Counted from the stretch's first letter, positions 1-64,000 are shown. The stretch: DNA of 64,000 nucleotides from Ignavibacteriales bacterium (GCA_037441705.1 JBBIRR010000002.1:32001-96000), one strand, 5' to 3'. Made by a program: numbers and translations. The notes: a model not told the origin generated them from the letters alone.

Positions 1-297
1 GCCGCTTACCGCCGGACGCGCCAGCCAGAGCGAGTAGTTGTTGTTCGTTTCTGCAAATGCAGGATTGTGGATGAACTCGACGGCAAGCGGCGGATGAAGT
101 CTTCTGACAAACTCCTCGATCTTTTCCTGCAAATAGCCGGTGACGATCACGCACCGGCCGAGTCCGGCAGAGGTGAGCGCTTCGAGGCTGCGCTGCAGCA
201 GGGGCTTGCCGCCGACCGGAAGAAGAGCCTTCGGCAGGGTCTCGGTCAGAGGGCGAAGACGCAGACCGATTCCTGCGGCAAGAATTATTCCCGTCAT
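1..297 (-). CDS. Nucleotidyltransferase (LicC/NTP_transf_3-like cytidylyltransferase), 5' part; runs off the window edge
   Basis: Not in the ORF track. Manual translation from ATG at 297: MTGIILAAGIGLRLRPLTETLPKALLPVGGKPLLQ..., with the LAAGxGxR..P..PK motif and NNNYSL. ATGA overlap with the upstream gene's stop. Confidence 0.85.
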   Translation of the reverse strand, partial: MTGIILAAGIGLRLRPLTETLPKALLPVGGKPLLQRSLEALTSAGLGRCVIVTGYLQEKIEEFVRRLHPPLAVEFIHNPAFAETNNNYSLWLARPAVSG

Positions 298-1355
298 TCT
301 GCTTCGGTCTCCACACGCGCGGCGAGTGCTTCGGCAACCTCCTGAAACGCGGCGATGACCCGTCGGTTCTGATCCCGCGTGCCGATGGTGATGCGCATGC
401 AGTCGGTGACGCCCGGATCATCCAAAAATTTTACAATGATACCGCGTTGCTTCAGGCCTTCTTGCAGTTCTCTTTTGTGTTCCGATGGATAACGTACGAG
501 CATGAAGTTGGCGTCCGACGCGAACGCTTTGAAGCCTTCCAGCTTGTTCAGCTCTTCGAAATACATGGCTTTGTCTTCGCGCATATACTGCGTGATACGC
601 TCATAGTACGGCTTGTCCGAGAGTGCTGCAAGGGCGATCTGCTCCGTGAGCTGGTTGTAGCCGAGATAGCGGGCGCTGAATTCGATCAGGTGCGTCAGGT
701 CGGAACCGACACACGCATAGCCGATACGCAGACCCGCCAGCGCGTAGTACTTCGAAAACGTTCGCAGGACCACCAACCGGCTGTGTGCATCAAGGAGTTT
801 CTTGAGAGGATCGTCGGCCGAGTTTTCAAAACCAAAATATGCCTCATCGAGAACAATGTAGGACGAAGAGCAGCGATCAATCAGGCGTGTGAGATCGTCG
901 CGCTTCATCGTGCTTCCGGTGGGATTGTTCGGCGAGGCAACGAGGATGAGATGGGGCCGATGCCGATGATAGAGGGTGATAATTTCATCCACATCAAACT
1001 CAAACCGATAGCCGCGTTCGTACAGCGGATATTCGACATGATCACCGTGGACCTCCTGTGCGATCCTCTTGTAATACCACCACGATTGCTGCGGCAGCAG
1101 AAGGCGCTCGCCCTGATGCAGATAACAGTGTACCACCTGTTTCAGCATGTCCTCGCTGCCGTAGCTGAGCAGGACCCGCTCCTCGGGGATGCCGATCTCG
1201 TCGGCGAGGCGCTGCGATAGCTGGCTCTTGCGACCTTTGGCAAAGTCCCGCGAGTACAGGCTGAGCTGTTCGAGATTTGCCTCCTGCAGCACGCGATAGC
1301 ATGCAGGCGCGGGGCCGTATTGGTTTTCGTTGCGATCCAGAATGATCTGACCCAT
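294..1355 (-). CDS. PLP-dependent class I/II aminotransferase/decarboxylase (HisC/CobD-like)
   Basis: LDRNEN, SPNNPTG, VLDEAY and RTFSKYYALAGLRIGY motifs. Start placed at MGQIILDRNE. Confidence 0.85.
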   Translation of the reverse strand: MGQIILDRNENQYGPAPACYRVLQEANLEQLSLYSRDFAKGRKSQLSQRLADEIGIPEERVLLSYGSEDMLKQVVHCYLHQGERLLLPQQSWWYYKRIAQEVHGDHVEYPLYERGYRFEFDVDEIITLYHRHRPHLILVASPNNPTGSTMKRDDLTRLIDRCSSSYIVLDEAYFGFENSADDPLKKLLDAHSRLVVLRTFSKYYALAGLRIGYACVGSDLTHLIEFSARYLGYNQLTEQIALAALSDKPYYERITQYMREDKAMYFEELNKLEGFKAFASDANFMLVRYPSEHKRELQEGLKQRGIIVKFLDDPGVTDCMRITIGTRDQNRRVIAAFQEVAEALAARVETEAE

Positions 1356-1427
1356 AGTATGCCTTTCAGCGGAGATGATAGGTGGTTCGTGATGCTTGTG
1401 GTATGAAGGCACTGCCATCGTACGAGT

Positions 1428-2318
1428 TTAGGCTGCCATCGGGGTTGTTCCAAGTTTGGCGGCGTCCGATGCCTGGTGCAGACGCCTGTCCACTTTACGT
1501 TGCCAGACAACCAATGTCGCGAGATAAAGATTCGCCGGGATGACGACGAGCCAGCAAAACCAGTCGGGGTGCGCGACGATTCCTGCAATCATCAGCAGCG
1601 TGCGATTCGTGGTCGGTCCCATCCAGGTCCACCAGCGCATGATGCGTTTGGAATGCGCGCGATACCTTGCGGGCGTGGACTCGCCGGCGGGCATGCTGCT
1701 GACGGGTGCTCCTTCCTGTGCTTTCATGTACCATAGGTATGTGGACAGGACAAGTCGCCGCAGCGGCGAACGTGTCCGACCCATCTCGTGTGCAACCTTA
1801 TCGAGTTCGCGTTCGAGAAAATTGCGTTCGCCGCGAACCGTCGTAATGTACTCCTGCTGTCGCCTGTCGAACAGCATCGCATGATATCCCGAGAGCACAC
1901 CCGCGGCAATCGCCAGCAGCCAGTACAGCGGACTTCCGAAATAAGCCGACATGCCCATGCCCAGTCCGAAAAAGATCGCAACACTCGAGAGCCAATCTAC
2001 AACGCCATCAACGAGTCGTCCCAGGGGGGTTCCGCTTCGTTGGAGTCGCGCCAACATACCGTCGCCGCAATCCAGCACGTTGGCGATTGCATACCAGAAT
2101 GCGCCCCACAGGAATCCTGTCTCCGTTCCCTGCGCAAACTCTATGGCGGAAACAATGCCCGCAACAAGAGCCGCATACGTCATCTCATTGGGAGTAACGG
2201 GGAGACGATAGATGAGCTTGACGAGAACGAAAGCGATGGGTCGGTAGATAACGAGGTCGAGAATCTCTTCGACTTCGGCCATCTTGAGAGATTTTTTATA
2301 TTCTGCAGCGAGTGTCAT
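1428..2318 (-). CDS. CDP-alcohol phosphatidyltransferase family protein
   Basis: TPN motif and DCGDGMLAR...GRLVDGVVD signature; multiple TM helices. Confidence 0.9.
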   Translation of the reverse strand: MTLAAEYKKSLKMAEVEEILDLVIYRPIAFVLVKLIYRLPVTPNEMTYAALVAGIVSAIEFAQGTETGFLWGAFWYAIANVLDCGDGMLARLQRSGTPLGRLVDGVVDWLSSVAIFFGLGMGMSAYFGSPLYWLLAIAAGVLSGYHAMLFDRRQQEYITTVRGERNFLERELDKVAHEMGRTRSPLRRLVLSTYLWYMKAQEGAPVSSMPAGESTPARYRAHSKRIMRWWTWMGPTTNRTLLMIAGIVAHPDWFCWLVVIPANLYLATLVVWQRKVDRRLHQASDAAKLGTTPMAA

Positions 2319-2620
2319 GAATGATCCCCCGGATCAGATACTGAACTATGGAAGGGAAGCGCGCACGGTGAAGCACACTCCCCTCGTTCAGGCGAATCCT
2401 CGTCGGTCGCGCTGCGCCAAGTATATGCGTGTTGCCTACGAGAACGAAGATGGTGACGGCATACGGAACGACGGGCGTTCAACGCGCGATGGTCGTGAGG
2501 ATGATCGAAGAACGATAGTGTTTTGACGGGACGCCTGAAATGTCGACATCAATCTAACAAACGTTCGGGAGAGTTGAAAGTGCCGGTCGTTCTGCAACAA
2601 CGCACTCCTGCAACTTTCCC

Positions 2621-2649
2621 TTGAATCGGGAGCGTAAGTTCCTGATATT
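2621..2649 (+). promoter_or_regulatory. Putative sigma70 promoter of the lipoprotein/ABC operon
   Basis: TTGAAT-N17-GATATT about 40 bp upstream of GGAGG RBS and ATG 2690. Confidence 0.4.
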
Positions 2650-2689
2650 AAGGCGTATTGGAGTTTCCAGAAAACCGTGGAGGAATGGC

Positions 2690-4915
2690 ATGAACCGACT
2701 CGCTGCACTGTTCTTGATTGTTCTTGTACTCTCGGGGTGCGCCGCATACAAGGAGCTTTCCCCGTCGCCCGAACTCTCTCCTGCCGAGCGCGGGTACATC
2801 GAGTTGAAGGATGATGACGAGAACTTTAGGTTGGAGAAGGACAAGAAGTACTTCATAAAATTCCCGCGACCGGAGCGCAATCAGTTCTATCTTGTGTTGA
2901 AGCTCTCCGCCAAACGCACGCTGGAGTACTACCTGACATCGCAGTTCGAGAACGGCGAGGGTCCACGACAGGAAATACGAGACGAAGCCGCGGCGAACGA
3001 TTCCCTCAGCGTCTATGCGATCGACACATCGGTGCCGACATACTACTGGGTGGTCGAACAGGTGCGCAGCGATGTCGAGCTGGTGATGAAGTACAGGTAT
3101 GTTCCTCAATGGCGTTTCACGTTCGAAAACAAATACACCGAGTACAAAGGCGTTCTGACGAACAACCTCGTGGATCGTTCCACCTACAACTCCATCGACC
3201 GCACATTTGACTTTTCGAGCTTTCCGTTCGCCGAGCGCATAGCGCTGCTGCGTGCCACGAGCAAGAACGTGCGCTCCGTACAGGAGGAATTGGAACGCCT
3301 GCAGAGCGTGTTTCCCCCGAATATCGCCGCGACGCGGGACACCGCGTATGAACAGTACGTTGAGTTGAAGAATCAGACCGACAATGAATATCAATTCCAG
3401 CAGAACTATCTGAACGTCCTGACGGTCTTCAGCAAAGAGCGAGAGACGCAAGGCAACGTCGGGAGGTTTCTGCAATCCGCACCGACATTTGCTGAGTTCC
3501 TCGGTGAAGGCTCGCGCTATCCTGCGCCGATTCTGGAAAAGGCCCGCGATGTTTTCTCGCGGCGTTTGAATGATGCCCCAGGCTACTTTGACGACCAATT
3601 GCGCGCAAAGCGTGATACGAGGAAGATCGTCTTCGACCCGCCCCTCGCGAATGCGAAGCGATTGTACGACGCCCTTGGCAGCACGCCGCCGTCGGAATTT
3701 CGCAGCGTGATGGATTTTGTGGAACGCTACAACGTCGAAGCAGAGGCCATGCAATCGGTGCAGGAGAAGTTCCGTCAGATTGATAATGCCTTTGCCGTGA
3801 ATCCGCCCTGGAGTTCGGAGGCGTTCTATGTCGATTTGATCGGCAAGGTGGCGGATATTCGCGCACGGATTCCCGAATCGCGTGCGGTGACGTTCGATCG
3901 GTACGGACGGTACAGCTGCGCAATGCTGCTCGATGCGGACATCAGAAACGCAGCGGCGCGCGCCGAGCTTTCGGATCGGGTGTTCTCGCTCGGACAACAA
4001 TTCGTGCAGCGCCTGAACGCCAACGCGTGGGCAAGCGCGGAAGGGACGATGAAAGAGATTCACTTTACCTCTGTGCCTACCGGCATCACAGCTGTTGCCG
4101 ATCAGAAAGCGAAACTCGTGCGGGCGTTCGAGTCTGAACTCTTCAATCGGGTCAAAGTTGTCTCGCAGCAGCGCGTGGACGCGTTCGTGAAGGCGCACGA
4201 AGCCGCCATTGATAATGTGCCGGCGCTGTATAAGGATTCCGCCTTTGTTCCCGCGTATACGATCACCTTCAGCACGATGGGCGATGCGGAAGTTCAGCGC
4301 AAGCGCAAGGAGGTGCAGGATTATATCGACCGGCTGAAGTACAACGATTTTCCCGCGGCGTCCATTCGCGCTATCTACCGCGATTTCTCGCGCAACATCA
4401 ACGATCGAGGGGTTGACCGCGCACGCGCCATCGTGGAACACGGGCGGTTCTACAAAGGCGAGGACAAGCAGTTGCGTTCCATCGTGAACGAGTGCGACCC
4501 TACAGTGGCAAAATGGATCGTGAAACCGAAAGAATACCGCAAGCTGTACGCGCTTCCGGTAACGACCAATCGCGCAGGAGTCAATGAGTATCTCTTTCGC
4601 GTCCAGTTGCAAATTCCGTCGGAGGCACAATTTCCGGTGTTCGAGATCAATGTAAAACTGCCGCAGGAGATCGCCGCGAAGGCAGGCACGGAGCAGTGGT
4701 ACGAATCCATCACGATCAACAACACGCCGATCAAGAACGAAGGTCGGTTCACGATCACGGCACCGACTGCCGCGAACGACTACGAGTCGCAAATCTCGCC
4801 GGTACAGATGGATAAGGAGGGGCGCAACATCCTGGAGATTCGCTTCAAATACCCCGGCTTCAAGGTCTTTGAAATCAGCACCATGGCGCAGGTGCCCATC
4901 ATCCGAAAGAACTGA
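2690..4915 (+). CDS. Large hypothetical lipoprotein (741 aa)
   Basis: GGAGG RBS; signal MNRLAALFLIVLVLSG-C (lipobox); long helical middle, beta-rich ends; no recognised family. Confidence 0.8.
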   Translation: MNRLAALFLIVLVLSGCAAYKELSPSPELSPAERGYIELKDDDENFRLEKDKKYFIKFPRPERNQFYLVLKLSAKRTLEYYLTSQFENGEGPRQEIRDEAAANDSLSVYAIDTSVPTYYWVVEQVRSDVELVMKYRYVPQWRFTFENKYTEYKGVLTNNLVDRSTYNSIDRTFDFSSFPFAERIALLRATSKNVRSVQEELERLQSVFPPNIAATRDTAYEQYVELKNQTDNEYQFQQNYLNVLTVFSKERETQGNVGRFLQSAPTFAEFLGEGSRYPAPILEKARDVFSRRLNDAPGYFDDQLRAKRDTRKIVFDPPLANAKRLYDALGSTPPSEFRSVMDFVERYNVEAEAMQSVQEKFRQIDNAFAVNPPWSSEAFYVDLIGKVADIRARIPESRAVTFDRYGRYSCAMLLDADIRNAAARAELSDRVFSLGQQFVQRLNANAWASAEGTMKEIHFTSVPTGITAVADQKAKLVRAFESELFNRVKVVSQQRVDAFVKAHEAAIDNVPALYKDSAFVPAYTITFSTMGDAEVQRKRKEVQDYIDRLKYNDFPAASIRAIYRDFSRNINDRGVDRARAIVEHGRFYKGEDKQLRSIVNECDPTVAKWIVKPKEYRKLYALPVTTNRAGVNEYLFRVQLQIPSEAQFPVFEINVKLPQEIAAKAGTEQWYESITINNTPIKNEGRFTITAPTAANDYESQISPVQMDKEGRNILEIRFKYPGFKVFEISTMAQVPIIRKN

Positions 4916-4933
4916 TCAATCCGGAGCAAGAGT

Positions 4934-6727
4934 ATGACGACCGATCAAACGACAACCCCTGTGTGGCAACCGGCAGCCCCGGCCAAAGCACCGACGAACA
5001 AGAAGCGGCTGTTCATCATTGGCGGGATCGTGTTGGTGGTGGCGGCCGCGGCGATCTATTTTCTTACACGCACAAGCTTGCGCGGTTCCATCGTGATCCC
5101 GTACATCGCACATCAGAAGCCGACCATTGACCCGCATCTGCCGAGTTCCAATGCGCTGTCGGATAAACTCGAAGAGATCCAGTTCGATGGGCTGTTCAAC
5201 ATTGCTGCCAACCCGAGCGGGATTGTGTACGAAGACGGGCTGGGGGAGTTCCTCGGCATTGACCAAAACAACATCGTCTCCGTTCGACTGAAGACCAACA
5301 AGCGCTGGCACGACAGCTATACGGTGCAGATGGAAGATGATGAGGTGAAGTCCGTCGAGAAGACACGTGAGCATCTTTTCTCGGCGGCGGACCTGCGCTT
5401 TACCTTGCGGCGCATTCAGGCGCTCGGCAGTCTCTCGCCCGATTACATTCTTGTCTCGCAGGCGATTGACCCGCTCGACTTCGAAGGTCCCGACGCGAAC
5501 AACGTCATCCGCATGAAGTTCAAAGGAGACCGCATCTGGAAGGATACGGATATCAAGGAAGTGCTGTCGTTCAAGATTCTGCCGGACGGTTCGGACATGA
5601 ATGCGTTGAACTACACGGTCGGAACGGCTGAGTATTTCGCGCTGCCGCCGAAGGAAGGAGTCTCGAACTACCGCAAGAGTCCGGACGGCGTAGCAAACAT
5701 TGCCAACGTTCAGCTCGCTCCCTTCATTGATAACAGCACGTTCACGACGGAGCTGCGGAACAACCGCATCAACGTCCTGCTGGACACGCCGTTCGGTTCG
5801 CTCTCGCCCGTGCTCAACGACACGACGGAGTTCTTTACCAAATCCAATGTAAGCACGACATTCTTTGCGCTCGTGTTCAACACGCAGCGTTTGAATCGTG
5901 AACAGCGGCGCGAGCTGCGTAAAGCCATCGACGTGCGACGCATCGTCGAGCGTTTCTACAAGATCGGCTCCGAGCAGCAGCGCAACATCGTTGATTACAA
6001 AGGCAATCGAAACAATTACTACGACTACATCAACACGAGCGTCTTTCCGTCATCGTCGTATTACATTGAAGAGAAAGTCGTCGAACCGGCGGTGGATGAT
6101 ACGCCGCCGAACCTTGCCATACTGCCCGATACGGTGCGCATCAAAGCGTGCGTGAATTTCGGTTTCCGTGAAGAGTACACGGAGCTGATTGACATTCTCA
6201 ACTCACCCGACATCAGTGGGGCCCGCTTGAAGGTGACGGCGATTCAAAATGAGGAGATTCCCGCCGGCGAGTACGACGCCTTTCTCGTCGCGTTTCCCGG
6301 TTATCGCAGCAACTTCTTGTTCGATCTGTACAATGTATTTTTGCGTGAGCCGGATCTGCAGACGTATAAGATTCATCTCATCACCCAAACAGATGCTGCG
6401 GGAAGCATCACGGTCAGTCCGCGATCGTTTACGGCGGACAAGAATTTTTTCCGGCTCGATGCCGAGTTGAACGCGGCAGAACGGAACGATCTTCTCCAAT
6501 TCCTGAACTACCTGTACGGTTTCATGTCGACGCGGCAGATCGGCGACAAGCAGGAATATGCGCGCAGGATTGATATGCTGGAGAACCAGCTTGCGCTGGC
6601 GAAATGGATGTTCTCGCTGCCGTCGCTCGCCTACTTCACCACCCAGTTCGATCCGACGAGCATTGATCTGTACGGCGTCGCTTCCCAACTCTCGACGATC
6701 GAGAAGTGGAGAGAATCGGAGAAATAG
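4934..6727 (+). CDS. Divergent ABC substrate-binding protein (family 5, OppA/DppA-like), N-terminally membrane-anchored
   Basis: N-terminal TM; IDPH, FDGL, WHD, FSAADLRFTL and FNT...RRELRKAID segments typical of SBP family 5; context with permeases and ATPase. Confidence 0.7.
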   Translation: MTTDQTTTPVWQPAAPAKAPTNKKRLFIIGGIVLVVAAAAIYFLTRTSLRGSIVIPYIAHQKPTIDPHLPSSNALSDKLEEIQFDGLFNIAANPSGIVYEDGLGEFLGIDQNNIVSVRLKTNKRWHDSYTVQMEDDEVKSVEKTREHLFSAADLRFTLRRIQALGSLSPDYILVSQAIDPLDFEGPDANNVIRMKFKGDRIWKDTDIKEVLSFKILPDGSDMNALNYTVGTAEYFALPPKEGVSNYRKSPDGVANIANVQLAPFIDNSTFTTELRNNRINVLLDTPFGSLSPVLNDTTEFFTKSNVSTTFFALVFNTQRLNREQRRELRKAIDVRRIVERFYKIGSEQQRNIVDYKGNRNNYYDYINTSVFPSSSYYIEEKVVEPAVDDTPPNLAILPDTVRIKACVNFGFREEYTELIDILNSPDISGARLKVTAIQNEEIPAGEYDAFLVAFPGYRSNFLFDLYNVFLREPDLQTYKIHLITQTDAAGSITVSPRSFTADKNFFRLDAELNAAERNDLLQFLNYLYGFMSTRQIGDKQEYARRIDMLENQLALAKWMFSLPSLAYFTTQFDPTSIDLYGVASQLSTIEKWRESEK

Positions 6728-6735
6728 CGGATGCT

Positions 6736-7599
6736 GTGAGAGCCGCGCGCGCGTTCTTGTGCGCGGCGTTCGTGTTCCTGTCTCTTGCTGCCGGACGCCA
6801 CACCGCACAGGCGGAGGACTTCCTCATTGTCGAGCGTCCGCAGCGACTGCTCGTCTTCAACCGCTATCAGCAACAACTGAAGGACCGGGAACGCAAGGCG
6901 CTTCTTGCCTTCACCCCGTTTCGCATTCTTGCCGAGGACGATGTGTTAGGCGATGGCTTCACCCCGTGTATGAAAGTGGAGGCTAACGGCTCGCTGTATT
7001 ACTTGCTCAAGGACGACGGCGGAGAGCTGGTGGGCGTTCACGATGCGGGTGTCGTCAAGACCGTCCGGAACGCGACGCCGCTGCGCGATTCGATAGAGAT
7101 CGTGTCGGTGAAAGGCATCGTTCGGTGGGATGCGCGAGAACAGACGAAGCGCACGCTTCCTCGCGGCGCCATCCTTGTGCGTCAGTTTGCGGTGAACGGC
7201 ATGACGTACGTGCAGGTCCTGCTATCAAAGCAGTACGGTTGGGTCCGGCTGGACGCTTCGCAGGGGCAACGGCACTGGCGCGTTGTGCCGCGGGGAGTGT
7301 CGCGACCGGCGGAGGAACTCGCGCGTGTTCTGCCCGCAATCGTTCAACGGGTCGAGGAAGTCAATGCCAAGCTGCGTCGGCTGTTCGATCACCTCAACGC
7401 GAAAACCTCCCGTCATCTTCCTGCGCCGTCGTGGCACGTTCAGAGTTCGAACGAGAGCATCGAGTGTCGCCTTGAGACGTCGCTGCCTGCGGACCATTTT
7501 CGCGAGAGCAGCGCGCTGCTTGCCAAAAGAATCGAAAGCACGGTGTTGGGGACGACCCTGCGCGTGCATGCGGCGCCCGGCAGCATTCAGGTGCGCTGA
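6736..7599 (+). CDS. Exported hypothetical protein
   Basis: Signal peptide ending AQA; SH3-like YGWV segment and a C-terminal helix; coupled within the operon. GTG start is inferred. Confidence 0.65.
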   Translation: MRAARAFLCAAFVFLSLAAGRHTAQAEDFLIVERPQRLLVFNRYQQQLKDRERKALLAFTPFRILAEDDVLGDGFTPCMKVEANGSLYYLLKDDGGELVGVHDAGVVKTVRNATPLRDSIEIVSVKGIVRWDAREQTKRTLPRGAILVRQFAVNGMTYVQVLLSKQYGWVRLDASQGQRHWRVVPRGVSRPAEELARVLPAIVQRVEEVNAKLRRLFDHLNAKTSRHLPAPSWHVQSSNESIECRLETSLPADHFRESSALLAKRIESTVLGTTLRVHAAPGSIQVR

Positions 7600-7611
7600 G
7601 AGTGTGCCGGT

Positions 7612-8727
7612 ATGAAACGCAAGGTGCTTGAACATCTCCTCAGCGTCATGCTTGTCGGCGCAGTGTTTGGCTTCATCATGCTCAGGTTGCATCAGCAGGA
7701 GGCGGATCAGGTTGCTGTGCCGGACCCGGCGGTGGCGGAGGCGCTGGGCCTTCGGTTCCTCGACTTCGGCGACCCTCTCGACCGTGCGCTTTACAAAGAA
7801 TCGCTTGATGCATTCATCCCCCAGCAGCGCGAACGTCATGAGGCTCTGCTCGAAGCAATCCTCGATGCGCGTCGGCAGCAATTCACCGATGAACTCTACA
7901 AGACGGGAGCGGAGCAGAGGGGCATCACGGGGGAAAAACTCCAGCGCGTGCTCGGGATGTATGTTCAATTTATCCTTGTGTACGTTGTGGTCATGGCGAT
8001 CAGCGTCTATGCCGCCGAAACATTCGGTACGCTGCGCTTTGTCCGAAGCAAACAGGGCACATCATCATCCCTCGCGCAGATGATGATCGTCCTAACGAAC
8101 GACACCATCCCTGCCCCGCAGCGGTATCTCCGTGCGCTTGGCCTTCTGATCGCCGCGTGTGCGAAAGGCGCGGGATTGATGATCCTCTTTGCGCCGGCGT
8201 ACGTCATCGCCTATTCATTCAAGACGCGGTTCGACACGGATTCCGTAGTCTTCATGATTGTGTTGGGAATTGTTTCGAACGGTGTGCTTGTACACTACGT
8301 GAACAAATTCTACACATTTCTCGTGGCAGAGAGTCGGAAGGGGTATGTGGAGACAGCGCTCGTCAAGAATCTGAACCATTCCTACTCGACCCACGATCCG
8401 GACGGGATTCATCGCGGAGATATCTTCCGGATTCGAAAAAGATTTCCGAAGCATGTCTTCCAGCATATCTACCTGAATGCCCACCATCAGTATCTGCCGG
8501 CGCTGAAAGAACACGCAGCGTTCGTCATCTCCGGTCTTGTGATCATTGAGATGGCGTTGAACATTCAGGGACACCTGAACTACGAAATGCTGAAGTACAT
8601 CCTGTACAAGCAATACGATATGGTGCTTGTGATTGTTTTTGCCATCTACCTGTTAGTGAAAGGTACGGAAGTACTTGTTGATGTTATCGTGGAACGGGAG
8701 GCGCGGCGGCTTGAGAATAGAACGTAA
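7612..8727 (+). CDS. ABC transporter permease (divergent DppB/OppB-like)
   Basis: Several TMs; EAA-loop-like ESRKGYVETALVKNL; ISGLVIIE motif. Confidence 0.75.
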   Translation: MKRKVLEHLLSVMLVGAVFGFIMLRLHQQEADQVAVPDPAVAEALGLRFLDFGDPLDRALYKESLDAFIPQQRERHEALLEAILDARRQQFTDELYKTGAEQRGITGEKLQRVLGMYVQFILVYVVVMAISVYAAETFGTLRFVRSKQGTSSSLAQMMIVLTNDTIPAPQRYLRALGLLIAACAKGAGLMILFAPAYVIAYSFKTRFDTDSVVFMIVLGIVSNGVLVHYVNKFYTFLVAESRKGYVETALVKNLNHSYSTHDPDGIHRGDIFRIRKRFPKHVFQHIYLNAHHQYLPALKEHAAFVISGLVIIEMALNIQGHLNYEMLKYILYKQYDMVLVIVFAIYLLVKGTEVLVDVIVEREARRLENRT

Positions 8728-8731
8728 GCAC

Positions 8732-9613
8732 ATGCATCGTGAACGCGCGCGGGGTGGATTGCATAGCCTTCTTCAGTACAAGGACACGTTGTGGCTGGCG
8801 ATCTGGCTTGCCGGTCTTGCTGCATTGGGCGTGTGGGACGTGCTCTTCCTGAATCGGCCGGCGCTGACGCGTCTCGCTGCGGCCTCGGTCAACACCGCCC
8901 TGGTGGCGAGCGGGGTTGTTGTTTGTGCATCGTTGATGGGATGGGTGAGTGCCCTGGCCCTCCACTTTTTCGACCACGGGCGTCACGGATGGGCCTATCT
9001 TCTCACAACGTTTCTGCTCAATCTCATCCGCTCGGTTCCGCAGATTGTCGGCATTCTGCTGGGGTACGTTATTCTGACGCTGCTGATTCGCGGCGACGTG
9101 CTGCGCCAACAGGCGAGTCAGCTCGTCGTCATGGCGCTTATCATCAGCGTGTTTGTGTTTCTCGAGGTGACGGATCTGATCCGTGAACGCATTCGTCACT
9201 ATCGCAAGCTGGATTTCTTCGACGCGATGCTCTGCAGCGGCGTGCGGGAGGCCCGGATCATCAACCTCGAAATCCTGTGGAAAAACAGTCGCGCGCATCT
9301 GCTGCATAAAGCCATTCACATCTTCGGCGCGACGGTGTTCCTGCTGTGCAGCGTGGACTTTATCATCTCCGTCGGGCTTTCAACGGATGTCAGTCTCAGC
9401 AACTTCCCGCCGACGCTCGGAGGACTTCTGGCAACGATGGACAGCAAGCAGGACATTCTCGCCATCAGCACGGTATTGACGGACCCGCTCGCCCTGCCTG
9501 ACCTGTTCTTCGAACATCTGCAGGGCATCAGCACGGCGTTCACGATCGTGTTCACGCTTCTCTGCATGTACCGTATCTCATCGCACTTCGTGGCGCGGAG
9601 AAGGTTGGAATGA
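8732..9613 (+). CDS. ABC transporter permease (divergent DppC/OppC-like)
   Basis: LIRSVP segment; EAA-like DFFDAMLCSGVREARII; multiple TMs; PPTLG. Confidence 0.7.
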   Translation: MHRERARGGLHSLLQYKDTLWLAIWLAGLAALGVWDVLFLNRPALTRLAAASVNTALVASGVVVCASLMGWVSALALHFFDHGRHGWAYLLTTFLLNLIRSVPQIVGILLGYVILTLLIRGDVLRQQASQLVVMALIISVFVFLEVTDLIRERIRHYRKLDFFDAMLCSGVREARIINLEILWKNSRAHLLHKAIHIFGATVFLLCSVDFIISVGLSTDVSLSNFPPTLGGLLATMDSKQDILAISTVLTDPLALPDLFFEHLQGISTAFTIVFTLLCMYRISSHFVARRRLE

Positions 9614-11127
9614 GCGGACGGCACAGCATCCGTATTGCAACGGCGGATCGGACACTGGTTGCGGTTGACGACTTCGACATTGCTCCGAACACCATCACCA
9701 TTCTGCTGGGCGAATCCGGGATCGGGAAGACGCTCATCGCGAAGGCGTTGTACGGACTTCTTGATCCCGATGATCTTACCGTCATGATAGACGGCATGCC
9801 GTACGTACATTATCTGCAGCGGCCTGAGACTCAGGCTTTGCAGGCGGAGAGCTTTTTCGTCTTTCAGGAGCCGTCAACGCATCTGAATCCGATGATGACG
9901 CTGCGAGAGCAGCTCAACGAAGGGAGCCTTGCCTCGGCAGAACAGCAGGAGGAGATTCTGCGGCGATTGTGGAGTGCTTCGGCTGAACGCGATGCGTCGT
10001 CGCTCCTTCCCGTCTATCCCAAACCGCATCGTCCCAGCGGCGGCGAGAAGCAAAGGATGTTGTTGGCGATGGCATTCAAGAAAATGGATCTTGTGCTCAC
10101 GGGCAAACGCTTCACTCATCCGCTGTTTGTGTTTGATGAACCCTCCGGCAGTCTCGACAACCGCTACCGTGACATCTTTCTCGAAATGTTGTTCGAGCGG
10201 TTTCGCAAGCTGCCGTTCACCGTTCTTCTCATCACACACGACTATTCGATGATCGGAACGATTCACGAGCGATTCGCCGACGTGCTGCCAGGGATAGCAT
10301 TCAAAGAATTGGCAAGCAGCCGGGATGGCGTACGCCTCCGTGACTTTGAGCCGAAGGAGTATCTTCACTGGCTCAGCGGATTGCGTCCTGCCGCTGCTGC
10401 CGTTGGAGAGCCCGTCCTGACGATTGAGAGTGAGAGCGAAGTTCATGGGCGTACGCTGACAATCACGCGCGACCAGGAGACACCGTGCCCGCTGACATTA
10501 AGTCGCGGTGCGTTGGTGTACCTGAAAGCGCCCAGTGGAGTGGGAAAGACAACGCTTGTGAAGGCGGTGATGGGACTTGTCCGTGCGCAGCGCCTGTCAT
10601 GCTCATTGAACGGCATGGTGCTGACCGAGCGTACACCGGTGCGTGTGTGGCGCCGCCACATCTGGGGAAAGAAGATGACACTCGTCTTTCAGCATGCCGA
10701 CGAAGCGTTGAATCTTGAGTCGAATGTGCGATCGGTTTTTGCAGGGCTTCCTTCCCTCAAGGGCGCGTCGCCCGCGGCGGTTGGTGACATCCTCAGAGGG
10801 TTGTTTGATGCGGAGGACATTTCTGCTCTCGTCACAAAGAAAGTGAAACACCTCAGCGGCGGACAGAAACAACGGCTGAACCTCCTGCGCGGCTTGTCGC
10901 TGAATACCGACGTGCTTATTCTCGATGAGCCGCTCAACGGGCTTGACTTCGAAAGCGCAGGCAGGGTAATCGCCAAACTCCAACAGCAACAGCAGGCGGG
11001 CAAGGCAATTCTTCTCGTCTCTCATAACGAAGAGATTTTCGATCGGCTTGTACCCACTGAACAGGTGTACTATCTGCACGCACGAGAATCCGCTAACCTA
11101 CGGTACCAACGAGACTTAGAAGACTGA
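9610..11127 (+). CDS. ABC ATP-binding protein with two fused NBDs (DppD/DppF-like)
   Basis: Walker A GESGIGKT and APSGVGKT; signatures PSGGEKQR and LSGGQKQR; Walker B VFDEP and ILDEP. Confidence 0.9.
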   Translation: MSGRHSIRIATADRTLVAVDDFDIAPNTITILLGESGIGKTLIAKALYGLLDPDDLTVMIDGMPYVHYLQRPETQALQAESFFVFQEPSTHLNPMMTLREQLNEGSLASAEQQEEILRRLWSASAERDASSLLPVYPKPHRPSGGEKQRMLLAMAFKKMDLVLTGKRFTHPLFVFDEPSGSLDNRYRDIFLEMLFERFRKLPFTVLLITHDYSMIGTIHERFADVLPGIAFKELASSRDGVRLRDFEPKEYLHWLSGLRPAAAAVGEPVLTIESESEVHGRTLTITRDQETPCPLTLSRGALVYLKAPSGVGKTTLVKAVMGLVRAQRLSCSLNGMVLTERTPVRVWRRHIWGKKMTLVFQHADEALNLESNVRSVFAGLPSLKGASPAAVGDILRGLFDAEDISALVTKKVKHLSGGQKQRLNLLRGLSLNTDVLILDEPLNGLDFESAGRVIAKLQQQQQAGKAILLVSHNEEIFDRLVPTEQVYYLHARESANLRYQRDLED

Positions 11128-11170
11128 GGGAAGCAAAACCCCGCCCACCCGGTCCCTTTTCGGCAATAAA

Positions 11171-11233
11171 TCAGATAAAAAAGTCCTTGACATTCCTCGT
11201 CGGCCGTCGTATATTTAAGACGAAATAGTCTGA
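11171..11233. promoter_or_regulatory. Two putative Rrf2 operators (6-N6-6 imperfect inverted repeats)
   Basis: TCAGAT-N6-GTCCTT (11171-11188) and TAAGAC-N6-GTCTGA (11216-11233); same pattern upstream of the second Rrf2 gene. Confidence 0.55.
11187..11215 (+). promoter_or_regulatory. sigma70-type promoter of the Rrf2/nos operon
   Basis: TTGACA (11187-11192) N17 TATATT (11210-11215). Confidence 0.75.
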
Positions 11234-11238
11234 TTACG

Positions 11239-11721
11239 ATGAGCCTGATTTTCAGTCGCGAGTGCGAGTATGCAATCCAGAGTGTGTTGTATCTCGCGCT
11301 TAAGCGTCGGGATGAGCGGACTTCGATCCGCGAGCTGGCAGGACGCTTGAGCATCCCGTACCACTTTCTCGGGAAGATCCTGCAGCGCCTGACGCGCAAA
11401 GGTCTCCTGGTGTCGTACAAAGGGCCGTTGGGAGGATTTGCTTTGAGCATGCCCCCTGAGGAGATCACGCTCTTTCATATCGTCGAGGCTATTGACGGAA
11501 CGGCGTTCACCAGAATGTGTGTGCTCGGGTTCTCGGAGTGTACGCCGGAACGGCCCTGCTCTGTTCACGAGCACTGGTCGACGTTGCGGGACAACATCTA
11601 TCATATGCTGATCAGAAAGAACATTGCAGACATGGGTCGCGATATGAGAAAGCCCGAGTACCAGCGACTGCCGGCGGTCAAAGCAATTCTTTCCCATCCA
11701 TCACCAACACGAACCACTTGA
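11239..11721 (+). CDS. Rrf2 family transcriptional regulator (Fe-S type)
   Basis: FSRECEYA, wHTH with KGPLGGF wing, C-terminal CVLG..EC....PC.VH. Confidence 0.92.
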   Translation: MSLIFSRECEYAIQSVLYLALKRRDERTSIRELAGRLSIPYHFLGKILQRLTRKGLLVSYKGPLGGFALSMPPEEITLFHIVEAIDGTAFTRMCVLGFSECTPERPCSVHEHWSTLRDNIYHMLIRKNIADMGRDMRKPEYQRLPAVKAILSHPSPTRTT

Positions 11722-11747
11722 ATGTCTTACTACATGGAGATGCACGA

Positions 11748-12326
11748 ATGAAACCAACCGAAGAACTGATCCGTGAACATGACGCCATCCAAACGATGCT
11801 GCGCATTCTGGAGAGCGCGAGCACACGTCTGCTTGCCGGTGAAACGGTAAGCGCCGACGACCTCGGCAACATGATCGAGTTCCTTCGCGTGTTTGCCGAC
11901 CGATGCCATCATGCGAAAGAAGAGACGGTACTCTTTCCTGCCATGGAGGCGGTGGGGATACCGCGCGAACGAGGACCCATTGGGGTGATGTTGTCCGAAC
12001 ATGACGCGGGCCGCAAGCATATTCGCGGGATGGCGGACGCGCTCGACAGCTATAGAAAGGGTGTCGATGGCGCCGCGCGTGAGTTTGTAACGCATGCACG
12101 TCTCTACAGCAATCTTCTCTTCCAGCACATTCAGAAAGAAAATCAGATTCTCTTTCCGATGGCCGATGCGCACATAGCGGAGACGGAACAGGAGCGCATA
12201 GCCCGGGAATTTGCGCGGCTGGAAGCTGAGCAGATCGGCGAAGGAACGCATGAACGCTTTCATGCGCTTCTCGGAGAATTGAAGCAAGCATACCTCTCGA
12301 CTGAACTATCACCCGCGAAGGCGTAG
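11748..12326 (+). CDS. Hemerythrin (HHE) domain protein
   Basis: EHDAI, HHAKEE..LFP, EHD.GR and HIQKEN.ILFP motifs. Start MKPTEELIREH after GGAG. Confidence 0.88.
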   Translation: MKPTEELIREHDAIQTMLRILESASTRLLAGETVSADDLGNMIEFLRVFADRCHHAKEETVLFPAMEAVGIPRERGPIGVMLSEHDAGRKHIRGMADALDSYRKGVDGAAREFVTHARLYSNLLFQHIQKENQILFPMADAHIAETEQERIAREFARLEAEQIGEGTHERFHALLGELKQAYLSTELSPAKA

Positions 12327-12328
12327 CC

Positions 12329-13114
12329 GTGCACGCTGTCGCTGACTTCTACGATGCACTTGCATCCGACTATGATCTGATGACGGGCTTCGAGCAGCGC
12401 GTGGTTACTGATCGGCCGTTCTTCCGGTTGCTTGTGGAACGTTACGGCATCAAGCGCGCGGTGGATGCCGGCTGCGGTACGGGGTTTCACAGTTTTTTGC
12501 TCACCCAGCTCGGCGTGGATGTTACGGCGGTGGATGTCTCCGAAGCAATGCTTCGGAAACTCTCTGAACGGGCTGCCGCGCTGAACGTGCAAGTTCATAT
12601 CGTACGAACGGATTTCCGATCGCTTGCTTCTGCACTTCAGCAAAAGTACGATGCAGTCTTCTGTCTCGGGAACACGTTGGCTCACCTCCAATCAGAGGAA
12701 GAACTGCGCGCAGCGTTGACAAATTTCTCCTCTGTAATTGTCCCGGGTGGCTGTTTGTTTCTGCAAGTCGTGAATTTTGAACGCATTCTCGCATCGCGGC
12801 AGCGCATCCAAAGCGTACGGGAGCGCGACGACAAAGTGTTTGTCCGCTTCTATGATTTTGAGCCGACCAAGATTCGCTTCAACATCTTGACCCTGGAACG
12901 GCATGAAGGCTCGCTCAGTCACCGCTTGCAATCCGTTTGCCTCCGTCCCATCCGTTCGAGCGAGCTTGTTGATGTAGTCCAGCGCTGTGGCTTCGAACAG
13001 CCGGCGGTGTTCGGCGGGATCTCGCTGGAGGAGTTTCTTCCCGAGCGTTCTCCCGACATCGTGCTGGTTGCCCGAAAGATGGGGAAAGGTTCCGACACTT
13101 CCACAACAGTGTGA
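12329..13114 (+). CDS. Class I SAM-dependent methyltransferase (glycine/sarcosine N-methyltransferase-like)
   Basis: VDAGCGTG, VDVS..ML and CLGNTLAH motifs. Confidence 0.85.
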   Translation: MHAVADFYDALASDYDLMTGFEQRVVTDRPFFRLLVERYGIKRAVDAGCGTGFHSFLLTQLGVDVTAVDVSEAMLRKLSERAAALNVQVHIVRTDFRSLASALQQKYDAVFCLGNTLAHLQSEEELRAALTNFSSVIVPGGCLFLQVVNFERILASRQRIQSVRERDDKVFVRFYDFEPTKIRFNILTLERHEGSLSHRLQSVCLRPIRSSELVDVVQRCGFEQPAVFGGISLEEFLPERSPDIVLVARKMGKGSDTSTTV

Positions 13115-13119
13115 GGATC

Positions 13120-15021
13120 ATGGCACAGTATTACAAGCCGGTTATTCCCGACATCGAATTCTGGAAGAATCTCGTCCCGTGCCAGATCGGATGCCCGATC
13201 CACACCGATGCGGGGCGATACGTCCAGCTCATTGCCGAGCAGAAGTACAAAGAGGCATACCTCACTGCGCGTTCACCCAATCCCTTTGCAAGTGTCTGCG
13301 GGCGTGTGTGTGCTGCGCCGTGTGAAGATTGGTGCCGCCGGGGGAAGATTGATACGCCGGTCAGCATTCGCGCGCTGAAGCGCTTCGTCACGGAAAAATA
13401 CGGCGTCGAGTCCGTTGTGCCCGATACCCAGGACGAGTTGTTCGAGGGCGGAAACGATCCCGGCAACAAGTGGCTCTGGCACCTGCCTGCACAAGTCGAA
13501 GCGCGCAAGAACGTCGTCAAGAACAAGAAAGTTGCCGTCATCGGGTCGGGGCCTGCGGGCCTTTCGTGCGCGCATGATCTTGCGCTGATGGGCTATCAGG
13601 TGACGGTGTTCGAGGCGACGAACGTTGCCGGCGGTATGCTGCGTCACGGGATTCCCGAGTACCGTCTCTCCCGCAGCCTGATCGATAAGGAAATTGAGAA
13701 GATCAAGTTTTTGGGCGTCGACATCCGGTACAACACGCCGCTGACGCAGTCGTTCGGTCTGAAGGAATTGAAGCGCGAGGGTTTTGAGGCGGTGTTTCTT
13801 TCCGTCGGAACACAAAAGGGCCGCGACCTCAACATCGAGGGAAACTCTCTCGATGGCATCATCAAAGCCATTGATTATCTCCTCAACGTCAACAACGGCT
13901 ATCGCGTCAATCTTGGTAAGAAGGTGTTGGTGATCGGCGGCGGTTTCGTTGCCTTCGATGCCGCCCGTATGGCATTACGCGGCGCGCCGGACGGAGAAGG
14001 CGGGGATATTCACGCGGCGGTGGACGCTGCCCGAACGGCCATTCGAGCAGGCGCGCAGGAAGTGCATATCGCCAGCCTCGAATCGTTCGCCGAAATGCCC
14101 GTGTTACGGACCGCGCAGGGACATGAAGAGTTCGAGGAAGCAAAGCGTGAAGGGATTATCTTCCATCCGCAGCGTGGCCCCCGCCGATTCATCGGCGAGC
14201 AGGGAAGGGTGAAGGCGGTGGAGTTCATCGGCGTGAAGCGGACCTACGATGACGCCGGTCGGTTCAATCCAGAATATGATCCAAGTTACTCCGAGACGTT
14301 CGAGACGGATTCGGTGATTCTCGCGATCGGGCAACAAACGGATCTGTCGTTTCTCAGGCCCGAAGACAACATCGAACTCACGCCCGGCAAGCTCATCAAG
14401 ATTGATCCCGAAACCCTTGCCACGACGGCGCCGGGCGTGTTCGCCGGCGGCGACGTTGCGTTTGGACCGCGCAATATCATCGACGCTGTAGCAAACGGCA
14501 AACGAGCGGCCCTCTCCATTGATGAGTACCTTCGAGGCATCAAGCCGGAGACGTTCTACAATCTCTTGATCGAGAAAATTCCGACACGCCGTTTCACCCG
14601 ACCAGAAGACTACGAGCAGCATGCAAGAGAGGCGCCACCCTCCATTGACCTGAACCGCCGCACAGGAATCTCCGAAGTCGAAATCGGCTACACAGATCAG
14701 CAGGCACGCACGCAGGCCGAACGGTGCCTCGCCTGCCACATTCAAACGATCTACGACGCGGACAAATGTGTGATGTGCAACCGCTGCGTGGACATCTGCC
14801 CGGAGTACTGCCTGAAGCTGGTTCCGCTTGCCGAGCTGGAGCTTGACGAGCAAACGAAGACACAACTCCTGAACCACTACAACCTCGATCCGTTCCAGCA
14901 TGCTTCGGCGATGCTCAAGGACGACGAAACGTGCATTCGGTGTGGCCTCTGTGCACTGCGTTGCCCGACCGACGCGATGACAATGGAAGTCTTTTATTAC
15001 GAACAGAAAGAAGTAGCGTGA
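13120..15021 (+). CDS. FAD/NAD(P)-dependent iron-sulfur oxidoreductase (GltD/NfnB/DsrL-like) with C-terminal 2x[4Fe-4S] ferredoxin domain
   Basis: CQIGCP, CGRVCAAPCEDWC, GSGPAG, GIPEYRL, GGGFVAFD, FAGGD, RCLAC, CVMCNRCVDICP, CIRCGLCALRCP. Confidence 0.88.
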   Translation: MAQYYKPVIPDIEFWKNLVPCQIGCPIHTDAGRYVQLIAEQKYKEAYLTARSPNPFASVCGRVCAAPCEDWCRRGKIDTPVSIRALKRFVTEKYGVESVVPDTQDELFEGGNDPGNKWLWHLPAQVEARKNVVKNKKVAVIGSGPAGLSCAHDLALMGYQVTVFEATNVAGGMLRHGIPEYRLSRSLIDKEIEKIKFLGVDIRYNTPLTQSFGLKELKREGFEAVFLSVGTQKGRDLNIEGNSLDGIIKAIDYLLNVNNGYRVNLGKKVLVIGGGFVAFDAARMALRGAPDGEGGDIHAAVDAARTAIRAGAQEVHIASLESFAEMPVLRTAQGHEEFEEAKREGIIFHPQRGPRRFIGEQGRVKAVEFIGVKRTYDDAGRFNPEYDPSYSETFETDSVILAIGQQTDLSFLRPEDNIELTPGKLIKIDPETLATTAPGVFAGGDVAFGPRNIIDAVANGKRAALSIDEYLRGIKPETFYNLLIEKIPTRRFTRPEDYEQHAREAPPSIDLNRRTGISEVEIGYTDQQARTQAERCLACHIQTIYDADKCVMCNRCVDICPEYCLKLVPLAELELDEQTKTQLLNHYNLDPFQHASAMLKDDETCIRCGLCALRCPTDAMTMEVFYYEQKEVA

Positions 15022-15058
15022 TGGTATCTCATGGAAACAGAACACACGGAGTCTGTTT

Positions 15059-15607
15059 ATGAAATTCTTCAAGAAGTCGAACGGAAAAGCTGAACCGGAA
15101 GCGCGTCCGGCAGATACAGGCCGTCGGTCGTTTCTTGAAAAGCTCGGCTTTGGAAGTTTGATCGCCGGGCTGGCGGGATTTGGCCTGCAGTCGTTCCGGT
15201 CGCTTATTCCCAACGTGTTGTATGAGCCGCCGATGAAATTCAAGGTTGGTCATCCGTCAACGCTGGCAGACGGCGTGACGTTTCTGGAAGACAAGCGGCT
15301 GTATCTTTTCAAAGAAGGAAAGTCGTTCTACGCGATCTCGGCAGCGTGCACACATCTCGGCTGTACCGTCAAGTACACCAAACTCAATCAGCCGAAACAA
15401 GTTGAGATAGATGGAGAAAAGAAAACCGTCCCGTTCGAATTTCACTGCCCGTGCCACGGCTCGAAGTTCTATTCGGACGGAACGAACTACGCGGGGCCTG
15501 CACCGAAACCGTTGCACTGGTACCGACTGGAAGTCGCTCCCGATGATGGCCAGTTGGTCGTGAACATGAGCGATGAAGTGGAGAGAAGTTTCCGATTGAC
15601 CGTTTGA
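15059..15607 (+). CDS. Rieske [2Fe-2S] subunit of a Rieske/cytochrome b complex
   Basis: Tat motif GRRSFL; CTHLGC and CPCHGS; GPAPKPL. Confidence 0.93.
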   Translation: MKFFKKSNGKAEPEARPADTGRRSFLEKLGFGSLIAGLAGFGLQSFRSLIPNVLYEPPMKFKVGHPSTLADGVTFLEDKRLYLFKEGKSFYAISAACTHLGCTVKYTKLNQPKQVEIDGEKKTVPFEFHCPCHGSKFYSDGTNYAGPAPKPLHWYRLEVAPDDGQLVVNMSDEVERSFRLTV

Positions 15608-15637
15608 TGTGCAGTTACTTAAACGAAGGAACACACA

Positions 15638-16963
15638 ATGCAAATTGCTGAAGCGACAAAGCGAGTCTCCAACAAGCTTCTCTGGCCGTGGAAACCTTCC
15701 AGCGACAAAGAAGCCGGCGACGCGATCGTTAAGAACTTGCTCCTGCACTGGTTCCCGAACAAGGTGACGAAAGGAAGCCTGTCGTGGACCTATTCCTTCT
15801 ACCTTGGAACGATCTCGTTTGTTCTGTTCGTGATTCTCTCGCTCACGGGCGTCGTGCTCATGTTTCTTTACGTGCCGTCGGTGGAGCGCGCATACAGTTC
15901 GGTAAAGGACATCGAGTACGTGGTGTCCTTTGGCTGGTTGTTGCGGGGTATGCACCGCATCGCGGCACATCTGATGGTGGCGGTGGTTTTCCTGCACATG
16001 GTGCGTGTGTTTCTGACCGGCGCCTACAAGAACGGAAGCGCCGTCGGCGCGAACAGACCGCTCAACTGGATCATCGGCCTTGTGCTGCTCCTGGCGACGC
16101 TCCTTCTGTCCTTCACCGGCTACTTGCTGCCGTGGGATCAGTTAGCGTACTGGGCAATCACCGTCGGGACGAACATTGCCAGCGCCGCTCCGATCGTTGG
16201 CGAGTGGATTCGCTTCCTCCTACTCGGCGGCAATACCATTGATCAGGGAGCGCTGATTCGCTTTTATGTGCTGCACGTGTTCTTTCTTCCTGTGCTGGTT
16301 GTGTTTCTCTTCTCGTGGCACATGTGGCGTGTGAGGAAGGACGGTGGGCTCGCCATTGTTGATCACGAAGTCCTGACGCAGAAAGCGGAGAAGGCAGCCC
16401 CGGTGAAGTCGAAAACCTATTCACTTCTCGGCATCACCAACGGTACGACGGTGCATGTACAAAACACGATGGTGGACGAGGAAAAGAACTCCGTGCCCTC
16501 GACGCCCCATCTTACGCGACGCATCGGGCTTGTGAGTGCTGCAACGCTGGTTGTCGTTGTGCTGCTCACGCTCGTCTTTCGCGCGCCGCTCGAAGCTCCG
16601 GCAAACCCGGCGGTGACACCCAATCCGGCGAAAGCGCCGTGGTACTTCCTCTGGCTTCAGGAGATCGTCACGATTACGACGGTGAAGATCGGTTCGTTCA
16701 CCATCAACGGCGCGTTGATTGGCGGCATTCTTCTGCCGGGCGTGCTGTTCGTGCTTGCCGCATGGTGGCCGTATCGCGACAGGTCGAGCGTCAACAACGT
16801 CGGCGTGTGGTTTGCTGCTGAGCGCAAGCGACAGAATATGGTGTTCCTCGCTATCTGTCTGTTCGTCATTCTCTTCACCATCATCGGGACGTATTTGCGA
16901 GGGCCGTATTGGAACTTCTACTGGCCATGGGAAACGTGGCCCGAGATGCCGGTAAAATTCTGA
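15638..16963 (+). CDS. Cytochrome b (b6 plus subunit IV fused) of a Rieske/cytb complex
   Basis: Heme ligands in RGMH...FLH and VLH...SWH; TGYLLPWDQ; PAKAPWYF. Confidence 0.92.
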   Translation: MQIAEATKRVSNKLLWPWKPSSDKEAGDAIVKNLLLHWFPNKVTKGSLSWTYSFYLGTISFVLFVILSLTGVVLMFLYVPSVERAYSSVKDIEYVVSFGWLLRGMHRIAAHLMVAVVFLHMVRVFLTGAYKNGSAVGANRPLNWIIGLVLLLATLLLSFTGYLLPWDQLAYWAITVGTNIASAAPIVGEWIRFLLLGGNTIDQGALIRFYVLHVFFLPVLVVFLFSWHMWRVRKDGGLAIVDHEVLTQKAEKAAPVKSKTYSLLGITNGTTVHVQNTMVDEEKNSVPSTPHLTRRIGLVSAATLVVVVLLTLVFRAPLEAPANPAVTPNPAKAPWYFLWLQEIVTITTVKIGSFTINGALIGGILLPGVLFVLAAWWPYRDRSSVNNVGVWFAAERKRQNMVFLAICLFVILFTIIGTYLRGPYWNFYWPWETWPEMPVKF

Positions 16964-16983
16964 GAGGAGGAATGATGGAAGCG

Positions 16984-17546
16984 TTAGTGGACAACGAGTT
17001 GCTTCCTGGGGCCGTCGAGTGTGAACTTCAACCGATTGAGAATATCCAGACCGAGGTAGGCTGTGTCAGTCTCCGGGGCAACGCCTTCGATGTTTTCGAA
17101 GATCCACCCGTTGAGCTTGAGGTGAACAACATGGGCTTTGTAAAGCATTGTACGACCATCATCATCTGCGACGAGGACCTCGCTGAAAGCTCTCGTGCCC
17201 AGGTGTGGGATAAGAGTGCCGGAACGATCGACATATCGGCGCCAGTATCCACTCTGAATTTCACGCGGCGCTTGCGCCCGTGTATTGGAGAAATGATGTC
17301 GATAGGAAGAATTGGAGCCGGGCGGGTCGTGCGGGAGTAACCGTATTCTCGAAACATGCGATTCAGCAGTCCCGAACGGGTAGCGTCAACGCCGATTACC
17401 TGCTCGTTGTGGATCGCAATGTATTTGTCCCTGTACTTCCGTAGGAACTCTGCCTTATGCTGATGATAGTACCGACGGTTCCGTTCGGCAAGACGTTGAG
17501 CAGCTCGGTCCTGCATGCGGCGATTCCGTTTCGTTGTGGTCGGCAT
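16984..17546 (-). pseudogene. Decayed DUF5678-like / retropepsin-like aspartyl protease gene pair
   Basis: N-part FLRKYRDKYIAIHNEQVIGVD (DUF5678-like) runs into PAPIL...VDTGADMSIVP. After a frameshift near 17213 another frame reads ...AYLGLDILNRLKFTLDGPRKQLVVH* (stop 16984-16986). Confidence 0.7.
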
Positions 17547-17610
17547 TGGTTCCTCGTCCTGTCCGCTTGAGAAAAACTATGTAATCTGAATCCAACTTGC
17601 AAGGATAGCC

Positions 17611-18840
17611 ATGGATCACAAATCAGTCAACGACAAACTCACGTTCGTGAAGCAGGACAGACTGCTGCTCAGCCTCGTGGGCATCGCCGTGTTTGTGCTG
17701 ATGGGCTTCGTCACCTACAACTACCTTACGCCGGCATGGCAAGATTATCAGGCGGAGTTCCGGGATTTGGTGGAGGAAAAGTTCGGGCCTGATCGTGCAG
17801 CGACTGTGCCGCGAGGGTTGCAGCAAGTGTATGTGAAGGAGTTGAACAGGATTGATCGCTGCGTCACCTGCCATCAGGGCGTGGAGTGGAAAGGGTTGGA
17901 GAATGCCCCTGAGCCGTTTCGCACTCATCGCAAAGAAATTCTGGAAAAGCATCCCATTGAAAAATTTGGATGCACGACGTGTCACGGCGGCCAGGGGTAT
18001 GCAACGGAGAGGCGTGATGCACACGGGTTGATCAAGGATTGGGAGGAGCCGCTGTTAGGTCGGGAGTTGGGGGAGTTTTATGTTATGAGCAACAAAAAGG
18101 CCCTCATGCAGATGAACTGCAACACCTGCCATCGGTACGACAAGTACACGAAAGGCGCGGAGTATATCAATCGCGCGAAGGAGTTGGTAACGCAGAAGGG
18201 ATGCCGCGCCTGCCATGTTATCAACGGACGTGGCGGCACGGTTGGGCCGGACCTGACATACGAAGGAATGAAGGCGCCCGAACAATTCAATTACGAGCGC
18301 ATCAAAGGCTTCCTTTCGGAATTCAGCTGGCAGGTGGCCCATCTGAAAAACCCGAAGGAACTTGTCCCGGAAACCGTCATGCCCAACTTCAATTTCTCCA
18401 GCGCGGATGCGCAGGCGCTCGCGATGTTGGTCATGAGCTGGAAGAAGGAACACATCCCCGTCGAGTACATCCCCGGCCACAACTTCCGGGACATCCCAAC
18501 GCCGGAGGAGAAGGAGAAAGAAGAACGGATGCTGAAGGGGCCGGGAGCCTTCTTCGTGAAAAAGAATTGCTTCGTGTGCCATTCCGTTTCGACTCTGGGC
18601 ATTGATGCCGCTGCGCAGATTGGCCCGGACCTCGCGCTCGCCGTCGAGGATGTGCAGTCGCGCTTCGGTCGTACACTCGACGATTTCCTGGCGAAGCCCA
18701 CGGGGACGATGGAGGTGGTCCTCTCGACGATGATTACCCTCACCCCCGAAGAACGCGCGGAAGCGATCAGCAAACTGCGGCATGCCTATGAGTTGTATCA
18801 GACACAGAAGAAAGAGCAACAGGTGGCCAAAGGGAAGTGA
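17611..18840 (+). CDS. Membrane-anchored pentaheme cytochrome c
   Basis: N-terminal TM; CVTCH, CTTCH, CNTCH, CRACH, CFVCH. Confidence 0.9.
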   Translation: MDHKSVNDKLTFVKQDRLLLSLVGIAVFVLMGFVTYNYLTPAWQDYQAEFRDLVEEKFGPDRAATVPRGLQQVYVKELNRIDRCVTCHQGVEWKGLENAPEPFRTHRKEILEKHPIEKFGCTTCHGGQGYATERRDAHGLIKDWEEPLLGRELGEFYVMSNKKALMQMNCNTCHRYDKYTKGAEYINRAKELVTQKGCRACHVINGRGGTVGPDLTYEGMKAPEQFNYERIKGFLSEFSWQVAHLKNPKELVPETVMPNFNFSSADAQALAMLVMSWKKEHIPVEYIPGHNFRDIPTPEEKEKEERMLKGPGAFFVKKNCFVCHSVSTLGIDAAAQIGPDLALAVEDVQSRFGRTLDDFLAKPTGTMEVVLSTMITLTPEERAEAISKLRHAYELYQTQKKEQQVAKGK

Positions 18841-18928
18841 CATTCATAGATCACTATAACACCTACAATAAACCCCGGAGACACACAGACCGGGATCAAC
18901 CAACATAACACAGAAGGAGTCAACAACA

Positions 18929-20827
18929 ATGAAACGCACAGCTCTGGCGCTCGGAGTCGTTGCCGTGATCGCGGCAATGCTCATCGGATGCGGCGAAGAG
19001 AAGAAAGGCCGGGGGAACGGCGCTCGGTCGGATGTGCAGGAGGCCGCATTGAAGACCTACGTGGCGCCCGGCGATTTGGACAAGTACTATCTGTTCAAGT
19101 CGGGCGGGCACTCGGGTCAGGTGTATATTTATGGCGTCCCGTCTATGCGCCATATTGCGACCATTCCGGTTTTCACCCCGTACCCCGCGACGGGATATGG
19201 TTTCGATAAGGAGTCGAAGGAGATGTTGGGCGGCTACACGTGGGGCGACGCGCACCATCCGTCGCTGAGCGAAACCGACGGCAACTACGACGGCCGCTGG
19301 TTGTTCATCTCCGACAATGCCAACAACCGCATGGCACGCATTGACCTGCGCGAGTTCAAGACCAAGCAAATTCTTGGTCCTATCCCGAACGTGTCGGGCA
19401 ACCACTGCTCGTCCTTCGTGACGGAAAATACCGAGTACGTGCTTGCAGGTTCACGCTTCTCGATCCCTCTGCCGAAAGGAACGTATGCGAGCATACAGGA
19501 CTATGCGACGAAGTACAAGGGCGTCGTTGCCGGGATCGCTGTTGATCCGAAAACGGGCACGATGTCCTTAGGGTGGCAGGTGTTGATGCCGCCGTTCAAT
19601 TACGACCTGGGCGATGCCGGAAAGGGTCCCAGCAAGGAGTGGGGATTCTGGACATGCTACAACAGCGAGCGCGCCACGGGCAAGTTGGAAGTGACGTCGG
19701 CGCAGAAAGATCGTGACTATGTTGCCGCAGTCAATTGGGTTGCTGCCGAACGCGCCATCAAGGAAGGGAAGTTCAAGATGATCGGCGGCGTGAAGGTGAT
19801 TGATCCGAAAGATGTCGAGGGAGTCGTCTACCTTCTTCCTGCAGCCAAATCCCCGCACGGTGTTGATGTCAGTCCCGATGGCAAGTACATCGTTGCCAGC
19901 GGCAAGCTGCAGAGCATCACGACCGTCTTCAACATCGAGAAGATGTTGACGGCGATCCAGAAGAAAGACTTCGAGGGCAATGAAGACGGCATCCCGGTGC
20001 TCCGTTACGATGCCGTCAAAGATGCTGAAGTGAACGTCGGTCTCGGGCCGCTGCATACGCAGTTCGACGACAAGGGGAACGCGTACACCTCGTTGTTTGT
20101 CGAGAGTGCCGTTGCCAAGTGGAAGCTCGGCACATGGGAAGTGGTGGACAAGGTTCCCGTTTCCTACAATATCGGCCACCTGACGGCCTCCGAAGGCGAC
20201 ACGAAGAACCCCACGGGCGAGTATCTGGTTGCTCTCAACAAACTTTCGCACGGGCGTCATCTCAGCGTCGGGCCGTCGCAGCCGGAATCGTCGCAACTGA
20301 TTGACATCAGCGGTGAGAAGATGAACCTGCTGTACGATGCGTTCACCGAACCCGAACCTCACTACGCGCAGATGATCAAAGCCGACAAGCTGAAGCCGAT
20401 TGAAGTGTATCCCAAAGAAGAGAACAAGCATCCCAAAGCCATCTGGGATGTGAAGGACGCGAAGGTCACGCGCAGCGGAAAGAATGTCGAAGTGCTGATG
20501 GTCGCAGTCCGTTCAACACTTGAACCGACCGCGATCGAGGTGAACAAAGGCGACAAGGTGACCATCTATCTTACCAACATCGAACAGACAACGGACGAGC
20601 TGCACGGCTTCGGTCTCAACGAGTACAACATCAATGTCGTCGTTGACCCGGGCGAGACGAAGACGATCGAGTTCGTTGCCGACAAGGCTGGTGTGTTCCC
20701 GTACTATTGCACGAACTTCTGCTCGGCGCTGCATCAAGAAATGCAGGGCTATCTGTTGGTCAAGGGAGGTTCCGGTGTTGCATCAGCGAGCAAAACGCAA
20801 CATGGAAAGGCGTTAGCCAGAAACTGA
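18929..20827 (+). CDS. nosZ: Nitrous oxide reductase, clade II (Sec/lipoprotein signal)
   Basis: Lipobox LIG-C and no Tat motif; SGGHSGQ, DAHH, GNH, PHG, PLH, GH, EPH CuZ histidines; CuA CTNFCSALHQEM. Confidence 0.97.
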   Translation: MKRTALALGVVAVIAAMLIGCGEEKKGRGNGARSDVQEAALKTYVAPGDLDKYYLFKSGGHSGQVYIYGVPSMRHIATIPVFTPYPATGYGFDKESKEMLGGYTWGDAHHPSLSETDGNYDGRWLFISDNANNRMARIDLREFKTKQILGPIPNVSGNHCSSFVTENTEYVLAGSRFSIPLPKGTYASIQDYATKYKGVVAGIAVDPKTGTMSLGWQVLMPPFNYDLGDAGKGPSKEWGFWTCYNSERATGKLEVTSAQKDRDYVAAVNWVAAERAIKEGKFKMIGGVKVIDPKDVEGVVYLLPAAKSPHGVDVSPDGKYIVASGKLQSITTVFNIEKMLTAIQKKDFEGNEDGIPVLRYDAVKDAEVNVGLGPLHTQFDDKGNAYTSLFVESAVAKWKLGTWEVVDKVPVSYNIGHLTASEGDTKNPTGEYLVALNKLSHGRHLSVGPSQPESSQLIDISGEKMNLLYDAFTEPEPHYAQMIKADKLKPIEVYPKEENKHPKAIWDVKDAKVTRSGKNVEVLMVAVRSTLEPTAIEVNKGDKVTIYLTNIEQTTDELHGFGLNEYNINVVVDPGETKTIEFVADKAGVFPYYCTNFCSALHQEMQGYLLVKGGSGVASASKTQHGKALARN

Positions 20828-20869
20828 CGTCGTGCGTGTTACCCTGTGTTTGTTGAATCATACCCTCAC

Positions 20870-20899
20870 CCGAATCCCTCCGGCAGCGGAGGGATTCGG
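20870..20899 (+). other. Perfect 13-bp stem-loop after nosZ, no U-tract
   Basis: CCGAATCCCTCCG-GCAG-CGGAGGGATTCGG. Confidence 0.75.
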
Positions 20900-20926
20900 T
20901 GCGGGCGGTGAAAGGAAGGAAGCGTA

Positions 20927-21565
20927 ATGCAAAATCTCATAACGAAAGCAACGGCGTTCTTCGATACGCCGATTGATTTGCGCAGCCGCGTGCTGGTGCT
21001 GGTGGGTGCGTTGATTCTGTTGCCGACATTCTTCTACCCGCTCTGGACCATGACGCTCTACTCCAATCAGTTTCCGGACGGATTGGTGCTGAAGATTTAT
21101 TCGCACAAGCTGGAAGGCGGCAAGACGCCAAACCGCGATGACCTGAAAGAAATCAACGCGCTCAACCACTACATCGGCATGAAGCCGCTGAAGGAGGAAG
21201 ACTTCACCGAGTTCAAGTGGATTCCGTTCGTGATTGGGGGCGTGATGCTTCTCGCGCTGCGCGTGGTGGTGATGGGAAAGATGTCGTACCTGGTGGATCT
21301 GTTCGTCCTCTTCACGTACTTTGGACTGTTTTCGCTCTGGAGTTTCTATCACAAGCTGTACCTGTACGGCCACGACCTTGACCCGACTGCGGCGGTACGA
21401 GTGCCGCCCTTCACGCCTCCGATGTTCGGCCATTCCACGATGGCAAACTTCGAAGTGTACAGCTTTCCAGCGGCCGGTTCTTACTGTATGGCTTTGATGC
21501 CGTTGTTCCTGCTTGCTGCGATGTGGCTGTCGCGTCAGACGTGGCTGAAACAGAAGCGTTATTGA
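20927..21565 (+). CDS. nosB: NosB membrane protein (clade II nos accessory)
   Basis: PLW..FPDGL, INALNHYIGM and LYLYGHDLDP motifs; directly after nosZ. Confidence 0.85.
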   Translation: MQNLITKATAFFDTPIDLRSRVLVLVGALILLPTFFYPLWTMTLYSNQFPDGLVLKIYSHKLEGGKTPNRDDLKEINALNHYIGMKPLKEEDFTEFKWIPFVIGGVMLLALRVVVMGKMSYLVDLFVLFTYFGLFSLWSFYHKLYLYGHDLDPTAAVRVPPFTPPMFGHSTMANFEVYSFPAAGSYCMALMPLFLLAAMWLSRQTWLKQKRY

Positions 21566-21590
21566 ACAAGTCCTGCGTAATGTGGTGGTG

Positions 21591-22394
21591 ATGAGCATGA
21601 AACCGATCATACCTAAAGAGCATGGCGGTTGGGCTGTATTGTATGTGCCGATGCTTGTCGGTGCGGCAATTGCCGGCGAGGTAACGCTCGACGTGTTGTT
21701 GCTTGCCCTGTCCGGGTTGGGGATGTTTTTGAGCTACGCGCCCGTGCACATGATTCTCCGGCACCGGTATGTGCTGCCGCTTCCGAAGGATAAACTCAAG
21801 CAGGCGGTGCTCTGGAGTATTGTGTATCTGGGTTTCGGCATTGCGTTCATGGTTCCGCTGCTTCTGCGCGGGTACTGGCTCCTTCCCGTCATCGGCATTC
21901 CCGGGCTTGGAGCATTTTTCGGCAACTTCTTACTGACGCGGCGCGTGTCGAAAACCATTCCGAGCGACCTCGTTGCGGTGTTTGGTCTCTCGCTCGGTGC
22001 AGTATGTTCCCACTACGTCGTGACGGGTCGCATCACCGAGGAAGCGGTTATCGTCTGGTTGCTGAACCTGCTCTTCTTCTGGTGCAGCGTGTTCTACGTT
22101 CACATGAAGATTCGTGCGGCCTCCCACAAGGAGCCGGTCATTGCAATGTCGGAGCGCCTGTCGCTGGGGTCGCTGAACATTCTCTATCACATTGTGGTGG
22201 TAGCAATTGTCGTGGGATTGGCATTCTATCGCATGACGAGGTTGTACGTTGTGCTTGCGTTTGTGCCCATGCTGCTGCACGCACTGTATGGAACGTACAA
22301 GCTCTCACACAGGGTGAAATTTCAGCGGCTGGGACTTCTGCTGTTAGCGCAGTCTGTGCTGTTCGGTCTTGTGCTCTGGAGGGTGTGGGAATGA
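21591..22394 (+). CDS. YwiC-like membrane protein
   Basis: N-terminal IPKEHGGWA motif; about 8 TM helices. Confidence 0.75.
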   Translation: MSMKPIIPKEHGGWAVLYVPMLVGAAIAGEVTLDVLLLALSGLGMFLSYAPVHMILRHRYVLPLPKDKLKQAVLWSIVYLGFGIAFMVPLLLRGYWLLPVIGIPGLGAFFGNFLLTRRVSKTIPSDLVAVFGLSLGAVCSHYVVTGRITEEAVIVWLLNLLFFWCSVFYVHMKIRAASHKEPVIAMSERLSLGSLNILYHIVVVAIVVGLAFYRMTRLYVVLAFVPMLLHALYGTYKLSHRVKFQRLGLLLLAQSVLFGLVLWRVWE

Positions 22395-23788
22395 ACGCAA
22401 AGACAACACTCTTGCTTGTCGTGTTTTGGTGCGGAATCGGTTCTCATGCCAGTCCGGCCTCTGAGAAGACCGGAGGGCGCGTCGAACCATCTGCATCTCT
22501 GCAAACGGCGGTTGATGCAGCGGCGCCGGGCGACACGCTGGTGATACAGCCGGGGACGTATGAGGGCAACATCATTCTGCGCAAGCGCCTGGTGCTGATC
22601 GGAACGCAGGCTCCAATTCTTCGAGGCGAGGGGAAAGGGAGCGTCGTTACGATCGAGGCCGACTCCTGCGTCGTGCGTGGATTCGTGGTGGAACGCTCAG
22701 GCTCCATGTTGGTGAATGAAGATGCTGGCATTCTCATCAAATCTTCTCATAATCTGATTGAGAGGAATTCGCTCCGCGATGTGTTGTTTGGCGTCTATCT
22801 GCTTCACGCTCACCACAACACTATTCGAGATAATGACATTGCCGGCAGGCGTCAACTTGATGTCGGCCAGCGCGGCGCCGGAATCCACGTCTGGAATTCT
22901 CTGCACAATCGGTTTGTCGGAAATGTCGTTACGGACACGCGGGACGGCTTCTACATCCAGAACGCCAACCACTCCCGCATCGAGCGCAACCGATGCTACA
23001 ACGTGCGCTACGGGCTGCACTACATGTATGCCGACTCGAATGTGTTCCTGCACAACACGTTCCACGATAATGTTGCCGGCGCGGCGATCATGTACTCCCG
23101 CGGCATTGTCATGCGCCACAACGTCTTCTCGCACAACCGGGGTTTCTCGTCGTTCGGCATTCTCTTTCAGGATTGTCATGATCTGATTGCTGACTCGAAC
23201 GTCATTACCGACAACGTCGTTGGGATGTTCTTTGAAGCATCAACGGACAACGTGTTCCGTCACAACGTGATTGCTCAGAACGATCTCGCGCTGCAGATGT
23301 TCCAGAACTCGATCAACAACATCTTCAGCGAGAATGTTCTTGTCGATAATCTCAGTCCGCTCGCCATTGTCGGGAAGCGAACCGAATCCCGCTGGAGCGT
23401 TGACGGCCGCGGCAACTACTGGAGTTCGTACGACGGGTACGATCTCGATGGCGACGGCATCGGCGATGTGCCGATGAGAATTCAGAATGTGTTTCATTAC
23501 CTCGAAGGGCAGAACGCCAACGTGCGTCTGTATTTGTACAGTCCCGCCTCGCAGGCCCTTGCTGCAGCGGCAAAAGCATTCCCCATCCTCATGATCAATG
23601 AAGAGGCGGACGAGCATCCGTTGATGCAGCCGTTTGACGCAGGAGCGCTTCCGGCCGTTCAGATGCTGCGCGCGATGCATTCGTCGAGGGACAGCGGAGA
23701 GCTCAGCAAGGGGTGGGTGGCATGGCCGCTCATGGGCCTGCTGGTCCTGGGGTTTCTCTATCATCGCATTGGAAGGAGATCCGCATGA
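22391..23788 (+). CDS. nosD: Nitrous oxide reductase maturation protein NosD
   Basis: Beta-helix repeats, RYGLHYMY, GNYWSSYDGYDLDGDGIGD. Start MNAKTT overlaps the ywiC stop. Confidence 0.93.
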   Translation: MNAKTTLLLVVFWCGIGSHASPASEKTGGRVEPSASLQTAVDAAAPGDTLVIQPGTYEGNIILRKRLVLIGTQAPILRGEGKGSVVTIEADSCVVRGFVVERSGSMLVNEDAGILIKSSHNLIERNSLRDVLFGVYLLHAHHNTIRDNDIAGRRQLDVGQRGAGIHVWNSLHNRFVGNVVTDTRDGFYIQNANHSRIERNRCYNVRYGLHYMYADSNVFLHNTFHDNVAGAAIMYSRGIVMRHNVFSHNRGFSSFGILFQDCHDLIADSNVITDNVVGMFFEASTDNVFRHNVIAQNDLALQMFQNSINNIFSENVLVDNLSPLAIVGKRTESRWSVDGRGNYWSSYDGYDLDGDGIGDVPMRIQNVFHYLEGQNANVRLYLYSPASQALAAAAKAFPILMINEEADEHPLMQPFDAGALPAVQMLRAMHSSRDSGELSKGWVAWPLMGLLVLGFLYHRIGRRSA

Positions 23789-24507
23789 TACAGGTGGAAC
23801 ATCTTATCAAGAAGTTTGGCAAATTCACGGCCGTGAATGACGTTTCATTCATCGTCAAGGAAGGAGAGGTGTTTGCCTTTTTGGGCCCGAACGGAAGCGG
23901 CAAGACGACGACGATGAAATCTCTCGTGGGGCTGAACGTGCCGACTTCAGGACGGATATTGATCAACAATGTCGATGTGCAGCGCTATCCGAAACAGACG
24001 AGGCAGTTCATGAGCTACCTTCCGCAGCGCGTGGTGTTTCCGGAGAACCAATCGGCGCGGGAGGTGATGCGCTTCTACTGTCGGTTACGCAAGCTGCCGC
24101 TCGCGCGGGCCGATGAGGCCCTCGAGCGTGCGGGCTTCAACGGCTTCGCCGACAAACCCGTCAGCGAGTTTTCGGGCGGGATGATTCAGCGTCTCGGTCT
24201 CGCCGTCGTCGCCCTGCCCGATGCGCCGATCCTGCTGCTCGACGAGCCGACCGCCAACCTCGACCCGCAAGGCGTGAAGCGCTTCCGGGAATTCATTCTT
24301 CACCAAAAAGAAAACGGCAAGACCATCATCTTCTCGACCCATCTGCTGCAAGAAGCCGAGCAGCTCGCCGACCGTGTCGGGATCTTTGTCGGCGGAAGAA
24401 TGGTCGCGGAAGAATCCATTGAGACCCTTCACAGGACGTATCTCGCAAGCAGAACAATGGAAGACATGTATTTACACTACGTGGGAGAACACACCGATGA
24501 ACGCTAA
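23785..24507 (+). CDS. nosF: ABC ATPase NosF
   Basis: GPNGSGKTT, FSGGMIQR, LLDEP; between nosD and nosL/nosY. Confidence 0.88.
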   Translation: MIQVEHLIKKFGKFTAVNDVSFIVKEGEVFAFLGPNGSGKTTTMKSLVGLNVPTSGRILINNVDVQRYPKQTRQFMSYLPQRVVFPENQSAREVMRFYCRLRKLPLARADEALERAGFNGFADKPVSEFSGGMIQRLGLAVVALPDAPILLLDEPTANLDPQGVKRFREFILHQKENGKTIIFSTHLLQEAEQLADRVGIFVGGRMVAEESIETLHRTYLASRTMEDMYLHYVGEHTDER

Positions 24508-24952
24508 CACTGTATCACGCCGTCCTCACCTTCTCGGGCCGACACTCCTCGCCTTTATGCTTCTCGGATGCGGCGCGTCGAAGATCGAACCGGTTGAAAT
24601 TTTCCCCGAGGATAATTGTGCCCAATGCCGCATGGCGGTGTCGGAGGTGCAGTTCGCATCGGAGATCATTGACATGCACGGGGAGGTGTACAAGTTCGAC
24701 GACCTTGGATGCATGCTGAAGTTCCGGAACAAGCGCAGCGATCTCAAGATCAACGCGACATTCTTGAAAGACTATGAGACAAAGGAATGGATTCCGTACG
24801 AGCGGGCTGTGATCGTAAAGACAAGCATCGAGACACCCATGGGTTCCGGCAAGGTGGCCTTCGCCGACCAAGCACGAGCAAAAGCTATCCAAAGCCGTCA
24901 CCCGGCTTCCGAGCAACATGCCGATGGGTGTTCGCACGCATGCTGTCAGTAA
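24497..24952 (+). CDS. nosL: Copper chaperone lipoprotein NosL
   Basis: Lipobox LLG-C; CAQCRM, KFDDLGC, TPMGSG. Confidence 0.9.
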   Translation: MNANTVSRRPHLLGPTLLAFMLLGCGASKIEPVEIFPEDNCAQCRMAVSEVQFASEIIDMHGEVYKFDDLGCMLKFRNKRSDLKINATFLKDYETKEWIPYERAVIVKTSIETPMGSGKVAFADQARAKAIQSRHPASEQHADGCSHACCQ

Positions 24953-25012
24953 CGTTCGGCGACGCCTCGCTGCAGTATTTACTCGACAATTAAGGTTGGA
25001 AGGAGTTGAACT

Positions 25013-25843
25013 GTGGACTTCAAAGCGATCTTCGACATAGCACGACAGGAGCTGGTCATCAACATCCGCAACAAATGGACGATGATCTTTGCGGTGGTGT
25101 TTGGCGTGTTGGTCGTGAGCATCTCGTACTTTGGCATCATGGCCGAGGGCTTTTCCGGGATGCAAAACTTCACCCGAACCTCGGCGAGCTTGCTGAATCT
25201 GGTGTTGTACATCGTGCCGCTGGTTGCGCTTACCATGGGGACTCTGAGCTTTACCGGCGACAAAGGATCCACGGAACTTCTGTTTTCTCAGCCTCTGTTC
25301 CGCAGTGAGATTCTTCTTGGAAAACTTGTCGGCGTGTTCTTCTCCATTGCGCTTTCGACGCTTATCGGCTTCACGCTGGCGGGAGGTGTGGTGATTGCCG
25401 CCAACGGCGGGGAAGGCCTCTCGCGCTATGTGGCGTTCGTGGTTCTGTCGCTGGCACTCTCGTTCGTCTTTCTGAGCATTGCCGTCCTGTCCTCCACACT
25501 CAGCCGACGGAAGTCCAAAGCCTTCGGCCTTGCGTTGTTTCTCTGGTTCTTTTTTGTCCTTTTCTACGATCTGCTTGCGCTGGGCGGCGTGCTGATGTTG
25601 AAGGGGAAGGCGGCGAACACGTTCCTCTTTCTCTCTCTCTTCGGCAATCCGGTGGATATGGTACGAGTGGCAACGCTGATCATTCTGGACAACGTAACAA
25701 TTTTTGGTGCCGCAGGCGCGGCGATGCTGAGATTCCTCGGCGGTCAGACGGCGAGCCTGCTTCTCTTAGTGGTCGGACTCGCTGTTTGGGGAAGCATCCC
25801 GCTTCTGATCGCCGTGCGGTTGATGCGGCGACAGGATATTTGA
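25013..25843 (+). CDS. nosY: ABC permease NosY
   Basis: ELLFSQPL.R..ILLGK, YDL and NPVD..R motifs; 6 TMs. Confidence 0.88.
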   Translation: MDFKAIFDIARQELVINIRNKWTMIFAVVFGVLVVSISYFGIMAEGFSGMQNFTRTSASLLNLVLYIVPLVALTMGTLSFTGDKGSTELLFSQPLFRSEILLGKLVGVFFSIALSTLIGFTLAGGVVIAANGGEGLSRYVAFVVLSLALSFVFLSIAVLSSTLSRRKSKAFGLALFLWFFFVLFYDLLALGGVLMLKGKAANTFLFLSLFGNPVDMVRVATLIILDNVTIFGAAGAAMLRFLGGQTASLLLLVVGLAVWGSIPLLIAVRLMRRQDI

Positions 25844-25859
25844 GACCAAGGCACCATGA

Positions 25860-26991
25860 ATGAAACGCGTTCTCCTCTTTCTTGCAGCATTTGCCGGTGT
25901 GGTGGGTGCATTCTATTGGTTTCTCACGCATGACGATCGGGCTGAACAACGCCGATACGAGCGCCAGGAGACGGAACTTGTTGTCGCCAACCTTGCCCGT
26001 TCTACTCTCACTCTCTTCAAAGCGGGTCGAACGCTCGACGACACGATAAGGCTTGATGCATTCGATGGGCAACGCATCTGGCTGCCGCGCGGCAACTATT
26101 TTCTTCGAAGCGAAGAAAACGGCCGCGTTCAATACTATCCCATTCCGTTAACCGGCTACCGGTGCGGACCGGACAAAGATGGCTCATATCTGGTCACGCT
26201 TCGTCCGGCACCGAAGGAATTCCCGCCGCAACTTTTCAGCACGCTGCCGGAGTTCGTGTTCATTCCCAGCGGAACCTTCTTGATGGGCGATCGGCAGAAC
26301 CCGCGCGAGCCGCATTACGTTTGGGTGACGGGGTATTTCATAGCACCGTTTGAGGTGACCAATGAGGAGTTCCGCGCATTTCTCAGCGCCGAAGATGGCT
26401 ACAACAACGACGCGGTCGCATGCAAGCGCCCTTCTCACACCGTCGGATGCCGACTACAGGCGCTTTGGCGAGCCTGACCTGCCCGTGACATGGGTGACGT
26501 GGTTCGAGGCGAACGCGTTCTGCAAATGGCTGACGCGCCGCTATCCGGGGTGGTTGTTCACGCTGCCGAATGATGCGGAGTGGGAGAAAGCAGCTCGCGG
26601 TCCGGATAATTTCGAATATGCCTTGAGCATGTTTATCAGTGATGCCGAGGAACCGCTATACAACTGGCGGAAGAATCCCGACGCATCGGTTCCGCTTTAT
26701 GGTGTTGTATCGACGAAGAAGGTCTTCCGTCCCAATCGCTACGGGTTGTACCACATGACCGGGAACGTTGTCGAGTGGACGCAATCCACCGACAGGCCGT
26801 TCAACCGAGAGCATCCTTTCGTTGAAGATGAACGCAACCGCGATGATGCCACAGGCAAGCGCACCGCTCGCGGCGGTTCATGGTACAGTGCGGCGACCTC
26901 CTATCTTTACATTCCTTATCGGGATAGCTTCCAGCCCGAACACAGCACGCAGGATATTGGATTTCGGATTGTGGCGAAGGCGTTGCCCTGA
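25860..26991 (+). pseudogene. FGE-sulfatase (SUMF1) domain protein with N-terminal TM, disrupted near 26414
   Basis: Frame 1 has FLMG and EVTNEEF; frame 2 has PVTWVTW.EANAFC, LPNDAEWEKAARG, NRYGLYHMTGNVVEW, RGGSW, IGFR. Confidence 0.8.
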
Positions 26992-27041
26992 TGTGATGCT
27001 TTGCGGTGTGTCGATCGTCGGCAAGCGATCAATAATGAGCG

Positions 27042-27070
27042 TTGATACTCGGCGCCGATTTTCCTATATT
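27042..27070 (+). promoter_or_regulatory. Promoter of tRNA-Arg
   Basis: TTGATA-N17-TATATT. Confidence 0.6.
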
Positions 27071-27087
27071 GGTGTGCGATTTTGAAC

Positions 27088-27161
27088 GCGGCCGTAGCTC
27101 AACTGGATAGAGCATCAGCCTACGAAGCTGAGGGTTAGGGGTTCGACTCCCTTCGGCCGCA
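27088..27161 (+). tRNA. tRNA-Arg(ACG)
   Basis: GCGGCCG/CGGCCGC acceptor stem; TCAGC-CTACGAA-GCTGA anticodon arm; GTTCGA; CCA not encoded. Confidence 0.96.
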
Positions 27162-27168
27162 CACACAA

Positions 27169-27210
27169 CACAGCGTCCCGCCTGCTACCAGGAGCAGACG
27201 GGACGCTGTG
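27169..27210. terminator. Long hairpin between convergent tRNA-Arg and the ompA-like gene
   Basis: CACAGCGTCCCG/CGGGACGCTGTG plus CTGCT/AGCAG. Confidence 0.6.
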
Positions 27211-27231
27211 CGTTACTGCACGTCGGCGTCA

Positions 27232-28791
27232 TCACCGCAGAACATGAAACTCGACGCGGCGGTTGTTTGCACGGCCTTCAGGAGTGGCGTTCGTGTCCAC
27301 CGGGTCACTGCTGCCATAGCCGGCCACGACCAGGCGCGAGGGGTCGATGCCGCGCAGCACCAACCAGTCCTTCACCGCCTGGGCTCGCCGCAGCGAGAGC
27401 GCCCTGTTGATTGCCGGGTTGCCGAGGTTGTCTGTGTAGCCTGCGATTTCTACGCGGAGCGACGGATCGGCTGCAAGAGCAGCATATGCGCGCTCCAGCA
27501 CGGCTTCTGCAACGCGAAGAAGTCTGGCGCTTCCCGAGATGAACGTCACGCCATCGAGGGTAACGGGCCTTCCGCCCCCCTGCAACATTTCATGTGAACG
27601 CGGCGTCGTGCCGCGGTCGTCGGCCGGGTTGCGCGGATCGGTCTTGCGCAAAATCTCGGCGCCGTCATTCACACCGCCGCCGTCGGTGTCGGCCTTGAGT
27701 GGGTCGGTCCTGTATGTCCGAATCTCCTCGAAGTCCGTCAATCCGTCGCCATCGGTATCGGGGTTCGCAGGATCGGTACGGTACGAACGAACCTCGTCCC
27801 AATCGGTCAAGCCATCGCCGTCGGTGTCCGCCTTCAGTGGATCAGTGTTGTACTTCAGCACTTCGTCGCCGTCGGTAAGCGTGTCACTATCCGTGTCGAT
27901 GCGCAGCGGGTCGGTTCCGTATTTCAATACCTCGTCGCCGTCGGTGAGACCATCGCCATCGGTGTCGGCTTGCGAGGCATCAGTTCGATGTTTGAATACC
28001 TCATCGCCGTCACTGAGGCCGTCGCCGTCGCTATCGGTGACGGTGGGACTTGTTTTGTAGCGTCGGATTTCTTCGCCGTCCTTCAGCCCATCGGCATCGG
28101 TGTCGGGGTTGTTAGGATCGGAGCCGAGTTGCTCTTCCTGCGCATTGGTCAGTCCGTCGTTATCATCGTCGTCGCTCGCTCCTGAACCGAGGTAGAAGTT
28201 CAGTCCTGCCTTGACGCTTCCGTACCAATCCACCGCCTTGAACGCGTAGTTCTCGGTCTTGTCGTCCAGAGCGCGAGCGCTTGCTTCCATCGTGAACGAG
28301 AGACTGTTGTTGATGTAGGACTCAAACCCGACACCAAGCGGAAGATGGATGGACGTGTAGTACTTGTTCGCCGGGAAGTGCACCACGGTTGTGCTTCGCT
28401 TGTAGGCCATGGCGCCTGCGCCCGCGTAGATGTACGGTGCGACACTCCGACCGGGGGCGAGATGAATCCAGACGACAAAATTGAGATTCGTCGCGCGCAG
28501 CTTCAGATAGTTTTCCGGGAGTTCGGGAAAATACGTCGGGTTCTGGTATGCCTTGAGATCTTCGTATCCCCCCAGCACCCCCAGCGAAAGGAAGGGCGAG
28601 ACGCCGTAACGGATGAACCCCTCGCCTCCTATTCCCACTTTTCTCTGGTTCATATCGTTGACCCAGAGATTCGCTCCGCCTTGTACTCCGATCGACCAGC
28701 GTCCGACGGTGCTCTGCGCAAGACTGCGCGGAAACGGTAGAGCGATCATGAACACGATCAGAGTGAAGAGGAAACTGCGTCTCCGCATCAC
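27232..28791 (-). CDS. OmpA-family outer membrane protein: beta-barrel + TSP3-like Ca-binding repeats + OmpA peptidoglycan-binding domain
   Basis: Signal peptide; barrel strands; DxDxDGLxDxxE repeats; GYTD, LSLRRA, NRRVEF. Confidence 0.92.
27617..28173 (-). repeat. Eight tandem ~69-bp (23-aa) coding repeats (bacterial TSP3-like)
   Basis: [21 protein letters not shown]-like units counted in the translation. Confidence 0.85.
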
Positions 28792-28876
28792 GGGATTCTC
28801 CTTCGGTAGTGTGTCGTGAGTTGAGTCATAGAGATGAAATGAGTAACAACAGGGGAGGCACGCGCATCATCAAAAC

Positions 28877-28912
28877 TGCTCGCAAGATATTGTATTTGCG
28901 AGCAAATGTCAA
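28877..28912 (-). promoter_or_regulatory. Promoter of the ompA-like gene with overlapping inverted repeat
   Basis: Minus strand TTGACA (28912-28907) N17 TATCTT (28889-28884); perfect IR TGCTCGCAA-N10-TTGCGAGCA (28877-28904). Confidence 0.65.
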
Positions 28913-29024
28913 CGGAAGTACGTCACAATCCCGGAGGACGAGAATAATTCTTCTCGTGTGACTTCAGAATACACAAGATTGGCGAAAAAACAGCAGGACA
29001 AAAGCCGAAAACGACACCTGCGCA

Positions 29025-30389
29025 TTAGTAGTTTATTCTTACGACAAAGGACGGAACGAAATACTTCTCATATTGCCACGGGGGGAGATGTGATGAACGG
29101 TAGGACCGAAAATAGCGAAGATCGAGGCCGAGCATGTTGCTTAAGATCAGTTTCGACTTCACACCGAAATACCCATATCCATCGTCGAGGCTGTAATTGA
29201 CGGAAGTCATGATCTCAAACTGAAGCAAGCCGCCGTCGTGGGCTATGCCCAGTTCGACAAATGGGAGGAGATGCGTTTCGGTCGGCGCAACACGGGCCGG
29301 CAACTGTGTAACGGGATTGAAGCGTGCAAAGCGATGCAGGTCGTGCCACGCCAATCCTCCTCCGAGTCGGAACAGGCCAACGTTCTGCAACGAAGCCTTT
29401 GCGATGATGCTGTTGCGAACTGAATAAAAGGTGTCAGGCACGTTGCTGGCATACGCTGTCTTTTCATGAAATCCAAATGAGCCTTCAAACGTGAAGTCAA
29501 TCCGTTCGTCGGGTTGGTCGGTCAAGACATTGAGCCTCTTTTCCGGTGTCCAGGTGGCCTTCAAGAAGAAGCTTTCTCCAGATCCTTGAAGGATACGCTT
29601 CTTGAAGACGGAACTCGGGGAGAAGTCATCTTGGCGAAGGACGGAAAAGTTGTTCACGACTTCGAGCCCGGCGGTAATGCTGAACTTGTGATAGGATTGA
29701 TCAGTAACTGTGACATCATCGATATACAGTAATTCGAGGGCGGCAATGATACTTGACTTGAACCAGAAGGGTAGATTCAAATAATCGTTCCCGAGTCTCC
29801 CAACTGCAGAGATTCGCCACCATTCAAACGTGGGAGACGTTGACCATAGCATGATGCGCGGTTCTATGGGGCTCAGGAAGATATCGTAGCGCTTTCCATG
29901 AGTTGTCTCGAAACGATCTTTATATCTGCGTGACTTCAGCAAATCGTATGCTTCTTGTCCAAGTGCATCAAGAATGAGGACATAATCACGAAGTGTTCCC
30001 AGCGTGCTCACAGTACCGGGCGACTCCAGTGTAAACTCTACCAACTCAATCTCGTCGTCGTAATAACGCTTCCTGCACATGATGTGCAGATCGCCTGCTG
30101 ACGAACTCATGAGAAGGCCCTCGGTGTTGGCAATCAGCACGCGCAGGGAGTCGGCCGCCAGAGCGGTTGACGCCCGACGCTTCAGTTGTGTGAAGACTTC
30201 ACGTACAATCGCCGGGTCGGTAATGAGCCATCGTTCCTTCATGCTGTCGAAGGCGCGTGTATCAACGAGGATGCTGTCGTATAAAGAGCGCAGCTGTTCT
30301 TTTGTCTGTGCCTGCAGGGTCGATGAACTGAAGCACAGATAAACGATCAGCAAAAGCAACACAGGGGCTATCACGACGACGTGTTTCAT
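29025..30389 (-). CDS. Hypothetical exported protein, probable outer-membrane beta-barrel
   Basis: Signal peptide (LQA-Q); helical N-domain; amphipathic strands; ends FVVRINY. Confidence 0.7.
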   Translation of the reverse strand: MKHVVVIAPVLLLLIVYLCFSSSTLQAQTKEQLRSLYDSILVDTRAFDSMKERWLITDPAIVREVFTQLKRRASTALAADSLRVLIANTEGLLMSSSAGDLHIMCRKRYYDDEIELVEFTLESPGTVSTLGTLRDYVLILDALGQEAYDLLKSRRYKDRFETTHGKRYDIFLSPIEPRIMLWSTSPTFEWWRISAVGRLGNDYLNLPFWFKSSIIAALELLYIDDVTVTDQSYHKFSITAGLEVVNNFSVLRQDDFSPSSVFKKRILQGSGESFFLKATWTPEKRLNVLTDQPDERIDFTFEGSFGFHEKTAYASNVPDTFYSVRNSIIAKASLQNVGLFRLGGGLAWHDLHRFARFNPVTQLPARVAPTETHLLPFVELGIAHDGGLLQFEIMTSVNYSLDDGYGYFGVKSKLILSNMLGLDLRYFRSYRSSHLPPWQYEKYFVPSFVVRINY

Positions 30390-30391
30390 CC

Positions 30392-31912
30392 TTACAATCC
30401 AAAACGATATCGGAGCTGTAGCATCGAACCCTGTTCAACTTCCCACGGAAGAGGCGAGCGCCCAAAGACCCTTGTGAGCCAGACAAACTCCAGGCGAAGT
30501 TCGTGCGGGTCGTCGCGAAAAATCTTCAGCCAGGGATGGAGCGTCAGTCGGTTGTCGAACAGTCGCACGTTGGCTCCGAACCGGGCGACGCGCGAGTCGT
30601 GCCAGTAGCTCAACGCGATCAAGGGTTTCACTTGCGTCAGCGGCAGAATGCTGCTATACGAACGCGCACGGCCCGAGCTGTCAAGTTCCACCTCAAACAC
30701 ATTGAACGATCCGGCTCCCAAATCCAACTTCATCGTGTTGCGTTTTTCCCGCTCGAGATTCCAGTAGAAGCTGAGGTACGTCTCCCATTGAATGGTAGAA
30801 AAGTAGGCGATGTCGCGGCCTTCTGTCTTGTGCTTGATGAACGGATCGTCAAATGTCGCAGGCCCCCCTGCGTAATAGAGCGTGAGATGTGGAAGGCGTT
30901 CACTAAATGGCCTCCCCGTTCGCAATTCGATCGCTATCCCGGACGTTACATTGAGCATGCCCGGCTGAAGAGATGCAACAGGTGATGCCCGGTTCAATTT
31001 CCATCGCTCAATCCATCGGCGGGTATTTATGGGCGAGCGACCGAGAAGCCGAACATCGAAAAAGAAACTGGTATCGAGGCTTGCCCGTTCTCCTTGAAAG
31101 AATACCAGCAGGCGCCCACCCCATGCAAGGTAGGGTGACTGGTAGGCAAGGAGGCTAAGAACTCTGTCCCCGAACCCGAACTCGAGACCGAAACTCTGCA
31201 CACCGAGCCATTGCGGTTGCGATGCAAAGTCGAGCGAAAGCTTGATGGCAGACCACGTGGCGTCGATGGCGTAGGGTTCATTTCCGTGCGGGTTGCCTGC
31301 GTAGCCTGCGACGAGTCTGAGATGACGAAAGTAATTTCTGTTTCCATCGTCCACAAAAATATCCTCCTCATCCCGCCGTCGTTTCACCGTGCCTCCCAGT
31401 GGCTGGCCCTTCCCCTTCATATGATGGCGGTAGATGTCATCTACCAGTGCTGTGAATTCGGCAGGGAAATCGTTTTTCATTGCCATAAGATCACGGAGAT
31501 CGAAGATGGATCTTATGGAACTCGTGCCACTGCTTAGGCCTTGCGGTGTCCGCTCTCCGGTTCTCACAATCTCCTCAATCTCTAAAGGAACTACCGACAG
31601 CCGCAGATCGGAGAAAGAGAACTGCATCGGAAGATAAATGAAGCGGTATGTGCGTTTGATGTCAGGGCCGGTTTCGAAGAGCGAACTGTTCTCATCCCTA
31701 AAGCGCCGTTCCAGGCTGCGGTGTCGGACTGCCTTGACCGTCAACTCTTCGCCCTGCAGATCCATGAAGTAGAGTCGCGAGTAACCGGAGTCTTTCGCGA
31801 CGGTGCTCAAGATTCTCTTGTATTCCACATCCAGGGAATCCGCGAAACTTTCAGCGAGCGTCAAGCACGCAGCGAAGCAGAGCAGTATGCACCTTCGGGG
31901 AGCCATGTCCAC
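30392..31912 (-). CDS. Hypothetical exported protein, probable outer-membrane beta-barrel
   Basis: Signal peptide (SFA-D); amphipathic strands; ends LQLRYRFGL. Confidence 0.7.
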   Translation of the reverse strand: MDMAPRRCILLCFAACLTLAESFADSLDVEYKRILSTVAKDSGYSRLYFMDLQGEELTVKAVRHRSLERRFRDENSSLFETGPDIKRTYRFIYLPMQFSFSDLRLSVVPLEIEEIVRTGERTPQGLSSGTSSIRSIFDLRDLMAMKNDFPAEFTALVDDIYRHHMKGKGQPLGGTVKRRRDEEDIFVDDGNRNYFRHLRLVAGYAGNPHGNEPYAIDATWSAIKLSLDFASQPQWLGVQSFGLEFGFGDRVLSLLAYQSPYLAWGGRLLVFFQGERASLDTSFFFDVRLLGRSPINTRRWIERWKLNRASPVASLQPGMLNVTSGIAIELRTGRPFSERLPHLTLYYAGGPATFDDPFIKHKTEGRDIAYFSTIQWETYLSFYWNLEREKRNTMKLDLGAGSFNVFEVELDSSGRARSYSSILPLTQVKPLIALSYWHDSRVARFGANVRLFDNRLTLHPWLKIFRDDPHELRLEFVWLTRVFGRSPLPWEVEQGSMLQLRYRFGL

Positions 31913-31921
31913 TCAATCGGA

Positions 31922-33049
31922 TTACTGATGTGCGTAAACTCGCGCTTTGTATGTGCGACGGAATGACGTCCCAAACTGATCCCGAAACCGTATGGTCAGG
32001 GAAACCTCTGCGGGATTTCTGGCGGTGCGATCCTGGAGGTAGTCGAGGTTAGGGGCGATGACCAACACGCGCCAGGGATCGTCCGTTCGCCAACTCATGC
32101 CAGTGAGAAAGTCCGGCGGCGTACTGGCAACGGAAACGTCGCTGATCTCCGGCATGAACATCAGAAAGCTTAGTCGCTTTACCGCGTAGCTGGAGAAACG
32201 AAACTCGCGGGGATTGTATTTGTTAACGGGATTGAGATTCATCGGAATCGGCGGCAGCAGGTCAAGTCGCCCTGCAGCCTTCAGCTCATCAAATGTTGAA
32301 TCGGCCATCCACAAGGAAACATCTTCGATGCGGTTGGGGCTCTTGAGTTCGAACTGCCATACCGATTCGGATACCTCCTTGGAAATAGGATTCTGGTAAA
32401 AGAATGTACTCCCTTTATACTTTCCCTTGATGGTAATCGTCATGTTGAGGTTTTCCGGCGCGAGGCTTTTCCAGATTCGGTCAATCGGAACAAACCACCC
32501 TTGCTCGGAAAGCAGTGTTCGGTTGGCCGTTTCAACATCGTAGGAGTAAGCGGTGAGATCTTCGTGCCCCGCTGCAAAACTGAATACTGCTGCTTCACCG
32601 TACCAGTATTCAGAGTCGAGCAGAGGATAAAGCGATGGCCAGCGGACTTGAACGTGCCACTGCTCGCCATATCGGTACACCCTTTTGTCCTGTCCCTGGC
32701 CTTCGAGTATCCTCAGCACGGTAAACGTGTTGGAGAAATCGAAACGAACGCGTGAGTGAACTCTGAACTTGGGCCCGGCATCGTTGCGATTGCGCACGCT
32801 GCATTCTTGTTCTGCCGGCTGCACTTGCTGTTCCCGAGAATACACGATGAGCGTACACGTGGGAGCCGTTCGCCAGTCCCATTCCGGGTCCGACAGCGTA
32901 AAGGGCTGTCCGGCTAATACCGATAACGTGTCGCGCTGGATGAGAAGAGACAGTTCGTGTGCGCGGCGAAAATCAACCTGTTGCCCCCGCGTGAGCAATG
33001 GCGCGAGAAGCACAGCGAGCATCACACTGCTACGGCAACACGTTCTCAT
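31922..33049 (-). CDS. Hypothetical periplasmic beta-rich protein
   Basis: Signal peptide-like N-terminus; Ig-like strand pattern; ATGA overlap with the upstream gene. Confidence 0.7.
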   Translation of the reverse strand: MRTCCRSSVMLAVLLAPLLTRGQQVDFRRAHELSLLIQRDTLSVLAGQPFTLSDPEWDWRTAPTCTLIVYSREQQVQPAEQECSVRNRNDAGPKFRVHSRVRFDFSNTFTVLRILEGQGQDKRVYRYGEQWHVQVRWPSLYPLLDSEYWYGEAAVFSFAAGHEDLTAYSYDVETANRTLLSEQGWFVPIDRIWKSLAPENLNMTITIKGKYKGSTFFYQNPISKEVSESVWQFELKSPNRIEDVSLWMADSTFDELKAAGRLDLLPPIPMNLNPVNKYNPREFRFSSYAVKRLSFLMFMPEISDVSVASTPPDFLTGMSWRTDDPWRVLVIAPNLDYLQDRTARNPAEVSLTIRFRDQFGTSFRRTYKARVYAHQ

Positions 33050-33591
33050 CGTATTGGCGGCTCGATATAGTCGTACGTAACAACAACCTCCATCACTGTC
33101 GTGTCTCGTAGCGGTTTCCCTTCCAGGCCGGAAAGCAGTTCCTTCACGCAGGAAGGGAGTTTGTCAGGAAGATGCCTGCGAACTTCGCCCGTTATCTGAT
33201 AGCGAAACCTTCCTGCTTGCTTGAACTGATGGGTGATCAGACCAATGCCTGTTGCTGTGTCCGTGGTACATTGAAGCGGAGGGGCATTCCCATCAGGAAC
33301 GAACTGATACGCGATCTCTTTCCGCTCTTGTGGCGATACCAATCCGGTTGTGAATACCTGAAGTGTTGTCGTCTGAGGCTCAGTCTCAACGATCATGCTT
33401 CCCATCCGCACTCTATAGAGTTGCAACTGGACGTGCCGCGGTGCGGTGATCGCAATACCCTCGGAGAGCGAGACCGAAAGACTATCTGCAAGACGGCCAC
33501 AGGGTATTCTCCCGCCGCCTGCCGCAGGCAACAGCGACACAATAGCAACAATGTAGAGAACAAAGTAGACAATGAGGAATGACTGTCGCAT
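33046..33591 (-). CDS. Single-TM protein, GldM/PorM-like N-terminus (putative)
   Basis: MRQSFLIVYFVLYIVAIVSLL resembles the GldM RQKMINLMYLVF helix; Ig-like remainder; follows the GldL-like gene. Confidence 0.5.
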   Translation of the reverse strand: MRQSFLIVYFVLYIVAIVSLLPAAGGGRIPCGRLADSLSVSLSEGIAITAPRHVQLQLYRVRMGSMIVETEPQTTTLQVFTTGLVSPQERKEIAYQFVPDGNAPPLQCTTDTATGIGLITHQFKQAGRFRYQITGEVRRHLPDKLPSCVKELLSGLEGKPLRDTTVMEVVVTYDYIEPPIR

Positions 33592-33616
33592 GGCGTCCGA
33601 TCCCGATGTTGAGGCG

Positions 33617-33982
33617 TTAGTGAACAATCCCCTTCATATATCCGACCTTTCCCTTGATTTCGGAAAGCTGATCCATGATGGTCGGAGGTAAGTTGTTCTT
33701 GTGCGCCTGGGCGTTCAGATTCTCGACGACCGACTTCAAAGCGCTGTCGATCTCCGCGATCGTTGTGCGAAGCTCCTCCGTTTTGTTCGGCTCGCCGTTA
33801 CGAAGGAGAATAAACAAAGCTGCGAGCAAGACCAGCAGGCCCGCTTCAAGGTAGAGCGCTGAATAAACAACCCACAGTGGCATGGCATCGGGATCAATAC
33901 CGCGCATTCCGACGACAATTACCAGAAACGATGCTCCGAGAAACACAAGCCCCTGCGCAAGTCGCATCCAATCCATGGACAT
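33617..33982 (-). CDS. Two-TM protein, GldL/PorL-like (putative)
   Basis: TM1 LGASFLVIVVGMR, TM2 ALYLEAGLL with intramembrane Glu46, cytoplasmic coiled coil; AAGGAG RBS. Confidence 0.6.
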   Translation of the reverse strand: MSMDWMRLAQGLVFLGASFLVIVVGMRGIDPDAMPLWVVYSALYLEAGLLVLLAALFILLRNGEPNKTEELRTTIAEIDSALKSVVENLNAQAHKNNLPPTIMDQLSEIKGKVGYMKGIVH

Positions 33983-34150
33983 TCTCCTTGTTGTTGGATG
34001 AAGAACCGACCGGTGTTATCGGCTGAGTGTAGAAGTGCTGTCTGCAGTTCCTGACGAAACGCTCTCTCCGATCCCCTGAATCGGAGTGCCGATGGTTCAC
34101 AACGGAACCGTGCTATGAGGGCATGCGCTCGATCAGTCCTCGTGCTAGCC

Positions 34151-34179
34151 AAGCTACAAAACCCCGGGCGAAGTGTCAA
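34151..34179 (-). promoter_or_regulatory. Promoter of the GldL-like operon
   Basis: Minus strand TTGACA (34179-34174) N17 TAGCTT (34156-34151). Confidence 0.6.
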
Positions 34180-34204
34180 CACATCCGAAGCGGGGTGTTG
34201 CGCG

Positions 34205-34233
34205 TTGACATTCCCTCGCGTTTTCACTAAATT
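34205..34233 (+). promoter_or_regulatory. Promoter of tRNA-Gln/tRNA-Glu
   Basis: TTGACA-N17-TAAATT. Confidence 0.65.
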
Positions 34234-34249
34234 TTGGTGCGAAATTCAT

Positions 34250-34320
34250 TGCCCCGTCGTCTAATGGCAAGACGGCAGACTCTGGATCTGCTTATCGAGG
34301 TTCGAATCCTTGCGGGGCAG
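34250..34320 (+). tRNA. tRNA-Gln(CTG)
   Basis: TGCCCCG/CGGGGCA acceptor; GCAGA-CTCTGGA-TCTGC; GTTCGAAT. Confidence 0.96.
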
Positions 34321-34385
34321 CGAAGGCAAGGAATTGGAGTGAGGGGTTGTTGGCTCCGCCAAGAAACACCACTTCACCGTGTTAA

Positions 34386-34458
34386 GGCCCTATCGTCTAA
34401 CGGTTTAGGACGCAGCCCTCTCAAGGCTGAAATACGGGTTCGATTCCCGTTAGGGCTA
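34386..34458 (+). tRNA. tRNA-Glu(CTC)
   Basis: GGCCCTA/TAGGGCT acceptor; CAGCC-CTCTCAA-GGCTG; GTTCGAT. Confidence 0.96.
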
Positions 34459-34582
34459 CAAATAAGAGAATCTTCGAACCCGCCATCCTTCGTTGTTCTC
34501 CTCGAAGCGCTCGTTCCCAGCCCAACGCGCGTTCTGCGGCTGCTTCAGGGCGACATCCCACCATCCTTTGTTTAGCATCCCC

Positions 34583-34951
34583 TTAGCACCGGGACGCAGG
34601 CGCAGCAGTGGCGGCGAAATCAAACCCCAACACCTCACTGATCGCAGCGTTGCAGTCTCGAAGCATCATGATCATCGTTTGCCGTGACTGTGCATACCGC
34701 ACGGTAATCGGGTGTTTGTTCAGCATCGCCTGAAGCATCCTGATTCTGTTGATCTCTTCTTGCGTCAACCCGCCGCTCGATTGTTTCTTCTGATATTCCT
34801 GCGCCAGGGAAACATAGTCTGTCCGTATCCGGGTGATCTCAGGATCGCTGCGAAACGCACGCTCTGCATTCTGAAACTCTTTCACAGCCTCGGAAGATTT
34901 GACGCAGCCGATGAATTCTTCCGCAGCAAGTTGCAGTCGAATATCAATCAT
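34583..34951 (-). CDS. YlbF/YmcA (Com_YlbF) family protein
   Basis: All-helical; IKSSEAV..F..A, HP.T..Y, ISEVLGFDFA pattern; ends SRC. Confidence 0.75.
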   Translation of the reverse strand: MIDIRLQLAAEEFIGCVKSSEAVKEFQNAERAFRSDPEITRIRTDYVSLAQEYQKKQSSGGLTQEEINRIRMLQAMLNKHPITVRYAQSRQTMIMMLRDCNAAISEVLGFDFAATAAPASRC

Positions 34952-34970
34952 GAGTAGGCTCCTTGCGGTA

Positions 34971-35372
34971 TTAGCAGCATCCACCTGCCGGCTTCGTGAG
35001 TCCGGCAAAATCAAACCCTAACTTCTCGCTGATGAAGACATTCAGTTCTTTCAACATGCTCACCAGATCGTCTTGAGCCTGGAAGTAATCTTTGAGCGTC
35101 GGATGTGAGAAGAGTTGCTCTCGCAGCTGCTCAACTCGTTTGAAGTCTTCATCGGACGCTCCGCCCCAGCCCTGCGCCATCTGAACCGTTTGCTGTGCTT
35201 CTTGGAATTCCGACAAGAGCCGCCTTGCCTCCTGATCGGCCATCATGCGCTCTGTCATTTTCTCATATCTCTGAAATTGTTCTGACTGACCGATCGCCCG
35301 GCCAAGTGTTCTCGACGCGGCGAGAATTCTCGGTTCGGCTCTTGCCTCGCCTACTTCGTTGATCTGTTGCAT
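34971..35372 (-). CDS. YlbF/YmcA (Com_YlbF) family protein
   Basis: LGRAIGQSEQF, HPTLKDYFQAQ, ISEKLGFDFA; ends GGCC. Confidence 0.8.
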   Translation of the reverse strand: MQQINEVGEARAEPRILAASRTLGRAIGQSEQFQRYEKMTERMMADQEARRLLSEFQEAQQTVQMAQGWGGASDEDFKRVEQLREQLFSHPTLKDYFQAQDDLVSMLKELNVFISEKLGFDFAGLTKPAGGCC

Positions 35373-35456
35373 GTGGAACCTCGTCTGTGATTGCTTGAGT
35401 TACGCAGGAACGATCGTACCGATCTCATGATTCTGCCGCAAGATACTGATTTGTTC

Positions 35457-35666
35457 TCAGCAACATCCCGGACCGCACATCGGTCCCGCGTCGGTGCTTC
35501 GGCGGGATTTAGAACTGCCCGCCAGCGCAACGGCAGTGATGATTTGACGCGTATCCTCACAACGACACTTGGGGCATTGCGGTCGCAATCCTTTTTCCTT
35601 CTCGGCAAGCGTTGCCCATACTTCAAAGACTTCCCCGCATTCCGTGCATTGGTATTCGTAGATCAT
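35457..35666 (-). CDS. FmdB-family zinc ribbon protein
   Basis: MIYEYQCTECG..FE, CPKC, C-terminal MCGPGCC. Confidence 0.85.
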   Translation of the reverse strand: MIYEYQCTECGEVFEVWATLAEKEKGLRPQCPKCRCEDTRQIITAVALAGSSKSRRSTDAGPMCGPGCC

Positions 35667-36007
35667 AGGCTGCCACTTCCTGTTGTTACAAATTTCTCTT
35701 TCAGTGTCTCGATCAACTGGCCGATATCCGACTCTCCCATGGAAACGACCTCGCCATTGATTGCAATGATCGGGACTGCATTCCAGCCAAACGAATGAAA
35801 TACTTTCAAGATGTCTCTGTACTCTCGCATCATCTTTCCGTCGGTAAGAGTGATCACTTCGACGTTGACGTTGAGTGCTTGCTCCAGACCCTCTTTGAGC
35901 CCTTTGATCTCTTCCTCTGATTGCCCGACCGGACCGCAGCACTCGGAATTAGGCCCACAGGGAAACATAAAGGGAGCGGTGAAGAGCTTCACAATTGGTT
36001 TGTTCAT
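35663..36007 (-). CDS. ArsD-like/thioredoxin-fold Cys-rich protein
   Basis: PCGPNSECCGP; VPIIAINGEVV thioredoxin-fold C-terminus. Confidence 0.6.
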   Translation of the reverse strand: MNKPIVKLFTAPFMFPCGPNSECCGPVGQSEEEIKGLKEGLEQALNVNVEVITLTDGKMMREYRDILKVFHSFGWNAVPIIAINGEVVSMGESDIGQLIETLKEKFVTTGSGSL

Positions 36008-36020
36008 CACTGCTTCTCCA

Positions 36021-37325
36021 TCAATAAAGAATGTTGTACAGGTATCCTGCAATTACGCAGCCGACGAAACTGACGGCCACGTACAGCACGAGGACTCGCG
36101 GCTTGAAGACGCCCGAAAGCATCGCGATGGAAGGCAGCGAAAGTCCCGGCCCGCCGAGCAAATATGCAAGCGTCGCTCCGCCTCCCATGCCTTTCGACAT
36201 CAGCGCGACGGCAGTGGGTACTTCGACATACGTGCACACGTAGGCCAGCACGGCAACCACAGAAGCGATGAAGACGGAATTCAGACTTTCACCGCCCACA
36301 AAACTGACGATCAGCGACGTTGGGATGAGCACCTTGATCGCTCCGGCAATCACGACTGCAAGCACAAGATAGTAGTTGAGCTGAAGGAAGAAATCATACG
36401 CGGTCCGGATTGTTTCGCGAATCTTCTGTCCGAAGGTTCTTTGCACATCGCCTACCGGCAGGACAAAGCATGCGTTCTGGGGAGCCGACGCATCGGCAAC
36501 CACAAGCTTCCATCGACCGATTTCGTCGCGTTCAACCAGACCTGCTTCTTCGAGCTGGGCGAGTTTCGCTTGCTTATCAACGCCAATCTCTTCGATGCTC
36601 AGGCCATCGGGATTCTTCAACAGCTTCGTGCCAATCTGGAACGCAAACTTCTGCAACTCAGGAGACAGCTTCGGGGCAACAGCCATCTTCAAGAATGTGC
36701 GAAGGTGTTTATGTTTTCGCTGCCAGAATGAAAGCACCTGTCCGACACCCAGGGCTATTCCGAAGGTGGCTACAATGCGCCCGACCGCCATCCCCCAGCC
36801 GAGTACACCGGCAGTCATGAAAATGGTTGGGATGTTCAACATCGGTGCAGCGATGAGAAAGGCCATTGTTGGCCCGAGCGGTATGCCCGATTGCACCATG
36901 CCAGCCAGAACAGGCACGATGCCGCACGAGCATATGGGAATGACGGCGCCGGCTGTCGTGGCCATCATGTTGGCTTTGAAGCCACCGTAGCCCATTTTCT
37001 GTTTCACTCGTTCCCACGAGACAAATACAACAAGCGCGCCTGCAATCAGCATTCCCACAATCCAGTACTGGAACAACTCAACGAGCACCGCTGCACCTTT
37101 GATGAAAACAAACCACGCGACCTGAGGGATATTCCACGACAGCGGCGTGTCAATTTCGACGATGCGCGCTGCTTCACCGCTGATGCCCTGCGGCTGAAGA
37201 AGTCCATAGAAGAACAGCGCTTCAAAAGAGAGATCATTCATGTACACGTAGGTTACCCCGATTCCGTAGAACAGAGCAACGATGAGAAGGTAGAAGAGTT
37301 CTTTCCGATTTGGTTTTCTGAACAT
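36021..37325 (-). CDS. DUF318/ArsP-type permease with cytoplasmic insertion
   Basis: PICSCGIVP, AFLIAAP, YVCTYVEVP, LAYLLGGP. Confidence 0.85.
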   Translation of the reverse strand: MFRKPNRKELFYLLIVALFYGIGVTYVYMNDLSFEALFFYGLLQPQGISGEAARIVEIDTPLSWNIPQVAWFVFIKGAAVLVELFQYWIVGMLIAGALVVFVSWERVKQKMGYGGFKANMMATTAGAVIPICSCGIVPVLAGMVQSGIPLGPTMAFLIAAPMLNIPTIFMTAGVLGWGMAVGRIVATFGIALGVGQVLSFWQRKHKHLRTFLKMAVAPKLSPELQKFAFQIGTKLLKNPDGLSIEEIGVDKQAKLAQLEEAGLVERDEIGRWKLVVADASAPQNACFVLPVGDVQRTFGQKIRETIRTAYDFFLQLNYYLVLAVVIAGAIKVLIPTSLIVSFVGGESLNSVFIASVVAVLAYVCTYVEVPTAVALMSKGMGGGATLAYLLGGPGLSLPSIAMLSGVFKPRVLVLYVAVSFVGCVIAGYLYNILY

Positions 37326-37336
37326 AGGCGGCTCAG

Positions 37337-37591
37337 CTATTTCTGGGATAGTCGTACACTGTCGTGTTCACGTTGAATCAATTCAGAGGCAAGTTTGGAG
37401 ATATCGTCTATGGGTCGCTGCTTCACCATCTTCGCAAGCTCGATTGCCTCGGTAATCTCCTCGAGAGTGCAGCCAGCTTTGAGTGCTGCTGCGAAATGGT
37501 ATCGGAGGCAGGGCATGCAATTGCCGGCAATGGATGCGCCGACGGCGATAAGCTCCCGCGTTCGTGGGTCTATTGTTCTCTCGTTCGTCAT
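37337..37591 (-). CDS. Carboxymuconolactone decarboxylase/AhpD-like protein
   Basis: RELIAVGASIAGNCMPCLRYH. Confidence 0.85.
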   Translation of the reverse strand: MTNERTIDPRTRELIAVGASIAGNCMPCLRYHFAAALKAGCTLEEITEAIELAKMVKQRPIDDISKLASELIQREHDSVRLSQK

Positions 37592-37995
37592 GACGTCGCT
37601 GCTGTTTTCTCTTTGATGAGTTTGAGCAATTCCCGCTCCGAGACGAAGCCGACAACACACTTCCCATCTTCGCGCAAGAGCAGCCGAGCTTCAAGATTGC
37701 GCTTGTCGGCTTTGAATATCTCGGCAGTCAAGAAGGTCTTGAGAAAATTGAAGAGCGCAACGTTCTTCGGCTCATCGCGTTTGAGGTGATAGTACCCCCA
37801 CAGACCCTCTTTTTCTACGTCAACAAGTCCCGCGTGCCTGAGCACCGTGAGATGCTTGGAGACATTGTATTGAGGAACCTTGAGTGCATCCACAATCTCG
37901 CAGACGCAAAGGGGTTCCTTTGAAACAAGAAACAGATTGAGGACCCGCAACCTTGTCTCGTCGCCGAGAACCTTCAGCGCTTCACTTTCCGTCAT
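37588..37995 (-). CDS. ArsR/SmtB family regulator
   Basis: LGDETRLRVL, LCVCEI, VSKHL..L..AGLV. Confidence 0.92.
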   Translation of the reverse strand: MTESEALKVLGDETRLRVLNLFLVSKEPLCVCEIVDALKVPQYNVSKHLTVLRHAGLVDVEKEGLWGYYHLKRDEPKNVALFNFLKTFLTAEIFKADKRNLEARLLLREDGKCVVGFVSERELLKLIKEKTAATS

Positions 37996-38023
37996 CTTTT
38001 CTTAGGTTTCCTCACCGTATGCT

Positions 38024-38073
38024 TATATGCCCTTGTACGCATATATTCTACGGAAAATTCAATATCCGGTCAA
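38024..38073 (-). promoter_or_regulatory. Promoter and ArsR operator
   Basis: Minus strand TTGACC (38073-38068) N17 TAGAAT (38050-38045); IR TATATGC-N8-GCATATA (38024-38045). Confidence 0.7.
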
Positions 38074-38111
38074 GCGAAATCTTCACTCCGTATGTGAGCG
38101 CTCAGCTTTGT

Positions 38112-38867
38112 TTAGTGCGCGAGCAACACGACAACGCGGTACGCTGCCAATCCGACGAGAACGAGGGCGAACATACGGGCAAGCGTTCTCGATTTGACGT
38201 TCTTTGCCATGAATGCTGCGCCAAGCTGCGCAGCCACGAGAGACAGTATCGCGCTGATTCCCACCAACCACCAATCTACTTGGGCGGACGGCAAGTGCGC
38301 TCCGAGGGCGGAGAACGACGGTAGAGTAACGATCAACGCGTTTGTGGCTGCTGCTATGCGCGCGGTGTAGCCCAACAGCACCAGTGTTGGCAGCATCAAA
38401 AATCCGGGTCCCACTCCCAAGAATCCCGCCAGTGTTCCGATGAATACTCCGAGACTGCCTGCAATCACCCGCTTCTTCGTTGGAAGATCGACAACGTCGG
38501 TGTCGCTCTGCACCGGAGGGAATGCCATGCGATAGGCAAGGAACACGAGCAGAACGACAAATATCCACCAGACGAGTTCTGTGCTTGCGAACTGCAGTAA
38601 GTGCACACCGAGTGGCGCAGCAGCAGTTGTGATCAGCAAAACCGGTATTGCAGTCTTGTAGTCGACCATCTTCTTCTGCATGAACTTCACAGCCGCGGCA
38701 ATTGCCGTCAGCCCGTTCAACAGGAGCGCCCAAGGCATGATGACATGTTTCAGCTCATATCCGAAGAGCCCGAGAGCAGGAATGGCGACGAATGCGACTC
38801 CCAGGCCGAGCATGCCGGAGAGAAACGAGAGAAGGACGAGAAGCAGAATGACGACGACCTCGGTCAT
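38112..38867 (-). CDS. Sulfite exporter TauE/SafE family
   Basis: SGMLGLGVA and AGFLGVGPG..P repeats; about 8 TMs. Confidence 0.85.
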   Translation of the reverse strand: MTEVVVILLLVLLSFLSGMLGLGVAFVAIPALGLFGYELKHVIMPWALLLNGLTAIAAAVKFMQKKMVDYKTAIPVLLITTAAAPLGVHLLQFASTELVWWIFVVLLVFLAYRMAFPPVQSDTDVVDLPTKKRVIAGSLGVFIGTLAGFLGVGPGFLMLPTLVLLGYTARIAAATNALIVTLPSFSALGAHLPSAQVDWWLVGISAILSLVAAQLGAAFMAKNVKSRTLARMFALVLVGLAAYRVVVLLAH

Positions 38868-38885
38868 TGATTATCTTCCTCTCCG

Positions 38886-39584
38886 TCAAAATGAAATGTA
38901 GATGAAGTAGAATCCGCCGAAGAGAACGAAGACGCCGGCAAGTCGACGAAGCCACGTTGCTCCGGCCGACCGGCTCGTCCATTTCAAGTATCGCTGGACC
39001 AGGTGCGTAAGCGAGCCTGCAGCCGCGATAACGGCACAGTGCCCGAGTCCGAACGCGGCGATGAGCAACGCACCACCGATGAAGCTGGTTGTCGAAATGC
39101 TGAAGACCACGCCGAGCACGGGGGCAAGATATGCAAACGTGCATGGGCCAAGTCCGACGCCGAACAGCAACCCCAACGACAACGCCCCAATCCATCCCTG
39201 CCGTCTCAGCGATGCGGCACCAAATCCTCCCCATGAAAGTTTCACGATGTCAAGCAGATAAAGTCCGATCACCAGAAACACCGCTGCAACGGCGAGGTTG
39301 CCCCACGTACCGACATCGCCCATCATCCGTCCGAAGCTTGCGGTGATGAGTCCTATGAGCGCAATGGTAATGAGAATGCCGAGGGCGAAGAGGAGGGAGA
39401 GTCCGGCCGACCGCCGCGCTGTCGTTACTCCTTGAGCGCTGATGTAGCCGACGATGAGCGGAATGCTGCTGAGGTGGCACGGACTGAGCACGATGCTCAG
39501 GACGCCCCACATAAAGGCAGCGGCGAGAGCTATCCCGAACCGGTCGGTCATTGCCATCGTCAGGGCATTAAAGATCTCCTCCAT
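38886..39584 (-). CDS. CcdA/DsbD-type transmembrane thiol-disulfide protein
   Basis: LSPCHL and GPCT motifs; 6 TMs. Confidence 0.88.
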   Translation of the reverse strand: MEEIFNALTMAMTDRFGIALAAAFMWGVLSIVLSPCHLSSIPLIVGYISAQGVTTARRSAGLSLLFALGILITIALIGLITASFGRMMGDVGTWGNLAVAAVFLVIGLYLLDIVKLSWGGFGAASLRRQGWIGALSLGLLFGVGLGPCTFAYLAPVLGVVFSISTTSFIGGALLIAAFGLGHCAVIAAAGSLTHLVQRYLKWTSRSAGATWLRRLAGVFVLFGGFYFIYISF

Positions 39585-39587
39585 ACG

Positions 39588-39992
39588 CTACCGTCCCTTC
39601 CGGATTTTCAGCCCCCGGCTCTGAAGCAACTTGTCGATCTCCGGTTCCGGGAAGTAGCCTTCGTGCCGAAAGAACTCTCTGCCGTTCTTGTCGAGAAAGA
39701 CCTGCGTTGGTATCAGGCGGATTGCGAATTGCTCGGCGTACGGCTGCCCCTGGACTGTCCAGACATCGTGAAAGACAATCTTCACCTGATCACCATACTT
39801 TTCCTCGATCGCCTTCATCACTGGCTGCATCATTTTGCAGGGAATGCAGCGAACAGAACCAAGCTCGATGAAAGTAACGAGCGGTTGGGCAGCGTCCGAT
39901 GACTTCTTCGTCTGAGCGGACGGTTCTTGCACCGCTTCTGTCAACGTGAGGATAATTGCCCCGATTCGTAGAAGATCGCGCAGTCGTATCAT
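39588..39992 (-). CDS. Exported thioredoxin family protein
   Basis: CIPCKMM, IPTQVF, RHEG; N-terminal signal-like segment. Confidence 0.85.
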   Translation of the reverse strand: MIRLRDLLRIGAIILTLTEAVQEPSAQTKKSSDAAQPLVTFIELGSVRCIPCKMMQPVMKAIEEKYGDQVKIVFHDVWTVQGQPYAEQFAIRLIPTQVFLDKNGREFFRHEGYFPEPEIDKLLQSRGLKIRKGR

Positions 39993-40149
39993 GACGAATT
40001 TCCTTCGTGCAACTTGTGAGTGCATTCGTGTTCTCGACCCCGGAATCAAAGAGAGCACGAACGTTACAGCAAGGACCGGGCACGCCCGACAGCAAGAACA
40101 ACGTCGGGAGATGAATGACAGCTCTCGTGCCCTGGAGTTCTCCTCGACT

Positions 40150-40398
40150 TTAGTTTTTCACGCCGCTATGTGCCAACCATTGCTGCACTTCTTCGCTCTT
40201 CGGAATCCGTCCGGAACATTTCACCTCGCCGTCAATAGCAACAGCGGGCGTGAACAGGATGCCGCGGGCAGCGTACTGTCGGATATCCTCTACCTTGATG
40301 ATCTCTGCTTCTATTCCTGCGGCCGAGAGAGCTTCACGTACGATTCTCTCTGTTTGTTTGCATCGGGCACATCCGGGTCCAAAGATTTCGATTTTCAT
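40150..40398 (-). CDS. Small redox-active disulfide protein (Thioredoxin_3/MTH895-like)
   Basis: MKIEIFGPGCARC, TPAVAIDG, GRIP. Confidence 0.9.
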   Translation of the reverse strand: MKIEIFGPGCARCKQTERIVREALSAAGIEAEIIKVEDIRQYAARGILFTPAVAIDGEVKCSGRIPKSEEVQQWLAHSGVKN

Positions 40399-40439
40399 GT
40401 TGAATTCTCCTTAAGAAAAGACATGCTACGAAGTACTAC

Positions 40440-41492
40440 TTAGAAAATGAACGTTCCGGCAAACCAGCCAACGACCGTGCCGAGAACGATGATTGTGACA
40501 ACGTACAACACCGCTTTTTTCACGCCGAACACACGCGCAATCGCCAGCCAGTTCGGAAGACTGAGTCCGGGTCCCGTCAGCAACAGCGCCAGAGCCGGCC
40601 CTTTACCCATTCCCATTTTCATCAGCGTGTCAACGAACGGCGCTTCGGTCATCGTGGCAAAGTAGCTGATTGAACCGATGAGCGTCGCCAGGAACGATGC
40701 GAGCATGCCCGAGCCGCCGAGATAATTCTCGACCCACGCCTGAGGAAGAATCGCACCAATCACTCCAACGACGAACACGCCGGCAAGAAGCAGGGGAAAG
40801 ATGATGCGCACGAACCACCAGGTCTCCTTCATCCAGTCGAGGAGCTGGTCCTTTGTCTTTACCTTCAATGCATAGGCCACCACGATTCCCGTTGCGATGA
40901 TCCACACGAGCACTTTTTGCCAGAAGGGGCCGGATTGAATCAGGTAATTCGGGGCGAGCAGGGAGACGACAAGGAGCAGAATCAGCACAACGTCCTGCCG
41001 GGAGATGACGTTCGTCGCCACGCTTTCGTTGTTCACTGCTGCTCGTTCAACCTCTTCCTTCCTGAAAGCGGCAGCCATGATCGTGCCGACTGCCATCGCC
41101 ATCACAAGTGCGGATGCGACTCTAACCGCGACCATCTCTCCTCCTAAGATCGCGCCGGTGTACGTCAGCGCGAGGATGTTGGCGGCAGGTGCAACCCACA
41201 AGAGAATGAAGGCCGGCCCGATTCCACTGCCTCGATAGTACAATCCGCTTGCTACCGGAATGACCGTGCATGAGCACGCTGCGAGAAAGAAACTGCCGAA
41301 TGCGGCAGTCACGAACGACTGGAGTTTCTTCACGGCGTGGCCAAGGTACTTCATGATCGCCTCCTTGGAGATGAAGCTCACCATCGCACCGGCGAGCAAG
41401 AAGGCCGGGACAAGACAGGTGAGAACATGCAATGCGATATAGTCCCACAGCGAAGCGAATCCAGCCAGTATGAGTTTTTCAACGAGTTCCAT
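40440..41492 (-). CDS. DUF318/ArsP-type permease
   Basis: HVLTCLVPAF, ACSCTVIP, YFATMTE, GPALALLLTGP. Confidence 0.88.
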   Translation of the reverse strand: MELVEKLILAGFASLWDYIALHVLTCLVPAFLLAGAMVSFISKEAIMKYLGHAVKKLQSFVTAAFGSFFLAACSCTVIPVASGLYYRGSGIGPAFILLWVAPAANILALTYTGAILGGEMVAVRVASALVMAMAVGTIMAAAFRKEEVERAAVNNESVATNVISRQDVVLILLLVVSLLAPNYLIQSGPFWQKVLVWIIATGIVVAYALKVKTKDQLLDWMKETWWFVRIIFPLLLAGVFVVGVIGAILPQAWVENYLGGSGMLASFLATLIGSISYFATMTEAPFVDTLMKMGMGKGPALALLLTGPGLSLPNWLAIARVFGVKKAVLYVVTIIVLGTVVGWFAGTFIF

Positions 41493-41555
41493 GTTGTCTT
41501 TCCTTTTTAGATTTGTGTCTGCTGAGCTATTCGTCAGCGGAGCTTCGCCGTTCAC

Positions 41556-41873
41556 TTATGCGTTTTCAAGTGCCTCGGCTTGAGTTTCAACGGTTCGTCT
41601 GGCGATGGCAGCAGCGAGGTCGAGAATCTTGAAGACGCGTTGATCCGCTACCTTGAAGTTCACCCGCAATCCGTCTTTCCACGATGTGAGAATGCCGGCC
41701 TGGACGAGGACCTTGAGATGGCGAGAGAGATTCGATTGCTCGAGGTCAAGCTCCGGTGCAAGCTCACAGTTGCACGACGCGCCTTTCTGCAAAAGTTCGA
41801 GGATGCGTATCCTGTTCGGATGCGCAAGCGCGGAAAGAACGTCGGCCTGGAGTTCGTTTCGTGACTTATTCAT
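41556..41873 (-). CDS. ArsR/SmtB family regulator
   Basis: ALAHPNRIRIL, SCNCEL, QSNLSRHL. Confidence 0.9.
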   Translation of the reverse strand: MNKSRNELQADVLSALAHPNRIRILELLQKGASCNCELAPELDLEQSNLSRHLKVLVQAGILTSWKDGLRVNFKVADQRVFKILDLAAAIARRTVETQAEALENA

Positions 41874-41901
41874 CCTTGTATCTCCGTTGTAGGTTTGACT
41901 G

Positions 41902-41919
41902 TATGAGCATGGACGCATA
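41902..41919. promoter_or_regulatory. Putative ArsR operator
   Basis: TATGAGCATGGACGCATA, 14/18 identical to TATGCCCTTGTACGCATA upstream of the other arsR. Confidence 0.5.
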
Positions 41920-42122
41920 AAGTGCGCCAGAAGGAATTTTGGTATTTTTGCTATGAATCCTGCGAAAACGAGAGAGCTTCTTCTCAAATATGGGAGGATT
42001 CGGTCTGGCCGATTTCTAAAAGTAGGAACAAGGCAGACGGAACGCGCTGATGGGTACGTGATAGAAGGAGGGCTCAGAGTGCAAAGCATATCGCTTGATT
42101 TTTCAAGTCAAGCGCCGATCGG

Positions 42123-42713
42123 TCAACCCCCGTCGCGCTTGAGTTGGCTCCAAACTTCTGCCAGTTCTTGTGGTGTGTTGATATTAAGAAGATTGCGGCG
42201 GAACGTAGAAAAGTCCAACACCCGAACGTTCATGCCTTCCAGAAAACCGAACATCGCTCTCTGGCCCGACTGTAGCGCGTGCTCGACATGTTGTTGCAGC
42301 GATCGAGGGTAAATGCCGAACAACGGATGTGTGCGCGTGCCGTCGGAGACGAGAGTGATCGCGCCTTCCTCCGATTGTTCTGTCAACAATGAGATCATTT
42401 CGCTCGTGATGAAAGGAAGATCGCACGAGGTGACAAGGACGTGGCTGGTAGGAGCATGAACTAACGCCGAGTGAAGTCCTCCGAGTGGCCCGCATTGTGG
42501 ATAGATGTCCGGGAAGATTGGTAGGTGGAGGAATGCATAGAACTCCGCTTGATCGGCGATGATGATGAGATGATCGAGGACGGTTTGTGCAGCGGCGGCG
42601 ATCCGTTCGATGAACGTCATGTCGCCGAGCTTGATGAGGGCTTTGTTCGTTCCCATGCGTTTGCTGACGCCGCCCGCAAGAATAGCAGCGGTGATGTTCG
42701 CTGTGGGAATCAT
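42123..42713 (-). CDS. mobA: Molybdenum cofactor guanylyltransferase
   Basis: ILAGG.SKRMG.NKA, GPLGG, CDLP, HPL, NINTP. Confidence 0.88.
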   Translation of the reverse strand: MIPTANITAAILAGGVSKRMGTNKALIKLGDMTFIERIAAAAQTVLDHLIIIADQAEFYAFLHLPIFPDIYPQCGPLGGLHSALVHAPTSHVLVTSCDLPFITSEMISLLTEQSEEGAITLVSDGTRTHPLFGIYPRSLQQHVEHALQSGQRAMFGFLEGMNVRVLDFSTFRRNLLNINTPQELAEVWSQLKRDGG

Positions 42714-42718
42714 CGCGC

Positions 42719-43474
42719 TTACCCCAGTAACAGCGGAAGCAAGAGTTTGCCGCCTGCAATCAGCAGAACAATGCCGAGAAGAACCTGCAGCACGCGCGGC
42801 CGCGCGCGGCGCGCTCCAACGAATGAGCCGAGCAGCCCTCCGCAAAGCGCAACAGCACCAAGAGTCGCCAACGGCGCGAGCGTAACGTTGTCACGCATGA
42901 CATGTCCAGCCAGACCGCCGAGGGAGTTCAACACGATGAAGGCACTGGAGACTGCGGCGGTTTTTCTGGCGTCAGCCCATCGCAGAAACAGCAGAATGGG
43001 ACTGAGAAATATACCGCCGCCAACGCCGACCATACCCGAAAGCAATCCGAGCACTGCGCCGATGAAAAAGCGCAGCAACCAATATCTCTGCCTGTTCTCG
43101 TTCGCGTCTGCAGCCTTCACTTCCTTCAAGAAGAGCATTCGGAGGGATGCAGCGAGAAGGGCTGAACCGAGCATTGCCGTGAATGCTGCCGTAGGCAGAT
43201 GAATCAATCCGCCAATGTACGCCGCAGGAACGGAACCGATGATGAACGGCAGAAGCAAGTGCGGCGAAAAGTGTCCGGCCCGCCAATAATTGATGAAGCC
43301 GATGCCTGCGACTGCAACATTGAGGACGAGTGCCACGGGCACGATGGCAGCCGTTGTTGCGCCGAGCAAGGCAAACAGTGCGAGATATCCCGACGCTCCG
43401 CCGTGCCCGACACTTGAATACAGGAAAGCGACGGCGAAAAACAATGGGAACATCCACCATGCAAGTTCAGGCAC
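42719..43474 (-). CDS. Sulfite exporter TauE/SafE family
   Basis: YSSVGHGGASGY; SGMVGVGGGIFLSP. Confidence 0.88.
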   Translation of the reverse strand: MPELAWWMFPLFFAVAFLYSSVGHGGASGYLALFALLGATTAAIVPVALVLNVAVAGIGFINYWRAGHFSPHLLLPFIIGSVPAAYIGGLIHLPTAAFTAMLGSALLAASLRMLFLKEVKAADANENRQRYWLLRFFIGAVLGLLSGMVGVGGGIFLSPILLFLRWADARKTAAVSSAFIVLNSLGGLAGHVMRDNVTLAPLATLGAVALCGGLLGSFVGARRARPRVLQVLLGIVLLIAGGKLLLPLLLG

Positions 43475-43498
43475 GCGCCACCTTCACCTAACGCTTGC

Positions 43499-44413
43499 TC
43501 ATTGCTCGTGACTTCCACTGTGGATCATCTTGAAGGCGTGCAGCAATCCCGGGAAGAGAGCGTCGAGTGACTCGGCAACGCCGCGCGTGGAGCCGGGAAG
43601 GTTCACGATGAGCGTTTGTCCGCGTACGCCGGCCCGCGCGCGAGAGAGCATCGAGTATGGCGTCCGTTCCTGTCCGTATGCACGCACGGCCTCCGCAATG
43701 CCGGGTGCTTCGCGTTCGATCACTCGTTCCATCGCCTCGGGCGTGCGATCGCGCGGTGTGAAGCCGGTACCACCGGTTGTCATCACGAGATCGTACTTGT
43801 CCGTGTCGGCGTATTGTGTCAGCAGGCGGGCGATCTGTTCTGGTTCGTCCGGGATGATGCGATAGTCTTGAACGTTGACACCCTCACGCTTCAGTCGCTC
43901 GACGATGAGTTGTCCCGAACGATCGGCTTTCTTCCCCGCAGCAATGGAGTCCGACATGACCAGCACTGCCGCGCGCAGCGGCTGCCCGAACGAAGTGCGG
44001 AAATCCGACTTGCCCCCCGTTTTGCTCAGCAGGCGGATCTCGCCGATGCTCATGGTGTCATCGAGCATCTTCATCATATCGTAAAGCGTCAGCGCGGCGA
44101 CGCTTGCGGCGGTCAGCGCTTCCATTTCGACGCCCGTCTTGTAGATGGCTTTGACCGTCGTGCGAATGACGATCCAATTCTCTCCCAATTCGTACTCAAC
44201 GCCCACGTAGTCTATGGGAAGAGGATGACAGTACGGGATGATCGTGCTCGTCGCCTTCGCCGCCTGGATAGCAGCAACTTTGGCCACCTCTAACGGATTG
44301 CCCTTAGGGACGGTATTTTCGCGAATGCGTGCAATCGTCTCGGGACGAACCACGACGCGAGCTTGCGCCGTCGCCGTCCGAAGCGTTTTGATTTTCGCCG
44401 AAATATCCAGCAT
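43499..44413 (-). CDS. moaCB: Bifunctional Moco biosynthesis protein MoaC/MoaB
   Basis: PKG, IPYCHP, TGVEMEAL, YDM.K, K.GGKS; TTGGTG...RD.TPEA, NLPGS. Confidence 0.93.
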   Translation of the reverse strand: MLDISAKIKTLRTATAQARVVVRPETIARIRENTVPKGNPLEVAKVAAIQAAKATSTIIPYCHPLPIDYVGVEYELGENWIVIRTTVKAIYKTGVEMEALTAASVAALTLYDMMKMLDDTMSIGEIRLLSKTGGKSDFRTSFGQPLRAAVLVMSDSIAAGKKADRSGQLIVERLKREGVNVQDYRIIPDEPEQIARLLTQYADTDKYDLVMTTGGTGFTPRDRTPEAMERVIEREAPGIAEAVRAYGQERTPYSMLSRARAGVRGQTLIVNLPGSTRGVAESLDALFPGLLHAFKMIHSGSHEQ

Positions 44414-44420
44414 CGTCAAC

Positions 44421-44756
44421 CTACTTCTTTTTTCGTACCGTGCGCTTTCCTCCGAGAGTATCTTCAGCCCAGCTCAGTGCGGCCATCATGGAAGGAAGTC
44501 CGATGGTGGGAAGGGCAAGCAGTACAGCGTGACGGATTTCGTCGGGCGTTGCGCCGACATCGAGCGCCTTACGGACGTGCGAATGCACGGCGCCTTCGAG
44601 TCGTGCCCCGGTCGAGATGCCGATCTTGATCAGCGCCCGCGTCTTTTCATCCAGCGGGCCGGCGCTGTGAACCGCGTTGCCGAGGGCTTCATACGCCGCG
44701 GCAGCATTGGGGAAATCGGCCTTAAATTTCTGAAAACGTTTGGGCAGCCTGGCCAT
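44421..44756 (-). CDS. Carboxymuconolactone decarboxylase family protein
   Basis: GPLDEKTRALIK, GAVHSHVRKA, EIRH, PTIGLP. Confidence 0.85.
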   Translation of the reverse strand: MARLPKRFQKFKADFPNAAAAYEALGNAVHSAGPLDEKTRALIKIGISTGARLEGAVHSHVRKALDVGATPDEIRHAVLLALPTIGLPSMMAALSWAEDTLGGKRTVRKKK

Positions 44757-44951
44757 AGAGAAGGTCCTTCTATAGTGAGGAAAATGGACGACGTGTGTTT
44801 ACGCGCTTCCAATATACGAGATTTGGGGTGAAGGCGAAAACAGCGACAGGAACGCGAGCGGCCGTGCAGAAACCAGCATTGCTGTGCCGTTGCTTTCCTG
44901 TGAGCGCTCGTCACATGCTGTGTCTATTGCATGATGGAGGAAAGATTTTTC

Positions 44952-44999
44952 TTGACAACAAAAGATTCTGGGCGTTATTTTTCGGATAACAAGGTCTTA
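44952..44999 (+). promoter_or_regulatory. Promoter and putative Rrf2 operator upstream of the second Rrf2
   Basis: TTGACA (44952-44957), AT-rich -10 near 44975-44981, and TCGGAT-N6-GTCTTA (44982-44999). Confidence 0.55.
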
Positions 45000-45037
45000 T
45001 TCTCTCTTACCGAGGCCGGAGCTTCTTAGGATCGCAG

Positions 45038-45484
45038 ATGCTCTTCAGCAAGTCCTGTGAGTACGCCATGCGAGCTGTACTGTACCTGGCCTCGAGAGAA
45101 GAAGGAGGCCACCCCGTTCTTTTGCGCGAGATCTCTGACGCGCTCAACATACCGCACCACTTCCTGAACAAAGTCCTTCAGCAACTTACCCGTGACGGGA
45201 TTCTCGTATCACACAAGGGGATCACGGGTGGTTTCAACCTCGGGCGGCCCGGCTGCGAAATCAGCTTGGAGGATATTGTGAAGGCGATTGATGGCGAGCG
45301 ATTTCGTGGTCGGTGTGTTCTCGGCATTCCGGGCTGTGGTGATAGCGCGCCCTGTCCGGTTCATGCGCAGTGGGTTCACGCAAGAGAGATCATCCTGGAG
45401 ATGATCGGCACTCAGTCTGTTCATCAGTTGAGCAAAGCGATTCGGGCAAAGACGGATATGATTGAGAACGAAAAGAGAGCATAG
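45038..45484 (+). CDS. Rrf2 family transcriptional regulator (paralog of 11239-11721)
   Basis: FSKSCEYA, KG..GGF, CVLG..GC....PCPVH. Confidence 0.92.
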   Translation: MLFSKSCEYAMRAVLYLASREEGGHPVLLREISDALNIPHHFLNKVLQQLTRDGILVSHKGITGGFNLGRPGCEISLEDIVKAIDGERFRGRCVLGIPGCGDSAPCPVHAQWVHAREIILEMIGTQSVHQLSKAIRAKTDMIENEKRA

Positions 45485-45530
45485 TTGCTGTGGAGTATTC
45501 ATTCCTGCATACCTCAACGAGAAGAGCGTT

Positions 45531-45905
45531 ATGATAAAGTCCACATCCGCATTGTATGTCAATTCTGTCAGGAACGTAGTGGTGGCGCTGATGCTGGCCA
45601 GCGCCACGGCCTCTGCGCAGGATGCCGTCTCGGACTTCCGTACCAACTGCATGAGCTGTCATACCATCGGCGGCGGAAGATTGACAGGCCATGACTTGAA
45701 GAACGTGACGCAGCGAAGAGACAAAGCCTGGCTGACGCAATTCATGGTCGACCCGAAGGCGATGATAGATGGAGGCGACCCGTATGCCGTCGAGTTGGTA
45801 CGGGTGGCGCGCGGTGTGGTGATGCCCACGCTGCCGGGTATGACCAAAGCGCGCGCCGAAGCGTTGCTTGCGCTCATCGAGGAATCAACGGACGATTACG
45901 AATGA
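45531..45905 (+). CDS. Cytochrome c (one CxxCH), possibly C-terminally truncated
   Basis: Signal peptide ASA-Q; CMSCH, TIGGGRL.G.DL, VMP; ends abruptly and overlaps the actB start. Confidence 0.75.
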   Translation: MIKSTSALYVNSVRNVVVALMLASATASAQDAVSDFRTNCMSCHTIGGGRLTGHDLKNVTQRRDKAWLTQFMVDPKAMIDGGDPYAVELVRVARGVVMPTLPGMTKARAEALLALIEESTDDYE

Positions 45906-48826
45906 GCAACGAACATCAGCTTGAGGAAACATCATCGCAGGCGCTTGACCGCCGGTCGTTCCTAAAGCTTGCCGGCTTTTCTTTCGCGGGGGCAGTCGTT
46001 GCCGGATGCCGGAAGAGGAACGTAGAGAAAGCCATCCCGTTTCTGGTGCAGCCGGAGGAGGTGACGCCCGGTCGTGCCTACTGGTATGCCACGACGTGTG
46101 CGGGCTGCAATGCCGGCTGCGGCGTGATGGCAAAATGTCGAGACGGTCGGCCGATCAAGCTCGAAGGCAATCCCGCGCATCCGCTCTCCGGCGGCGGATT
46201 GTGCGCTGTCGGCCAGGCGTCGCTGCTCGGGCTGTACGATTCCCATCGCTTGAAGAACCCGCTCATCAATGGTCGCGAAGTGAGCTGGGAGCAGTTCGAT
46301 GCAGAAGTACGGCGCGAACTTGCGCGCATCAAGAACGAAGCAGGCGCGGTGCGCTTCCTGACCGGGACGATCACGAGTCCCACCGCCCGTGCTGTCATCC
46401 GCCGGTTTCTCAGCGACTTCAAGGACGCACGCCATGTTGAGTACGACGCCGTTTCCTGCTCGGCGATTCTCGATGCGCACGCGATCACGCACGGAAGACG
46501 TGTTCTGCCGCGCTATCGGTTCGATCAAGCATCCGTCATCGTCAGTTTCGATGCGGACTTTTTGGGAAATTGGATTTCCCCTACTGAGTTCACGAAGGGA
46601 TATCGCGCAGGGCGGACGCTCGAGGGAAACCCGCCACGCTGCTCGCATCATGTTCACTTCGAGCCGCGCGTCTCGCTTACGGGCAGCAACGCCGACGAGC
46701 GCATCTGTCTCTCGCCCGCCGAGATGGAAGAATGCCTCAAGCGTCTTGCACAGCTTCTGGCTGAAGCCTCCGGCAAGACTCTTCCCACAGCGGCGTCACT
46801 CTCTCTCGATCTTGAAAGACGAGTCTCGGAGACTGCCCAACGTATCCTTCATGCGCACGGGAAAAGCATCGTCGCTTGTGGAGTGAATAGCCGGTCGCAC
46901 CAGGTGTTGGTCAACGCTATCAACGAGATGGCCGGAGCATACGGGCGGACGATAGACATTCAGCAGCCGTCCTATCAATACAATGGAGACGACGCGGAGC
47001 TGATTCGGGTTGTGGATGATGTACACGCCGGGCGCGTTGCGGCGCTCTTTATCGCCGGAGCGAACCCCGTCTATGATCTGCCCGATGGCGACGCGCTCGC
47101 CGCAAGCTTCAAGAAGATCCCGCTGCTGATAAGCTTTGCCGATCGTGTGGATGAAACTGCAAGCGCAGCCCGGTATGTCTGTCCGCAGCCGCATGCGTTG
47201 GAAGCGTGGACGGACTATGAAGTCGTAGACGGCCTTGTTGCCGTCGGGCAGCCGACGATCCCGCCGCTGATGAATACGCGCCATCTGATCGAAACCCTCA
47301 GCGCGTGGATGGGCACGACAGAGTCCGCACTCGATCTCATTCGTCGTGAGTGGGAACGAACAATCTTCAAGCGCCAATCGCAGGAACGTTCATTCGATGC
47401 GTTCTGGAACGCGACGTTGGAGCGAGGCTTTGCCGAAGTGCAACCGACGCGAGCTGCGGCACCCGCCTTCCGCTATGCTTCAGTTGGTGAGGCTCTCGCA
47501 GCGAACGAACAGCACACGGCCGCGCAATCCGGGTTGACGCTTCTTCTCTATCCGTCATTTTCAATGTTGGATGGGCGGCATGCACACAATCCCTGGCTGC
47601 ACGAACTCCCCGATCCGATTACCAAGGTGGTGTGGGACAACACGGTTTCGCTTTCGCGCAACGCAGCTCATCGCTTTGGGATCGAAGAGGGGGACATTGT
47701 CCGCATCCAGCTCGACGGGAGAACGCTCGATCTTCCTGCGGTCATCCAGCCGGGCCAGCACGACTCGGTTGTGGTTGTATCGCTCGGCTACGGTCGAAAG
47801 GGTACCGAACGTTTTACTGATGTCGGCCCATCGTGGCTTCAGGCAAAGCCGACGGTTCAACCGGGAGAGAGAGTCGGAAAGAATGCCGCGCCGTTCCTAC
47901 GCTTCGCGCACGGTACGCTGACGTACATGGCCGGGGGAGTCGCGCTGCAGGTAACGGGCGCGAAGGGTTTTCTCGCGAAGACGCAGGAGTACAACCTGCT
48001 CACCGATCCGCAGCTTCTCGGCACACGCTCGATCACCCGACCGATCGTCCAGCAGACGACACTCGAAGCGTACACGCGGGACCGAGCCGCAGGCAGCTTC
48101 CACAAAGAGCAGCTCGATTCGATGTGGCCCGACGACCATAAGTACACGGGATATCATTGGGGGATGGTGATTGATCTGAACGCGTGCACAGGGTGTTCGG
48201 CATGCGTGATTGCCTGTCAGGCGGAGAACAACATTCCGGTTGTGGGGAAGGACGAAGTTCGCCGCAACAGAGAGATGGCGTGGATTCGTATCGATCGCTA
48301 CTACGCAGACGAAGGGGAGAACTTTGCTGTCGTTCAGCAACCGGTGCTGTGCCAGCACTGTGCGCACGCGCCGTGCGAGACGGTCTGCCCGGTGCTGGCA
48401 ACAGTTCACAACGAAGAAGGATTGAACCAGCAGATCTACAACCGATGTGTCGGAACGCGCTATTGTGCCAACAACTGTCCCTACAAGGTCCGACGATTCA
48501 ATTGGTTCCAGTACCGCCACGGGGACGAGATACACAAGATGGTGCTCAACCCCGACGTCACGCCGCTGGTATCCGTGCCGGCATTCGTGCCTGTAACATT
48601 CGAGGTGATGGTGCTCTTTGCAGGCGTCGGCACGGTGCTGACGTTTCTTCTGCGCAGCAAACTCTTTCCGGGCAAGAAACCTCGCGTCGTGTATGAGGGA
48701 GTAACGGACGATCGTTTTGTCCTTGTTCTTGCCGAGTCGGATGCGTCATTTGATCTGCAGAAGGTGAAAGAGATGTTTCGTCCGTTCCATCCGCTGCACA
48801 TGGAAGAGCATCTGGATACGGCTTGA
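45902..48826 (+). pseudogene. actB: Alternative complex III ActB fused in frame to the C-terminal half of ActD (internal deletion removing the end of actB, actC and the start of actD)
   Basis: Tat/lipoprotein DRRSFLK...AGC; GRPIKLEGNP, NPWL.ELPDP, CTGCSAC, CQHC..APC, CVGTRYCANNCPYK. After LNPDVT it switches to PAFVPVTFE...TDDRF (ActD/DUF3341); the KCxFC motif is missing. Confidence 0.8.
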
Positions 48827-48840
48827 TGCGGAGACAGCCC

Positions 48841-49428
48841 ATGGCTATTAGAGTCCTGAATATTCTGCTGCTTGTTTTGCTTGTTGTGATGATGGGCGTG
48901 ATCTTCTTTGTGCGGCGCGACTACACGACACGCAACGTTGAGTTGCTGCCCGGCATGGTGAGCTACGTCGCCTACCGGCCGCAAGCCCCAACCCCGCTCT
49001 CTGTCGATCGTTCGCCGATCGTCGAAGGCACGGTGGTGCATGGATTCGAGCGTTTTCCGTACCGGGCCACGCCCGAGGATGCCGCGCGTGCGGGACTGGA
49101 GCTGAGCAGTCCGCTGCATCCGAAGGACAGCACGGCCGATCGGCAGCGCGGCGCCGAGGTCTTCGCAACTATGTGCAAGCCATGTCATGGCGCCGGAGGA
49201 GCAGGCGATGGGACCGTTGCCCAGCGCGGCTTCCCGCCGCCGCCGTCACTGCTCGCCGACAATGCGCGCAAGATAAAGGATGGGCAAATCTACCACATTA
49301 TCACTCTCGGTCAACGAAACATGCCGGGCCTGGCGGCGCAGGTTACGCGTTTAGACCGATGGCGTGTGATCGAGTACGTTCGGTCTCTGCAGCGGCAGTC
49401 AATTCCGACGGCGGGAGGGTCGCGATGA
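48841..49428 (+). CDS. actE: ACIII monoheme cytochrome c subunit ActE-like
   Basis: GTV, CKPCHG..G.GDG.V..RGFPPP, DGQIYH.I, MP, DRW.VI.YVR.LQ. Confidence 0.82.
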   Translation: MAIRVLNILLLVLLVVMMGVIFFVRRDYTTRNVELLPGMVSYVAYRPQAPTPLSVDRSPIVEGTVVHGFERFPYRATPEDAARAGLELSSPLHPKDSTADRQRGAEVFATMCKPCHGAGGAGDGTVAQRGFPPPPSLLADNARKIKDGQIYHIITLGQRNMPGLAAQVTRLDRWRVIEYVRSLQRQSIPTAGGSR

Positions 49429-50609
49429 ATACCAACAATCACACACCCCGCACGTTCAGGATGTCCGATCGCATGCAAAAAAACTTGCTGATGCTGCTTC
49501 TGCTGGGCGGTGCCGTCACACTTGCCGGTCTTGTGCTGGCGCCGGAGCGTACGTGGCCCAATGTGTTGCTTGCCAATTACTATCTGATGAGCTTAGGACT
49601 CGCGGCGGCAATCTTCATTGCCCTGCTCTACGTCTCCAACGCCGGCTGGGCAACGGGGATTCGACGTGTGCCGGAAGCGATGACCGCCGTGCTTCTGGTT
49701 TCTGCAATCGTCATGCTCGCGCTCTTGTTCGGTATTCACGTGCTGTACGAGTGGAGTCATGAGACAGCGGTGGCGCACGATCGCATTCTGCAGGCGAAGG
49801 CGGGGTGGCTGAACACTCCCTTTTTCATCGGCCGCACGATCGCCTACCTTGCTCTATGGCTGGCGCTGGCGTACCGCATCGTCCGCCTCTTGCGCCGGCA
49901 GGATGAGGATGGAAGCGTTGAATATACCCTTACCAACAGAAAACTCTCCGCGTTCTTCCTCGTCGTGTTTGCACTCACGTTCACGCTTGCCAGCATGGAT
50001 TGGATCATGTCGCTTCAGCCGCATTGGTACAGCACCATCTTCGGCATTTACAATTTCAGCGGATTGTTCCTGAACGGCATCGCGACCATCACCGTCCTGG
50101 TTATTCTTCTTCGGCGGTGGGGTCCTCTGGCGCACGTGGTCTCCGACGCGCATCTGCATGATCTCGGCAAACTTGTCTTCGCCTTCAGCACATTCTGGAT
50201 GTACATCTGGTTCAGTCAGTACATTCTGATCTGGTATGCCAACATCCCCGAAGAAGTTCGCTTCTACACCGCCCGCGAGGAAGGAGGCTGGCTGGTCTTC
50301 TCCATTGTCAATGTGGTGTTCAACTGGGTGATTCCCTTCATTACCTTACTTCCTGTCTGGGCGAAGAAGAACGAGGGCCTGCTGCTGCGGGTTTGTATCA
50401 TCGTCATGCTCGGGCACTGGATTGACCTGTTCTGGATGATTCTTCCGCCGTTCATGAAAGGAAATCCGCGCGTGTTCGTGTGGGAGATTGCCCCCATGGC
50501 GGCGATGCTGGCCGGGTTCTTCCTTCTTACCTTCAAGGCTCTTGCGAAGCATCGCCTTGTGCCCGTGAGCGACCCGTACCTGGCGGAAAGTCTCTCCGTC
50601 CATCAGTAG
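49425..50609 (+). CDS. actF: ACIII membrane subunit ActF
   Basis: LYEW, K.GWLN.PFF, DWIMSL.PHWYSTIFG, HLHDLGK, YIWFSQY.LIWYANIPEE, DPYL.ES. Confidence 0.88.
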   Translation: MNTNNHTPRTFRMSDRMQKNLLMLLLLGGAVTLAGLVLAPERTWPNVLLANYYLMSLGLAAAIFIALLYVSNAGWATGIRRVPEAMTAVLLVSAIVMLALLFGIHVLYEWSHETAVAHDRILQAKAGWLNTPFFIGRTIAYLALWLALAYRIVRLLRRQDEDGSVEYTLTNRKLSAFFLVVFALTFTLASMDWIMSLQPHWYSTIFGIYNFSGLFLNGIATITVLVILLRRWGPLAHVVSDAHLHDLGKLVFAFSTFWMYIWFSQYILIWYANIPEEVRFYTAREEGGWLVFSIVNVVFNWVIPFITLLPVWAKKNEGLLLRVCIIVMLGHWIDLFWMILPPFMKGNPRVFVWEIAPMAAMLAGFFLLTFKALAKHRLVPVSDPYLAESLSVHQ

Positions 50610-50672
50610 GAACGAAGTCTCCGCCTGCTCATGTCATGGATGCTCGGATGCCACCCCGAGCGGAAGCGTTGA

Positions 50673-50701
50673 TTGACTTTTCTGCAGCCTTTTGGTAATT
50701 T
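50673..50701 (+). promoter_or_regulatory. Promoter of the psd operon
   Basis: TTGACT-N17-TAATTT. Confidence 0.55.
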
Positions 50702-50744
50702 GATTGCGGTTTTTCCGAGTGTGCTCTCTTAGAAAAGGAATCCG

Positions 50745-51398
50745 TTGGCGATTACCAAATACGGCTATGATGTTGTGCTGGTCGTCCTCCTTCTTGCCCT
50801 TGCGGGCGCGTTCCTCAGCTGGCATTTCATAGAAGGCAAGCCGCTGAGGTTCGGACTTCTCGGCCTGCTGCTTGCCGTGGTCGTGTTCACAGTGAATTTT
50901 TTTCGTGATCCCGAGCGAGTCATACCGCAGGACGACAGGCTCATCCTCGCGCCGGCCGATGGTAAGGTCGTGCTGATTCAAGAAGTGAAGGAAGACGAAT
51001 ACCTCGGCACGGATGCCGTTCAGGTTTCCATCTTCATGTCACCCCTCGATGTCCACGTCAACCGCTATCCGATTTCTGGCAGGGTGGGCTATTTCAAATA
51101 CTTCCCGGGCGAGTACCTTGTTGCGTACGAGGAGAAGGCGTCGCTGCGAAACGAACGGACACACATCGGCATTGAGAATGGAACATGCAAAGTCCTCTTC
51201 AAGCAAATAGCCGGATTTGTTGCGCGCAGAATTGTCGCCCCCATACAGGTCGGCGACGTCGCACAGGCAGGTGAGCGGTTTGGCATGATTCGGTTCGGTT
51301 CACGGGTTGACGTGCTGATGCCAAAATCCGTGGTGGTTAAAGTGAAAGTCGGCGACAGAACGGTGGCGGGGGAAACAGTCTTGGCGGTGATAGCTTGA
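50745..51398 (+). CDS. psd: Phosphatidylserine decarboxylase proenzyme (short type)
   Basis: FFRDPER, APADG, IFMSP.DVHVNR, NER, FGSRVD. Confidence 0.93.
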   Translation: MAITKYGYDVVLVVLLLALAGAFLSWHFIEGKPLRFGLLGLLLAVVVFTVNFFRDPERVIPQDDRLILAPADGKVVLIQEVKEDEYLGTDAVQVSIFMSPLDVHVNRYPISGRVGYFKYFPGEYLVAYEEKASLRNERTHIGIENGTCKVLFKQIAGFVARRIVAPIQVGDVAQAGERFGMIRFGSRVDVLMPKSVVVKVKVGDRTVAGETVLAVIA

Positions 51399-51429
51399 CC
51401 ATGTCCACCATCTTGATGATGAGAAAGCC

Positions 51430-52209
51430 ATGAGAATCACGCGAGCAGTTGTTCCGAGCCTCTTTACCGTCCTGAACATGTTCTGTGGATTCAATTCCAT
51501 CCTGTATGCATCCAAAGGATGGTTCGAGGGGGCGGCGTGGCTTATTTTTCTGGCGGCCGCCTTCGACGCGTTGGACGGCATTATGGCACGCTTGACCCGA
51601 TCGTCGTCGGAGTTCGGCGTACAGATTGACTCCCTGTCCGACGTTGTTTCCTTCGGGGCCGCGCCGGCCTATCTGGTGTACCAGATGCACCTCTTCTCGC
51701 TTGATACGGTCGGCATTCTTATCAGCTCGTCGCTGCTGGTGTTTGGCGGTCTGCGCCTTGCGCGGTTCAACACGCAGCTTGTCGGGTTCGACAAGGATCA
51801 CTTTGTGGGATTGCCGATCCCCGTCAGTGCCCTCACCGTTGCCGCGTATGTCCTCAAGTACGGCAAAGAGAATCCCCTCACCGGTGGGTACGAGCTGGAC
51901 CATGCCGCGGCCGACATCTTGCCCTGGGTCTGCGTTCTGCTCTCTCTGCTTATGGTCAGTAAGGTGAAGTACGATACGCTGCCGCGTATCAACCGCCGCG
52001 CGATCAAACGCGAGCCATGGAAATTCGTGTTCGCAGTTCTTGCCGTCATTGTGATCGTTGTAACGAGCGGCGATGCGCTTCTGCCGCTCTTCGGTCTGTT
52101 CATCTTTCTCGGCATCGTTCGATATGTAGGCAGCACCATCAAGCGATGGATGCATCACCAGCAGCGCATCGAAGAGGAAGAAGCCGCAGAACCATCGGTG
52201 GATGCATGA
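51430..52209 (+). CDS. pssA: CDP-diacylglycerol--serine O-phosphatidyltransferase
   Basis: FDALDG.MAR, FG.QIDSLSD.VSFG.AP, RLARFN, F.GLP.P. Confidence 0.92.
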   Translation: MRITRAVVPSLFTVLNMFCGFNSILYASKGWFEGAAWLIFLAAAFDALDGIMARLTRSSSEFGVQIDSLSDVVSFGAAPAYLVYQMHLFSLDTVGILISSSLLVFGGLRLARFNTQLVGFDKDHFVGLPIPVSALTVAAYVLKYGKENPLTGGYELDHAAADILPWVCVLLSLLMVSKVKYDTLPRINRRAIKREPWKFVFAVLAVIVIVVTSGDALLPLFGLFIFLGIVRYVGSTIKRWMHHQQRIEEEEAAEPSVDA

Positions 52210-52214
52210 AGGCC

Positions 52215-52475
52215 ATGTATCTGTCGAAGATCCGCGTCACCCTTCGTCCATCTATCCTCGATCCTCAGGGCAAAGCGGTGGAACACGCGATCAGCTCGCT
52301 GGGTGTCGGCAATATTCAGGATGTACGGATCGGAAAATATATTGAAATGAAGGTGAACGCAGCGGACGAGGCGGCGGCACGAACAGCAACAGAGGAGGTA
52401 TGCCGCAAGCTGTTAGCAAATCCCGTGATGGAAGATTATCATTTTGAAGTAGAGAAATTGCAGGCAGCGGAATGA
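52215..52475 (+). CDS. purS: Phosphoribosylformylglycinamidine synthase subunit PurS
   Basis: [19 protein letters not shown]. Confidence 0.93.
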
Positions 52476-53233
52476 CCCGACGAGGGAACGCAGAAGCCAG
52501 CGTCAAATTCGGCATCGTCGTCTTTCCCGGTTCCAACTGCGATCACGACGCGTATCACGTGTGCAAGCACGTGATGAAGCAGGACGCCGTGTTTTTATGG
52601 CATAAAGATGCAGATCTGAAGGGTGTGGATGTCGTGATTCTGCCGGGAGGTTTTTCCTACGGCGACTATCTTCGCTGCGGCGCAATCGCTCGCTTTTCAC
52701 CCATTATGAAAGAGGTGATTCGCTTTGCGAACGAGGGCGGAACGGTTCTCGGCATCTGTAACGGTTTCCAGATTCTCGTCGAAGCGGGATTGCTGCCGGG
52801 CGTCCTGTTGAAAAATGCATCGCTGCGGTTCGTGTGCAAGTTCGTGCATCTGCGCGTCGAGAATGATACAACCCGCTTCACCAATCGGACCGTGCGGGGA
52901 GAGGTCTTGCACATTCCCATCGCGCATGGCGACGGGAATTATTTTACCGACCCCGAGACGCTGGCACGCCTCGAGAGCAATAATCAGATAATTTTCCGAT
53001 ATTGTACCCCGGAGGGAGAGGTTACCGAGGAGGCAAACCCGAATGGTTCGCTTGCCAACATTGCCGGCATTATCAACGCCACGGGCAATGTTCTGGGTAT
53101 GATGCCGCACCCCGAGCGAGCCGCTGATCCTCTTCTGCGGCACACGGACGGGCAAAAGATCTTTAAGTCACTGATTGACCACTTTGTGCCGGGCGAGCAC
53201 GCCTTTGCTGAGACCGGCGCGGAAAGGAGATGA
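52472..53233 (+). CDS. purQ: Phosphoribosylformylglycinamidine synthase subunit PurQ
   Basis: [32 protein letters not shown]. Confidence 0.96.
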
Positions 53234-53237
53234 TACG

Positions 53238-53432
53238 ATGGGCAACTTAGGCGCGACCGAAATCATCCTGATCGTTCTGGTGATACTCGTGTTCTTTGGC
53301 GCGAAGAAAATTCCCGACCTGGCGCGCGGACTCGGACAGGGGATTCGCGAGTTCAAGAAAGCCACCAAGGAAGTTTCCGACGGCGTAGAAGAAGAAGTCA
53401 AGAAGCTTGATGAAACTGTGAAGAAATCGTAA
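53238..53432 (+). CDS. tatA: Twin-arginine translocase TatA
   Basis: E...LV.FGAKKIP.LARGLG.GIREFK. Confidence 0.92.
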
Positions 53433-53453
53433 ACAAGGGTGGGAAGGCAAGCC

Positions 53454-53639
53454 ATGTTTGAAAACATCGGCGGCACGGAGCTGTTAGTCATTCTGCTGGT
53501 GGTGTTCATCTTTTTCGGACCGAAGAAACTGCCGGAGATCGGAAGAAGTCTCGGTCGAAGTATCGTCGAGTTTCGCAAAGCAATGCGCGGCATCCAGTCC
53601 GATATCGAAAACGCGACAAAGCCGGAAAAGAAACCGTAG
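53454..53639 (+). CDS. Twin-arginine translocase TatA/TatB family
   Basis: EL...FFGPKKLPEIGRSLG...EFRK. Confidence 0.88.
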   Translation: MFENIGGTELLVILLVVFIFFGPKKLPEIGRSLGRSIVEFRKAMRGIQSDIENATKPEKKP

Positions 53640-53754
53640 CCGACTCCTGGTAGGCACCTGAATCAACGGACGAGGCTCCCGGCCATCGTCCGGAGTGCGA
53701 GCGAAGAATCTTCGTGCGGGTCCTCCGAACCTTCCCCCATAACCTCAGATCCGA

Positions 53755-55185
53755 TTGGCTGAACGTACAACCTTCAACATAACCCTGGAGAACCTCAGGA
53801 CAGGGGCAACGACGGTCGAACACACTACCGAACTGTTTCTCGCCGCCATTGAACAGAAGAAACGCCTGAACGCGTTTCTTTCTGTTTTTGCCGACGAGGC
53901 TCTTGAACGCGCGCGGGTGATTGACAGGAAGCGCGCCGCCGGCACAGCAGGTCCGCTTGCCGGAATGATCCTTGCTGTGAAGGACAATATCTGCATCAAG
54001 AACCATCCGGTAACGTGCGGCTCACGCATCTTGCAGAACTTCACCTCCGTGTACGATGCGACGGTGATTAGACGCCTGCTCGACGCCGATGCGGTTATCA
54101 TCGGCACGACGAACATGGACGAGTTTGGCATGGGATCGTCAACCGAAAACTCGGCATTCGGTCCGGTTCGTCATCCTTTTGATGAAATGAAAGTGCCGGG
54201 TGGTTCCAGCGGAGGCTCGGCGGTTGCGGTCGCGGCCGGCATGGCGCACGCGGCGCTCGGCTCCGATACGGGCGGCTCCATCCGCCAGCCCGCGTCCTTC
54301 TGCGGCATTGTGGGCCTGAAGCCGACCTACGGGCGCGTGTCGCGGTATGGACTTGTTGCTCTTGCATCCTCCTTCGACCAGATCGGTCCGTTAGCGCACT
54401 GCGCTGCAGATGCTGCACACGTCCTGAACGTCATCGCCGGCCACGATCCGATGGACTCCACCTCTGCCGATGTGCCCGTACCCGACTATCTCTCGTTTCT
54501 CACCGGCGATGTGAGGGGAGTGAGGATCGGCCTGCCGAAGGAAAGTCTTGGCCAGGGACTGCATGACGATGTACGCGCGGCCGTCGAGCGGTGCTGCGAC
54601 ATGCTGCGAGAGGGTGGAGCTGAGCTCGTGGATGTGAGTCTTCCGCATTCGGAGTACACCATTTCGACCTACTACATTCTCATGACGGCAGAGGCCTCGT
54701 CGAATCTTGCACGATACGATGGTGCTCGCTACGGCTATCGTGCTTCCGCTGTGCGTGACCTGAACGACATGTACGTACGCTCGCGCAGCGAAGGCTTCGG
54801 CGTGGAAGTAAAACGTCGCATCATGCTCGGAACGTACGTCCTGTCTGCCGGCTATTACGAAGCCTACTATCGCAAAGCGCAGAAAGTCAGGCGCCTGATT
54901 CAGCGCGATTTTCTCGACGCGTTTGCCCGGGTCGACTGCATGCTCATGCCCACCGCACCCACGACGGCATTTACGCTGGGTGAAAAGATTGATGATCCGC
55001 TGGCGATGTATCTATCGGATATCTATACGGTATCGGCGAATCTTGCGGGCATTCCGGCCATTAGTGTGCCGTGCGACAGCGATCGCAACGGATTACCGAT
55101 CGGCGTGCAGATTTTAGGGAAACCGTTTGATGAAGGCATGATCCTGCAAGTGGCGTCGTACCTGGAAGCAAGGAACCGCGCATAG
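53755..55185 (+). CDS. gatA: Asp-tRNA(Asn)/Glu-tRNA(Gln) amidotransferase subunit A
   Basis: [40 protein letters not shown]. Confidence 0.96.
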
Positions 55186-55375
55186 CTGTGTCATCGTGGG
55201 GCAACAGACAGATACACTGGTCCAGAATTGTTCAACGAGCTGAACAATAAATACCGTTACGAATGCTCTGCTCGGTGTGAACCTTGCGCGACGAACGTTC
55301 GAAGAAACCTGCACGCAGTGCCACAGCACGAGGAACGTGGAGCGCACGCCTCCTGCATCGGTCGACGAAAGCTAA
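55186..55375 (+). pseudogene. Possible cytochrome c gene remnant
   Basis: LCHRG... then, after a one-base shift, LARRTFEETCTQCHSTRNVE (CTQCH at 55310-55324); no start codon. Confidence 0.4.
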
Positions 55376-55446
55376 CCCGAGTCGTTCGTTTCAAATCCAG
55401 CATCCAGAAATCAAAATCCTGAATTAACCACAAGAGGGAAACAAGC

Positions 55447-56442
55447 ATGAGTATACTCGTCAATAAGAACACGAAAGTTGTTGTGCAGGGAATTACAGGA
55501 GGTGAGGGAACCTTTCATACATCGCAGATGCTTGCCTACGGCACAAACGTGGTCGCCGGCGTCACGCCGGGCAAAGGCGGCACGATGTATCAAGGGAACG
55601 AGAAAGATCAATTCACTCGACCGGTGCCGGTCTTCAACACCGTCGCAGAGGCAGTAGAGCGAACGGGAGCGGATTGCTCCGTGATTTTTGTGCCGGCGGC
55701 CTTCGCAGCCGATGCGATTATGGAGGCTGCCGCCGCGGGTCTGAAGGTGGTCGTGTGCATTACGGAAGGAATTCCGGCGAAGGACATGGTGAAAGCGTAT
55801 GAATATGTGAAGAAGAACGGCACCGTCCTGATTGGTCCCAACTGTCCCGGCATCATAACGCCGGGCGAGTGCAAAGTCGGCATCATGCCGGGGTTTATCC
55901 ATAAGAAGGGACGGGTCGGCGTTATCTCGCGCAGCGGTACGTTGACGTACGAAGCGGTGAACCAGTTGAGCGAACTGGGCATCGGACAGTCCACCTGCAT
56001 CGGCATCGGCGGCGATCCGGTGATCGGGACGCGGTTTGTGGATGCGATCAAGCTGTTCAACGAGGATAGCGGTACCGATGCAATCATCATGATTGGCGAG
56101 ATCGGCGGCACGGCCGAAGAGGAAGCGGCGGCCTATATCAAGAAGCACGTGAAGAAGCCGGTGGTAGGATTCATCGCCGGACGCACGGCTCCGCCCGGAC
56201 GTCGCATGGGACATGCTGGTGCCATCATCGCCGGCGGCAAGGGAACGGCGCAGGAGAAGATGGAAGCTATGCGCAAAGCGGGTATCACGGTTGTCGAGTC
56301 ACCTGCCTTGATCGGTGAGACGATGCAGAAGGTGCTGATCAGGAAAGGCTTGCTGAAGAAGAACACCCGCGCCGTCACCAAGAAAAAATCCAAGCAGTCG
56401 AAGCAGACAAAGCGCAGCGCGAGAAAGACGAGAAGGAAGTAA
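55447..56442 (+). CDS. sucD: Succinyl-CoA synthetase alpha subunit
   Basis: [40 protein letters not shown]. Confidence 0.97.
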
Positions 56443-56545
56443 TGCCTGGCGGCACGCGAGGTCAACGGAACTGTATGAACTCAGTATGAAGAAGCGTGCA
56501 GAGGACCTAATTCACTATCTCCCCAACAACCAAAAAGGTGACGCG

Positions 56546-57124
56546 ATGAAAAACGTTGTGATCGGGGCGCTGGTAGCGGCGGTGGTGGTGTTTGTGTATC
56601 AGGCGATGTCGTGGATGGTGCTGCCGTTTCATGCCAACACGTTGAAGTATACGCCGCAGCAGGATGCCATCCTTGCTGCGTTGACTGGCAACCTTCAGGA
56701 AGATGGTGTGTATGCCGTGCCCAACCTTCCGCCGGGCAGCACGCAGGAACAGTACTCGGAGTTCGACAAGAGCATGATCGGCAAACCCTCGGCGATTGTG
56801 CACTTTGATGCACGATATGAAGGCATGATGACGTCGCAGTTTGTATGGGGGTTCATCATTGACTTCGTTGCCGCGTTCATCGTCGGTTACGTGATGTGGA
56901 CGGCTCGTACGACACTTGCCGGTTTCGGCGCGCGCGTGCTGCTTGCGTTCGCATTCGCTCTCTTCACCGTCTTTCAGAGTTCGCTTATGATGGCGAACTG
57001 GTGGCAGACACCGTGGCATTATCTTTCCGGCGAAATCATCGACCATCTGCTCGGCTGGCTGATCGCAGGCGTGTGGCTTGCGTGGTGGATGGGACGATCA
57101 TCGCCTGCACCATCAGCTTCATAA
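56546..57124 (+). CDS. Hypothetical membrane protein (4 TM)
   Basis: Four hydrophobic helices; SW.VLP.H and GVY..P segments. Confidence 0.75.
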
Positions 57125-57159
57125 TTCTTTACAACAAATCATTTCAACACAGGAGTATC

Positions 57160-57579
57160 ATGGCTATCGAACGCACACTTGCAATTCTCAAGCCGGATTG
57201 TGTACGGAAAAATCTTCAGGGCGAAGTTCTCGCGCGGATACAGAAGGCCGGCTTCAAGATTCTCAGCATGAAACAGATGCGGCTGACCCGAGAAATGGCC
57301 GGTGCCTTCTATGCCGTGCACAAAGGTCGGCCTTTCTACGACGGGCTGGTGGAGTTCATGTCGAGCGGGCCCTGCGTCCCGATCGCGCTGGAGAAGGAAA
57401 ACGCCGTGGCGGAGTTCCGGACCCTCATCGGTGCAACCGATCCGAAAGAGGCCGCCGAAGGAACCATCCGCAAACTCTTCGCCGACAATAAAGGCGAGAA
57501 CATCGTCCACGGCTCGGACTCGCCGGAGAACGGCAGAATTGAGGTGGCGTTCTTTTTCAGTGAGAGTGAGCTTGTGTAA
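57160..57579 (+). CDS. ndk: Nucleoside diphosphate kinase
   Basis: [27 protein letters not shown]. Confidence 0.97.
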
Positions 57580-57656
57580 AGGTTGGTCAGGCATCATGGT
57601 TCATCGGGAGGATGGCGTGCGTCCTCCCATTTTTTTCCTCAGCTCAGAAGGTCGTC

Positions 57657-58205
57657 ATGTCACTTTCACCGTGGAAGAAACTCACCGAAGAAACGTTGTT
57701 CAAGAATAGGTGGTGGACCTACAAGCGCGATACGTACCAATTGCCCAACGGCACCGTGGGAGAGTACAACTACGTTCACATCGGCGGCTCGGCGATGATT
57801 GTTCCGATCATGAGCGATGGACGAGTACTGATGGTGAACCAGTATCGCTATCTCAATAGCCGGGAGAGCCTGGAGTTTCCGTGCGGTGGAGTGAAGGAAG
57901 GCATGTCGTACGACGAAACCGCATGGCACGAGCTTGCAGAAGAGACGGGCTATTCCTCCAACCGCTTTTTCCTTGCCGGCGAATTCAATCCCTACAACGG
58001 CGTGACGAACGAAATCTGCAGGGTGTACATCGCACGCGAGCTGTATTCTGTCGGCAGCAGGCCCGATGAGACCGAGGAGTTCGAGCTTGTGCCGTTGACC
58101 CCGGACGAGATTGATGCAAAGATTCGCAGCGGGGAGATTTGGGATGGAATGACCATCGCCGCGTGGTGTATCGTGAAGACCGGCCTGCGCACGCTGTCCT
58201 CCTGA
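57657..58205 (+). CDS. NUDIX hydrolase (ADP-ribose pyrophosphatase-like)
   Basis: [19 protein letters not shown] Nudix box. Confidence 0.9.
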
Positions 58206-58233
58206 AACGGAAGTCGCTGCCCGAACCCAGCGG

Positions 58234-59489
<1,256 letters not shown>

Positions 59490-59493
<4 letters not shown>

Positions 59494-60101
59494 TTCTTTG
59501 GCTCTTTCTCTTTCTTGAAGTAAACGACGTCGATCAAACCGTATGCCTTTGCCTCCTCGGCAGCGAGGTACCGGTCGCGGTCGGTATCCCGCTCGATCGT
59601 CTCGATCGGCTGTCCGGTGTGATGCGCAAGGATTTGGTTCAAGCGTTTCTTTGTCTTGAGGATTTCTTCGGCCTGAATGCTGATGTCCGATGCCGTTCCC
59701 TGCACACCACCCCAGGGCTGGTGGATCATGATGCGGGAGTTTGGCAGCGCAGCGCGCTTGCCCTTCGTGCCGCCTGCCAGCAGAACGGCGCCCATGCTTG
59801 CCGCCATGCCGATGCAGATGGTTGCCACATCGGGCCGAATGTATTGCATCGTGTCGTAAATGGCCAGACCCGAGGCGACATTGCCGCCCGGGGTGTTGAT
59901 GTAGAGACTGATGTCTTTATCGGGATCTTCCGATTCGAGAAACAGCAGCTGTGCGATCACGAGGCTGGCAACGGTATCGTCAATCGGCGTTCCGATGAAC
60001 ACGATTCTCTCCTTCAGCAGGCGGGAGAAAATGTCATACGCACGCTCTCCGCGTCCCGTTTGTTCTACCACCATCGGCACCAATTGATTGAAGAACTTCA
60101 T
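59490..60101 (-). CDS. clpP: ATP-dependent Clp protease proteolytic subunit
   Basis: [28 protein letters not shown]. Confidence 0.98.
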
Positions 60102-60143
60102 CCGCTATCCTTTCCGTTGTGCTGTCTGAATCTACAAAAGAAC

Positions 60144-61424
60144 TTACTTCTCTTCGAGGTGATCGACAACTTTCTCCGTCACACGCGCATGCTCTTTCAG
60201 GAGGGCCATCAGTTTCGACGAAAGCACGCGTTCGGTCGGGGCATTCGACGTTCGGTAGTACTGCAGCAGCCGCTCCTTGTCGAGGCCGAGCGATGCAGCA
60301 TCCGCCGCCGCCATCCGATCCACATCCTCTTCCGTCGCAACAAGCCCTTCTGCTTCGATGAGGCGCTCTCGGATAAGTGCCCATTTTGCCTGAAAGATTG
60401 CGTAGGGCCTGTTCTCCGCACGGAAACTCTCCTCGTTAAACCCACGGGGTAGCCGTCCATCCCGCGAACGATTCTTGATGTCTTCAACAAACGAGTCTAA
60501 GTAGAAGTTCACCAACGATTCGGGGACGGTGAACTCGTGCATGCGCACCAGCTCATTGATGATCGCCTGCTCCAGCATTCGTTCGGACTCCCGTGTCCAG
60601 TAGGCTTCAAGATCTCGCCGCAGCCTCTCGAGAAATCCCGCAGTGGTTGCCGTGCTTTCGCCCGTAATCTTCTGGACGAACTCGTCGTTGAATTCCGGCA
60701 GTTCCACTTTCTCGATGCGTTTGACGTACAGTTCGATATGATGCTGGTGCGTATGATCTCCATGGGCCGAAGCGAAGCGCACACGATATCTCTGCCCCAC
60801 TTCCGCATGGGCGAGAGCGTCGCGAACTTCCTGTACCAAACTCGTATCTGCTAACTCGAAGCGGGCATCCGGCGTCTTCCTGCCAATCAGCGGCATGCCG
60901 TCGTCGGCAAGGTCCTGCACGTCGGCTGTGACCACATGATTCTCGTTGTCGCGAACCAGCGTTACGCCGAGCATCGTAGCATTTGCCCTGCGGAGGCGTT
61001 CAATTTCGTGCTGGACTTCCTCTTCGGTGACATGATGCACCGGCTTCTCCACCGAAATCCCTTTGTAAGGCTTCAGGTCGAACGTCGGTTTGACTTCGTA
61101 TTGGATTTTGAAGCGGAAGTGCTGGCCCCGCTGGAAATCTCTGTTGACCATGGCCGGCTGGCCGATCGGCTCGATGTGTTTCTCTTCCATCGCCGAGCGG
61201 AACGAGTCATTGGCAATGTCGTCCAGCGCATCGTACTCAATGGCTTCGCCGTAGAGTTTCTTGATCATATCCAGCGGGACTTTGCCTTTACGGAAGCCTC
61301 GTACTTCGATCTCGGGCGCAACCTTCCTGTACGCGCGTTCAAAATGGGGTTGCAGCTCTTCGGCGGTGAGAAGAATTTCCGCCTCGTGCTGTACGTCTGA
61401 AATGGTATTGATGGTGACTTCCAC
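60144..61424 (-). CDS. tig: Trigger factor
   Basis: GFRKGKVP ribosome-binding motif; tig-clpP-clpX order. Confidence 0.93.
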   Translation of the reverse strand: MEVTINTISDVQHEAEILLTAEELQPHFERAYRKVAPEIEVRGFRKGKVPLDMIKKLYGEAIEYDALDDIANDSFRSAMEEKHIEPIGQPAMVNRDFQRGQHFRFKIQYEVKPTFDLKPYKGISVEKPVHHVTEEEVQHEIERLRRANATMLGVTLVRDNENHVVTADVQDLADDGMPLIGRKTPDARFELADTSLVQEVRDALAHAEVGQRYRVRFASAHGDHTHQHHIELYVKRIEKVELPEFNDEFVQKITGESTATTAGFLERLRRDLEAYWTRESERMLEQAIINELVRMHEFTVPESLVNFYLDSFVEDIKNRSRDGRLPRGFNEESFRAENRPYAIFQAKWALIRERLIEAEGLVATEEDVDRMAAADAASLGLDKERLLQYYRTSNAPTERVLSSKLMALLKEHARVTEKVVDHLEEK

Positions 61425-61452
61425 GATTCGCTTCCTTATTCGGCTTGCCGGG

Positions 61453-61534
61453 TGGGCATAGAGGGACTTGAACCCCCACGGATTGCTCCACTAGATCCTA
61501 AGTCTAGCGCGTCTGCCAATTCCGCCATATGCCC
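61453..61534 (-). tRNA. tRNA-Leu(TAG)
   Basis: GGGCATA/TATGCCC acceptor; CTAGA-CTTAGGA-TCTAG; long variable arm; GTTCAAG. Confidence 0.96.
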
Positions 61535-61608
61535 TGATTTTTCGCAATCAAGATAACGAATTTCGGAGGGACACACAAGAAAGCGGAAAAGGGGCGGCGG
61601 CAGGACTG

Positions 61609-63300
61609 CTACGGCAGCGGCAGCATCATCCGAATGGTCGTTCCTTTCCCGACGGCGGATTCGATTTCGATGGTGCCGTTGTGTTCATCAATAATTTTCT
61701 TCACGATGGCGAGGCCCAGACCGGTGCCGTGTTTCTTGCCTGTCGTGTAGAACGGCTCGAAAGCGCGCGCACGCACTTCGTCCGTCATGCCCGTGCCGGT
61801 GTCGGCGAACTCGATCAGCAGCTTATCGTTGCAGGTGCCGGTGCGAATGGTGAGCACTCCTCCGGAGGGCATCGCGTCGGCGGCGTTGCCCGCGAGGTTC
61901 TGAAACACGCGGAGCATTTTTTCGGTGTCCATCCGTGCCGCCCCCGCGTAGTCAAATTCTTTGACGACGGCGATCCCCTTCTTGGTCAAATCGCTCTCGA
62001 TGAACTGAAGCATGGGCGGAAGAATGTCCGCGAGAACGACATCTTCCACCTGCATCTCGCTGACGCCGCGAGAATAATCCAACACCTCCTGCGTCATGTT
62101 CACAAACCGGTCCACCTGCTTCATCATCATCTCTGCGATCTCTGCCGCTTCCTTGTTCTCGGTTTTTGCCTTGATGAGCTGGGCGTGGATTCGCATGGCC
62201 GCCATCGGGTTCTTGATGTCGTGAATGATGGAGCTTGCCATCCGCCCGATCGTGCTCAGCCGCTCGGTCTGCACTAATTCTTTGACCAGCCGCGCATTCT
62301 CCAGAGCAATCGCCGCGTGGACGGAGAACGCGTGGATGAATTCTTCGTCATCTTTCGTAAACGGACCGCCTCGTTTATTCAAGAGCTGGAACACGCCGAT
62401 GATCGTGCCGGTCTTGTCGTGCAGGGGCATGCACAGGACGTTTTGCGTTCTGTACCCGCTCTTCTTGTCGATCTCGGGATTGAAGCGCGGGTCCTTGTAG
62501 GCATCGGGGATATTGACCGTCTCTCCGGTTTTTGCCACGTACCCTGCAAGCCCTTTGCCCATCGGCATACGGATTTCGATCACTTCATTGCCGTTGGTGA
62601 CTTTCGACCAGAGTTCGTTTGTCGCGGGATCAATCAGGTAGAGTGTGCCGCGGTCGGCGCGGATGCTGGTGGTCGCCGCGGTCAGAATCACGCCCAGCAG
62701 CTCATCGCTGTTGAGCGTCGAGTTGACCGTTTTGGTTGCCTCGATCAGGAGATGCAACTTGTCCACCTGCGACTCGAACTCTGCCGTTTTGCGTTCCAGC
62801 TCCTGTACGAAGAGTTGATCGAGTGTACGCAGCCGCAGCGCTAAGCGCTGCAGCATATTTCGGGCGAACGGTTTGCTGCGATTGAGGAGGGTTTCGTAAT
62901 GCTCGTAGGCGAGACTGATGATGGTGGAGTCAGTTTCGGCAACGGCGCGTGCCGAACGCGGGAAATCGTCTATCAACGAGAGCTCGCCGAAGAAATCCCC
63001 CTCATGCAGAACGGCAAGAAGCGACTCTGTGCCCGTTTTCGTATATTTGATCACGTGAACCTTGCCTGTGAGGATGAGATAGAGATCTCGCTCCTTCGTC
63101 TGTTCGTCGAAAATGGTCTCGCCGCGCATGTAGTGATGTTGTTGGAGGTAAGGCGCTATCTCGCGCAGCACGCTCTGGCTCACGTTGACGAACAGAGCGT
63201 TCTTCTGGACAAGGTCGAGGAGTGCACCCGTGCTTGAGGCTTTGGGAGAGCCTCGGCGGTGAGCGGTTTTCTTGCGCCCCTTGTTTTTCAGTGTCGGCAT
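61609..63300 (-). CDS. Cytoplasmic sensor histidine kinase (cNMP-binding + GAF + HisKA + HATPase)
   Basis: GDFFGELSL...PRSA; GAF with NK..GPF; IIHDIKNP; N, DTG.G, F and GTGLGL boxes. Start placed at MPTLKNK. Confidence 0.9.
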   Translation of the reverse strand: MPTLKNKGRKKTAHRRGSPKASSTGALLDLVQKNALFVNVSQSVLREIAPYLQQHHYMRGETIFDEQTKERDLYLILTGKVHVIKYTKTGTESLLAVLHEGDFFGELSLIDDFPRSARAVAETDSTIISLAYEHYETLLNRSKPFARNMLQRLALRLRTLDQLFVQELERKTAEFESQVDKLHLLIEATKTVNSTLNSDELLGVILTAATTSIRADRGTLYLIDPATNELWSKVTNGNEVIEIRMPMGKGLAGYVAKTGETVNIPDAYKDPRFNPEIDKKSGYRTQNVLCMPLHDKTGTIIGVFQLLNKRGGPFTKDDEEFIHAFSVHAAIALENARLVKELVQTERLSTIGRMASSIIHDIKNPMAAMRIHAQLIKAKTENKEAAEIAEMMMKQVDRFVNMTQEVLDYSRGVSEMQVEDVVLADILPPMLQFIESDLTKKGIAVVKEFDYAGAARMDTEKMLRVFQNLAGNAADAMPSGGVLTIRTGTCNDKLLIEFADTGTGMTDEVRARAFEPFYTTGKKHGTGLGLAIVKKIIDEHNGTIEIESAVGKGTTIRMMLPLP

Positions 63301-63385
63301 GAACTCACGTGTGTCTGCGCTTGTGGCTGGCAAGCGTGTGGCGTTGGTGGCGGTAGTATAGAGAAATCGAAGAGGAATATCAAGA

Positions 63386-64000
63386 ATGCCAATGACCTCG
63401 CATCGTTCTGAGGACGTTGTGCTGCGAACAATCGAGCTTGGCAAGCGGTACGGGCGACGCTGGGCCGTACGCGAGGCGAGTCTTGAAGTGCGCCGCGGCG
63501 AAATCTTCGGCTTCCTCGGTCCCAACGGCGCCGGCAAGAGCACCACCATCCGCATGATTCTGTCGCTCGTCCATCCGACGCACGGCGAAGTACTGCTGTT
63601 CGAGAAACCTCTGCGGTCACATCGCGAAGAGGTGCTTGCGCGCGTCGGGGGACTGGTGGAGAGTGCCGAATTCTACGGATATCTCTCGGCGCGCAAGAAC
63701 TTAGAGATTGTCGGCGCGCTGCGCGGCGGCTGCTCCCGCGATCACATTGCGGAAGTTCTGGAACTCGTCGGACTGACACAGCGAGCGGACGACAAGGTAA
63801 AGACGTTCTCCCACGGCATGAAGCAACGTCTCGGCATCGCGCAGGCGCTGCTCGGCTGGCCTGAATTCATCGTTCTCGACGAACCGACGACGGGCCTCGA
63901 CCCCCAGGGCATCAAAGAAGTCCGCCATCTCATCAGGCAACTCTCCGCCGACCGCGCAATCACGATCTTTCTCTCTTCTCATCTCTTAAGCGAGATCGAG
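63386..64000 (+). CDS. ABC transporter ATP-binding protein (BcrA/DrrA-like), partial at the window edge
   Basis: Manual translation: FGFLGPNGAGKSTT, FSHGMKQRLG, VLDEPTTGLDP. Confidence 0.9.
   Translation, partial: MPMTSHRSEDVVLRTIELGKRYGRRWAVREASLEVRRGEIFGFLGPNGAGKSTTIRMILSLVHPTHGEVLLFEKPLRSHREEVLARVGGLVESAEFYGYLSARKNLEIVGALRGGCSRDHIAEVLELVGLTQRADDKVKTFSHGMKQRLGIAQALLGWPEFIVLDEPTTGLDPQGIKEVRHLIRQLSADRAITIFLSSHLLSEIE

Follow-up and report, generated by a model that had tools for sequence, protein, structure and literature searches.

A string of genes built around nosZ lies on the + strand of the window, the 64,000-nucleotide stretch of Ignavibacteriales DNA analysed here. Five of them, found where an initial annotation had placed them, encode a cytoplasmic FAD/Fe-S flavoprotein of 633 aa with an NfnA/GltD fold (13120..15021; Pyr_redox_2 and Fer4_20 domains, AF2 pLDDT 90.6), a Rieske [2Fe-2S] protein (15059..15607; PF00355, CTHLGC and CPCHGSKF boxes, twin-arginine-like anchor), a cytochrome b6 fused to subunit IV (15638..16963; haem ligands H106/H120/H213/H228), a membrane-anchored pentahaem cytochrome c (17611..18840; exactly 5 CxxCH, PF00034 and PF14522), and a clade II (Sec-type) NosZ (18929..20827; TIGR04246 E 1.5e-276, score 918 bits, cut-off 625). 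Such an arrangement lies far outside what chance would give. Among known biological sinks of N2O, NosZ is the main one, and at stake are the electron supply to NosZ in clade II reducers devoid of NosR or NosGH, and the higher yield of some of them.

The whole string is preceded by a sigma-70-like promoter, TTGACA-17-TATATT (11187..11215, + strand; 11/12 matches, best of 7 sites), which stands out by position and score only, the scan having found 7 sites against a shuffle mean of 6.9. An Rrf2-family protein comes next (11239..11721, + strand; PF02082 E 2.8e-28). Its three C-terminal cysteines (C94, C101, C107) make it a likely Fe-S regulator that senses NO/O2 and controls the operon, and rrf2 is found upstream of the flavoprotein gene in many relatives and sister modules. 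Two variable accessory genes, both on the + strand, encode a hemerythrin-domain protein, patchy among relatives (11751..12326; PF01814 E 2.4e-24), and a SAM-dependent methyltransferase that only some relatives have (12329..13114; PF13649 E 5.1e-19). On the other side, nosZ is directly followed by a membrane protein gene conserved across nos loci (20927..21565, + strand). No Pfam or NCBIfam model names the product, its atlas neighbours are unnamed clusters, and the name nosB derives from position alone. A YwiC-like gene, nosD, nosF, nosL and nosY (21582..25843, + strand; PF14256, TIGR04247, PF00005, PF05573, PF12679), assigned to copper delivery and maturation, close the string.

The set had been described as wired directly to NosZ. 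In fact, 647 bp separate the cytochrome b and cytochrome c genes, and the gap contains a frameshifted antisense insert of ~620 bp (16964..17583, - strand) with DUF5678 and a retropepsin-like frame (DTGAD); the PF18929 match (E 9.8e-5) is weak and below cut-off. The insert flanks are contiguous in the closest relative (L031), which has no insert, and no second copy was found elsewhere in the genome. Judged by these comparisons, the insert is recent and no part of the complex.

A Sec-type NosZ above the TIGR04246 cut-off together with nosDFYL marks the string as a clade II cluster. Read from sequence, NosZ features a lipobox-like cysteine (C21); its CuA cysteines are C594/C598, and neither CxxCH nor a C-terminal haem domain is found in it. 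The cytochrome c, in which three clustered haems appear to be followed by two class I-like domains, likely serves as the electron wire from Rieske to NosZ; no gene for a separate small cytochrome c was seen in the cluster. The reported absence of nosG and nosR agrees with the genome searches: nosG/napG finds no counterpart there, and the NosR and NapH models match just two polyferredoxin proteins, both encoded elsewhere and with scores far under the cut-off (the NapH-like match, on another contig, scores 84.8 bits against 213). One of the two, a NapH-like protein of 370 aa, adjoins an rrf2 paralogue on contig C23, and in some relatives sits upstream of the flavoprotein gene. In Wolinella succinogenes (Hein et al. 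2017, as summarised in later literature), clade II NosZ is likewise fed from menaquinol, with Rieske/cytochrome b and a NosB-type protein. That organism uses NosGH, NosC1/C2 and a housekeeping Rieske/cytochrome bc, whereas the present cluster has no Wolinella-type nosG, nosH or nosC, and its operon has Rieske/cytochrome b genes of its own, accompanied by a cytoplasmic flavoprotein.

Cofactor and nucleotide sites of the flavoprotein

The flavoprotein had been called DsrL/NfnB-like. Both sequence and fold place it nearer to the non-bifurcating NfnA of Bfu-type enzymes (E 3.6e-81; Z 36.8 to 9bov_A, rmsd 6.0 Å, 501 residues) than to NfnB or DsrL; superposition on 5jfc_L gives Z 30.8 and rmsd 2.2 Å over 401 residues. 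The parts originally listed, N-terminal clusters, a CxxC linker (C536/C539) and a C-terminal 2x[4Fe-4S] domain (two CxxCxxCxxxCP motifs), are present. The N-terminal domain is short of two distal-cluster cysteines in the alignment, and the linker most likely supplies them, to complete an N-terminal cluster and bring the total to four. The proximal-cluster ligand position is occupied by a lysine (K87), as in NfnA, not by Glu. The nucleotide site features GGGFV and SLE. SLES at 319-322 indeed replaces the YRR carried by PfNfnL, and NAD rather than NADP is therefore the likely substrate. Changes of the nucleotide site peculiar to the nos branch are GGGF, an EMPVLR insert and a GNxxxxHLP insert.

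NfnA of NfnABC (9bov, 9n5u, 8oh5) and NfnL/NfnB of NfnSL (5jca, 4ylf) share the FAD/NAD(P) plus 2x[4Fe-4S] core with the present protein, which differs in lacking YRR and any BfuB/C or NfnS partner, and in having a C-terminal ferredoxin domain in place of the NuoG-like part. R182, equivalent to Arg201 of NfnL, is kept, as in non-bifurcating NfnA too. R330 falls one residue past the register of Pf NfnL R333, a residue called determinant of flavin bifurcation. Ferredoxin output and NfnB-type flavin bifurcation find no support: K87 is not Glu, no gene for an NfnS-type small subunit lies in the cluster, and no RnfC was found. On these residues and genes, bifurcation at the flavin is not expected, and the ferredoxin branch put forward at first is unsupported.

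DsrL-1 partners reverse DsrAB and uses NAD(H). The order of N-terminal clusters, FAD/NAD domains, linker and C-terminal 2x[4Fe-4S] is the same in the present flavoprotein, which differs in the two distal-cluster positions apparently made good by C536/C539, and in having a membrane complex as putative partner. No dsr genes were seen among the window ORFs examined, and the flavoprotein tree was built without DsrL sequences. In DsrL-1, S/T-x-x instead of YRR accompanies NAD(H) use, as stated in a portion of PMC7596348.

A NosZ-linked branch of anammox-type complexes

The suspected link to anammox complexes is borne out by the Rieske protein, whose best PDB matches are two Kuenenia Rieske proteins, 9rk4 (E 1e-20) and 9rk3 (E 2.4e-19), and by conservation of the modelled flavoprotein/cytochrome b interface. 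The APWY Qo motif (position 333 of cytochrome b) and a mid-to-high-potential Rieske signature, as defined in PMC4122944, are both present; the cd1 region is intact, as are both Rieske boxes with their disulfide cysteines. The potential signature is Ser/Phe here, and Ser/Phe or Ser/Tyr in 31/31 nos-branch proteins; a Kuenenia Rieske protein with Ser/Phe has been measured at +335 mV (PMC12954380). The closest complexes are Kuste4569-4574 and Kustd1480-1485 of Kuenenia stuttgartiensis (subfamily G of Dibrova et al.; APWY clade of Kao and Hunte), which have in common with the present one Rieske, b6-type cytochrome b, subunit IV, multihaem c, APWY, and an NAD(P) flavoprotein with proximal-cluster Lys. 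Identity to the two modules of genome G344, recognised by published residue numbers, is ~35% for the flavoprotein, 48% for cytochrome b and 37% for Rieske.

There are differences too. Kuenenia has split cytochrome b and subunit IV, and a CxGG-bound, Glu-ligated haem cN. Here the gene is fused, YLGT is found where CxGG is expected, and the cN Glu and nearby His are gone; none of the 33 nos-branch cytochromes b has the cN Cys, the cN Glu or the second His of HxHP. The G344 flavoproteins have YRR rather than SLE, and the Kuenenia partner is a HAO-like protein, against five haems and NosZ here, in a host outside the anammox order. Since the gene is fused, with YLGT, no Glu and haem cN in 0/33, the complex is classified by sequence as a variant of the anammox type, distinct from the Kuenenia type itself. 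Within the anammox-type (APWY) Rieske/cytochrome b complexes, the module forms the branch linked to NosZ.

Residues at an inter-dimer haem, predicted in Kuenenia by AlphaFold3, are all kept. His43/Arg247 and His62/Arg266 of the Kuenenia models (PMC12954380) align with H37 and R233 of cytochrome b, Arg511 and Arg550 with R555 and R614 of the flavoprotein, and each of these two arginines is kept in 29/30 nos-branch flavoproteins. An extra haem may lie beneath the flavoprotein in nos-branch complexes, as modelled for Kuenenia. His37 is no marker of flavoprotein partnership, because it is present also in 16/18 complexes with no adjacent flavoprotein. A cytoplasmic strand, KTYSLL, occurs at the start of subunit IV. 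Strands above threshold were scored in 94/96 flavoprotein-linked and 5/18 unlinked cytochromes b, with a threshold picked after the scores were known, shorter segments in the unlinked set and non-independent kin; one Kuste4572-like subunit IV (L199) is flavoprotein-linked yet has no such strand.

Modules of this kind reside in several phyla. The Anaeromyxobacter-type clade II nos cluster of genome G262 has the same gene order, and its flavoprotein is identical in sequence to one that NCBI lists under the culturable A. dehalogenans. Identity to G262 measures 59% for the flavoprotein, 58% for cytochrome b and for cytochrome c, and 71% for NosZ; the present locus adds ywiC, hemerythrin, methyltransferase and the recent insert. 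The cluster genes are drawn as 'Fe-S', 'Rs', 'cyt-b' and 'cyt-c' in a 2026 figure legend (PMC13122619, legend text). No paper was found in which the 'Fe-S' gene is assigned to a flavoprotein subunit that uses NAD; database names are FAD-dependent oxidoreductase, glutamate synthase beta-like, and 4Fe-4S ferredoxin protein.

The flavoprotein stays with Rieske/cytochrome b in relatives, and the block is co-inherited, which removes the lack of synteny named at the outset as refuting the association. Among 61 relatives, 19/21 nosZ genomes have the flavoprotein, and 19/20 flavoprotein genomes have nosZ. In 18 nos-type loci of relatives, nosZ is downstream in 11, and the other 7 end at contig ends. 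In 66 genomes of the Anaeromyxobacteraceae (the family of G258) the flavoprotein accompanies nosZ in 16/16 cases, on the same contig ~3.3 kb away in 15, and 49 genomes have neither. Trees of flavoprotein and cytochrome b from 84 loci have 30/39 strong splits in common and 2 strong conflicts. N2O reduction needs no such flavoprotein, as 52/70 nosZ genomes of a class sample show none with the query used. The complex had been called dedicated; this fits the nos branch, but the wider family serves several acceptors. Where the redox neighbour of sister modules was identified, it is a cbb3 oxidase, a type II DMSO-reductase-family or NapA-like Mo-enzyme, or a HAO-like protein. The nearest sister module (L081, genome G259) has no nosZ, and locus L069 holds an APWY complex next to an aa3 oxidase but no flavoprotein.

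Possible routes of electrons to N2O

Rieske, cytochrome b, pentahaem c and the flavoprotein, encoded in line with NosZ, likely form one complex-III-like membrane complex oxidising menaquinol. Chances are about even that it bifurcates the quinol electrons, one going to N2O, the other to NAD+, with NADH recycled by complex I. The first electron would move from menaquinol to Rieske, pentahaem c, NosZ and N2O. The second would pass the b haems, the predicted extra haem, four Fe-S clusters and FAD on its way to NAD+; with the usual way out to quinone apparently gone, the flavoprotein would be its exit. Bifurcation would take place on the quinol, at the Qo site, FAD acting as an ordinary NAD site. 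Reoxidation of NADH by complex I would close the Q-cycle through the cytoplasm; the genome encodes nuoF and futalosine-pathway genes. Per N2O, one menaquinol pair would go downhill while a second is lifted to NADH and re-spent by complex I; on a simple count, ~6 charges rather than 2 would be moved from the menaquinol level.

The direction from quinol to NAD+ is deduced, and APWY has been read by Kao and Hunte as a sign of reverse-running complexes (PMC4122944). In Kuenenia, too, the mechanism making NAD(P)H is a proposal (PMC12954380). Energetics of NAD+ reduction are marginal. At a membrane potential of 120-150 mV and an MK potential of -74 mV, the margin to NAD+ is negative when the high-potential side is at or below +260 mV, and ranges from -22 to +73 mV when that side is at +300 to +335 mV.

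The initial annotation had left undecided between NAD+ output and direct feeding of NADH. If NADH is fed in, the flavoprotein oxidises it, and electrons climb the b haems either to re-reduce quinone, in a Mitchell-type Q-cycle with a dehydrogenase donor, or along a quinone-independent wire, which could give the low-potential electrons keeping CuZ active, a role proposed for NosR and NosGH. Such a flow is downhill, requires no special potentials, and suits an organism that is probably a heterotroph with surplus NADH. A replacement may exist for the missing nosR and nosG (role of NosR from passages of PMC13685413), and both the nos-branch changes of the nucleotide site and a Trp replacing Gly just past the Qo motif in 32/33 nos-branch cytochromes b are in line with it. 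NADH electrons would, however, find no evident quinone sink: the haem cN residues are gone, which favours quinol-to-NAD+, and bc1-type Qi residues were not seen in cytochrome b (Arg233 lies 5 residues past the last haem His, and no acid is found at the start of helix E). A direct step from bL to Rieske is a short circuit that such complexes avoid, and bypassing the encoded complex I would lose 4 charges per NADH, the ground on which Hauser et al. rejected feed-in for Kuenenia. Feed-in is viewed as unlikely, but less so than the other alternatives. Loss of haem cN is no proof that the quinone-reduction site is lost. The complex may chiefly be a menaquinol:cytochrome c oxidoreductase running an ordinary Q-cycle with a remodelled quinone-reduction site, the bound flavoprotein acting as a valve that does no more than trade electrons with the NAD pool for redox poising, like FNR on cytochrome b6f, an association cited in the accessible text of PMC5600118. 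The marginal energetics fit this reading, as do the cN Cys missing in 57/66 flavoprotein-linked sister sequences, bc1 complexes that reduce quinone with no cN, and the flavoprotein-free complex run by the same genome (L069). It leaves unexplained the near-obligate co-inheritance of flavoprotein and nosZ, and why the nos branch lost three cN-site residues in concert and gained R555; it is considered improbable.

A soluble, co-regulated flavoprotein with no docking to the membrane complex, involved for example in nitrosative stress, or flavin-bifurcating with ferredoxin, is very improbable. The gene does come after rrf2, hemerythrin and methyltransferase genes, lies behind ccoNO instead of beside Rieske in 4 Acidobacteriota loci and elsewhere in 3 genomes, and R330 is close to the R333 position. 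Yet upstream accessory genes vary while the order flavoprotein-Rieske-cytochrome b is fixed, the trees agree, the interface arginines are conserved, and Kuenenia subunits are reported to co-migrate (PMC12954380); the lysine at the proximal cluster and the missing NfnS and RnfC also speak against it. Of the original reading, then, the conserved block and the anammox kinship stand and quinol-to-NAD+ is favoured, while the ferredoxin branch and NfnB-type flavin bifurcation lack support.

Formation of NAD(P)H by quinol bifurcation has been proposed for anammox bacteria since ~2011-2013, with no direct test mentioned in extracts of PMC12954380 and PMC5600118. The nos branch sets an anammox-type machine ahead of a very high-potential acceptor and has lost the haem cN site, whose competition was the chief argument against the mechanism. 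Because the module occurs in culturable Anaeromyxobacter, N2O electron supply and the anammox mechanism are both testable in one organism. Quinol bifurcation, if true, would be a new energy-conserving loop giving greenhouse-gas consumers more energy per N2O, and would make the anammox route to NAD(P)H testable in a culturable heterotroph. Only tentatively, and at somewhat less than even chances, may it be proposed that a widespread branch of N2O reducers swapped the quinone-reduction half of the Q-cycle for NAD+ reduction, and that this explains the high N2O yield of Anaeromyxobacter; the charge moved below the menaquinol level would roughly triple. According to excerpts of PMC5902568, biomass yields of A. 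dehalogenans on N2O are above those of clade I strains, and high yield is common to Dechloromonas aromatica too.

The nos gene string and its distribution

A single plus-strand gene string spans positions 11239–25843 of the window, in the order rrf2, hemerythrin, methyltransferase, flavoprotein, Rieske, cytochrome b, pentahaem cytochrome c, nosZ, a membrane protein at the nosB position, ywiC, nosD, nosF, nosL and nosY. The flavoprotein (13120–15021), Rieske (15059–15607), cytochrome b (15638–16963), five-haem cytochrome c (17611–18840) and nosZ (18929–20827) genes recognized by the initial annotation are real, and all lie on this strand. They had been described as directly joined. Intergenic gaps do measure 5 to 99 bp, but 647 bp separate cytochrome b from the cytochrome c gene. 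This gap is filled by an antisense insert (16964–17583, minus strand, about 620 bp) residing within the operon and missing in the closest relative, which features a DUF5678 frame continuing into a retropepsin-like DTGAD frame, itself shifted midway; flanking repeats did not exceed chance expectation.

A near-consensus promoter was found by sequence scan at 11187–11215. Terminator-like sites (26, against 17.6 ± 4.9 in shuffles) include no convincing site between genes. NosZ scores 918 bits against the Sec-type NosZ model, and carries a lipobox-like Cys21 and lacks haem motifs. The reported absence of nosR and nosG extends to the genome, where napG/nosG has no match and matches to the NosR and NapH models are limited to two polyferredoxins encoded on other contigs, both well below cut-off. 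No RnfC above cut-off was found in the genome, in which nuoF and futalosine-pathway genes are present. A search of a plasmid collection gave no match at 1e-80; the nearest named relative among the matches listed is an Ignavibacteriaceae genome (78–79% identity), so the host probably has its kin in the Ignavibacteria.

Past nosY lies a gene with an FGE-sulfatase domain (25860–26991), which is split between two overlapping frames. Several relatives also have this gene behind nosY, and in L031, the nos locus of the closest relative, it is a single 415-aa gene. A tRNA gene (27088–27161), the sole Rfam match, is located downstream of the nos region. A complete alternative complex III, considered for the window, was rejected, as 45902–48826 is a single ActB-like/ActD fusion gene. 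Its 974-aa product combines an ActB-like molybdopterin/Fe-S region and a partial ActD domain, and the gene is preceded by a third rrf2 paralogue.

The module is real and conserved. Some flavoprotein match occurs in 40 of 61 genomes (the source and 60 relatives), and 38 regions around such matches were covered. The block is kept in relatives: in 18 regions at 74–92% identity nosZ lies downstream in 11, and the contig end is reached in 7. The flavoprotein of the relative G019 (53–56% identity, two fragments) is likewise nos-linked. nosZ is found in 21 of the 61 genomes, a nos-type flavoprotein in 20 and both in 19 (exceptions G022, G030, G050); these co-occurrence figures, as those of the trees, are counts and not tests, because kin are not independent. 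In a class-wide sample nosZ occurs in 70 of 201 genomes and the nos-type flavoprotein in 18, being in 16 of these on the nosZ contig, 2–6 kb off; 52 of the 70 nosZ genomes yielded no such flavoprotein with the window query. Among 66 Anaeromyxobacteraceae genomes, 17 hold the flavoprotein and 16 nosZ, all 16 hold both, and 49 neither. Orthologues carrying the nos-branch signature are named from A. dehalogenans, A. diazotrophicus and Anaeromyxobacter spp. Fw109-5 and PSR-1. The member genome G262 features the full gene order and five haems, and encodes a protein identical to P0098, which NCBI names from A. dehalogenans.

When the best 80 of at least 600 cytochrome b matches were retained, the flavoprotein was found in the locus of 63 and nosZ in 11, the latter in Ignavibacteriota, Kryptoniota, Acidobacteriota and Myxococcota; other loci of this set adjoin cbb3 oxidase, Mo-enzymes or, in one Brocadiales locus, an HAO-like protein. 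Nos-type flavoproteins form a single branch (29 of 88 rows, support 100) of a FastTree tree that excludes the partial sequences L065 and L130; its deep branching is weak, and the tree is not used to put events in order. L081, the first-splitting member, has no nosZ in either locus or genome. Over 84 loci, flavoprotein and cytochrome b trees agree in 30 of 39 strong splits and conflict strongly in 2. Flavoprotein and NosZ trees (18 loci) have 4 of 6 strong splits in common and 0 conflicts.

Flavoprotein and cytochrome b of the nos branch

The flavoprotein had been termed DsrL/NfnB-like. It consists of the GltD/NfnA core and an extra C-terminal two-cluster ferredoxin domain, and by fold its model comes closest to NfnA subunits of NfnABC (Z 36.8), before NfnL. 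The AlphaFold2 model, built on an 87-sequence alignment, is confident (pLDDT 90.6, pTM 0.90), and was taken in place of one from only 27 sequences (pLDDT 59.9), which was set aside. The N-terminus features just C21 and C25 upstream of C64/C68/C72. The invariant RCLxC at 535–539 most likely supplies the two absent distal-cluster ligands, which would bring the total to four clusters, matching the Kuenenia models.

At the fourth ligand position of the proximal cluster, Lys87 is found in 92/92 aligned flavoproteins; lysine is the state of the non-bifurcating NfnA FAD domain, glutamate that of bifurcating NfnL (PMC12018979). SLE replaces YRR, as noticed initially, and in DsrL-1 such a replacement accompanies NAD(H) use (PMC7596348). 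Together Lys87 and SLE make use of NAD(H), with a plain hydride-transfer flavin, likely; ferredoxin as an output, also suggested at first, finds no support. One residue fits less well with this: Arg330 of the nos branch lies one residue past the site of Arg333 in Pf NfnL, which has been called a determinant of flavin bifurcation (PMC12921514). Three further marks denote nos-branch flavoproteins, a GNxxxxHLP insert (112–124), GGGF (276) and an EMPVLR[TS]xQG insert (325–334), and GGGFV is present in 120/120 of the closest database relatives of the query P0008.

Kinship to the anammox complexes, proposed initially, is sustained. The best solved relatives of the window Rieske are Kuste4569 and Kustd1480 of Kuenenia, with measured potentials of +303 and +335 mV (Hauser et al. 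2025, PMC12954380). In the models of the same report an extra b haem lies across the cytochrome b dimer, with His43 or His62 as ligand; its propionates are placed close to Arg247 or Arg266/Lys267 and to Arg511 or Arg550 of the flavoprotein. In those Brocadiales cytochromes b that fit this numbering, HxHP begins with the haem histidine, and the CxGG cysteine follows 18 residues later. By alignment this histidine corresponds to His37 in the window cytochrome b, and the arginine to Arg233; flavoprotein Arg511 and Arg550 map to Arg555 and Arg614. Arg555 is kept in 29/30 nos-branch flavoproteins, and in just 1/62 others. His37 was rejected as a marker of flavoprotein partnership, being kept also in 16/18 complexes lacking the flavoprotein gene in their locus (unlinked). 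In G344, a genome with two modules matching the published Kuenenia residue numbers, both flavoproteins have YRR, whereas the nos branch has SLE, a real difference. In many genomes, genes for such oxidoreductases adjoin those for subfamily G cytochromes b (Dibrova et al. 2017, PMC5600118).

The cN cysteine (replaced by Tyr or Trp), the glutamate that opens helix E and the second histidine of HxHP are each missing in 33/33 nos-branch cytochromes b. In flavoprotein-linked sister complexes the histidine is kept in 58/66 and the cN cysteine found in 9/66; the glutamate is kept in 53/65 by script and 62 by eye, as 9 of the 12 scripted misses were misaligned and it is absent only in loci L122, L136 and L145. 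The nos branch thus appears, from these residues, to have removed the quinone-reduction site of the cN side, and Hauser et al. see the greater obstacle to NAD(P)+ reduction in preventing quinone reduction there (PMC12954380). The Qo side looks intact; a Trp replaces the Gly after the Qo motif in 32/33.

A short cytoplasmic strand, KTYSLL (259–264), opens the subunit IV part of the window cytochrome b. With a threshold set post hoc, 94/96 flavoprotein-linked and 5/18 unlinked cytochromes b score above the leave-group-out value. One of the five is truncated at the locus start, and the genomes of 3 of the other 4 hold a flavoprotein elsewhere, as does 1 of 5 tested among the 13 strand-less unlinked ones. 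The strand as a docking site is weakened by the post hoc threshold, and because the Kuste4572-like subunit IV has none.

Electron routes and alternative readings

Chances are about even that the complex bifurcates quinol electrons, one going to N2O and the other to NAD+. Menaquinol would be oxidised at the Qo site; one electron would pass through Rieske, pentahaem c, CuA and CuZ to N2O, the other through bL, bH, the predicted dimer haem, the ferredoxin clusters, the two N-terminal clusters and FAD to NAD+, and NADH would be reoxidised by complex I. Menaquinone has a potential of −74 mV. Setting bL symmetrically about this value, and membrane crossing at 120–150 mV, the computed margin to NAD+ is negative with the high-potential side at or below +260 mV, −22 to +73 mV at +300 to +335 mV, and clearly positive at +400 mV. 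The scheme therefore requires a Rieske chain that has a high potential or is strongly oxidised, a condition that N2O could sustain. With the usual stoichiometries, reoxidation of NADH by complex I would yield about 6 charges per N2O versus 2, at a cost of about 104 of the 276 kJ/mol available. Yields of A. dehalogenans on N2O are reported to exceed those of clade I strains, as are those of Dechloromonas (PMC5902568, citing a 2016 study); the former are compatible with bifurcation and prove nothing, because the latter are likewise high.

Some weight, well short of that given to bifurcation, falls on NADH feeding electrons in, or on a supply of reductant as by NosR, a role treated in PMC13685413; the nos cluster has no nosR. 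An ordinary Q-cycle fitted with a redox valve is unlikely. That the flavoprotein is a soluble, co-regulated enzyme is very improbable: its tree largely follows that of cytochrome b. Kao and Hunte tie the APWY Qo motif to reverse flow, no member having been characterised by then (PMC4122944); a terminal sink such as NosZ fits poorly with flow in reverse from the periplasm. Quinol bifurcation, as proposed, is now sharply testable.

The type of complex is already known from anammox bacteria. The Fe-S, Rieske, cyt-b and cyt-c labels of nos clusters reportedly originate from Sanford 2012. Drawings of clade II clusters already carry them (PMC13122619, figure legend). Our literature search found no paper in which the Fe-S gene is recognised as encoding an NAD flavoprotein subunit; subscription reviews (e.g. 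Hein and Simon 2019) and bioRxiv supplements, outside its scope, may discuss it. Further literature on the subject includes PMC3362086, PMC11409646, bioRxiv 10.1101/2024.02.09.579283 and PMC11539149.

Related modules and loci

The source genome holds a second APWY module (L069, G000:C29:44800-53200), made by Rieske, cytochrome b6, subunit IV and octahaem c, immediately upstream of an aa3-type oxidase, with neither flavoprotein nor cytoplasmic strand. A large multihaem cluster (L070, G000:C34:24000-38000; 6, 8, 11, 4, 12 and 5 CxxCH) includes NrfD, Rieske and a different cytochrome b. Environmental Chlamydiota (Waddliaceae, Parachlamydiaceae; loci L105, L107, L109, L110, L112, L125, L126, L134) carry the flavoprotein-Rieske-cytochrome b module with a seven-haem protein of 1000–1350 aa, followed by ccoN/ccoO where the contig permits. 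In Planctomycetota, Acidobacteriota, Omnitrophota and others, the module lies upstream of type II DMSO-reductase-family or NapA-like Mo-enzymes (L104, L106, L113, L118, L133 and similar). Locus L046 of a relative (G007:C52) has broken or truncated versions of the flavoprotein gene, nosD and nosZ, and no pentahaem gene was detected there; either the entire operon is decaying or the assembly is at fault. Stand-alone flavoproteins of the family reside in three genomes (L159, L160, L161), and the open frames of L159 and L161 begin with a rubredoxin-like CxxC...CPxC segment.
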